Shown here piece after piece: positions 1-51,240 of a stretch of DNA of 51,240 bases (positions are counted from its first letter, which is position 1; every line of letters begins with the position of its first letter). The position numbers and the translations under genes were made by a program. Origin of the DNA: Nemertoderma westbladi (taxonomy: Eukaryota > Animalia > Xenacoelomorpha); the NCBI GenBank assembly GCA_032718475.1, contig JAUCBJ010007306.1, positions 1 to 51,240 on the forward strand, read 5' to 3'. Under the pieces are notes generated by a model that did not search any database, was not told where the DNA came from, and saw only the letters and a program-made list of their open reading frames with translations.

Positions 1-859
1 GTTCGATAATTATATATTCCATTGAATTCAGAACAGCCGTAAACCTCTAAAACGCCAGAAATAAATTGTCAAAAGCAATTTTATCTATAGAATGGATTTT
101 CAAAATTTTGTGCTAGCACCAAAATTTGCACACAGCACCGAAAAATACAAGTTTGATACCGGTACCCTTGGTGCAACTCGTATATATTCCATCGAAACCA
201 GAACCCCAAAAAACCCAAATTACGTAAATAACAAGTTTCAAACAATAAATTTACAAAATTGACATATTTCAAAATTTTGGTGCTGGTACAGAAATTTGGC
301 ACCCGCCGAAAAAAACAAGTTTGAAATTTCTAAATTAATTTTTATGAATTCCATCCAATTGCTAACATCAAAAAACCGGTGTAAATCAAAAATAGAGATG
401 TTACAAATCATATTTAATGAAATGTAATTTTCAGTCTGAAAAGGACTCGGAACACAACGGAAATCGCTCTCCTCTGCTCGCACCGACGTTCTGCGACTTA
501 CAGAGAGGATTATGGTTTACGGATCTATTACGAGCCTGAAAAGGACTCGGAACGTGATGGAAAACCATATTTCCTCGCTTGACCGACAGACATCGATGGA
601 TGGAGTGGTTTACAGTCTACGGAGCTATTACGTGCCTGAAAAGGACTCGGAACTGTCTGTCAGTAAGTCTGTCGTCCTATAAAGTAAATACTAAATAAAT
701 TGTTTGTACTGTAGGTTTATTACCGATGTATGTGTTCATTCTAATTATTTGCTGTATGGGAGCCCAAATTTATTTAGAATCAGATTGTGAAGAATTAGTT
801 GATGCAACAGTTCGTCTATAAGGAATCAGTTAGCAGCGAATAAATTAACATTCAATCCA

Positions 860-1004
860 AACTATTCTTTTTTCACGATCTGCATTACAAATCCTAAGTT
901 TCCCCAACACCAATAATTCCGGTGAATATTATTTCGGGATCTAGCGCAACCCCCGGGAACTTACATCGGCGTCCATTCCCTTGATTCAGGAACTGATGGC
1001 AACA
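860..1004 (+). repeat. 3' part of E3 5' LTR (the portion shared with the 3' LTR remnant)
   Basis: Near-identical to 3284-3428 and ends in CA. The LTR presumably extends further left; its start was not identified. Confidence 0.75.
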
Positions 1005-1200
1005 AAATTCTAAATAATTAGAGGCAGAATTCGACTACGAATTCTGAAACAACTTGCCGGGATTCCAAGTGGAGGATTACCGAAAATAATCAGTTGAAAC
1101 CAAACTTCCATGCTACCCCAAGCACGCACTACGAGGAAAATAAGAGTATTTGAATTGGTATAAAGACGTGGTTCAAAATCTAATCGAACTATAAAAAACT

Positions 1201-3200
1201 TTGTCCAAAGATTCAAGTCACTTAAATCACCAGATGAACAAAATCAACAAAAATCAATCAATGTCAAATCAAAAGGTGTCAATTACTCCGATTGATCTTA
1301 TACAAGTCGAACCAGGTGTTTGGCATATCGAAGTCGAAATTCAAGAAACCAACCTAGGACAATTTCGAATAATCATACGGGTAGTACAATCACAATATGA
1401 GACTAATGAGGATCTGTTCCGTGCTTTGGAAACAGAAAGAAGCAGAACAAGATGCACTTGCGTAAACAGGAGGAAGCAAAACAAGACGCGCTGCGTAAAC
1501 AGGAGGCCATCAAAAGCGCCAGAAGACACCGAGAGGCCATCAAAAGGGAAAAAATATTAAAATGGGAGGTGGAACAGTGTGCTAGGGAAATAAAAGAGCA
1601 ATAATTCAAAAAAGGAATACAGACAAGGCCAAATTGGCCGAATATGAGACTGCACTTCTTGAACGTGATCTCCAAACTGAGGAGGACTGAGAAAGAGGGA
1701 TTGAGAGGGAATATGAACCCATTATGGTCCCGGACTTGGAAAAAACTTAGAAAATCGAAATCAGAAAGACCAATAATAAAACTTCTAACCTTTCCACCAA
1801 AGCTCCAGTGTTCTACCCTCATACAGAGGAGAACCAGGAAAGGCATAAAGCCCGGTACGAGCCTGAAAAGGACTCGGAAAAGATTGCAACACATTCTGGA
1901 GGGCCACTGGAAGACGGTTTGATGACGGAAGGCGCTTACCATTATGAGCCTGAAAAGGACTCGGACCGTGGCGCCAATCCGACACCCGTTATAGAACCGA
2001 TCACATCAACTCCCCGACAACGACCAAAATATGTCATGCGGCAAATGGAGATGGATCCATCATATACGGGCGGTAGCCCAGGACAGTTTAACAACTCATG
2101 TAAAACCACTTCAATATATGTTAATATTATAAGGGCGCTTGAAAATCGTTTATCCATGCCCAAAATTGAAATCAAGAGCTTCCATGGTGACTACACAGAT
2201 TTCATCAGCATCAAGAAATGCATTTATGCTCCAATCGGTTCAACCAAAATCACTAACGCACAAAAACTCGTTTATTTATCGCAATACCTTGGGGACAAAC
2301 CTAGAAGGCTGATACACTGCTTTGAAGGAGGTGATGACGAAGCGTACAAAGATGCATGGGAAGCACTGAATAAAAGGTATGGAAAGACAGGGACCATCAT
2401 AAACAAAACGATCAAAAGACACGTCCAGGAAGCGGGTTCCTTAGGTGACCCAAAAACATCCAGGAATTCTCACACTCCATGAAAGAGGCCTACTATACCT
2501 TAAAACCTCTAAACAAAGAAGACCAAATTAATAACATCCTTAATTTAAGACAAATCGCTAAGAAATTCCCAGGATGGCTACAAACCAAATGGGCTTATAA
2601 ATGCACAGACCTACGCAGGCGACATCCGGATCATGATCTTACGTATCTAGAAATGTCCAGGTTTCTGGATGATGTCTTCAAAGCAATGAGTGATACCATG
2701 TTTTCCAAACAAAGCCTATCAAAGCTGGATGGGGGGGGGGAGCTAATGACACGATCACGCATTCCTACCCCAAAGTATGAGTAGGTATATGTGAGTATAA
2801 GTATGTGAACCCATCAGTATGATGGCTATCTACATATCGGAAGAAGAAGATGAGGAAGACGATGACTTAGAAACGGCTGAAGAATGGGCCTGTTTCTTTA
2901 CTAACTGGGCACCAAAATGAGAGGGAATCCCAGAAACCTTTTTATGTATATTCTGCGGTGAGAACCACACTGTCGAATTCTGTCAAAAGTTCAAGTATGC
3001 GGACTTGATACCACGCTTTGAAACCATCATGAAGCATCAAGGATGTTTTAAATGTCTGGGAACAGGAAATTACATGCGAGAGTGCGAAAAGAGATCATGT
3101 TGTGACATTTGCAGCGACAATCGACACCACACGTTGTTGCACATACCAGAAAATTTTGACTTCTCCACTCTTCCCTTTAGAGGGGAAATGAGGCGGGCAA
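1201..3200 (+). pseudogene. gag: BEL/Pao gag, frameshifted (ORF pieces 1201-1560, 1808-2482, 2479-2784, 3005-3340)
   Basis: DUF1759-like motifs and three CCHC/CCHH knuckles are spread across several frames. Confidence 0.8.
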
Positions 3201-3283
3201 GAAGTACTAACAACATTAAATCTGGCAAGCCATCATATCACTCAACCTCCAAAGAAGGTATAAAGAGGAACACGGAACTTTAT

Positions 3284-3428
3284 AACTATTCTTTTTTCAC
3301 GATCTGCATTACAAATCCTAAGTTTCCCCCACACCAATAATTTCGGTGAATAGTATTTCGGGATCTAGCGCAACCCCTGGGAACTTACATCGGCGACCAT
3401 TCCCTTGATTCAGGAACTGATGGCAACA
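3284..3428 (+). repeat. Truncated 3' LTR remnant of E3
   Basis: Direct copy of 860-1004, fused to gag sequence with no pol and no PPT in between. Confidence 0.75.
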
Positions 3429-3635
3429 GCGCAGTTTCCTCGCCTACACTTTTTTGTGTAATTCTAAATAAGCTTATCTTGAAACTTTGTGAGTCTAAAG
3501 CTAGGCTGAAATATTGGTTCCCACTTCTTTGGTGTATTAGTGTATGCAGATGACATTATTCTCCTTTGTCCTTCATTGATAGGGTTACAACGGATGGTGT
3601 CTATTTGTGAAGAGTTCGCGAAGAAACACAAGTTA

Positions 3636-6600
3636 CAGTCCAGCTCACCAACAGAGTGCCATCGGATCCGATCTGAACCGATCGGATCCAACAGCTTCAA
3701 ACACTTTCAGACAAACTCCAACAGTCCAACAACTTCAAACAGATTCAGACAGTTTCAAACAGATTCAGACAGTTTCAAACAGAATCAGACAACTTCCAAC
3801 AACCTGTCAATCACTCCACCCACACTCAACCGCAACCCCAACTCATCTCCCATCTTCTTGCGCGCAGATAGAATGAAAGCGTTTGAAACTACTAAAGGAA
3901 CTCCATTCATAAAGCCACAATAACGACAGAGTGGACTGGCCACTGGCGGTGCCCTTGAACATTCCCACTGTAACTTAAGCTGACCTGAAGGAACAGCCCA
4001 TTAGTGAGGTCGGTATTTCTCTTTATTCCTGCCGCTATCTTTGAATAACACAATAGCAGAAAGCTAACCAGTGGTCTACCCCCAATACAAGAAAGACAAG
4101 TTGGCTACCATTGAAATGAATGGGGAATGGAATTCTGTGTTCACATACTAATGTTGCTTTGGGTTGGTCTAGAGCCATACAATAGAGCTTTACGGAAATA
4201 CACTTCCAAAGAGTCAAGCAGTGGCGGTATAGGTCCAAAATGCCCATGTAGAATTTCTTCGAATAAGGCTCAATTTCTTTAAATTACATTAATTAAAATA
4301 CTGATAAATATATTTTGCTTTTCGCAGGAGGGACAGTATCCCCCTCTGCAGTTAATATAGTGTACGTACATGTGTTAGTTATATCGTTGCGTTTATTTAT
4401 ATTTATACAGGTTTGGATATGATCTCTACTAGTTTGATTTTTGTTTTGTCAATTAATTAATTGTGCGGTTAATTTGTCAATCACAGCCTTAATTGGCTAC
4501 ATTGCTTATTGTATGAATGAATATAATTAGTTATTAAGACATTATTTTAATTAGTATCTGATGTGATTAGGTCTACCTTTTACATAACAACAGTACGTCA
4601 ATGGCGGATATACTACTACTACTAAGTCGAGCGAACTCGGACAGTGGAAATGAGATCCTTCCAGGCTTCCCGATTCTCCATAGTTGTCGCAATTTCGTTT
4701 CTCCCAAGTTCAGAGATGGCGGATATCATTACATCATAATATGGCATGGCAGTCACGTGAAAACAAGGGCCTTCACATTCCCAATTCTCTATCTAATCTA
4801 TTATGGTTGTGCGTAATGCTCAATACGACTTTATGATATTAATTCATTCACGTTTAACATTAACAGCCACGTTTCATCAACCCCCCCCCCCCCCCCCTCC
4901 CCTTCCAATGTGACAAACTATCACGATATGTTGGCGTTGGGCCCCGTCCCTACGTCCACCCTCCCTTGTGAAGGGCTAGGGGGGACTTTCGACCCATCAT
5001 TACTAAAGGGTAGTGATAATATTCAAAATAAGTTTTCCCATGTATACGTAATTTTATTCTTAAATAGGTACTTGTTTGTTCCTAAATTCTGCCTAAATGC
5101 TGCCTTACTCAATGTTAAATAATTTATTGTTCTCGAATATTTATTTCGTAACTAGGGAACCGCTTAACTACAAACCAATATTGGATATGGAGTTCCGTTT
5201 CGAAGTTCGCCTTGCAGAGACTAAAGTTGCAATAACTTTTGAGTGTGTGAATGTAATTTACTCAAATAGGGTAGGTGCGCGAAAAAATAGTTGGGCTAGA
5301 AGTATTACGTGCAAACCTTTTCATTTCGATGCTCTTTCAACACAACTAATAAAATTAACCAAAAATATTTTTTTCACTCATTGTAATTATATTTACTGTT
5401 TGCTTAATCTGTTTGTGTTTATATCTGTTTATGTGCAGTATTTAGTGCCCTACGTCAAAGAAATTAATATATTTATAGCATTATTTACATTTCTAATTAA
5501 ATTAAGGAATTAAAAACGTGTTGGTGTTATTATATTCATTTATCGGAATTTATATTATAGGAATTGTTCGCGCTTTCAGACCTTTGGCAGTTTAACCCGC
5601 CAAATTAGAATGTCTTCTAGATAATAAATCTGCTTTTTAGTCTATGACAAGTATTTGATTCACTACACTAGTCGAAACCAATCCGTGCGCGACCATTCAC
5701 CCGCTGGAAATTCCCGGGAGATTGGGTTCGACGGTTTAATTTTTATTGCTATGTAAGCCTAATGTATTATTCGACTGACAGTATTATATAATCTCTGACA
5801 ATATTATTCACCTTCGGTAATATTAACAGTTCCTTTAGGACGTGGCGCTTTATCTACATAAACAGAGTTATGACTTAAACTACTCACAACGATATGGCTT
5901 AATTATAATCCACATATATGGCGCATTCTTTAGGAATTGCTTCTTTAACAGACTCACTCATACACTATGCTGCACAATACTGCACACTAATCTGCCAATC
6001 TTCACTGATTTTAGTCACATATAAAAGGAACACAGGCTGACTCATGTAGGGTCTATCAAATAACATTAGATTCACTTCAAACCACTTTAACATAAGTCAC
6101 AATCGTTATTGGTAACCTTTCTCTCTTACCTTCGGTATATCAAGAATATTGGGTTGCGGGGTTATTTATCGTTATTCCAAATATAATTATTCATCAACCA
6201 TATTATGAAGAACTGACAGCAAATAGCAGTATAAAACAACAACTCAGTACCGGTATGTCAGCAATGAGATATAGGCATGTGCATGGTCCGTAGTCTAGAT
6301 ATTGTTAAAGGATATATGCCCTTTATAATTAAACCTACCAGTGTACGACTAAAAAGCAGTACAGCACAAAAATACTTCCAAGCCGTTCTTTCTTTGGCTC
6401 AAGACTGAATGATAAACACTGCACATAGGCATTTCGTCATTTCTCGGAAATTCTCTGTACAAGGAGCCACAAAAACGCTCTCATTGGCTGACTGAGCTGA
6501 GAGACGCCGTAGAACAAAGGAAATCAACACGTATGAATGTCAGCTGTTAACCGTAGCCATAGTAACTACTGTTCAAGAGTAGCTATCACTCCTTTGCGTC

Positions 6601-7292
6601 ACGAATTGCCATAGAATCATAAAAATATACCTTTCACAATACACATACGGAGGAAATAAGTCTTAGATCCTCTAAAAACACCGATACAGTAATAATACGG
6701 TCTCTTACACTTATTAAATCAACTACAGAGTATTTTAATGTAAAAGATAATAAAAATAACGGGGCAATTCAGCAAAGGCTTTTACAGGAATTTATTATTC
6801 GTTTATGCATTCTAGTTAATTAATTGATATAATTAACGACATAATTATGTAAATAAAAATTGTTAAATGAAACAAATCTTTGTTTCGGTTTATAATTGAC
6901 AATAGCACACCCTCACAATCACTTCAAATTGAGAGTTAAAGTGATTGACATTTTGTTAATGAACTACGCTTTTGTAAGGCATTGGCAAATTCCAACAAAT
7001 TCCGATGGCGTCAAACATCTTCAAACAACTTCCAACAGTTTCAGACAATTTCAAACAGCTTCAGACAACTTCAGATAGCTTCCAACAACATCCAACAGAA
7101 ATTTCAAACACTTTCAGACGGATTTCAGACAGATTCAGATGGGCTCCAACAGACTAAACTTGTTGGAAATATTTTCTCCAACAGAATCAAACAGTACTAA
7201 ATCTCCGTAGGTTAGCATTGTGCTTGTTTGAAGCTGTCGGAGTGTGTTGGATCCGATCGGATCCGATGGCACTCTGTTGGTGAGCGGGACTG
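3636..7292. mobile_element. Non-autonomous DNA transposon, Tc1/mariner-type ends (CAGT...ACTG, TA TSD)
   Basis: The TIR CAGTCC(A/C)GCTCACCAACAGAGTGCCATCGGATCCGATC is present at both ends, with TA at 3634-35 and 7293-94. Excision restores the LINE reading frame. Subterminal TTCAGACA/TTCAAACA repeats; no transposase ORF seen. Confidence 0.85.
5565..6786 (-). mobile_element. Solo LTR of an E1-related BEL/Pao subfamily, TSD GGAAT
   Basis: Reverse-complement homolog of 25988-27158 (TGTTCGCGCTTTCAGACC...GGCTTTTACA). GGAAT flanks it at 5560-64 and 6787-91. Confidence 0.93.
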
Positions 7293-10200
7293 TAGTATTC
7301 AGCACGGATCCCAATCCTACTAAGAGTAAATCGAAATGTATACCATTCAATTGGCGCTGGACGGAACCTACTGCGACAATTAATCTTAATGGAATTAAAA
7401 TGCAATGGGTACAGTCTGCGCGCCATCTTGGCAACACGCTAGATTTCCAGAGTAACTTCTCGAAAGATATCCAGATTAAGTGTGGCGGATTTATTGGGAA
7501 ACTCAGCTCACTGCGGCAGGAATTTTGGTATTGTGATCCATCTTGTATTCTTGAACTTCAAAGAATTTACGCCACTGGGTTCTACTGTGGTACACTATGG
7601 GATCTCTGGTCCAGTGACTTCCAGCGTATAGCGTCCGCATGGAATATCAATGTGCGTACTATTTACAAGTTACCCTTTAACAGCCACTGCTTTATAGTAG
7701 AAGGTTTAACAAAATTTCATCACGTGATGACTATGTTAAGTAGTCGATTCGTTACTTTCGTGAACGCAATGTTACGTAATGATAAACTTTGCCTCAGATT
7801 TCTGGCCAACATTGTCTTATCTGATTGTCGCTCGAAAGCCGGCCGAAACTTAAGAAGAATTGCCAATAAAGTTTCTCAACATGATCTCCGTGATGTAATG
7901 GCGTCCCATGTGAAAACAAAGCCCTGGTATCTGACTCCTGCTGATCAAGTGTGGTGCGTTGATGTGTGCAGGGATATTGTAGATAATGCCATTGAGGGGT
8001 TTGTTGTTGATGACGAATTAAAAAGCTTATTAGCATTTGCAAGTACAGTTTAAAGCTGTTGATATTTATTTTAGATTTGTGCCTTATATTGATTTAGTGA
8101 GCGCGGCCCCAGTCATTTCTTATTACTAGTTATATTTATAGCTCTGTATAAGCTATATTTTTTTTCTTCATTCTGTGAGAATTAACCTAAATTTTGTGCT
8201 TACTATACCGGTGAATTTATTTAGTTGTTTGTATATATTACTCTCTGTACCCATATTTTTCACATATTGGAGTATGAATATAATAATAATAATAATTCCT
8301 AGGAAGTTGTTTTATTTTTGATAAATATGTAATTTTGTGCTGAAAAATGGTTAATTTCGTTTAAATCAGTGAAAATTTGACGGTTAAGAGTAAATTTGGG
8401 CGGGATGGGCTAACTCATAAAAATTGTCGCCATTATTGTCATTTTATTTACCATGAAACTTTCTTTAATTGAGCACAGTTTTAGAAAATATAATTCCTAG
8501 GAAGTTGTTAAACAACAACTCAGACTTTCAAATTGACAGTGATTTAAAGGACTTTTTAAAATTGTCTATCATTCCTACACACTGGGTTGAAATCGTCAAT
8601 TGAGTGTGAATTGAATCATTAAGTGATCAGTTGGACTGTTATTTAAATTTCGTTTCCGTGCAAAATTATACCGTTGTTTTCTGCCATTTAATATTAATTA
8701 ATGTTATGTAATTATTAAAAATAATTCCCGACTACGTTTGTTTCAAAGTTATAACAAAAAACCACGGGGATCATATTGAGCCCCCCCCCCCCCCCCCCCC
8801 CCCTCCCCAGGGTTTAATAGGGTTAAAACGATCAATAATATCACTCGTATTAAATTATTGAATATTGAAACTAAATTTATGCCATCATAGATAATCTCGC
8901 GGAAGTAAGGGGGCGGGATACGGAATGTGGCGTCGCAATTTGGTTGATAAGCCGGCATAGCATTCTTAATGAACGATGCTTTGGGCTTCCCAATTGTAGA
9001 TTGCCTGGTGGTGGCAAAAAAATTTATGTTTGGAAGCCAGCATAGCATATCAATGTGCGGACCGATTAGATAGATAGATAGATAGATAGTTTAGTAACTT
9101 ACTTAGTTTCACAGTATAATTAAAATCCCAAATCTATAATAATTATTGGCAAATTTAATTTCAAGAACTCGTATTCATATGTCATATCACTGCTAATATA
9201 ATCATATTTCAAAATTGGACGCTGCTTTTTTATACAGTTAGGAGTTGTTTGGTTCGAATTGATAATTAACATTCCAAAATTATCAGATTCATCTTGAATA
9301 AATGAATTAGTCTATAAATTTCTCTCAGTAAAAAAAGGTCGTGCTTAAAATAAAAAGTAAGCGGATAAAACCGCACACAAAAAAGAAGCGCGGAAACTGG
9401 CCTTTGCTAGTTACTAATTCAGTGAATAATCCCACTCCGAAGGAAGTGCCAGTCCACAGGGTCGGTGTATCGATCGGTGTAACACTTTCTCCAATATGTA
9501 GTACGTAGCGACAGCTGGGAGTAAAAGTTATAAAAAAAAAGAAAACAACTAAAATTACTAGCAGCTACTGACTACTTTCTACTTTCTACTTGAACTATAT
9601 TCTGTATTTATTGAGTGTAATTATGTAATTATTCAACAACGTACTTGTTATTTTCACTGCCAGGGAGGCCCGTAGACCGTAGACCCTATTATAATAGGGA
9701 CTTGATGAGCTAACACCTGTCTATGGGATTCTAGATAGTAGACCTAGTTAATATAGCTTACAGGAATATAACTAACTAAGGCCAAACTTAAAAATGCATT
9801 CAACCAACATTTGATACTGTATGTAATATAAATAATGCCACACTTCACATATATATTAACGTCGCTTTACATATATAAAACAATAAGGAAGTAATTGCCA
9901 TCATTCCACTCCATCAATTTGAACTTTGTACTTTTAATTCAAACACAACGCAAACATTTTCTACTGACACATTACGGCAATAAAATAATTATTGCGGCAA
10001 TAAATAATGGCCCTGTGGGGTAAGGCACCACTCCTGATTTACACTGTTGGTGACTATTCACTACAGGCGCAGGTTCGATTTCAACATAAGGCTATTATTA
10101 TTTCGTTCAACCTTTGGAGGGTCAAGGGAGCCAGTCTCAGTTCACATAGCAGTGTCGAAGAGATTTCATTGGTTGCTAGGTACTATGATTAATGTGTTAT

Positions 10201-10321
10201 AATGCAACCTTCAATCACATTGCATACTAGATTGGATTATTACTGTAGTGAATGTTGAAGGCAAAGACATGTACGTGGTATTACAGTAGTATAGTAGATC
10301 ACGGTTGGGTGCAACCTTAGC

Positions 10322-10591
10322 CCGGGGGAATCCATCATCCGCAAGGTAATCTTCGCCCACGAGCAAACTTCGCCGAATGCGATTTGTGTTAGTAACCATT
10401 TTAGTTACAAATTGAGGGAAAGGAGCAGGTTATAGAGAATAATTTTTATAACCAAAACAATAATTATTTATTGGGCGAAGGTTGCTCGCGGGCGAAGATT
10501 GTCTGCGGGCGAAGATTTCCGGTGGACGATAGTTGCTCATTTTGAGGGCGAAGATTGCTCTGGGCGAAGATTGGAGGCGGACGAACCCCGG
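10322..10591. mobile_element. Probable MITE with inverted subterminal GGGCGAAGATT repeats
   Basis: Ends are CCGGGG...CCCCGG. AATCTTCGCCC/CTTCGCC copies lie on the left and five GGGCGAAG copies on the right. No TSD resolved. Confidence 0.5.
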
Positions 10592-10599
10592 TCATTTGG

Positions 10600-12660
10600 A
10601 AAACCTGAATAAGCGAATCACAGCCAACCCTTTACCTTGGGATTTTGAAACGATGAACTGTTACATGGACTGCATGAAAAGAAATTATTTTTGGTTCAGC
10701 AAACAGGCATATTCCGACGATACGTCCACGCAAACAATGTAGAAATCTCAGAGTTAGGGACTCGGTCTAAAAGAAAAGTCAAGGGTGACAAAGAATTTGT
10801 ATACCATCTGGTGTAACCAAGGCAAAGATAAGAAAGACCCGATACATGAGTCTTACCTACAGTCAAAAAGGTCTACTCGATAATTAAGCAACTGGTTGGC
10901 AAAGTAGAAGGTGATTAACAATCTCATTCACGGGTCCACTAACACTTATCAGGCACCATACAAGTTCTGAAAGTTTTTTTGGCAAGAAGTATCCTCAAGC
11001 AATCCCCCAAATCTTGCAGGAAGACATAGGAAACCACATGGAAGGAAAGTTAAGCACTGGCAATGACAGACAGGAACGAAATAACCTACGAACAAAACTC
11101 AATGAATGGAAATATAATGCAAAAGCTCCATCGATCTCTGAAAATTGGATAAAATCGGCATTCCTATCTCTGCCATTAGGGAAGAGCCCAGACTTCGACT
11201 CATTGACAGTTGAGCATCATCCACTTGCAGCCAACCACGATATGTCAATCAATGGAGAAAGTGCTAGCAGCAGCTCTCCACTTGGGCCGCCTACCACCAT
11301 TGTTCGGCCTATATAAGGGTTAGGATAAACATAGAAACGATCCCACCTCATACCGACCTGTTAGTTCAATATGTATTATGTTTGAGTCAATTATCGTACA
11401 GCACTATATGGGCAATGTGGATAGTGATGACCTACAGTGGGCTCTTAAGCCAAGAACAGGGCCTGATTTGGTAATAGCAACGGTGCTAGAAATAATGGAT
11501 TACTATCACTGGCAAGGTTCAGGATTATATGTCTGTCAACTGGATATAGAAAGAGCCTTCGACAATGTGCATCATGTTACCCTACAGCAAACTGGCCAAT
11601 ACGCTCAATCCCTACATATCATTACTCTTGCTGGACTACTATTCCATTGGTCTTGCGTATTTAAAGTTCGGGACAGATCTCGACATAGATGGATTGATTA
11701 TGACTAAGGGTATAAAACAGGGGTCAGTGTTATCACCCTTATTATTAAATTACTATATGAAGGATGTATTCTGTGCTGTAAAGCAACAACAGTTGGGCTG
11801 TACTGTATATGGGATGTGGGCAGGGTGCATATCCTTTGCCGATGACATTTTACTGTTGAGTACCATGCCCTCTTCAATAGAACACATGGTTGGAACCATC
11901 GAAACTGGTCTAACCTCTATAGATCTACGAATAGAAAATTCAAAAACGCACTGGATGAAAACAGAAGCAAATGGAAGAATACAACATAAATGGGCATTTC
12001 TTCGCATTCTGGGGTCCCTGATAACATCTAAAAATATTATCACTTTTCTAGGTCATAAGCTATTTGCATCAACCTCCTCAGCAACTGCTTCAGAGAATGC
12101 CTGAAAGCCATAACAATTATGTCAGAAAGATTCCACAAGCTGGGGGTGGGGATGCATTGCCGTCGCTACTATATACTTTCGTTTTCCTGACTGACTGCTG
12201 GATTAAGTGACAAACACTCTGCTCAACTTGATGCATATTATAGGAAAACTTTACGTGGCTTATTCATGGTTGGAAACTATGTCTCGAATGGATGTATCTA
12301 CCATCTGGTGAAAACAAATTCTATAAGTGCAGAAAGTTATAGAGCGGCCGCCGGTCTGATTATGCGCATTAAAAACTGCCCTATTATCCCTCTCCACTAT
12401 ATTATAGAGTCTAATGAATTGACATGTTATGACTGAGCTGACTCAGCATACTCAAAATGCGTCCAGTGTTATCCAGTCCCACAGTCCTACTTAACCATGA
12501 ATACTCAAAGGATGTAACTCGTGGTTCAATAACCAATGTTCCTAATTGGATAGATATCATGAGCGCAAACTTTGTGGAGGACGTCTACAGCCTAAGATAC
12601 TCAACATTTAGCGTCAAATATCGTCGGATACGTGAATATTTTGTATATGAATATTTTGTA
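10600..12660 (+). mobile_element. Decayed LINE (LINE B) ORF2/RT
   Basis: Motifs across frames: GKSPDFDSLTVEH, DPTSYRPVS, LDIERAFDNV, GIKQGSVLSPLL, FADDILLLS, TFLG. Boundaries approximate. Confidence 0.8.
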
Positions 12661-12661
12661 T

Positions 12662-12753
12662 AGGATGTGTATATGCACCAGGATGTTGAATGAGGATGTG
12701 TATATGCACCAGGATGTTGAATGAGGATGTGTATATGCACCAGGATGTTGAAT
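12662..12753. repeat. 31-bp tandem repeat x3
   Basis: Unit AGGATGTGTATATGCACCAGGATGTTGAATG. Confidence 0.95.
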
Positions 12754-14789
12754 CACGGAACTTTAGAACTCTCATCGCGATACGATACTAAGAGATCCCC
12801 AGGTATGCTACATGATCGCCGTAACAACCCTTCTATCTTGAGAACTGACTCGGTTCGGACTCGTTAGGGTCGAATAATCTTATCAAATATAGAACTTTTA
12901 GCGCGCTCTGAACAATGCCCTCTGCCGCACTAAGTGCTTTTTAATGGATTTTAATATGTTATAACGTGTCACTGTGGTCTGTTTTTAATAATTAATAATA
13001 TATCAATTTATTTGATTAAAAGCAATGAAATGAAATATAGTGCAGAGGTGAAATAGTTCTTCCACCGCTTCGCTGCGCTATGCTACAGTGTGCTACCGGT
13101 ACTACAGTATTCAAATTAAAATTAAAAAAAGTAAAATTAAAAACTATAATGGTATGGGGTATTGGGATTTACAGCTGTATAATTTTTAAGTATTAATTAT
13201 TTATTTGTTATAAAATAAAATAATTAATTTCTACTAAAAGTCATGTTGAAAAGGCTGTTTTTACCCTAACCAACTTAATTAATTTTAATTTAATTAATTA
13301 ATTGCTATTATCTTATCTTCTCGAAGGCCACAAGCAAATTCAACTTGGAAAATTTCTAAACTTTTGCCAGACTACATGTGTACCAAGTTTGGTTAAATTT
13401 TATTAACATTTGGCTGAGTTATTAACGTTTAAAATTGGACACAACAGAACAACAGACACACCGATTGAGTTATTGGTACCTGTATGCTAAGCTCGCTTAC
13501 TTTCGTGACTCGCCCCAGTCAGTCCTGTACTTTGCACTACTATATATACTTCACAGTACTGACACGCTGATGTGTATATGGTATTCCCCTATTTTTTTAT
13601 TTATCTGTTTGTTGTTGAAGGTAATGTAACTAAGCACAGCAACCATCGTATTCCCACAATACGTTTATCGCCCAACTATTAACCACGCCATTTGCATGAG
13701 AGTCACGGTTCGATTAATATTTTCTACAAATTAATAGTAGTGTATGATAATGATGATATGCCGTTATCAGATATATCTCATTTAAACACCAAATGATTTT
13801 CAATGTTATCATTGTTTATTGTTTTCTTGTACAGAGTACAGTCTTGCAGAATACTGTTGCCTATATGAAGGCCTAATATATATTATAGCAATTAGAATGG
13901 TTACTGTACACTTTATCGAACACTGATGCATTTATTATTAGGTATTCTTTATAATAATAAATAAGTAGATAAAGAGCTTTTGTAGGATTGTTACTGTGTA
14001 GGTTTACTCGCTTAGATTTTAATTATTTATGACTATTTCAATTTCTCGCCCAATAGAAAAACATACAGAAAAACAAGAATTTGTGTAGGATATGATTATT
14101 TTGATTAACAATATCTCCACAATAATATTATTTATTATTTTTATTAATTACATAACATTAATTAATATTAAATATTGAATGGCAGAAAACAACAGTATAA
14201 TTTTGCGCGGAAAGGAAATTTAACAAAACATCTATCATTGGTTGTACAATATTTGATGTTACAAAACAATAAACGAGAGATAATAAACAAGGGAATTAAC
14301 AGTTTGTGGATCAACACTCAGATATATTGGCTCACCCACAGGCCGGTTCATGCACAGTACAGTACCTGTATGCGTAACGTACTCACCACAATTAGTCACA
14401 TAACTGGCAATGCAAAGACATACTATGCAAATCTAATTTTGATACCAAACATCTTAACAATCATTATACTCTACATATTATAAACAAGGAAGACACGTTC
14501 GTGTGGCCTTCGCGCAGCACAAGGCTCAGTTATGAGATACAAATTAAAATAGAGCAATTCTATCACAAAATCTGTATTTAAGAAATTAACCAAACGGCAA
14601 ATAGATCATAGAGGGGAAAGTTGCTTATAAGTAAGTCAAAATCGTAGCGATGGCGATGACATACATTACCATTATTGAATGAAATATATGCCATAATTGA
14701 CCTACCCCCACCCCCCTAAGAGATAAATTCAGTTCACAAAGGCTCTGCCAATTTCGTGGCTCGTATCCCTTATCCCATGCTATAAAATG

Positions 14790-17430
14790 TATTCATTCGA
14801 TATACAATCACATATTAATCCGCTAGGTGGTGTCAAATTGTTATTCTACAATTTCGTACTTACCATTGAAAGCAGGGCGATCTCATCCGTAAAGTCGGTG
14901 TCTGTGACTGTAGTTGCCGGATTTCTACTACATCTGCATTCTTGTAGTGTGAATCCCAAATCGTCACCCTTTGTGGCCATCGTCATTGCGTAATCCAGTA
15001 CAATTACAAATATAAAAATGGCGCCAATGTGTCACCTTGCAGTAAGCCAGCAAGGATTGAGTTCAGTTTCTCCATCTGGTGAGAATACCTGAGCTTCTGT
15101 GTCACAATATAATAATCCAATGCCAGCCTCAATTACCTCTGGTATTCCAAAAGCTCTCAGGATTTCCAGGATTTTATCTTTGTGGATTGAGTCGAATACT
15201 TTTTGGAAGTCCACAAAAGTCAGTCAAGGACCCCTAGATCCCTTCCCACAAAAGTCAGGACAAAGGGGGATTCTTGAACTTAATTCCCTCAATCAGTCTC
15301 CGTAGTGCAAGTATCTGAGCTATTGTTGATCTATTTGGTCGAAATCCGTTTTGACTCTTACGCAGCAGTTTCTCTATGTGAGGTCTAATTCTATATAGAA
15401 TCATTTTGTTATATATTTTGGCAGCTACCACAAGCAGACAGATCCTTCGATAGTTTGTTGGTACAAAGAGGTCTCCTTTCTTAGGGAGAGGCTTGACCTT
15501 TAGTACAAATTGGTCCCTTTTTGCTTCCGGTTGCAAACATCCAATAATTGTCTGTTTAGCCCTCCTGTTTTCCATACCACTGCAAGGATTTCATCTATTC
15601 CACTCGCTTTATGATTGGACATGCTTTTAATGCTAAGGAGGGTGTGAAGTCCCCTGTTTTTTGGTTCACGGTCCTTGACATAAGTGACCATTATTACCGT
15701 AATGTGTGTGTGTGTGTGGGGGTGGGGGTGTGTGTGTGTGTGTGTGTGTCCAGAGCGATATCTCAGTTATTTATTAATCAATCGAAACAAAATTTGGACA
15801 AAAGTTAGATATAGGGATGGCGAAGGCTCATACAAAAAATTGGGTGTCGAGATGGTATTTGTGCGATGTGAGCGCTATATTTGCGTGTTTTCGCATGGTT
15901 TAGGAAAAAGCTATCTTGTCATAGGGAACGCAATGAATGATTCTGATATTTGGCATGGAGGTACCTAAATTATTTCTAAATCGATTAACGGAGGCCGATT
16001 TTTAAATTTGGACCTACATTATGACCTAATTGAAGATTTAATTAAGGTAATTAATTAGCACTGCTAGTACTGTCTGATTGTCTGCCTGTAGTAGGCATAC
16101 CGGACCGGTACTACCTGACCACTGTAGGCCTATCTGCCTATCTTCATACTGTCATAGGTCAGCCTAGCCAGGAGGTCCTAGCAGGTCAGCAGTAGGTCCT
16201 AGCCTAGCCCTAGCAGTAAATATAATATTTCGCCATGTTTGCAGGCGACTTCGCACTGACTACCGGTAGGCCTATGCAGCTATGCTATGAGATTAACCGT
16301 CCAGTAGTTCAGATGCATATGGTACCGGTACCGGAACGGGTTACGGTTTAATCCTGCATTTGTCAATTATGACAATACCGGTACGACTTTGAGTACCGCT
16401 GTACCGGTACGCGGTAGCCTACCGTTACCGGTTGACCGGTAGGCGTAGGCGGTAGACCTACGGTGCGATGGTAGCCAGCCGGTAGGTGGTAGGCTTACCG
16501 TACCGGTATAAATGTTGGCGGATGGCGGGATGACGTCGTGTGGCGCGTAATTACTTACCGGTTGCCAGTAGACGCCTACCCAACTCGTAACTGGTGGTCG
16601 TGGTCGTGGTGGGATGAGCATGATGTCGCCTACGATGGGAACAAGTGAAAAGGAAACATAGGCCTACCCGAACGAAAACGTATTATTATTGTACTGATTA
16701 AGTAGGAGGACCGTGAACCCTCCAGGCTTGCCAGCTTGTTCTATAGGTTGTCTTATCATATATTTTCCTTGTAGGGCTGACCTCAACATTTGGTAGCTGC
16801 CCAAGCAAGTTGCTGAAGTGATCTTTCCATTTCCCAACACGTTCTTCAGGACTATCAGCTTTGAGGCAGCCCTTAGCACAACTTTTCCGACAAAATACCT
16901 CATTTACAGTTTGCCAGTTAAGTCTAGATTGTTGCTGTATGAGAGCAGTTGTAATTTTTTATATATTTTGCTGTATGTACTTCTCCTGGTTGATGTTGTA
17001 GGCCCATTTAAGATCTTCCTTAGCTTTCTCAACCTTGTTGATGTTTCAGTTGTTGGTTGTTCGATTTTAAATTTGTAAGTTTAATTTGTTAAATTGTTAG
17101 TTAAATTAAATTAGTTAAATTGTAAAGTTTAAATTTGTCCTTAAAATCTTATCTTACAAGTAACCTAAGAGTCTCGCCATGGCACATAATGTTTTCGTTT
17201 GGATTTCTGGGGAATTTGCCTCTTGGCTGATTCCTTGTGGGCTTTTATTATCTGGTATATTGAATCGGTAGACTGGTCTTCATCTATTGATTGAAGTACT
17301 TCAAAGCGGTTTTGAATTTCTACTGTGTAAGCATCCTTTACTGCACTGTCAGTTCTGAGATTCTCCTAGTCATAGTTGATTCGCTTGCTTCTACTGGGTT
17401 TGCTGGCTCGCAAACTGAGTCTGATCTCTG
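14790..17430 (-). mobile_element. Decayed RTE-like LINE (LINE C), interrupted at ~15690-16640
   Basis: Minus-strand motifs: KASGIDEI, PLPKKGDL..NYRRICL, QNGFRPNRSTIAQILALRRLIEG, DFQKVFDSI, QGDTLAPFL, TDFTDEIALLS. The upstream linker EIQNRFEVL is at ~17300. Boundaries approximate. Confidence 0.8.
15690..16640. mobile_element. Unclassified non-coding insertion with a (GT)n tract, possibly DINE/Helentron-derived
   Basis: It interrupts LINE C. A (GT)n tract at 15703-15749 is followed by GATATCTCAG...AAATTTGG, an arrangement reminiscent of DINE-1-like elements. Ends not resolved. Confidence 0.3.
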
Positions 17431-18164
17431 CCCCACAATCCACCCTAAACTAAAGTAGCATCATTGAGTCTTCACAACACTCTACCATATCCTCACCAAC
17501 AGCAACTCATTCAAGCAGACAAAACGTCACAAGTTATCCAACTACCAGCTCAGATGCGTATATGACCATATTCGTCCGAGGTTTGCCTTCTAATACTTCA
17601 TCACTATCTCTTTCCACACTATGCTACATGCAAAACGGATATCGCCCGCTAAACGTCTGGGTTCAAGGAAACAAAGGTATGCCCAAAACAGCGAAGGTAA
17701 CAATCAATAGATCATATTATAACACTTTTATATAAAGAGATAAGTGGTCTGGTAACCCCCCTGTTGTCAGCATCTGGAATGATAGACCATTGTACACCTA
17801 TTACAGAACAAGGACCAACTTTCATAACAACTCCATACCAAATACAGCTGCTCACTCCATGTATCACTGTATGTATTGTAGTGTGTATGTATTTAAATTG
17901 ATACACAAATTCGAACAGAACAATCTTCATCGCAATCCACAATGCACAGACCATCCTTAAATATAAAAGCTGTAAAACAATAGACCTGAGCAAGTTTACA
18001 CCAACAACCAATAGAAATTAAAATTCAACAACTAAGTTCATGACATTCAACTGCAAAGGATTTGAGAAATATGAACTATATATATGGAACTATTCTCACG
18101 AAGTATATACCCAATATCCTACTCCTGCAAGAGCACTGGCTAAGAGTGCGAGAAGCTGAATTAC
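17430..18164 (+). mobile_element. LINE D fragment 1: ORF1 remnant and start of APE endonuclease
   Basis: TIFVRGLPSN (~17566), FMTFNCKGF (~18037) and ILLLQEHWL (~18115) match APE motifs I and II plus an upstream ORF1-like piece. The frame continues at 25855. Confidence 0.75.
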
Positions 18165-18729
18165 TGATAAGTCCAGTAGTATACCGCCCGCCTACTGGAT
18201 CCTAGTAACGAAGTACCTTACTGTAGAATCCAGCAGTGTATACGGGCTCATACAGTATCTGACAAGAAATCCCAGTCCAGGGTGTCTAAATAAACAGATA
18301 CTAAGTACACTACTGGCGAGGAACGGAGCCTGATGTCTATTCTAATACTTGGGCGAATCAAATGCCTGGGCTAACTAGACAATCAGGATGCCCAGCCTCT
18401 AATCGGTGAGGCAGATGTACAGTCTGTAGACTGTACATCCATGGAGAACAAACTCACAGGAAAACAATCCCCACGTAGCGAATCCTAACTATCGCTAATG
18501 GACCGAAAATACTGTAAACTTGCCGCGGTGTGATTTATATGGGTATAATACGAGCTAGCGGGTCAACAGTACTAGCGTAATACAATGCTGCCGACAGGAA
18601 ATTAGCAGTCAAAAGGGGTGCCCTGTGTCAGAGTAAAACAAATAGCAAATATCTCCTCAAATAATAATAACTTACTTGTAAATCAGTAGCTTAGATCTCA
18701 AGACGCGTGTGTGTTGTGTTGACTAAACA
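18165..18729 (-). repeat. Truncated 3' LTR remnant of E2
   Basis: Diverged direct copy of 23806-24387, fused directly to RT codons (PEKPGKV) with no PPT. Confidence 0.85.
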
Positions 18730-21700
18730 CACCTTGCCAGGTTTTTCCGGATGTCATACAAAGTGATGTGGCAGATAATATGTCTGATCCGTTGTTACCT
18801 CAGGGTTTGTCATCCTGATCGTGTATCCCTTTTGGAGATACGTCTGAAGATGCGCGTTGTATTGCATATGGGGCGTCTCATCACGCAACAGCCGCTGCCG
18901 TATCGACTTAAGTCGTTTCATGGCAAGCGGGTAGTTGTTGACGAGCTTAGGTTGTCTATAGTGCCACAATATCCCAACTTTGTAGTGGCCCTTCGCAGTC
19001 TGGCGAATGGTATCCTTCATAATCTTTAATGACCATTTTTGCTGTTCTGATATAGCAGTCTCATAACTACCTGGTTCTGCTGAGTCCTGTTCCAACCACT
19101 TGATGGTTTTCTCGGTCAGCAGTCTGCCAAGCGCTGCTTGCACTGCGCCACGTCAATGTGGCTGGTAGGCTCGCAAGCCTTCTGGTGTCACTAGTCAGCA
19201 TCGAAACGTCGTGAGGCGGTTCGACAACCTTTTGATCTGTTGGTAGGCTCGCAAGCTTCCAAGATCAGTGACCAGTGTCGAAGCGTTGTAGATGGGGTCA
19301 ACAAACTCGGAATCCATCGGTAGGCTCGCAAGCCTTCCAAGATCATCGTTCGTCGAGACATCCACAGCATCATCCCTTTGTTCTTCGCCGGTCGATACAA
19401 CCTGTTCCGCTGCAAGTAGCTGTAAGTTAGAGGTCTGTGTGGTCTCGTCCAAGTCTGTTACATCGGTTCTATTGCGATGTAAGTCTGTCATGGTACTCTC
19501 AGTACAGTGGGGCCACAGGAATGTAAGGGAGAATTGGCTAACGTAGTAGTTAATAGACTACACGTGCTTAAGACGTTGTCCTCCTGGTCACTTATCTCTA
19601 GTGAACGCACAGGCGCTCTCGTATACCAACCTATGGTAGTTCTACAAGCATAAGGGTTGCCCGCTGTTACCATAGATGGGCGTGTCTCACATACTTGATG
19701 CAAGTTAAACTGGTCTGTCCCAATCAACATCGCGATTGAGCGATAGTTAACTGGAAATTCCGGTATTCCAAGATGTCGGAAATACTTACGGTCTTCCGGA
19801 GATTGTTCTGGCACAGGACCAAGCAAGTTACTAAAGTCCTTGATGGCAGCAAATGTCAGGTTTCTTACCGGAAGTAATGAGCGTTCCTCTCTGCTATGCT
19901 CCGCTTTGGAAAGAAGAGTATCTAGGGTCAGTTTGACCCTCGTAACAGGTATCGCTCTCTTACCATGCATGCTACTCACAGTATGCTGAGCAGCCTTACC
20001 TTGGCTCATGTCAGTAACTACGTCAGGCACTTGTTCGTCAACGTAGCTTTGTAATGATGCAGAGTCCAGGATAGTGTATATACGCTTGCTCCCTCGGGTT
20101 CCGGTGATTTTGATAGGAATCACGCTAAAACCCTTTAGCAGATTCTGAATAAGGAGTGTTACAGATGGCTGTTCCTCCTCCCCCGCATGCACGTAAAATG
20201 TTTTGTCCTCCAAATCGTCTTCGTCCGACAAACCTGAAACAAACAAACGACAAACCACATAGTCCGTGTAGAAAGTACGGACTTCACGCGGCGTGCGCTC
20301 TTTATAAAGCGCATCGCATCTTGCCGCTTTATCAGGGTATTCTCACTGAAAACGCTTAGTCAGAGTGTAACTAGTAGTGTGGAGCAACGCGTCATGGTTG
20401 CATCCACACAGAGGACATGTGACATCACTCGGACAATCCTTCCGGACATGCCCAGGCATGGTACATCTCCAGCAAGAGTCCAACAGGCGGATCTGGAGTC
20501 TTCTCTCCTCTACTCCTAGATCCTTAAATGTGCGACATCCATGTATCTTGTGTCCACCGTATCTTCCACCGTTCCGCTCACAAAATTGACATCCAACAAA
20601 ATCGGCTGGCATCTGCTGCCATGGCTGCTTGGTGACAATAGGCATCAGAACCTTGGAGGTATCCATTGGGGTGGCATAGGTTACGGCTTTCGCGTTTGTC
20701 AGAAATTGTTTGGTCCGATTCAGCACAGCGATCGTAATCCCTTCTGCCGCTATATGATGGTCCGTATAGATAGACCGCGTCTCCACTACGGCCTCTCGTG
20801 AGATCAATTGGTGGACGTCAGTCAGCTTTAATAGTCCGCCAGCCTCTTCGCTCTGGCACTCTATCCGACCCCATTCTCGGCGCAACCGATGCTGGAGTCT
20901 GCCGATGATCCAAATTAGAACTGTTGGTGCGTTGGCGTATTCGAGTTGACCGATGGACCGCAAAGTCCCTATAGCTTTTTCAATCTCATAGAAGATCAAT
21001 GGGTTTGGAGATTGGTCCGCCTCTACAGAGGTCTTCTATAATGGATTTAGCCATGGCGACATTACCGCCGTATATGGAAAATAGATGGTCGTACGCCAGC
21101 TCGAAAGCATTTGGAACACCTATGAAGGTCTCCGCTAACCTCTTCGGCTCACCTGATAGTACTTGAAGCAAGTAATTAAACTTCTCCGCTGAGGTGAAGG
21201 CACACATAGCGATCTGGGACTCCACATAGTCTACCAGCGTACGCCAGTTTTTTGCGTTGCCAGAGAACTTCGGCGGTTGTTGTGCCGGTAATCAGAGTCT
21301 GGCTGCAAATTTAGCGATCTCGTTAATCAGATCTAACTGTCCACATCCTTGTCCGGCAATAGCGTTTGGTCGTTCCTGTCATTCGTCGATACGGATCAAA
21401 GTTAATGGGATCTTCTCCTCGAGGATTCGGGGTTTGCTGTGCTTCCGGCTCTCTATAAGGTGGTCTCTGTGGTCGAGGTTGTTCTAATTCCACGCTGGTT
21501 TGTGATCGATCCGACGGCGGAGCTTCGAGCCGCTCCTCGATTTGAGCCAATCGGTCTGCTACAGGTCGCATTATCTCAGTGAGTTGGATGGCGCTAATCA
21601 TCTCCGCTAGTTGCAAAATGGGCTTCTGTACGGGTGTTTCTCGTGGAGGGTTGTCAATGTAAGGGTTCATCGATCTTTCCTCCCGCTTATATTCGCCTGC

Positions 21701-23072
21701 CGCTCCAGTACGGAATATTTCCCATTCCGTCGATTCTGTATCACTGGATGAATCGCTGTCGTCGGGATACGGCGGTTGGCGGGTTTGTGTTTGGCGTATT
21801 ACTCTAGTTGGTCGAGTTTGTTGTGGTCTGGGAGCTATGGCTCTCCCTTGTTCGGTTGGCTCGCAAGCCTTCCACGAAGTCATAGGTCTTGGTAAACTCG
21901 GTTCGATCCTGTGGGTACTACCCACATCCACGGTTCTTCATCATTCGGTAGGCTCGCAAGCCTACCACGAAGTCGTAGGTCTCGATACACGTTGAGTAAC
22001 TGGTCTAAGAAATTCATTGGAGTTAGGTAGTACTGTTGGTCTATAATTAACAGGGTTCGTGCAGCACCTCACAGGTTTAACTGGTAACGGTTTATTCACC
22101 TGTTTTATTGTCATAAGCCCTGGTTCGTCTCTCTCTACAAGCAAACTATGGCTTACAGTAGGTGGACTACTTATCTTACCTGCCAGAATCGGCAATGAAG
22201 TCACTTGTGGCTGCGGAACTGATTCCGGTATATCAAACCTGTTACTTTGAATTGAACGTGCAGGCAATATTTCTTTCAGCTTCGCAACTATGATCGGTTT
22301 TACTGGAGTCATGGGTTTGAGCATAGGAATAACTTGGGGAAAATGCTGACAAATAAACCTCGCCGAATTCCTCTCCCCGCTCGATTGCTCCTACACTTCC
22401 TTCCTCTAATCGTTTCTGGATTCCATGATATTGAGTCTCCATGCGATCCAGTGCAGACAAGTCATGTCCCGCTCAAGATCTTATAGATCTATCTCTCGCG
22501 TCGAGTTCGAGGTCTTCTTGCGCATTCGCTGTCTTGCGCGATCTGCGGTTTATTTCAAACTGGAGCTGCATCTCCCTTTCGTGTCGGTCGGCCACCTGTT
22601 GTTGTGCCGCTGACTCCACTTCCTGTATAGCTAAACGAGCTCTTATTTGTCGCGCCTCCAGCTTGGCACGAGTGTTGGATGCTGCTTTCTTCCGTGCTAA
22701 CTCGGCTGTGTTTACCATCGCAACTCGTGCTACCTCAGCTGCATTTGCCACCGCAACTCGTGCTAATTCATCAGCTGCTGCCTGTCGTGCTAACTCGTCA
22801 GCTGCTGCCTGTCATGCTAACTCATCAGCTGCTGCCGCTGCGGCTGCTTCTCGCGCTATGTCCTCCCCCAGTCTCCACATTTCTGATGCTTCAAATTCTG
22901 ATGGCTTCCGGTATTTCCGTTCGCGGTCATGGCGACTCACATGGTGTGACATCGGTAGAATCGCGAGTCCTCCTTCTTGGGTTGTCTACTGTCGATCTGT
23001 CTGCGTCACACAAGTCATAGTTGGTAGGTGGGTACTACCGAAGTAACTAGTCCAGTGTGGTGTATCACTCAT
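18730..23072 (-). pseudogene. gag-pol: E2 gag-pro and N-terminal RT, multiple stops and frameshifts
   Basis: ATG (MSDTPH) at 23072, Ala-rich repeat 22700-22860, DUF1759-like pieces 20986-21280, knuckles 20343-20600, protease 19488-20258, pre-RT region 18754-19143. Confidence 0.85.
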
Positions 23073-23805
23073 GTCTGTATTATATACATCGAATATGGGT
23101 AATAAATGTCAAAATGTCAAAATGTCAAAACTTACCTCGGTATATATATACTATATACACCCTAACCGGTACAAATAAAATCAAAAGGTATATAATTAAA
23201 ATATAATAATTCAGCCTACCGGCTAAATCTGTACAAATAAGTGTATAGCGGTATACGCTACCAAAATATAGATCAACAAGTGTCTAGGGGCAAAAATGTC
23301 TAGGGGAAAATATGTACCAACAAACACATAAATTAGACAGTAGAACCCACAAATTTTGAGTAATACTGTGCTCTAAGTATAAACGACACGAGTCATAAAA
23401 CTTACGTTCCTTTGATCTTCTAGTCATACAGATCCCCAGATACAACAAACGGTTCCGTTTCCAGCATCGTGGACGAATCATTGACCTCCCAAACTTGCTA
23501 AAAACGACCTAATCCTTCGAGGCGGTCCAGAAATGAGTCCTTGAGTACTGAAAAATCGAAGGTGAGAGTTTTACGGACTACTCTACGAAACATTTTCCTA
23601 GGTACCGATACAAATTGGTCTTTAAACCTTGCGTACCTTTTCAAGTACCGAAAAAGGTAACACCGCACACACACGGCCTAAGACAAAATAATTACAAACT
23701 AACTAGCTATTTATAGCTAGCCAAATACAAAATAACTTATTTAAATATAAAATAATTAACTTATGTAGAGCGCACATTGACCTAAATTATGTACGTATCT
23801 CCTAC

Positions 23806-25854
23806 TGATAAGTCCAGTAGTATACCGCCTACCGGATCCTAGTAACGAAGTCCTTACACCCTTACACGAGTCCTTACTGTAGAATCCAGCAGTGTATATG
23901 GGCTTGTACAGTATCTGACAAGAAATCCCAGTCCAGGGCGTCTAAATAAACAGATACTAAGTACACAAACTACTACTGGCGAGGAATGGAGCCTGATGTC
24001 TATTCTAATACTTGGCCGAATCAAATGCCTGGGCTAACTAGACAAACAGGATGCCCAGCCTCTAACCAGTGACGCAGATGTACAGTCTACAGATACAGAC
24101 CAAACTCACGGGAAAACAATCCCTGCGTAGTGAATCCTAACTATCGCTAATGGACCTCAAATACTGTAAACTTGCCGTGGTGTGATTTATATGGGTATAA
24201 TATGAGCTAGTCCAATCAATACTCACATGGTACTAGAGTAAAACAATACTGCCGACAGGAAAATTGCAGTCAAAAGGGGTACCCTGTGACAGAGTAAGAC
24301 AAATACCAAATATCTCCTCAAATAATAATAACTTACTTGTAAATCAGTAGCTTAGATCTCAAGCGTGTGTGTGTTACGAGTAAAACAATTTTGGTGTATC
24401 GCCGTTATACTAGGTTTTGGTGATTTTTAACAAAATAACAACACCGGGCGCTAGCTACTTGAATAAGCTTGTTGCACGCTGTAGGCATAATACTTACAAA
24501 TAACTGACGTCAAAAGGGCTCCCTCCTCCTTTATTCACAACTCAACCAGGCAATTACGTTGTAAGTAACTATGCCTGTGATCGGCACTGATACCAGATTC
24601 TGATTATGAGATAAGGAAATAGGTGTTAATTTACTACCGTACGAATAGCTGATCTGGTATGTAATTTTGATTCTAGAATTTTGTTACTGCAGTAAATACC
24701 TTTCAGTATGTGGCAAGGGCGTGGTCGATAGTTAGTAAACCTCCTTTAGCAAAAAGTGTGCCGGTAGCAGAAAGCTGCCTCTTGCCTGATCAAATACTTT
24801 GGAATCTGACAGGTCAGTCAAACTATAAGGCCTACAGAGCTAACCGGTACTGTAGGTCAGTACTGCAAATCACCAAATTATAGAGCGTGCTATTTGCACC
24901 TAAGTGTACTTGCGTGTACTGACGAACAGCAACAGCTCACACCTGTAGGAGATACACGTTGACCCGGGTTTTTCCTGTCTGTATCTGAGGTATTTAATCC
25001 TAAATTTTACGGAATCCCAGGACGTCGTCACACTTCACCCTGATCTAAAGGTCTTACGGCGGGCAAGGGCGTCAAACAAAGTCTTACCTTCCTCTGATGT
25101 GGGCGTTTTTAGGCAGTGAGGCATACTTCCAAATGGGTGTGGGCGAAGATAATGTGGGCTCTCTTATGCATCGTGGACATCCCTCCCCCTTGCATTGCTG
25201 AGGCCTAACGGTCTAGGCAGCCATTCCCCGAAGCGTTTGGCTGTCTCAAGATAGATACCTCAAAACTACATGTCTGAGTTTGCAGTATATTTTAACGTAA
25301 ATAAAATAAAACGTAAAAAATAACAAAGACTTGTCAAATTAAACTAACTTTGCAAAATAACAAAGCGAATTAAACTGAAATAGACTAATAACTATTAGCA
25401 ATTAAGACTAAAGACTGAGAATAAGGTAAGTGATAACCGAACTACAAACGGCACCTTATATAGCAAATCTTAAGCATGGAATTCACTAGAACATTCTACT
25501 ACATTCTACGAGCGCACATTGGAGCAATAAATTATCAAGTGCCCTACGATTGGCCCAACTCATCATTCCACGTGTTGTACGCGCCCCATTGGCTTATCTA
25601 ACTTAATGAAACCGAAAATATAATACAGCAAAATACAAATTTACCGACCTATATTCGAACCCCTGACCTAATTAGAATGTAACCCGCGCCTTAACCTACT
25701 CGACCACTGTGCCAATAGAATCCCAAGTCAAATTATAACTAATGTAGGTGATATGCAAATTACAACATACTACAAATCAAGGCAAATACGTCGGATTTTG
25801 AAAGTTTTTTACGTAGTACTGTAAATATCTACTTAACAGTGAAATAATCCCACA
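23806..25854 (-). repeat. 5' LTR of E2 (~2.05 kb)
   Basis: The left end is shared with the 3' LTR remnant. The right end is defined by the TG terminus and the ATTAC TSD. It may include secondary insertions. Confidence 0.75.
25643..25713 (-). ncRNA. Degenerate tRNA-derived sequence (Pol III A/B boxes) inside the E2 LTR
   Basis: Minus strand reads GGCACAG-TGGTCGAGTAGG-TTAAGGCG...GGGGTTCGAATA; stems are incomplete. Confidence 0.5.
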
Positions 25855-25987
25855 ATTACTTTTCATCAGACAACAACATATTCCAAGTGAGTACACCTGT
25901 TCAACTTACACCTTAGCCCAAGGTATGCTTGAAATTAAACTTAGAATACGTGGTGAAGGATGTACAGCTATTCTTATTAAAAACATC
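25855..25987 (+). mobile_element. LINE D fragment 2 (APE endonuclease), between E2 and E1
   Basis: Reads LLFIRQQHIPSEYTCSTYTLAQGMLEIKLRIRGEGCTAILIKNI, in frame with both flanking fragments. Confidence 0.85.
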
Positions 25988-27158
25988 TGTAAAAGCTTTT
26001 GCGTCATTAACCGGTTATTTTCCCTTAAAGTACTCTGTAGTTGGTTTGCCAGGCATAAAAAGGCCGTGTCCTTGCTGTACTGGTGTTTTAGAGGACATAA
26101 AAGTCATTTCTTATGTATTTGTACTGTATTTGTACTTTAGAGGACATAATCCGCAATCTCGTGACGCGATAAGCTAGATACTCTTGAAAACAGTGTCGCT
26201 ACCATGACGACGGCTAACAGCTGATATTGCCACGTCGACGTTTCTTTGTTTCTTTGTTCTCTCGTTGTTCGGTTGACCAATCAGAGCGTTTGTTGTCTCT
26301 GTGTTGGAGGTGTATACAGAGGCTCAGTAGTTCAGTGTTATGTTTTTGCCCAGAGCCTAAGAACCGGCTTTTGGCACCTCCGTGTTTTCAGTTTTTAGTC
26401 TTACACTAGTAGGCTTAATTATAAGGACATATATCCGTTATCATAACATACCATACCTAATCAAACAACCTGTGCATACTTTTATATTGTTATACTGCTA
26501 TTTACTGTCAGTTCTTCATAATATGGTTGATGAATTATTATATTTGGAATAACGATAAATAACCCCGAAAACCCAATATTCTTGATATACCGAAGGTAAG
26601 AGAGAAAGGTTACATATAACGATTGTGACTTATGTTAAAGTGGTTTGAAGTGAATCTAATGTTATTTGATAGACCCTACATGATTCGGTCTGTGTTCCTT
26701 TTATATGTGACTAAAATCAGTGAAGATCGGCAGATTAGTGTGCAGTATTGTGCAGCATTGTGTATTAGTGAGACTGATAACGAAGCATTTCCTAAAGAAT
26801 GCGCCATATATGTGAATTGTAACTAAGCCATATCGTTGTGAGTAGTTTAAGTCATAACTCTGTTTATATAGATAGAGCGCCACGTCCTAAAGGAACTGTT
26901 AATATTTCCCGAAGGTGAATAATATTGTCAGAGATTATATAATACTGTCAGTCGAATAATACATTAGGCTTACCTAGCAATAAGATTGAGCCGTCGAACC
27001 CAATCTCCCGGGTATATCCAGCGGGTGAATGATCGCGCACAGATTGGTTTCGACTAGTGTAGTGAATCAAATACTTGTCATAGGCTAAAGGCGAATTATT
27101 ATCTAGAAGACATCCTAATTTGGCGGGTTAAACTGCCAAAGGTCTGAAAGCGCGAACA
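25988..27158 (+). repeat. E1 5' LTR
   Basis: Matches 42121-43291; the only difference I found is T26691 vs C42824. Confidence 0.98.
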
Positions 27159-27170
27159 ATAACGGATATA
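27159..27170 (+). promoter_or_regulatory. PBS position of E1: non-tRNA, complementary to its own LTR at 26430-26441
   Basis: ATAACGGATATA immediately after the LTR is the reverse complement of TATATCCGTTAT in the LTR. No TGG start. Function is inferred. Confidence 0.6.
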
Positions 27171-27523
27171 GCTTCTTTATTGCAGTAAGCAATAAAGTTG
27201 AAAGTACCGGTCAACCGGTAAACCTGAACGGTACATCTGTAGGTCAGTAGGCCCAACTGCCAGAACCGGTACTGCCGTAGGTCCGTAGGTCCAACTGCCA
27301 GAACCGGTACTTCTGTAGGTCCGTAGGCCGAACTGTCCTAACCGGTACTTCCCGTATAAGTACATTAGTATTATTCGATTTGATTGTTGCATACTGGTAG
27401 GCTGTTTAAGAGATTAGGGACTGTACACCCCTTGTTTCTTTTGGAGCTTACTTATTTCTGTCAGTTTTATTTGTTTGTAGGCCAGTATTGAACAGAAGGC
27501 GTGTAAGCCTGATCAGATAGTAC

Positions 27524-28097
27524 AGACAATTTGTAGGCTGGGCTGTTGTCTGATTGCTGTTAAGTCCGAACGGATTGCAGTGTGTGTAGATCACCTGTCC
27601 GATAAAGAACGGTTAGGAAGTAGGGGCAGCCAAAGCTGTAAGGTAAACCCCCAACTAAAGAATAAGTCGTACTACTGGGTTAGAACGCATACTACCTAAT
27701 CATTTCGGAGTCTGCATGTCCTGTAGTTTATTTAGGCTTGAGAGTAGTCTGCCATCGTTTAGTCTGTACTTTGTTTGTGTAGTCTGTACAGGTAGAGTAT
27801 AATATTTATTTAGATAATTTGTAGGCTGGATAGTTGTCTGGCTGTTATTAGGTCTGAACGGATTGCAGTGTGTGTAGAGCCCCTGTCCGATAAAGAACGG
27901 TTAGGAAGTAGGGGCAGCCAAAGCTGTAAGGTAAACCCCCATCTAAAGAATAAGTCGTACTACTGGGTTAGAACGCATACTACCTAATCATTTCGGAGTC
28001 TGCATGTCCTGTAGTTTATTTAGGCTTGATAGTAGTCTGTCAGTATTTGGTCTGCATTTTGTTTGAGTGGTTTGTACGCGTAGCGTAATATTTATTA
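27524..28097. repeat. 288-bp tandem duplication in the E1 5' leader
   Basis: GATAAAGAACGGTTAGG occurs at 27601 and 27889; the core is nearly identical between copies. Confidence 0.92.
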
Positions 28098-28156
28098 TTC
28101 AGAGTTTATGCGATTATTCGCAACATTCATTCCCCAAGTTTGTTCCTACAATAATT

Positions 28157-29358
28157 GTGGCTGGCCACGAGAAAAGGGACCTTATGTCGCAAAACCTGAT
28201 TCTGAGATAATCGCGTTTAAAGTTTCCCTCTAATTTTTGAACAAATTTAATTGGATTATCAATTTAGAAATGTATAAAGCGATGAGGGAAATTCAAATTG
28301 GTTCTGATATTCAATATACCTAGGAAATAACTAATTACAGGAAGCAATATAAGATGTTGCAGTATTGTATATCCCACTGTTTTAGGTTTTTCATGTCTGA
28401 ATTTAGTACTGTAATAAAATTGTACTAATATGTAGGGTAGGTACACTGTAGGCCTACATTTATTTTTTAAATGCAATACTGCAATATGGCTGGCTGTCAT
28501 TTTGTTAATTTCTGTTCGTTAGTTCTGAATATTTGTAAGCACCTACTGCGATGCGATATTAAGTGACACTGAAGAATGAATACCAGACTGTAATATTCAA
28601 AAGTCTACCGCTAGGGGGCGATAATGTTCTAGAATGTAAATTGCTTGTCATTTTGTTAATTCCTGTCCGTTTCTTTTGAAATTTTGTAGACACCTTCTAC
28701 AATATGAAATTATACTTGGGAATGAATCCTAGACTGTAATAGTCAAATGTCTGCCGCTAGGGGGCGATAATGTTCTAGAATGTAAATTGCCTGTCATTTT
28801 GTTAATTCCTGTCCGTTTGTCTTGAAATTTTATAGAGACTTTCTACAATATGGGTGGGACAAGGTGGACATCTACAACACTCCCAATAATGAATTCAATA
28901 TACGAATAATTTTAAATTTTGTAAAAAAAAATTTTTTTTGAAAAAAAAATTTATTGTTTTGAAAAAAATTTAAATTAAAAAAAAAATTTTGGTTAGCCTA
29001 CATGCTTTTTTTTAAACTTTGCAAAAAAATTTTTTTAATAGTTCATTAACAATATTAATAGTTTCAAAGTGTCAAAAGTTGTATAAATAGACGAATAACA
29101 TTGAGCTGCCTAACTATATACAGTAGTAAGAATTGCTATGATATTATTAATATTTTCCATTTTTTTTAAATAACAAAATTATTTTGAAAAGAGCTACCGG
29201 ATTCACCTTCACATAAATCGCTATAACTTTTTTTTGGAAATAGATATTGAGACCCCGTTTTTTTTGTTAAAATCTCTGGAAAATTCTGCATCTCATAGGC
29301 CTAGTAACTCAAAATCGACCTCCGGTGACATAAGGTCCCTTTTCTCGTGGCCAGCCAC
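28157..29358. mobile_element. Non-autonomous DNA transposon with 32-bp perfect TIR and AATT TSD (Sola1-like), nested in the E1 leader
   Basis: GTGGCTGGCCACGAGAAAAGGGACCTTATGTC at 28157-28188 and its reverse complement at 29327-29358; AATT at 28153-56 and 29359-62; internal ~146-bp repeat. The Sola1 assignment rests on the 4-bp AWWT TSD only. Confidence 0.85.
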
Positions 29359-30237
29359 AATTGTGTTTGTTATACATACCGCTATAGTTAAATTAACCCC
29401 GGTACTACACGGGCTGCTTGGCGTAGGTAAAGACTGGTGATTTTGTGCACCGGTCACTCCAGCAGATGCCGTGGTTCTTTTAGCTGTTCAAGTATATTTA
29501 ACTACTGATTATATGTTGTACAAGTACTCGTACCTAATTTAGGGTTTAGTGTACAGTGCTTTCCGAAAGTAATTAGTGTAGACATTATATTTGTGTTGTA
29601 AAGTGGTTGATAGGCACGTTCGATTAGCTCTATTAACTTCTAGGTAGGAACACTCCGTGATACATAACGTAGTACCTATAGCGATACGGCTATAGGTCGT
29701 CAGGCGGTGGTATTTTCCTATCTGGACAACGCAGTGTATTTGCTACTACTTATTATTTTCAAATACCGTAGTACCCTGTCCGTTGTAATAACCAGATTCT
29801 AACCCTTTGTTAGGCTGGTTTGTAGACATCTTGTAAAATTACCCTGAAAATTCGTATTTTGTGTTTTTGTAAATTTTTGTGTTTATTTAGAGATTGTAAT
29901 CTCACCCGAATTGTACGTAATTTGTAGTATTAAGTAACTTAGGTAAATTAGCATTATTTGTTAGTGTCCTATAAGTAACACTTCACTGAAAGCGCACCGC
30001 TTTGTGTAGTGATTACTCCCCAGAAATAATAACATTTATTTCAACATTGACAAAACCCATTAAACGGGTATATATATATTATAAATCAACTCAAACGATT
30101 TATAAATAGTAGGCCTGCCATACAACAATTAGGTCTCAATATCAGTTGGACTACTGCTTAAATAACGGCAATAAAGTAAGTTAAGGTAACCAAGTAACCC
30201 TTAAAATTCAGAAATTCAGTTATTTAAAATAATTGAT

Positions 30238-30610
30238 ATACCGGTATTTACAATAGGCTTATTATATTTATTTCCATAAATTTTAGGTTGAAATCATACC
30301 GGTATTCTGTAATTAATTCTAGTTTGTAATTATACTTATATATATACACTATAAGTGTAAACTGCATACCGGTATTTACGATAGGCCTATTATCTTTATT
30401 TCTATAAATTTAGGCTGAAATTATACCGGTACTTGTAATTAATTCTAGTCCAGAATTATATATACTACAAACTGTAAGCTGTATACCGGTATTCCCGATA
30501 GGCCTATTATATATTTATATATATTTGTGCTAAAATTATATACCGGTTTCTGTGAAAAACCTAGTCTGTAATAATACTTATATATACAATAAGCATACCG
30601 GTATTCTAAT
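30238..30610. repeat. Degenerate tandem repeat with a TACCGGT core, upstream of E1 gag
   Basis: About 7 ATACCGGT(A) cores at ~55-70-bp spacing, alternating two unit types. Confidence 0.75.
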
Positions 30611-30739
30611 ATATTATATATATCACGCTACACTGAGTAGCAGTATCGGTAATTAATTACTAGGCTAGCAGTTAACTCTGAATTACTAGACTTGCTTAAA
30701 CTGTAATATAGCAGTAGGCATTCAACTGTGCAAACCAAC

Positions 30740-33700
30740 ATGTCTGACACTAAACAGAACCTGTCAGACAGTTTATTAGATGTAACTATCTGCGACTCAG
30801 ACAGAGGTGTAGAACCGTCTAGTCCTAAGTTCAGTTCACCTCCCACTGTGAGGAAGGTCATCCCTCCAGTAGTAATAACAGAACCTAGGCTGGTCCAACA
30901 TCGTAGGTCTATCATAGGCACTCGAGCTCAGGTCAAGCGGGACCAAGAAGCAGCGGAACAGCAACAACCCGCGAGCCAAGAACTTATTTCTCAGCGGCCC
31001 GACAGCTCCAGTAGTGAAGATACTGTAGAACTGACACCCGAGCGCGGAGCAAGGATGACGGATGCGGTTTATTCGGATCCCCTTCTCATCCTTCCTGCAG
31101 CCGTACTCACTAGGCTATTGATCGCGGTGGAAGAACACCAGATCGATTGGGCGAGAAGTAAGCGCTCAACTAAAGATAGTTATGCGGGATACACAAAGGA
31201 AGAACTGAAATCTATGGTCGAGTCGCAATGGAACTTCCCCGGACCCGGACTCCCGTTCGATTTATCAGAAGCTGCCTGGGAAGACATACACCGGATGGGA
31301 GTAGCCAAGGAAACCATCGATCCAGCTGTGTGGAAGAGGTCCGCAGCCGGATACGCACAGAGATTCTTCAGCTCTATGGAGAGAGTAGAAAAACAACTGT
31401 TTCAACAACCTAAAGGACCTCAAGAGCAGGGACAACTGCTTTATCAAGTTAGAGAAAGAATTCTGCGAATCAGGCTAATATTATCAGCCTTTGAAGAGGC
31501 TTCTAAAAGAAGACAAGACACGTCGTTGCAAGTTGCCGTAAAGACTTGGTTTCAACGGGTGAGTCGCCAGGTTCAAGGAACAGCTCAGTGGAAAGCTCAG
31601 CTGGAGGAGCGCTCAACCCATGGAGAATCAACGGACGCTACTTTTTCCCAAGTGGAAAGTGAAGCGACGGCAGAGAAACCGCATAAGAGGGATGCCATTG
31701 ACATCTATCTGTCAGACTATCAGCGTTTTTTGGGAGATGAAGAGTTGAGGAGAAGGCTAGATGGACTTAGCCCTAATAGTGAAGGAGCCCAGCGTGTGTT
31801 GGATGCAATTGATGTGGATAGAAAGACAGCGGCAGTGGCAGCAGCAGTGGCAGAGGCAGAAGCGGAAAGAAAAGCGGCAGCAGCAGTGGCAGAGGCAGAA
31901 GCGGAAAGAAAAGCGGCAGCAGCAGTGGCAGCGGCAGAAGCTGAAAGAAAAGCGGCAGTGGCAGCAGCAGTGGCAGCGGCAGAAGCGGAAAGAAAAGCGG
32001 CAGTGGCAGTGGCAGTGGCAGAGGCCGAAGCGGAAAGGAAAGCGGCATCGGCAGTGGCAGAGGCCGAAGCGGAAAGAAAAGCGGCACTGGCAACAGCAGA
32101 GGCAGTGGCAGAAGCAGAACGGAGGGCATCTGAAGAGGCAACCCAACTAGAGTTGGAAAATCTTCAAGAGAGGCAAGACAACTTCAATAAACAGTTAACA
32201 GCTAGTAATATGCAGATGATGAGTCGATCTACTCCCAAAAGACAGGGGTATACATCATCTGAGGAAGGCGATACTACCGATACTGAAGGCAAAGGAAATA
32301 GATCTCGTCTAAGCAGACGTAAAAGAACATTCCATCGTCAGAAATTGCCTGATTTGCCTCCAGCTGTTAGAAGACAACTAAATAACACCAACTTAGGTAG
32401 TACAGAGCCCACAGACCAAATAATTCAAATAGAAAGACTCCCTACTATAGTAGATGAGCCTGAAATAATTAGGCCTGTTCTTGAAATCACCCCTTCGGTG
32501 ATAGACACACCTGTGCTCCCTGAAGCTACCTCTAAATTCCCTCTGCATAGCACTAAGCTACCTGTGCCCAGTAGAACTGCCCAGGAGACAGTTCAGGTCC
32601 TGGACCCCGAGCGAAATATTCATGATTTGTCGCCCGTTGTCCCTCGTCCGCCCGCTACAACGTTGGCGACTCCCGCTTTGGCGGTCGAATGGGTGGACGA
32701 GAGACGGCGGGGGATGGATCTCCTGCTCGGGCAGATGCAGGAGACTGTTCAGCAATTCAAGGGCACAGTAAGGGAAAGTAGGCTAGAGTTGCAAGAAGTG
32801 CAGCAAAGTATCGCGCTAGAACGCGATAAATTAGTAAATACTCAAAGGGGTATACCACCACCCTCGGTAACAATGTGTCAACCTGTTAGGTCTGAAGTAT
32901 CTCATGCGCAAGGTGTGGAGCCTACACGCATATATACTGCTAGCGATGTAGAAACTCCTATAGTGAACCCTATTAAGGGTAATTATAGACCTGTTGATAA
33001 TGACATTCCCTATAGACCTGATCATAATCCGAGAAATTTATATACCGATAACTCGATATTAAATAACACGATGGCCCAAGAAAGTTTTACGCGTCAAATG
33101 GCTAGAACCGAAGCCCGGCAAGCGGTGAAGGTGGGAGAGATCGTCAAGTTCAATGGAGATGAGATGAAATGGTTACCTTTTAATGAATATTACAAAGATA
33201 ACATACAGAACTCTGTACTATCTAATGGAGAGAAACTTAGATTCCTCATCGAGTGCTTGGAAGGATCTCCCAAATTAATGGCGTTAAAGTTTATTGGACA
33301 TCCAGACGGATTAAGACAAGTTTGGGATACACTAAACATCAGGTATGGTAATAGGAATAACATAGCTGGGTTTTTGTATGCAAAGTTGGTAGCGCCCCGA
33401 AGGTTTATTAGCAACGGGATTATAGAGTTTTCCGATGAAATTCAGGAGATCTGCAGACAATTAGATTGGCTAGGTAAGTCTCATGAGTATCAGAGTGCTA
33501 TGGTTATTAGAGCAGTGGCTTCTACTTTACCGAAGGGTGGAGTAGGTACACGCTGGGACAAAAAGGTGTTATACATGATGGAACAACAACAACGAAACCC
33601 TACCATGACCGATCTCATGACATTCTTGGATGGCGAAGTGAAATTACAGCTCATAAAGCAGTCCAGAGAGAAGACATCGGAAAACAAGGTAAGTGAGAAA

Positions 33701-36700
33701 CCCGTCTCCAGAAGAAAGGTAACACCAGTGTGTTATACCGACGACGGCGAAAGCCAAGCTTCCCAAGGGGAAGATAGCGGGAAAGACACTGAAAGATCTT
33801 ATTATGTCAATAAAACACCTAACGAACAGGGAAGTAAATTTAAGTCTCGATCCAATGACAAGAGAGAACAGGTAAGAAAAAGTCCTCCTACGTCTCCCAA
33901 GAGAATTCAGGTGAGAAAGCCCGAAGAAAGAACGAGAGTGCACAATGTCACCCAAAATAAGGTAAGTAACATCAAACCGAAATGTGCGCTATGTGACGGG
34001 ACCCACCGTTTGAATATGTGTGATGAATTTCTGAAGAAGTCATTAACGGAGAGACGCGAAGTCATGTGGGATAAGCGGTTATGTTATAATTGCCTCAGAC
34101 AAGGACACCAACGGCGAACCTGTTACTCTGACATAAGGTGTGCAAAGTGTGGTGCGAAACATCATATCTTGTTGCACGCTGAATTCGAGCGAAATAGTCT
34201 GAATCAGGTAAGTGATTCCGAACTACATGTCCAATTCAGTGATGTGAACGACACTGATCAATCTGAGATGGAAGGATTCTATACGGACGAGTTCTCCGAC
34301 GAAAACGAATCCTGTTACATGATAAATACCGCAGTGTATCGAGCACTCATATATGAAAAAGATACGGACAGCGACCTCACTCTAACTACTTCGGATCAAC
34401 AACAATCGTGGAAAGCACCAACTTCCGATGTAGGAATCCGAGAATTTCCTGTAGTCCAGTTACGGGTCCATGGACCTCAGAAGAGCTATATAGTGAACGC
34501 CCTCCTGGACTCCGGTAGTACAGGAACATTCATCGACAAAGAGCTAGCCGAAGACATATTTGCTGGACAACCCAAGTTCCGAACTAAGCTAAACATGTCC
34601 GGCATTATGCAAGTTTGGAAATCTACATTAACAGCGGATTATTATGTAGGCGCGTTGTCCACCCCCCAGGACGAACTAGGAGAACATAGCATAAGGTGAG
34701 TGAAAATGGTGGCTATAAAGAACTTCGCTACTACTCAAGCAGACCTTTATAATTGGGACGAGGATGAGAGCATCCAACATCTTAAGATACCTCGATTCCA
34801 AACTGATTATCCTGGAGTGCAAATACTCATCGGCCAAAACGCGCATGAGGCGCTCGAGACATTGGAGAAACGGCCTGCTCAACCGCAGCCACTACAGACC
34901 TATGCGGTAAGAACTAGAGTAGGTTGGTACTTTACTGGCCCTTCCCGTAGAACACTCAGAGAAAGACTACCGCAAGAGCACGTCTGCCAGGTGAGTGAAT
35001 GGGAAGATGATACCAGTGAGGGAGACGATTTAACTGAGGGAACTCCATACTCCTCAGATAACGACGACGTTCACCAGCTTTTTGATGAGGAGAATACCAT
35101 CGATCTCCTTAAGGAAAACGAGGCTTGGCAAAACCAAGTGAACTTATGTCAACTTCTTTATCCATCTGAACGAGAAGCTTATAACGACGAGCTAAATGAC
35201 GTCATTGAGCGTTGTAATGCCAAGACTCGAGATGAACATGCCGTACGATTCTTTACGCAAGAGGCGGTAGAGCCCAATTCCTACGATAAAGCCTTATCGG
35301 TGGAAGAGGAAAGGGCCAAGCAGATCCAAGAGACAACTACACGTTTCCTCAAAGATCAAGGTAGGTATGAAGTCGGTCTACCTTTCTGCAAGAGAGAACC
35401 GAAGTTCATCAATAACAGACCCTTGGCGGAAAAAAGAATCGCGCAACTCCATCGACGCCTTACGGCTAATTCTTCAGCTAAAGAAATGTATCAAACACAG
35501 CTGGAGAAATTTATTAGTAAGGGATACGCGGAGAGAGTACCGGAAGAAACACCTGTGACTGAAAGAACGTATTACTTAACTCACCATTACGTTCCTAAAC
35601 CCGGTAAACCACATGAAGTGAGAGTAGTGTTTGATGGCTCCGCTCTTTACATGGGTCAATCCCTTAACTCTGAATTGTTACCCGGACCCAACTTACTTCA
35701 ATCTTTGTTGGGAATTCTTTTAAGATTGAGACAATATTCGATTGCTTTCGCCTCCGATATAGAAGGCATGTTCTTACAAGTCAAAGTGTTAGATAGGGAT
35801 CGAGATAGTCTACGATTTCTGTGGTGGCCCGAAGGAGACCTCAACCAGAAACCGGTGGAGTACTGGATGACCATCCAGGCCTTTGGGATAATCTCAAGCC
35901 CTTCCAACGCCTGTTCGGTAGTGTGTACCACTGCAGAGGACAACCGAGAGGCATTCTCTAAGGAAGTGATCGACAACATCAAGCGAGACATATACATGGA
36001 CGACAATCTGAAGTCCCTCCCATCAGTTGAGGAAGCCATTGAGGTTGCTAAAGGAACGGTAGAGTGCTTAAAAAGAGGTGGGTTTCGATTAACGAAATTC
36101 ACCAGCAACTCCCGTGAGTTTCTGGAGTCGATCCCTGCGGAAGATCGAGGGGCGAAAGATCTAGATTTGATCAAAGATGATCTGCCAGAAACCAAGACAC
36201 TCGGCTTGAAATGGGACACAGAGCGAGATATCCTGTTTTTCCAGCTAAAACAGCGAGATAATCCAGTTCGAACCAAACGGATTTGCTTAAGTATACTGAG
36301 CACTTATTTCGATCCATTGGGATTTATTAGCCCAGTTATATTGATTGCTCGTAGTTTGGTACAACAAATGTGGCTTGATAACCACTCATGGGACGATCCA
36401 CTTAAGGGAGAATTATTAAAGAAGTGGATGAAATGGGAAGATTCTCTGCCGGCTATCGAGGATTTTATAATTTCCCGTTCATATTTTGGTCATGTTCTCC
36501 CTACGTATTCCTATCAACTCCATGTGTTTGGAGACGCCAGCGATATGGGAATAGGTATAGTAGCCTATCTAAGAGTGGAAACTCCAGATGGAATCAAATT
36601 CGCCTTGGTTACTTCTAAGGCATTAATCAACAACAAGTTGAAAGTTCTCGAGCGGAGTTAAAAGCGGCTCTATACGCTTCAGCCATCGGCCGGAATGTAA

Positions 36701-38877
36701 CAGAACAGATTGACTATCCATTAGAGAAAACTGTCTATTGGACCGACGCTTTACTCGTGTTAGAGTATATAACCAATGAAGTCTGTCAGTTCAGCGTCTT
36801 CGTTACCAACAGAGTAGCCATCATACTTAGTCGCACGACGATGGACCAATGGAGACATTGCCCCGGAACGATTAATCCAGCAGACATCGCTTCCCGAGGA
36901 GCGACTCCAAAGGAATTGGTAAATACTCCCGAATGGTTAGGTGGACCCGACTTTCTCTACAGAGAAGAAGAAGAATGGCCTCCGCATCTCACAACAGCAG
37001 AGATCAGACAGGCCAAGGGAGCGGAGAAAGTTAAACCCAAAACTCGAGCGAGTAAATCGAAGTTGTTTAAACCTGCTGTTGATCTATCTGTATTATTTAC
37101 TCCCGGAGAGGATGCTTTGGATCAGAAACCCACCGCCACGACTAAAGAAGTCTTGGAAATCCGTGACAAGGATTGGAAATCTGGAATACCAGATATCGCG
37201 CAAGGACTCTCACCCCTCTTGCAGAGAGCGATACGTCACTACAGTTCCTGGAATCGGCTCTGTAAAGCCGTCACCTATTTAAAACGATGTTTTCATCATC
37301 GTTACTCCGGGACAAAGACCAATAGTGATGATGCTCCATCAACATCTGCACGAGTCCATGTTGTTAAAGATCTTCCTAAATACAAGATATCCGACAGGTT
37401 TCTAAAGGAGAAGATCAGTTACCAGGAGCATGATGAAACCAACAAACAGATGCTGAGACTCCTACAATGCTATGAGGATTCCGATAAGTATTTCCTGTTG
37501 TTAAGAAATCCGCAGATGCGCTTAAGGGATCGCTTCTCTAGTACCATGATAGATGGGTTAATACGTGTTGGAGGCAGGCTCACCAACGCCCCATTATCCT
37601 TTGATACTAAGTTTCCCATACTCATTAGAAATCTTGACATACAAATCAAGATGATTGTAGATGTTCATAGCAAACTGTACCATGCTGGTAGAGAACGAGT
37701 TCTGAGCGAAATTCGAACTCGGTACTATTTTTATAAACCCTGTAGGGCTCTGAACCAAGTTCTTAGGAACTGCATACCCTGTAGGAAAGCATTCAGTAGG
37801 CCTTTAACACAGCGAGAGGCAGAATTACCTAGGGAAAGAGTAAGCTTCTATGAACCACCCTTTACTAATACCGGTGTGGATTTATTTGGCCCTATTGAAG
37901 TATATCGTGCCCGGACTATAGTCAAGAGATGGTGTGTCATCTTCGTTTGTATGACTTGTAGAGCTATCCATCTCGATATGGTAAACGATCTATCCACCAA
38001 CAGCTTCGTGTTGAGTTTACGACGACAGATCGCTCGTTTCGGAACCAGTAACACGATGAGATCGGATAAGGGAACGAACTTCATTGGCGCCAACAACGAA
38101 ATTCAAGCTTACGTAAAGGACTGGAACAAAAGACAGGTGGACGATCAGCTAAAGATAACAGCGTCTAGCTGGACCTTCAACGCCGCCGACGCCCCTTGGT
38201 GGGGAGGAAGTTGGGAGAGATTGATTAGGAGCGTGAAGACTGCGTTCCACTTTATTGTACCTTGTCGCGCTTATCTCACCGACGAACTATTGCGGACGTT
38301 AATGGAGGAAATCGCCGCCTATCTCAACGAAAGACCGCTTATGCCAGTCTCTTCAAGTCCTGATTCCCTGGAAGCGCTAACACCCGCGCACTTTCTACTG
38401 AAGAAACCCGTAGCCATGCTCCCACGATCGGAGATCACAGACGGAGACGAGTACTGCCGTCGAACCTGGCAACTTATGCAGTTGCTATCCCGTCGTTTCG
38501 CTGACCATTTCGGGAAACATTACCTGCCCACTCTACAACTTCGAACTAAGTGGTTTGCGCAGCAAGAAAACGTCAGCGCTGGAGACATGGTGCTTATTGT
38601 GGACCCCGATCTCCCACGTAAGCGATGGCAAACAGGACGTATCATCGAGACTCATATCTCGAGCGATGGTTTGGTGCGATCAGTAGAACTCGTCGTCATG
38701 CGGCGTAACTTTAAGAAACCAGGGATAGTCTTTGAGACTCAACAGCTCAACCGCCCAGTGGGTCGTTTATGTTTACTGGAAAGAGACAGAGAGCTCTCCG
38801 GAAACTATGGAAGGCAAGAAACTCTTCCCACGACCACTTCCCTAATCCAACCGACATCTAGGGACTCCCCAACTTAA
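30740..38877 (+). pseudogene. gag-pol: E1 gag-pol polyprotein (Gag, aspartic protease, RT, RNase H, integrase) with one in-frame TGA (34697-99) and one 1-nt deletion (~36647)
   Basis: ATG at 30740; DUF1759-like region; knuckles CALCDGTHRLNMC / CYNCLRQGHQRRTC / CAKCGAKHHILLH; protease LLDSGS; RT SDIEGMFLQV and YMDD; RNase H LHVFGDAS, (P)RAELKAA, WTDA; integrase HHCC, GVDLFGP, SDKGTNF, GGSWERLIRSVK. Confidence 0.95.
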
Positions 38878-40547
38878 TATCGTTCGGAGTGGGCGTGTGA
38901 CTCTATTATTTTATATTATTTTATTATTTTATATTTATGTATGTATTACTATGTAATTTTATTATAATCGTTTTATTTAATTTAGTAGAATATTATTTAG
39001 CGATTATTTAGTAGAATAGTGCAATATGTTCGTGTTTATTGCGTACGTAATTACTTATATTATATTTAGTGTGACGGTGAGAAACAAGTGTTTTTCTCTT
39101 TCCTTACTGTCCGTATTATATTATAAATACGTAACTACAGTAAGATGAAATGTCCGTACTTATTAAAGTACAATAAAGCCACTACTATATTCAAGTATTA
39201 TTGGTAGGCAGAGTATTAGGAATGCAAAGTTCAGATCCTCGTGTCTCGGCTAAACCAAGCTCTGGGTAGACCTTGGAAACGACTTGCCTCTTCACACTGA
39301 CATTGCTTCGTGCGATATTGCTCTCATACCGTATATTAAATAATACATATAGTAGCGTGATGTCCCTTTAACAGTAGCGTATAACGCAAAATAAATCTGT
39401 TAAACCCTTTGACCATCTGTAATTCTAGTCGATTAAGATATCGCGGCACCCACCGATATACTTGAAAGACAAATTTTAGAATCAGTGGTTAACGTCCCCA
39501 GACAAGTTCTGGAATAAATCGGTGCCCATCTCAAATATTAATTATTTAATATTTGCAAATCTAATAAATCAACTCTGTAAAATTCAGATCCTTCAACAAT
39601 TCTAGTCAATTAAGATATCGTAGCATTTACCGATATTCTTAAAAAGACAATTTTCATAGAATTAAGGATCTTGTGTCCCCAGACATGTTCTAGAATCAAA
39701 ATATGTCCATTTAATTATCAAATAATAAAATTTCAGGGAATAAATTTAAATTCATGCCTTTTAATGAATTTAATAAATTGCCATTTTTACGCAATTTATA
39801 ACATTCCCAAAATTCCATTAATTAATAGATCAAGGGAGCGGAGATTTATCTTATTATGCGTATGAGTGTGAGAAAGTCTCCCAAACATAGTCAATAGCCG
39901 ATAAAATTCATAAAGTCATGTATAAAACAGGACATTGACCATTAAAGAATTACTATTAAATAACATCCCAGATCTGTATGCATTGGAATTACCCTAATTC
40001 TACTGCTAGCTTTACATAATGTCACCATAGCAACAACCACGCTAGAATTAGAATTGAGTTAAAAGAACAATAGACAGCTTGTCCCATTGAATAGCATAGG
40101 GAATAAACAGTGCACTGCTAGTATCCAAGGATACATGATAATAACGTGACATTCTGGAAGGCACTGACTAACGGACAAGTGACCCGAGTGTGTGTAATTT
40201 GTGACAAGTTGTGTGTGTGGTATTTGTGAGTTTATAGGCGAATGTTACTACTAAGGTGTGTTTACAGTAGCGAGTCGCAATTGTGAAAGTAACCCTAACT
40301 CTCCAGTAAGAACCTGAGGTGTATCTATGCCTTTGGGACGGACAGTCGAGTGACTTGTGCCGGTTGTCGTTGTCGTTGTGCGGCTACGTCATTGGCGAAA
40401 GTACAGCGGCGACGACACATCGGCGCTGAGGATCTAGCACTGTCCGGGGGCTGATGGGGGTAGGCAGCGACGCTCGCTAGCCTAAATATAAACTCATTAT
40501 AATATTAATAAACTCATATATAGCAGATATGACGGAGTTGATAGAAA

Positions 40548-41657
40548 ATGGTCTTGGTATCAGGGAGCGATATACTCTACTTTCAAGCGTTTGTTGATAG
40601 CTTGATACGCGGTGATACTAGTCCAACTACTACGAAGGATGATGGTCGTTATATCGAACCTACGATTTCCTGGAAGTAACTTACGCGTGAATTGGACTAT
40701 GGAAAATTCACCGCTCGCTATACGCATCGTAATGGTACGTATGTGGACTTCTTAACTACTGGTCATCCTATCGATTTACACGATACAGACAATGTCGACA
40801 CCAAAAGGGAAATGGTACGATTGAAATATCCTACCCAGCGGAGGCGGAACGATAAACCGAGAATGGAACACGAGAATTCTATTCGAAACAGACTCGAAAG
40901 AGAAGACGTTGAGGAGCCGGATAAACGCAGCGACTTCAATGATTATCTGGAATTCCTGATAGAAACATATCTCAATATTGCCAGTCAACAAAATCTAGAA
41001 ACTCGATATCCTCAAGGTATACATCATGACCGCATGGTAGAACTCAAACGGCTCGATTCCCCTATGATGTATCTTATCGCCGATCGACCGCTACCTGTTG
41101 TACCGAATAGCTTCGAACGGATGGAGGAATATTGTAAGCTGGAGAAAGATCACTCGCGTTTCCCCTACAAGACGTACGTTTTTGGGTATTATTGCGATGA
41201 ATGCCCAAGACCCAACCAACAAACGGAAAGACATAAACATCCGCGGAGACGTTGCTTTAAACACGGTTTTACTCGCTATACTTACAGGAGTTTCGAGCGA
41301 AACTTGTTCAATGTATCACCTACGCTCGTTCGACTCAGACGATCCTTAAATAAACCAATGATCAGAGTTTCGGAATACTCGATCAGAGCTCCTCATTCCC
41401 TAGTGAGACCTCAGACTCTTGATCCTATTAGTATGACGGATCCTCCCGAGCTGTACTCACTGCTCAAAGATCTAGTGTTACCTGAACGATTAGTCGGTGG
41501 CACCCCAGTTGTGGGTTTCTTAGATATTAGCCCATCCTACCTAGCCGGATTGGGACGCGGACATTTAATATCGCCGTTTAACCCTTACCATCGTCCCGGC
41601 TTGACACGATATATTCTGTCACCAGAGTGGCGGAGAACGTTGTACCAAACGAGTTAA
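40548..41657 (+). CDS. E1 accessory ORF3 of unknown function (one internal TAA at 40677-79; open 40680-41657)
   Basis: A 321-codon open frame lies between integrase and the 3' LTR. An in-frame ATG in good Kozak context (GAAAATGG) is 48 codons upstream. No family recognised. Confidence 0.65.
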
Positions 41658-42110
41658 ACGCTATTCTACAAAGATCAGAAAGGAAACCTACAGATAAACG
41701 TAAGTTGTAGCATCAAGTCCAAGCGATAAACGAATTGTCTTTATCTCAGTTCGATTGTGAAATCCAGAATCTCTAAGAAGATATCGCACTTAGACAACCC
41801 CATTCTCTGCGAGAGTTTTTGGATGAACGTATCCAGCTACGAGCGGAGGAAAATCAGCTCGAGGAGAAGCATATCGAAATGGCGGATACCCCGACCATAA
41901 TCCTACACCTTCTGATGCAATCATATTGCACCCTTCACCCAGGATTTATAGCCCTCCTAGTAAAGTGGCTCCCCCCAAAGAGAAAAGGACTCTTGCTAGC
42001 CTCAAAAAACTGCGTAAACGCCGTCTGCGTAAGAAAGACTAACTGTTTAGAGTATTCTTATATTTTAGAAACCGTGATTTGTTATATTTTATAGACTTAA
42101 ATCCCATTTT

Positions 42111-42120
42111 CTGGGAGCGG
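42111..42120 (+). promoter_or_regulatory. Polypurine-tract position of E1
   Basis: CTGGGAGCGG directly precedes the TG of the 3' LTR. Confidence 0.6.
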
Positions 42121-43291
42121 TGTAAAAGCTTTTGCGTCATTAACCGGTTATTTTCCCTTAAAGTACTCTGTAGTTGGTTTGCCAGGCATAAAAAGGCCGT
42201 GTCCTTGCTGTACTGGTGTTTTAGAGGACATAAAAGTCATTTCTTATGTATTTGTACTGTATTTGTACTTTAGAGGACATAATCCGCAATCTCGTGACGC
42301 GATAAGCTAGATACTCTTGAAAACAGTGTCGCTACCATGACGACGGCTAACAGCTGATATTGCCACGTCGACGTTTCTTTGTTTCTTTGTTCTCTCGTTG
42401 TTCGGTTGACCAATCAGAGCGTTTGTTGTCTCTGTGTTGGAGGTGTATACAGAGGCTCAGTAGTTCAGTGTTATGTTTTTGCCCAGAGCCTAAGAACCGG
42501 CTTTTGGCACCTCCGTGTTTTCAGTTTTTAGTCTTACACTAGTAGGCTTAATTATAAGGACATATATCCGTTATCATAACATACCATACCTAATCAAACA
42601 ACCTGTGCATACTTTTATATTGTTATACTGCTATTTACTGTCAGTTCTTCATAATATGGTTGATGAATTATTATATTTGGAATAACGATAAATAACCCCG
42701 AAAACCCAATATTCTTGATATACCGAAGGTAAGAGAGAAAGGTTACATATAACGATTGTGACTTATGTTAAAGTGGTTTGAAGTGAATCTAATGTTATTT
42801 GATAGACCCTACATGATTCGGTCCGTGTTCCTTTTATATGTGACTAAAATCAGTGAAGATCGGCAGATTAGTGTGCAGTATTGTGCAGCATTGTGTATTA
42901 GTGAGACTGATAACGAAGCATTTCCTAAAGAATGCGCCATATATGTGAATTGTAACTAAGCCATATCGTTGTGAGTAGTTTAAGTCATAACTCTGTTTAT
43001 ATAGATAGAGCGCCACGTCCTAAAGGAACTGTTAATATTTCCCGAAGGTGAATAATATTGTCAGAGATTATATAATACTGTCAGTCGAATAATACATTAG
43101 GCTTACCTAGCAATAAGATTGAGCCGTCGAACCCAATCTCCCGGGTATATCCAGCGGGTGAATGATCGCGCACAGATTGGTTTCGACTAGTGTAGTGAAT
43201 CAAATACTTGTCATAGGCTAAAGGCGAATTATTATCTAGAAGACATCCTAATTTGGCGGGTTAAACTGCCAAAGGTCTGAAAGCGCGAACA
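42121..43291 (+). repeat. E1 3' LTR
   Basis: 1171-bp direct repeat of the 5' LTR, followed by the TSD. Confidence 0.98.
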
Positions 43292-43560
43292 ACATCCTGA
43301 TGAGCCAACACACAACGATAAATGCCTATTCAGATCGAATTTCAGGGATAACATTGAATGGTTTTAACAACTTTAACATAGCTCTCCTTAATGTCTATCT
43401 TCCAGCTGACTGCAAACTTTCGAATGACAAAACAAATTACATGAGAACTCTAAGCGAATTGGTATTTATCGAGGAATGTACAGAACTGGGACTCCAAGTT
43501 ATTATAGTTGGAACATTAATGGTACAATATAGAAACATGGAGTGCTATATACAAGAGGAG
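43292..43560 (+). mobile_element. LINE D fragment 3 (APE endonuclease)
   Basis: Reads ILMSQH...SDRISGI...ALLNVYLPADC...QVIIVG; cut by another LTR at 43561. Confidence 0.8.
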
Positions 43561-44425
43561 TGTTCGCGCTTTCAGACCTTTAGCAGTTTAACCTGCCAAT
43601 TTTAGTTGTCCTCTTGTTTATAAATCGACTTTAGCCTATAACAATTATTTAGTGCACATGAAGTTACATTAGCCGAAGCCAGTCTATGCGCGATCATTCA
43701 CCCACTGTTAAGGGAGACTGGATTCGGATGCTTTGAAGGGATTGCGGTGCAGACCTACGGTATTATTCGATTGATCGTTACTATATAATCTCTGACAAAT
43801 ATATTTACTTTCGGGGAAATATTAACAGTTCCTTTAGGACGTGGCGCTTTAAGTATAAAAACAGAGTTATGACTTATACTAATCACAACTAGATGGCTAC
43901 TGAGTTTCGTAAATAGCGCATTCTTTAGGAGATGCTTTATTATCTGTCACACTACTGCACACGACTTCACACTATTTCACACTGATCTGCCGACCGTCAC
44001 TGAATTTGATCATATATAAGGAAGATCGCAACTGACACTTGTAGGGATTATGAAATAGCATTTAATTCACACAAAAAACACTATAATGTAAGTCGCAATT
44101 GCTACAGGTAACCGGTCCCTCTTACCTTCAGTAATCAAGAAGATTGGGGTTTTATGATTATTTATCGGTATTCTCCAAATATAACAACATATCCATCAAT
44201 ATACAACAATTAATAACAGACAGTGAACAGAAGTAAAATAATGCGGTGAAAGTAATGTTCCCAGAGTTATGCAGGCCAGCAATGTTTCAGGAAATAGTGC
44301 TCCAGTATAATAGATTTACGTTCTTGTAATCAAAGCCATCTAATGTTTTGGCCAAAGTCTGAAACTTCTACAGAAGCACAGAAGAATTCTAAGCCGGTGT
44401 TCTGAGGCTCAGAAAAGGTAAACAA
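43561..44425 (-). mobile_element. Diverged, truncated LTR of an E1-related subfamily
   Basis: Starts TGTTCGCGCTTTCAGACCTTTAGCAG and stays colinear with the reverse complement of the E1 LTR to ~44420. The far end and TSD were not found. Confidence 0.85.
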
Positions 44426-44467
44426 AGACCGTAATGCATTGCGCGGTTTTACATAGGCCCCTCAGGG

Positions 44468-44539
44468 GCCTATGTGGTGTAGTGGTTAGCATACCTGAAC
44501 GTTTATCGGGAGAAGCGGGTTCGATTCCCGCTGGTGGCG
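44468..44539 (+). ncRNA. tRNA-derived element (SINE head or tRNA pseudogene)
   Basis: A box TGGTGTAGTGG, B box GGTTCGATTCC, perfect T stem (GCGGG/CCCGC), paired D and anticodon stems. The acceptor stem is broken and the anticodon loop is non-canonical. A T6 run follows. Confidence 0.7.
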
Positions 44540-44874
44540 AATTCATTTTTTCCGCTCCATTTGCTATAGAGTTGGATCATCCTTAGTCCTGTTTAATTAC
44601 TTATAATTTATACAATCTATGGATGTTAAACACATATACAATTATAATAATTTATCTATATATTTATTTAATTAATATAATAAATTTTTCTATTATTATA
44701 AAAATGTGAATTAAAATTGAACAAATTTTCAAACAAACTTTCATCAAACTTTTTGTTTTTCAATTTTAATTCTTAATTTTTAGTGAGGTCTTGTTGTTTA
44801 TATGTGACAATAGTAATTATAATAAAAAAAATAAAATTTAAGATAAATATATAATATTCGATATAGGGAATTTA

Positions 44875-46728
44875 ATGGCTGAAGTTAAACTGGAACCTGT
44901 TCGTCAGGACGCAAACAATGCAACCTCCAACAATGCCAAAACGGGAGAAGTTGTTATTGACATGGAAGGAAAACAATGCAGCGAAAAACGATGTGGGAAG
45001 ATAATTGCGGCACTGTTGTTTGTTGTCATTGTTGTCATTGTTGTTACAGTGTTAGTTGTGCTGAAACCATGGAATACTAAAAGTAAATTACAGATTGAGT
45101 TCGAGAATGCAGCTGTATCAGCAGACCACGAGATTTGTTCCAAAATCGGCGTTGATATCCTCAAACAGAACGGTTCCGCGGTAGACGCCGCTATAGCAAC
45201 AGCATTGTGTGGCTGCTCCATACATTTCCATTCTTGTGGTTTAGGCGGCGGGTTGTTTATGGTCATCTACGATAAATCAACCAATCAGACGTCAACAATC
45301 GACGCCAGGGAAGTCGCGCCTCTAGCGGCCAACTCGACCATGTATGAAGGCCTCCCAGAGGGATCGTCGCTCAACGGGGGGTTGGCCATCGCTGTCCCGG
45401 GCCAAGTCGCCGGTTACTGGTTAGCTCACCAAAAATACGGGCGGATTCCGTGGAAGGATCTCTTCACTCCTACGGTAGAACTCCTGAAGAATGGATTTCC
45501 AATAAGCGAAATTACAATAAAATATATTGAAAACAGCGAGAGAAACAAGAAGAACATTAACCAAAGTGAATATTTCCGGGACATTTTGTTAGATAGTTTA
45601 GGGAATTTGAAGGAAGCCGGCGAAATTATAACATTATGTAAACTATCTGAAACTTTGGATGTTATCTCTAATGCCCGAAACGCTGATGAACTGTTTTATG
45701 AGGGAACACTAGCAAGTACTTTAGTGGAAGATATGCAGAATTCTGGAAGTATTATTACCATAAACGACCTTAAGATGTACAAAGCTCTTGAAAAAGATCC
45801 GATTACAATAGACCTTGGTAAATACAGACTAGTGACAACCACGGGACCATCTGGAGGACCAGTAGTTGCAATGATACTGGGAATAATAGAACAGTTTAAC
45901 TTCACAAGTGAAAGCATTGCTACAATCGATGCGCAAGCCAAAACCATTCATGTAATAGTCGAGAGCTTCAAATTCGCTTACGGTGCTGGAATGCATCTGG
46001 GAGACCCTGATAAAGTAGATGGTGTCGAAGCTTTTATTGAGTCCATGGTTTCTGATGAGGTTATTAAATGGGTTACAAATCATATTAATGAAACTACTAG
46101 CACGGATTATAAAAACTACAACATTTCTAACTATCAGAAAGCATCACCAACTGGCACTTCACATCTGTCTGTATTGTCACCAGATGGCTCGGCGGTGTCT
46201 CTTACAACAAGCTTAAACACTTTCGCAGGATCCTTTGTTGTTTCCCCAAGTACTGGGATCATATTCAACAACGAAATGGATGACTTCAGTCAACCTGGGA
46301 AGAAAAATGCCTTCGATTTGGCTCCCAGTGATGAAAATTTTATAGAGCCGGGTAAACGACCACAAAGTTCGATGAGTCCTGTTTTAGTCTTAGACGAGAA
46401 TGACGATGTTGTTATGGTATTGGGTGGGGCAGGAGGTTCTAGAATTATTTCTGCAGTTTCCCAGGTTATTATAGACAGTCTTTTCTTCGGCATGGATATT
46501 AAAGAAAGCGTCGATTGCCTTAGAATACACCATCAATTACTTCCAATGACGTTGCAATACGAGGAAGGTTTAGATCTTAATATACTGAGTAAACTTGTCG
46601 AACGCGGACATAAGATACGCAAACTCAAGAAGGCTTCAAGTAATGTTCAAGCTATTTTCCGTACAAAGGAAGGGATTATCCAAGCTTACTCTGATCCAAG
46701 GAAGGGTGGAGTGGCTGCAGGTTTCTAG
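44875..46728 (+). CDS. GGT: Gamma-glutamyltranspeptidase / glutathione hydrolase, type II membrane protein, single coding exon
   Basis: 617-aa ORF with N-terminal TM anchor IIAALLFVVIVVIVVTVLVVL and motifs GSAVDAAIA, GLGGG, IDARE, AVPG, catalytic Thr in GTSHLSV, NEMDDFS, PGKRPQSSMSP, GGAGGSRI, SDPRKGG. Confidence 0.96.
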   Translation: MAEVKLEPVRQDANNATSNNAKTGEVVIDMEGKQCSEKRCGKIIAALLFVVIVVIVVTVLVVLKPWNTKSKLQIEFENAAVSADHEICSKIGVDILKQNGSAVDAAIATALCGCSIHFHSCGLGGGLFMVIYDKSTNQTSTIDAREVAPLAANSTMYEGLPEGSSLNGGLAIAVPGQVAGYWLAHQKYGRIPWKDLFTPTVELLKNGFPISEITIKYIENSERNKKNINQSEYFRDILLDSLGNLKEAGEIITLCKLSETLDVISNARNADELFYEGTLASTLVEDMQNSGSIITINDLKMYKALEKDPITIDLGKYRLVTTTGPSGGPVVAMILGIIEQFNFTSESIATIDAQAKTIHVIVESFKFAYGAGMHLGDPDKVDGVEAFIESMVSDEVIKWVTNHINETTSTDYKNYNISNYQKASPTGTSHLSVLSPDGSAVSLTTSLNTFAGSFVVSPSTGIIFNNEMDDFSQPGKKNAFDLAPSDENFIEPGKRPQSSMSPVLVLDENDDVVMVLGGAGGSRIISAVSQVIIDSLFFGMDIKESVDCLRIHHQLLPMTLQYEEGLDLNILSKLVERGHKIRKLKKASSNVQAIFRTKEGIIQAYSDPRKGGVAAGF

Positions 46729-46887
46729 AATAATAATGCTTTTAGGTTCCCTAAAAGCAACTTAGGATATATTTTTTGTTTCGATATCTACATAGCCGGT
46801 AGCATTATCTACTTTATTTTAAATCTGTATTGGTATAACTGATAACAATTAACTTCTATTTGAAGTAAAAGCTTGAAAATCCAATAA

Positions 46888-47167
46888 TAAAGAGTTAATT
46901 GTATTTCATTTATTAATCAAGCACAAGTAAAAACCTTACCGGTAGGTATGTCAGTGCCAAAGTATGCAAAAAACTAAAAAGCAACAAGACCTAGACGTGA
47001 AACTTACCGATCAGCTGGCTGTCGTCAGCTGATCACTGATTGCATGCAACGTCTAGGTCTTGTTGCTTTTTAGTTTTTTACACACTGTACTTTGGCACTG
47101 ACATACCTACCGGTAAGTTTTTTACTTACCGTGCTTGATTAATAAATAAAATACAATTAACTCTTTA
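46888..47167. mobile_element. MITE-like 280-bp inverted repeat
   Basis: Arms of ~110 bp (TAAAGAGTTAATTGTATT...CCTAGACGT / ACGTCTAGG...AATACAATTAACTCTTTA) with an inner GATCAGCTG/CAGCTGATC hairpin. Confidence 0.8.
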
Positions 47168-48728
47168 ACTTCTATTTATTGTGTACACAAATTATTGATT
47201 ATATCATTTGTTTTATTCCTTCTAATTGTTGTTAATTATTGCTGTATAATCTTTATTGTTCACCTTGCTATTGTGGTTAGTAGCCAACTACTGTAGGTTA
47301 GTACCGGTATACAAAGACTCCCCTTGTTCGCTGTAAAAGCAGAATACTGGTAGAGGTCCCCGTCGTAGCCATCCATGGATTTATTAGATATGTGAAGTGG
47401 CCGTCACCGCCACTCAGTGTAACTGTATAGTAGAACTGAAACTATAGTTAAAATAAAACTGTAACATTATTGAATGAATGATCGCAACCAGTTGTTGACG
47501 GATACCAGTACAGTGTACACTGTGTACATGCAGGTGTACAGCAGTACTGTGGTTAGCCTGAAAGCTTGTCTAAACTTCAAGGGTAGTAAGTGACAAGAGT
47601 GTCGGTAGAAAACACTCGAACTATATGAGTAACGTTTCGGCCTTCCGGCCTACTTCAGATTCTTCTAATAAATAACGTGTGCAAAAATCCAAACCAAATT
47701 AGAGTAACGCAAACCAGTAAAGAATTACTGAATTAAACTATAACTAATACAGTGACGGAAATAGGATATCAGAAAATATTCGCCTGATTACTAGTGTAAT
47801 ATAAGACATCAACGTGAAGGTACAGGGTATGCATGCTGCGGTTGGCGGTAACTGTAGGCCGCTTCGTCACTACCAGATGACTACAAAGACTGACTGGGAT
47901 TGCATGAGCATGTCTGCATGTGGACATGATAGCATGAGTGTAGGGAGTTACCGTACTGTTGTAGTGATCGTGATGACGCGACCGAAATGTGTTTATCATT
48001 TTCATGTTTACAACCACCAATTCACATATTTCAAAAGCTGGACTCAAATTTGGTATGCGAAATTTTAAGCTCTACTTTAAAAAAAGCTGCCAGCACCTCA
48101 TTGAAAATTATAATTATTGTTATTATGTTATTAATATTATTATTATGGTTATTGCATTAAACTTTGAATACTCCAATCTAATAAAACTTTTCTGCCTGGA
48201 ATTCGGCAAGGAACATCCCTCCAGCCCAATATTGTATATCGTGTACAGCACACCCTAGGCTTAATAACGATTTACCAAAAAATTTAAACCTGAACCTAAA
48301 ATATTATTTTAGCGCAAAATCGCAGAAGTGCTGAGGAGAAGACCTGGATGCTTGAAAATTATTGTGATGAAAACTTTATCTAATTATTAATACTGTACCT
48401 CTAGTTGCCTAAATGCTGATACGCCGGATCTACTGTACCAATAAATTTATATCAGTGAGAAATAAAATCATCTATTTCGGAAGTTGATTTGGGAACTACT
48501 ATTACCAGCTGTGGAAGGATTAAGTACCGTTAAGTGGTACTCAAGACTTTGCTTGGTCTAAAGGGCAGTGTACCCACAACGAATCCCCATATCTTGAATT
48601 GGGAAGAACACCTTTGAGCTCCATCATAAAAATGAGAACAGCTACATTTATCCAAAAATTTCTGAGACAAAAGACACCGAGGCGGGTAAATATTTAATTA
48701 AACTTTCAAAGATCACAGATCTCAGCGC

Positions 48729-49476
48729 GATGCAAACCGAGGGACTCACTTCTCTGGAGGCTTCAATTCGTCGATACAAACCGAGGCACTCACTTCTCTG
48801 GAGGCTTCAATTCGTCGATACAAACCGAGGGACTCACTTCTCCTGAGGCTTCAATTCGTCGATACAAACCGAGGGACTCACTTCTCTGGAGGCTTCAATT
48901 CGTCGATACAAACCGAGGGACTCACTTCTCTGGAGGCTTCAATTCGTCGATACAAACCGAGGGACTCACTTCTCTGGAGGCTTCAATTCGTCGATACAAA
49001 CCGAGGGACTCACTTCTCTGGAGGCTTCAATTCGTCGATACAAACCGAGGGACTCACTTCTCTGGAGGCTTCAATTCGTCGATACAAACCGAGGGACTCA
49101 CTTCTCTGGAGGCTTCAATTCGTCGATACAAACCGAGGGAATCACTTCTCCTGAGGCTTCAATTCGTCGATACAAACCGAGGGACTCACTTCTCCTGAGG
49201 CTTCAATTCGTCGATACAAACCGAGGGACTCACTTCTCTGGAGGCTTCAATTCGTCGATACAAACCGAGGGACTCACTTCTCTGGAGGCTTCAATTCGTC
49301 GATACAAACCGAGGGACTCACTTCTCTGGAGGCTTCAATTCGTCGATACAAACCGAGGGACTCACTTCTCTGGAGGCTTCAATTCGTCGATACAAACCGA
49401 GGGACTCACTTCTCTGGAGGCTTCAATTCGTCGATACAAACCGAGGCATTCACTTCTCCTGAGGCTTCAATTCGTC
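48729..49476. repeat. Minisatellite, 17 x 44 bp
   Basis: Unit GATACAAACCGAGGGACTCACTTCTCTGGAGGCTTCAATTCGTC, head-to-tail with no spacers. Confidence 0.97.
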
Positions 49477-50291
49477 GAAAAGCAGAACATAATAAATCAA
49501 AATATGTAACAATATTATCTCTAAATATATGGAGATTATTATGTTATATGATATACAGTAGGAGGGAAACTTGGCGCAAATCCCATCTCAGCGAATTAAC
49601 TGGTCTCAATTATAAATTATCAATTAAGGGAAGATAGGATGTTCTAGTGGCATTTTATTCGAACCAAAACAATAAACTAAAATTAAAAGCTATTATTTGC
49701 ACCGACCTCCCCCCCCCCCCCCCCCTCACCAATTAGAATCCTTAGTTTATCCAACCACTCGTAGGCCGATTACCACCTTATAAAGTCCTACTTTACATCG
49801 TAACATTTACTTTACATAGTTATTGCAACTCTCGATGGCGAACGTTAGACGCAATTCCGAAAACATTAAGGGTTAGAAATAAAACAGTTTATTAATTTAA
49901 AATCGTACATACCGGATTACCATGAGATAAAAACAACACAACGCACACTACAATAAATTCATTAGGTAACATTTTGGTACAGAGATAGAAAAATGCCACA
50001 CAATATATCTTTATAACTTAAAAGAGGCCGGTTTTGGTAATAATTCTCATTGTAGGTGTAATTCTCATATTAGGTACCGGTACAGTACCGGTACCTAATA
50101 TGTTATTCTAGAGGTTTGACTTTATTTTTCACAAATAAATATATTTAGTTAACCAGTTTACGTAAAAAAAATGCGTGGGTTGCACTTTAAACACTAAGAC
50201 TATCACAGTTTGGACTCAAATAACGTGATAGTTTTTTTGATAGAGTAAAGAGGTGTCTACAAATCTATCAGACAAATTTGGAATTGATTCG

Positions 50292-50310
50292 CCGCCGCTA
50301 GGTGGCGCTG
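50292..50310 (+). promoter_or_regulatory. Candidate CTCF site
   Basis: CCGCCGCTAGGTGGCGCTG closely matches the CTCF core consensus and sits isolated in AT-rich DNA. Confidence 0.45.
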
Positions 50311-50671
50311 TAACTTTATATAAATTTTCATGTTTGTTATTAATAATGTTAACTTTTAATAACCAACAATTTGTAAAAGTTGTCTGATACTTTTATACAG
50401 AGTTTACTATAGAGAGACACTCACAAATTATAACTTCAAAAATCAATTACATAAATTATATTATATTATTAATTAATTATTACAGTAGGTACTAAATTAA
50501 ATATGGTATACATTAGGTATAAATTAATTAATTTATTTATAAATTATTTATTATTAAAACGTATCCTAATATAATTTATTTAGTCTATTCTTCCTTGTGG
50601 GAAAGAAGAAGTTCAGGTAATTAAATCAGATCGAGCGACTAAAGACTTTCCTTCCCTCGATAAACAACAGT

Positions 50672-51240
50672 TTACTGATTCTTCACGCTGTGCTGGTTGC
50701 GTTTATGGGTCGCTAGATTGGATGAAACGGAGAACGCTTTACCGCAAGTGTCACAGATGTAGGGTTTATCTCCTGTGTGGAGGCGTTGGTGGGTTGTTAG
50801 ATGGGAACTGTTGGTGAATGATTTACTACAGACGTTACAACTGTAGGGTTTATCTCCAGTGTGAGTACGATTGTGTTCTATTAGATGGGCGTTCTGTGAG
50901 AAAGCTTTGTTGCACATAATACATTGGAACGGTTTCTCCCCAGAGTGAGTGCGTTGGTGGCGTGTTAGATTGGACTGTGTGCTGAAAGCTTTACTACATG
51001 TAGAGCAGCTGAACGGTTTCTCCCCAGAGTGAGTGCGTTGGTGGCGTGTTAGACTGGACTGTAGGCTGAAAGCTTTACTACATGTAGAGCAGCTGAACGG
51101 TTTCTCACCAGAGTGAACCCTTTCGTGCTCCATTAGTTGGGATTTACATCCAAACACTTTCCCACAAGAACTACATCCCAAACTATCAACTGGTTTATCT
51201 GAACTGGAATGTTTCTTGGGACCAGTCGGAACGTTGGAAC
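50672..51240 (-). CDS. C2H2 zinc-finger protein, 3' end (6 fingers; frame open to the window edge)
   Basis: Six CX2CX12HX3-4H fingers with SGEKP/TGDKP linkers. Fingers 2 and 3 are a near-identical 84-bp duplication. Confidence 0.92.
   Translation of the reverse strand, partial: SNVPTGPKKHSSSDKPVDSLGCSSCGKVFGCKSQLMEHERVHSGEKPFSCSTCSKAFSLQSSLTRHQRTHSGEKPFSCSTCSKAFSTQSNLTRHQRTHSGEKPFQCIMCNKAFSQNAHLIEHNRTHTGDKPYSCNVCSKSFTNSSHLTTHQRLHTGDKPYICDTCGKAFSVSSNLATHKRNQHSVKNQ

Follow-up and report, generated by a model that had tools for sequence, protein, structure and literature searches.

The window analysed here, 51,240 nt of Nemertoderma westbladi DNA (GenBank assembly GCA_032718475.1, contig JAUCBJ010007306.1), carries two neighbouring LTR retrotransposons in opposite orientation, here called E2 and E1 (Table 1). 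E2 runs from 25854 to 18165 on the minus strand; its termini are TG..CA, and its target-site duplication (TSD) is the 5-bp ATTAC. E1 (25988–43291) is a very young element of 17.3 kb with a 3.5-kb leader containing tandem repeats. Despite its young LTRs, its pol bears an in-frame stop (34697–99) and a frame change ahead of the integrase, and an extra ORF of 325 aa downstream of pol (40680–41657, +) finds no match in Pfam or the ESM Atlas. The window also holds a third, decayed BEL/Pao fragment at about 420–3430 (+), with a DUF1759 domain at 1751–2482, for which the candidate LTR end gives a self-match of 6 nt only. A tRNA-Asn call (44468–44539, +) lies beside an uninterrupted 628-codon gamma-glutamyltranspeptidase frame (44842–46728, +).

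Table 1. Features of E2 and E1 in the window, with the evidence on which each is placed.
Feature	Position	Strand	Basis
E2 TSD ATTAC, left copy	18160..18164	.	matches right copy
E2 3' LTR remnant, last ~570 nt only, without complementary site	18165..18730	-	comparison with 5' LTR, 85% identical
E2 start of BEL/Pao pol, just upstream of RT	18757..19152	-	tblastn to E1 E=6e-22, plus 56 other loci
E2 protease-region frame	19491..20342	-	tblastn to E1 E=8e-15; no Pfam match
E2 Gag zinc-knuckle region	20346..21035	-	zf-CCHC E=0.014, below cut-off; 56 BEL/Pao subjects
E2 Gag DUF1759 domain, BEL/Pao marker	20989..21291	-	PF03564 E=4.4e-07, above cut-off
E2 primer-binding position GTAGGAGATAC, flush with 5' LTR end, no TGG	23795..23805	-	sequence inspection, shuffles
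E2 5' LTR, 2,049 nt, TG..CA	23806..25854	-	TSD and empty-site contigs
E2 candidate poly(A) signal AATAAA, LTR nt 1320, 410 nt downstream of site	24530..24535	-	motif, predicted
E2 AG directly past site, candidate splice acceptor with site as pyrimidine tract	24943..24944	-	predicted; candidate donors 25087 and 25057
E2 exact PBS complement GTATCTCCTAC, LTR nt 900–910, candidate self-primer	24945..24955	-	sequence match
E2 TATA box (LTR nt 393) and initiator-like A (LTR nt 424), predicted TSS 25431	25431..25462	-	sequence motif
E2 TSD ATTAC, right copy	25855..25859	.	matches left copy
E1 5' LTR, 1,171 nt	25988..27158	+	3' LTR 42121–43291, 99.9% identical; TSD ACATC
E1 complement of own PBS, LTR nt 443–454	26430..26441	+	sequence match
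E1 primer-binding position, 12 nt, flush, no TGG	27159..27170	+	sequence match
E1 BEL/Pao gag-pol, in-frame stop 34697–99, integrase in another frame	30707..38877	+	DUF1759, Peptidase_A17, Integrase_H2C2, DUF5641

A first-pass annotation of this DNA had assigned 24388–25854 to the LTR of E2. The ends of the element bear this out: in addition to the TSD and the TG..CA termini, contigs from three public sequencing runs of two samples (X1, X2 and X3) join 18165 directly to 25873 and represent the empty site of E2. In a contig of a fourth public run (X5), the match ends at 25855–56, the outer edge of the element. Filled and empty forms of the site (18165/25873) occur at like depth in X1, X2 and X3, which points either to an insertion that is polymorphic or to duplication of its flank. 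A deletion accounts for the short 3' LTR: it brought the beginning of the RT region up against the LTR near 18730 and removed RT, RNase H, integrase, PPT and the upstream part of the 3' LTR. E2 is a deleted and aged BEL/Pao retrotransposon, and a defective witness of the contiguous form of the proposed self-priming described below.

By their predicted proteins, E2 and E1 are BEL/Pao elements. E2 retains a DUF1759 domain above the cut-off, and its protease and pre-RT segments match E1 and BEL/Pao loci, while E1 encodes DUF1759, Peptidase_A17, Integrase_H2C2 and DUF5641; the LTRs are of the TG..CA type and flanked by a TSD. Membership of either element in the Tf1/sushi group was considered and rejected, as these are BEL/Pao domains and not those of the Ty3/gypsy (chromovirus) Pol lineage. 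With the RT–RNase H (RT-RH) region of E1, 261 relatives were found, at 32–46% identity among the matches listed (n=120); the named ones among these come from cnidarians, echinoderms, molluscs, fish and other animals. In a quick tree without named reference clades, E1 RT-RH forms a long branch (1.9) of unsure placement—E2, which has no RT, is not part of this tree.

The feature in question lies at the junction of the E2 5' LTR with the leader. TATCA closes the LTR at 23806 on the minus strand, and GTAGGAGATAC adjoins it without a gap. The first-pass annotation had pointed out that these 11 nt (23805→23795) lack a TGG and find their exact complement inside the LTR (24955→24945); both 11-mers are present, exact and flush, at these positions. 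The match is exactly 11 nt, with no extension possible, and the two partners are 1,139 nt apart. A flush match of at least 11 nt arises in 8 of 20,000 dinucleotide shuffles of the E2 LTR and in 3 of 4,000 trials of a second shuffle set, and only three of 5,045 internal 11-mers of E2 have a complement in the LTR, the primer-binding site (PBS) itself among them. A tRNA-type PBS, named in the annotation as a finding that would speak against self-priming, is not seen: TGG is absent from the 50 nt past the LTR in E2 as well as in E1.

E1 shows the same arrangement. Its match had been given as 11 nt and is corrected here to 12 nt, with the LTR end placed at 27158 (TSD ACATC); it is flush and is reached in 1 of 4,000 shuffles. 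Its PBS begins with AT, unlike the GT of E2. A solo E1-like LTR copy (5564–6786) bears two changes inside the 12-nt site, and a strong predicted AAG|GTAAG splice donor at LTR nt 609 of E1 (26596, +) also persists in the two diverged copies of E1-like LTRs, 5564–6786 and 43561–44242 (-). The two elements had been regarded as independent cases with unrelated LTRs. At the level of DNA sequence this stands, as blastn of one LTR against the other finds nothing beyond a weak 17/19-nt motif (E=0.066–0.61). This initiator-like motif lies at 26385–26403 (+) in E1 and at 25421–25403 (-) in E2 and may mark a core promoter shared by both LTRs. In origin, on the contrary, the self-complementarity of E1 and E2 is probably not independent, judged from their proteins: E1 is the top match for three of four E2 protein segments, at 25–34% identity.

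Transcription of E2 was expected to start near 24955, at the complementary site itself. This is not supported by the sequence. The upstream LTR contains a single instance of a canonical TATA box with an initiator at 31-nt spacing, from which +1 falls at 25431. This is 476 nt ahead of the site and renders a Tf1 geometry of E2 doubtful. With this predicted start, the primer would stem from inside R and not from the transcript's first 11 bases. The site is directly followed by AG|GT, and GTAAG donors are located 115 and 145 nt upstream, whereas E1 and the contiguous relatives do not bear an AG after the site. Read depth along the E2 LTR is uneven. A 54-nt stretch that includes both GTAAG donors (25039–25092) reaches 10–20 times the depth of its flanks in X1–X3—hence, this stretch is shared with a far more abundant repeat.

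A much broader basis is provided by relatives from metagenomes, for which we used the best 80 of 564 confirmed loci of a metagenome scan; these are short-read contigs, in which copies may be merged. A first blind inverted-repeat scan of loci without LTR ends gave mostly noise, and end-anchored tests were used instead. Where the LTR end is visible in both copies, the bases past the 5' LTR are mostly without TGG, and a complement of the PBS emerges once a GT–AG segment inside the LTR is removed. A blind scan recovered the same at ACA ends in many families. A fixed-rule test scored 24 relatives with a placed LTR end; of the remaining loci, 47 were left unscored (no LTR end, or too little LTR placeable) and six were family duplicates or partial. 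In 19 of these 24, with about half of the relatives' LTR ends placed only after the match had been noticed, the predicted exon junction creates a complement of 10–15 nt, with introns of 66–612 nt and an offset of 0–5. Predicted introns include nt 289–452 of the L002 3' LTR, nt 173–358 in L027 and nt 230–306 in L037. Three others (L076, L069 and L044) have a contiguous complement of 10–11 nt, that of L044 being weak taken alone (76 of 4,000 shuffles). By the same test, L022, which bears a tRNA-type site with TGG, and L068 have no complement. Outside the 24, visual inspection adds L050 (contiguous, 12 nt) and two junction cases, L031 and L032.

With shuffled leaders, 22 of 5,200 control trials reach 10 nt. 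When leaders and LTRs are cross-paired, 29 of 650 cases do so, and 24 of these fall within L002/L008/L079/L009 or L027/L064/L066/L041, families with a PBS in common. The 25 positive relatives have 18 distinct PBS 10-mers, and all 25 start with GT like that of E2, so the arrangement is alike while its letters differ. Where LTR ends derive from comparing the 5' and 3' repeats, 11 families of 13 have a complement, seven across a junction and four contiguous, L023 being scored via its twin L025 after adjustment of the L023 end. An A(A/T)TAAA motif follows the acceptor within 105 nt in 17 of the 19 junction relatives, which places the site in R. A scan of viral_contigs produced 93 pattern matches and no true relative. 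Extra long ORFs outside gag-pol are carried by, or lie beside, L027, L038, L056, L060 and L066.

A possible relation between the junction and contiguous forms is shown by L053 and L076, which are sisters in the quick RT-RH tree (99% support) and have an identical PBS. In the LTR of L053, the end of exon 1 is followed by a GT donor. The 3' LTR of L076 has the same end of exon 1 joined straight to exon 2, and its 5' LTR copy shows an AG acceptor at the exact point of this joint. This pair offers a route between both forms and is evidence, at the DNA level, for splicing of the intron and for the capacity of a spliced RNA to be copied into a contiguous site, with the reservation that short-read contigs may merge copies. 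Contiguous types occupy three places among the junction types in the same tree. For E2 and E1 themselves, a junction-made site was sought and rejected, with best matches of 6 nt and 0 nt, respectively, and predicted spliced forms of the E2 LTR show no complement longer than 7 nt in the leader. Contigs of the E2 family run across the site with no loose end there among the matches listed, and these include no intron-bearing copy. Intron loss in the own line of E2 is hence only inferred; by comparison with the relatives, E2 likely is the intron-less form of a widespread self-priming system.

In X1–X3, the E2 site has zero variants of at least 5% among 40 of 50 rows, while its flanks have about 15 variable positions per 90 nt; conservation of the site is suggestive and not significant (P about 0.13 for none in 11). 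For the slightly larger interval 24940–24956, no variant of at least 5% occurs in X1–X3 among the matches listed (post hoc P about 0.05). X5 has a single variant in the site, at 24946, which would give a G–U pair with an unchanged PBS. A high-depth X5 contig skips 24940–25068, including the site, and may belong to another family that shares part of the E2 LTR. Depth of the LTR in X5 is far above that of the internal region, and that of the site-bearing form, 109, is about twice the internal 30–57, although summed depths are a poor measure. In RNA folding of 1,250 nt of the aged E2 copy, the pair probability of site and PBS is 0; the first PBS bases pair with U5, and a predicted local U5/leader hairpin competes for the PBS. 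The fold model gives 0.69–0.82 for the corresponding pair in E1.

On the basis of sequence, E2 likely primes minus-strand DNA synthesis with LTR-derived RNA from an internal part of R and not with a tRNA; we put the probability of this reading at roughly 0.57. Transcription would start near LTR nt 424, which would leave the site within R and upstream of the poly(A) signal. The LTR-derived site might then pair with the PBS, either by folding back or, if supplied in trans, as part of a short LTR-only RNA or of a co-packaged RNA. A cut or trimming past its final AC—by RNase H, in analogy to Tf1—would leave a 3'-OH, from which the primer would be extended as minus-strand DNA through U5 and the remaining R. 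In most relatives, the site would arise only once the LTR intron has been spliced out. Reverse transcription of the spliced RNA would make the site a constant part of the LTR, without the intron, as it is in E2, E1 and four relatives. The intron could nevertheless be inherited, since splicing of one R copy suffices and the copy from which the LTR is regenerated may retain the intron.

Self-priming of E2 could also follow the exact Tf1 geometry, i.e., with a start at 24955, folding of the first 11 bases onto the PBS and an RNase H cut after base 11. We consider this unlikely. An AT-rich ATTAAAT does lie 43 nt upstream of the E2 site, but the canonical TATA box and initiator sit 476 nt upstream, and in L076 and L025 the TATA box likewise precedes the site, by about 124 and 167 nt, respectively. 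In intron-bearing relatives, this geometry would moreover mean an exon 1 of only 4–7 nt, and first exons of this size are rare. What speaks for it is the length of the match: 11 nt in E2 and 10–12 nt in most relatives, as for Tf1 in the available text of PMC7175516. Even less probable is that an LTR intron (donor 25087 or 25057, acceptor 24943), once excised, supplies its 3' tail as the primer, with 2 nt trimmed off. The AG|GT past the site, the upstream donors and the interval 24940–24956, with no variant of at least 5% listed in X1–X3, would fit this idea; yet an AG after a pyrimidine-rich 11-mer often arises by chance, E1 and the four contiguous relatives have none at this point, and an untrimmed tail would presumably overwrite the terminal CA. 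Priming from internal R, the exact Tf1 geometry and the intron tail are all forms of self-priming, which makes self-priming as such very probable.

Two further explanations dispense with self-priming. The pairing might be real but regulatory—e.g., masking of a splice site, sensing of splicing, dimerisation or packaging—with some host RNA acting as the primer, and in E2 a candidate 3' splice site does have the complementary site for its pyrimidine tract. A primer for LTR replication must, however, anneal beside the LTR end. A fixed host RNA would also not explain that 18 distinct PBS 10-mers each match their own LTR, and L022, the sole relative family with a TGG site, is one without a self-complement. 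We hence regard a regulatory role as improbable. That the match arose by chance, or is left over from a rearrangement as this copy decayed, would agree with the age of E2 (LTRs 85% identical), its deletion and the fold model, in which site and PBS stay unpaired. The comparative data largely refute this reading: E2 by itself gives a P of about 5e-4, E1 and 25 relatives show the arrangement again, and contigs of the family span the site; only a very small residual likelihood is left to it. Self-priming of E2, as proposed in the first-pass annotation, thus holds as the best explanation and is strengthened by the relatives. The elements are BEL/Pao and not Tf1/sushi, a start near 24955 is not supported by the sequence, and independence from E1 probably does not extend to origin.

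Going beyond E2, we tentatively propose, at somewhat less than even odds, that much of BEL/Pao derives its reverse-transcription primer from the RNA of its own LTR. Ancestrally, this would depend on splicing of an LTR intron by the host, possibly with a short polyadenylated LTR-only RNA acting in trans, such that the spliceosome gates replication; E2 and E1 would have escaped by retro-loss and carry a constitutive site in a very long R-U5. If true, tRNA-independent priming would reach a third LTR superfamily and be frequent in it, with primers taken from within R and in many families assembled by splicing, which would tie replication directly to the host spliceosome. BEL/Pao elements without a PBS, overlooked in tRNA-based annotation, would also be explained, and would lie beyond silencing by tRNA fragments. 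As the predicted junctions and 3' ends are exact, they are directly testable with RNA data.

Neither self-priming of BEL/Pao nor a splice-made primer was found in the literature searched, whose scope did not extend to subscription papers, Repbase/GyDB entries and supplements. The parts of PMC3286476, PMC13524379, PMC6934838, PMC3601003, PMC5443660, PMC2656454 and PMC8220671 that were available do not describe BEL/Pao self-priming, and by term look-up the available text of PMC3118150 mentions neither PBS nor primer and that of PMC554778 neither PBS nor tRNA. The ICTV profile of Belpaoviridae (PMC8742986) gives tRNA priming from an 18-nt PBS for tRNA-Arg or tRNA-Gly, LTRs of 0.2–1.2 kb and genomes of 4.2–10 kb. 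Taken together, E2 and E1 resemble this family in their Gag with DUF1759 and zinc knuckles, the Pao peptidase, the order PR-RT-RH-IN, the TG..CA LTRs and the 5-bp TSD. Unlike the profile, E2 has no tRNA-type PBS and an LTR of 2.05 kb, and E1 is 17.3 kb long without a TGG site. Both are therefore filed under BEL/Pao by their proteins, as a variant in priming.

Self-priming itself is known from other superfamilies. As far as the available text of PMC6317226 goes, it is described for the Tf1/sushi and Tcn1 groups of Ty3/gypsy and proposed for the TAR lineage (Houba, Osr-1) of plant Ty1/copia. The TAR lineage is like E2 in that self-priming is predicted from PBS–LTR complementarity outside Ty3/gypsy; it differs from the E2 group in consisting of plant copia elements, for which the same text mentions no intron. 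The closer parallel is found in Tf1/Tf2 of S. pombe, Tj1 and the Tf1/sushi and Tcn1 groups, which, in the available parts of PMC7175516, PMC4600332 and PMC6317226, have no tRNA PBS and bear about 11 nt beside the 5' LTR that are complementary to their own LTR-derived RNA. E2 shares with these a PBS complementary to its own LTR and no tRNA site, and would work like a Tf1/sushi element without being one. It differs in being BEL/Pao, in a site predicted to lie inside R and not at bases 1–11, and in the 1,139 nt that separate site and PBS; most of its relatives depart further from Tf1-type elements, as their site requires splicing.

Follow-up and report, generated by a model that had tools for sequence, protein, structure and literature searches.

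A young BEL/Pao retrotransposon of Nemertoderma westbladi with a primer-binding site complementary to its own LTR

BEL/Pao elements in the window

The window analysed here is a stretch of 51,240 nucleotides from a contig of the xenacoelomorph Nemertoderma westbladi (JAUCBJ010007306.1), and its features are collected in Table 1. It holds E1, a young BEL/Pao retrotransposon of 17.3 kb on the plus strand (25988-43291), whose two LTRs differ by a single mismatch (1170/1171 identical). We assigned E1 to BEL/Pao on the basis of its pol proteins. DUF1759, Peptidase_A17, Integrase_H2C2 and DUF5641 are found above the cut-off, the RT and protease matches are weak, and BEL/Pao homologues align along the element in the order protease, RT, RNase H, integrase. 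All four acidic motifs of RNase H are discernible in the frames. The pol region is interrupted twice, as the gag-protease frame terminates at an in-frame stop within the protease region and the frame changes in RNase H near 36620-36650. Such a broken pol would mean that E1 was copied in trans, that the breaks are recent or that they are assembly errors. The additional 325-codon frame gave no Pfam family match and no usable Atlas match. The 3.5-kb leader contains several internal duplications and a 1.2-kb stretch between inverted repeats (28155-29360), perhaps a nested DNA transposon, and gag carries a tandem Ala/Glu-rich repeat (AEAERKAA-like, 31795-32158).

With the Belpaoviridae E1 shares DUF1759, Peptidase_A17 and DUF5641, the PR-RT-RH-IN order and a 5-bp target-site duplication (TSD), and the LTR traits of that family (TG...CA ends, TSD, polypurine tract) are all present. 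The ICTV profile describes genomes of 4.2-10 kb with an 18-nt primer-binding site (PBS) for tRNA-Arg or tRNA-Gly, and terms BEL/Pao replication poorly understood (PMC8742986). E1 departs from this description in its length and in the absence of a tRNA site, a trait that is also missing from E2 and E3, since TGG is absent after the LTR in all three. The integrase spacing of D61-D49-E is nearest to the Sinbad/Saci-1 type, for which PMC554778 gives D62-D49-E in Sinbad, with a second interval of 45 in Pao and 53 in BEL; this spacing is a pointer and not a definition.

Among the best 120 of 618 matches the closest RT/RNase H relatives of E1 are only 37-45% identical, and those that are named come from cnidarians, echinoderms, molluscs, fishes and other aquatic animals. 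The query alignment comprised E1 and 42 of these 120. A FastTree tree with 91 rows does not place E1, which forms a long branch at an open fork in a 12-row group that includes both TGG-type loci and one spliced-type locus (see below), so that we make no claim about the order of events.

E2 is classed as BEL/Pao by its DUF1759 and RT homology, and its gag has an Ala-rich repeat near 22700-22850 which resembles that of E1. An earlier note on this DNA gave no coordinates for its third element, E3, which we took to be the element with an LTR end at 1004. A TSD was sought for E3 and none was found. Partial LTR B was considered as a candidate for the same element and dismissed, as its flank is host sequence. 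At least five copies of a 17-20 bp motif lie in the upstream region and gag of E3 (433-660, 1858-1965), and this motif resembles the LTR end of E1. By eye, a single old remnant of a LINE endonuclease (~17900-18164, 25855-25987 and 43292-43560) seems to have received E2, E1 and LTR B at sites only a few hundred bases apart, which suggests an insertion hot spot. A tRNA-like A/B-box stretch seen by eye within the E2 LTR (25650-25730, minus strand) and a tRNA-Asn-like sequence adjoining the truncated end of LTR B (44468-44539) are probably SINE heads. An intronless gamma-glutamyltranspeptidase frame, a 44-bp tandem array and a C2H2-like 84-bp repeat (minus strand) occupy 44842-46728, 48596-49599 and 50694-51151, respectively.

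Table 1. Positions of the elements, coding frames and observed or predicted priming features in the window
Feature	Position	Strand	Remarks
E1 TSD, 5 bp	25983-25987 (left), 43292-43296 (right)	+	
E1 5' LTR	25988-27158	+	1171 bp, TG...CA
E1 CCAAT-like box	26277-26281	+	common to solo LTR A; putative role
Inr-like TCAGT	26388-26392	+	candidate transcript start
Predicted third helix, 5 bp	26413-26417 with 27186-27190		
Predicted second helix, 5' strand	26421-26427	+	overlaps TTATAAG; partner 27174-27180
E1 candidate self-primer, 12 nt	26430-26441	+	exact complement of PBS
E1 splice-donor-like AG/GTAAG	26594-26600	+	conserved in E1, LTR A and LTR B
E1 PBS position	27159-27170	+	directly after LTR, gap 0, TGG absent
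Predicted second helix, 3' strand	27174-27180	+	
Leader hairpin, 9 bp	27175-27197	+	directly after PBS; competes with second helix
E1 gag-protease frame	30707-34699	+	DUF1759, Cys-His boxes, aspartyl protease start
E1 remaining protease, RT (YMDD), initial RNase H	34700-36661	+	Pfam Peptidase_A17
E1 remaining RNase H and integrase	36619-38877	+	Integrase_H2C2, DUF5641; D61-D49-E
E1 additional 325-codon frame	40680-41657	+	env position, between pol and 3' LTR
Polypurine tract	42113-42120	+	adjoins E1 3' LTR
E1 3' LTR	42121-43291	+	
E2	25854-18165	-	own 5-bp TSD; internal deletion after RT start
E2 5' LTR	23806-25854	-	2049 bp
E2 candidate self-primer, 11 nt	24945-24955	-	
E2 PBS position	23795-23805	-	complementary to 24955-24945
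E3 candidate self-primer, 11 nt	770-780	+	LTR end 1004; 3' remnant 3284-3428; weaker
E3 PBS position	1007-1017	+	2 nt past LTR end
Solo LTR A, sister subfamily	5565-6786	-	own TSD; primer site 6316-6305
Partial LTR B	43561-44446	-	~75% to E1; host sequence flanks; PBS absent

Complementarity between the PBS and the LTR

The earlier note had reported that no TGG or tRNA complement follows the 5' LTR of E1, and that the first 12 nt after it are the exact reverse complement of a segment within the LTR. Both observations are borne out, with first bases free of TGG and pairing at 12/12 positions. The complementarity stops at 12 nt, and within the window it is confined to the two LTRs. When the LTR was shuffled with its dinucleotides preserved, 2 of 5000 shuffles equalled the match (5 of 3000 reached 12 when offsets of 0-5 were permitted). 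A scan of 14,932 positions in the interior of E1 showed that the PBS alone reaches 12. Matches of 10-13 nt are frequent at arbitrary CA positions of this AT-rich window, so that only anchoring at true LTR ends counts.

The same geometry had been claimed for E2 and E3. It holds for E2, which pairs at 11/11 positions at offset 0 with letters unrelated to those of E1; 2 of 5000 shuffles were as good, and only 3 of 5051 internal positions reach 11, the PBS among them. The anchored p value is ~4e-4 for each of E1 and E2, in agreement with the note's view that chance is disfavoured. The E3 match is weaker and shares this geometry only in part, being an AT-rich stretch of 11 nt at an offset of 2 nt (15 of 3000 shuffles as good). 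The distance from primer to LTR end is 717 nt in E1 and 1139 nt in E2, and 44-224 nt in E3 and the relatives described below. No canonical poly(A) hexamer was found in the E1 LTR; 12 of the 16 LTRs listed have a poly(A)-type hexamer downstream of the primer, as strand transfer would need.

The primer site of solo LTR A departs from that of E1 in 2 of its 12 bases. X1 is a public, possibly RNA-derived sequencing run (contigs, share of words 0.21), whose listed U5 variants at 26614, 26615, 26684 and 26687 have the letters of LTR A. Among the X1 joints listed, none between the donor and the LTR end resembled splicing, which counts neither for nor against it. We predicted in advance that A-type copies would be changed at 27159 and 27163, and X1 was then aligned to 27110-27290. 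The LTR end is crossed by an 83-nt contig (27116-27198, depth 16.6 of 22.3) whose only departures from the window are at these two positions, with the letters which restore 12/12 pairing with the LTR A site. The predicted change is 1 of 594 possible two-base variants, and one of its two bases pairs with the 3'-terminal base of the primer. Further subfamilies account for two minor junction contigs (depth 3.55 and 2.2). As the primer site of the A type and the PBS of X1 come from separate records, the linkage between them is indirect.

We investigated recurrence in 100 relative loci, which are taken to be animal host DNA: 80 metagenome loci (the best 80 of 529, from a scan of 14 of 64 parts) and a further 20 that were found in genome bins. 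The latter (L081-L100) are BEL/Pao pol sequences in 20 contigs of bacterial genome bins, most likely animal-host contamination. The LTR end was fixed by a direct repeat in 16 of the 100 loci and could not be fixed in 84 (L011, L035, L039 and L097 were dropped on inspection). Two of the fixed-end loci, L051 and L052, have TGG-led sites, which we take to be of the tRNA type, and these show no LTR match of at least 7 nt. Among the 14 others, 13 have a PBS that pairs with 10-15 nt of the LTR of the same element, a match equalled in 0-1 of the shuffles (60 per locus, or 25 where the LTR was long). The pairing is a contiguous 11 nt in L048, L071 and L087, and the match in L085 is weak. Ten of the 14 match over 10-15 nt only after the removal of a predicted GT-AG intron within the LTR (L001, L015, L017, L029, L037, L041, L042, L083, L084 and L092, with L037 and L041 forming one family). 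Between L083 and L084 three exon-side bases differ and the PBS changes correspond; in both loci alternative donors score equal to the canonical donor. The poly(A) hexamer of L083 and L084 begins one base past the primer 3' end, with no gap between them, which would leave only ~45 nt of strong-stop DNA.

A blind scan of 10 of the 84 loci without a fixable LTR end gave spliced matches of 10-11 nt in 7, with 0-2 of 15 shuffles as good. In the rest, L060 yielded nothing, L033 is TGG-led and L088 is ambiguous. L016 duplicates L015, and L020 also bears a TGG-led motif 76 nt further on. The intron-less junction was sought as DNA among the loci and was absent for 9/9 spliced families, and a spliced primer sought in E1-E3 was not found. 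The AG after the E2 primer had raised the idea that the primer is the 3' end of an excised intron; this was rejected, as E1, LTR A and LTR B have no AG there. A pattern search of viral contigs gave 365 matches, none of them related, and an 18-base LTR-end pattern had 11 matches in prokaryote genomes, which is about the chance expectation estimated for 596 Gb.

At the level of sequence, then, the signature is real and clearly exceeds chance; it co-varies between PBS and LTR and occurs widely in this branch. Two checks proposed in the earlier note point the same way: PBS and LTR co-vary in the comparison of LTR A with X1 and in that of L083 with L084, and the match test against shuffled controls is positive in 13 of the 14 non-TGG relatives.

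Predicted folding of the leader and competing explanations

In the predicted co-fold of E1 a 2x3 loop separates the 12-bp helix from one of 7 bp that uses 26421-27, and a further 5 bp are paired, at -25.6 kcal/mol in total. For the second helix we scored the pairing between 14 nt on the upstream side of the primer and 14 nt on the downstream side of the PBS, taking both from one family or from swapped families. Besides E1-E3, the 19 rows comprised 11 fixed-end and 5 blind loci; the near-duplicates L041, L084, L016 and L020, the weak L085, the TGG-led loci, L060 and L088 were left out. Own pairs gave -6.16 and swapped pairs -4.16 kcal/mol, a difference reached in 14 of 100,000 permutations (p=1.4e-4), and this p value is post hoc, as the helix was first noticed by eye in the same data and the families are non-independent. 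Windows shifted by 20 and 40 nt gave p=0.72 and 0.92. The own pair ranks first among the 19 in one family; it ranks third in E1, seventh in E3 and 18th in E2, where no second helix is shown. Hairpins adjacent to the PBS are also seen in L017, L092 and E3.

The predicted folding depends on where the transcript starts. In whole-leader folds the primer helix has a probability of 0.82-0.98 for starts at 26390-26430 and of 0-0.01 for starts at 26300-26380. Folding the E1 leader without a putative intron left the result unchanged, the cut being approximate at 3 nt off the donor. Both motifs that the earlier note had named, TCAGT at 26388 and TTATAAG at 26419, are present in the E1 LTR; the former fits the foldable range of starts, and either range would be compatible with the CCAAT box at 26277. 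In E2, TATATAAG at LTR position 393 lies ~500 nt upstream of the primer and, if it is a promoter, points to an internal primer. TATA-like hexamers were not enriched at -35 to -24 of the primer, being found in 3 of 19 families as against 1-3 in nine other windows.

Taking the sequences and the modelled folds together, we think it probable that E1 primes reverse transcription with its own 12-nt LTR stretch, excised from the RNA interior, and not with a tRNA. Another possibility is that the helix is real and conserved but structural, serving packaging, dimerisation or a translation switch, and that a host tRNA fragment or small RNA displaces it to prime. The hairpin competing with the second helix suggests two states, half-tRNA priming exists in copia lineages according to PMC6317226, and our comparison with host tRNAs covered one tRNA-like gene in the 100 loci and the window. 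Against this, the PBS letters vary by family, the base opposite the primer 3' terminus changes between E1 and X1, all matches start 0-4 nt past the LTR end, and allowing one G-U pair lengthened few matches, unlike the second helix with its wobbles and bulges. The E1/X1 co-variation also argues against half-tRNA priming, and we regard a purely structural role as unlikely.

A second possibility is the strict Tf1 form, in which the RNA would start at 26430 and its first 11-12 bases would be the primer. An RNA starting there forms the helix with a probability of 0.97, and the match lengths cluster at 10-12 nt, near the 11 given for Tf1 in PMC7175516. However, TATA-like motifs show no enrichment ahead of the primer, and the first exons of spliced relatives would have to be 3-9 nt long. 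Because the predicted second helix requires RNA upstream of the primer, the primer is presumably internal and not the first 11 bases, and the strict form appears quite improbable. The proposal in the earlier note that this lineage self-primes is upheld in part: the co-variation and the recurrence in relatives give self-priming good support at the level of sequence, and the strict Tf1 model is unsupported.

The note had also raised the worry that TTATAAG acts as a TATA box and excludes the primer. The RNA would then start downstream of 26441, and the primer would come from the 3' U3 copy or another transcript. The motif is conserved in LTR A, and the identity of E1 to LTR A rises from 50-75% to ~95% only from 26528. 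But LTR B has TTACAAG at this motif, and the splice-spanning primer of the relatives is best explained by a transcribed 5' leader. The bases of TTATAAG form part of the predicted second helix, which makes the retention of the motif explicable, and it is likely that they serve as a strand of this modelled helix and not as a TATA box. The worry is eased and not removed, and we consider a start downstream of the primer very unlikely. That E1 is a degenerate element, or an ordinary one primed by tRNA, in which the match arose by chance is barely credible and largely refuted by the anchored p values, the predicted two-base change and the matching relatives, for all the short matches at arbitrary CA positions and the weakness of E3.

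Proposed mechanism and known self-priming elements

Priming from an internal LTR stretch would build on the 12-bp complement, the co-variation and the recurrence observed above, with steps modelled on those of Tf1. Transcription would start some tens of bases upstream of the primer, where ~26390-26420 suits folding, and the leader would fold back to pair 26430-41 with the PBS, braced by 26421-27 and 27174-80. The RNase H of the element might then cleave at the 3' edge of 26430-41, as in Tf1, and RT would extend the new 3'-OH straight into U5. RNA upstream of the cut would be discarded, and strand transfer would rely on sequence downstream of it. Plus-strand synthesis would copy the primer and so rewrite the PBS from the LTR site in every cycle, which would account for the perfect pairing over 10-12 nt and the matched changes. 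Many relatives are predicted to put this primer together by removing an LTR intron, and E1-E3 would represent the unsplit form. The conserved donor at 26596 may belong to a subgenomic RNA, because the template would lose any intron that was spliced out of its U5.

Self-priming is described for Tf1/sushi, Tcn1 and TAR in PMC6317226. According to PMC7175516, PMC4600332 and PMC5341516, Tf1/Tf2 of S. pombe, Tj1 of S. japonicus, Tf1/sushi and Tcn1 have a PBS of ~11 nt right after the 5' LTR that is complementary to their own LTR, and the Tf1-type primer is proposed to be freed by an RNase H cut. E1 shares with the Ty3/gypsy elements Tf1/sushi and Tcn1 the absence of a tRNA site and the LTR-complementary PBS. 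By analogy, E1 likely works like Tf1 self-priming, outside Tf1/sushi, and the internal primer would be the difference. Tf1 primes with the first 11 bases of its RNA, whereas the modelled primer of E1 probably lies inside the RNA and has a second predicted helix on its upstream side, and 10 of 14 relatives would have a primer that crosses a predicted splice junction. E1 is furthermore a BEL/Pao element with the domains specific to that group, without the Ty3/gypsy chromovirus pol of Tf1. The TAR rule, as worded in PMC6317226, predicts self-priming from an LTR complement of at least 10 bp located 0-5 bp after the LTR; E1, E2 and E3 each have such a complement past the 5' LTR and no tRNA PBS. The TAR lineage of plant Ty1/copia elements (Houba, Osr-1) differs from E1 in its copia domain order and plant hosts.

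In the literature listings and main texts that were searched, we found no report of BEL/Pao self-priming. A term search for PBS and tRNA had no hits in the main texts of PMC554778, PMC3118150, PMC6238403 and PMC8556966, and the accessible sections of PMC8220671, PMC3601003, PMC4558846 and PMC6934838 added nothing on BEL/Pao priming.

We lean slightly towards the broader view that a marine BEL/Pao branch of wide extent swapped tRNA priming for a start of a third kind, an internal self-primer of ~11 nt, held by a second helix, excised from the leader and mostly built by splicing, with the unsplit form in E1-E3. Self-priming of this kind, if true, would explain elements annotated as lacking a PBS and would give a simple rule for finding their boundaries. 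An internal primer would mean that the Tf1 chemistry dispenses with the RNA 5' end, and if the primer is built by splicing, transposition would be switched by the splicing of the host. If true, self-priming would extend to a third LTR superfamily and would have arisen more than once, with an origin independent of Tf1/sushi and TAR and with the start of reverse transcription tied to RNA processing.
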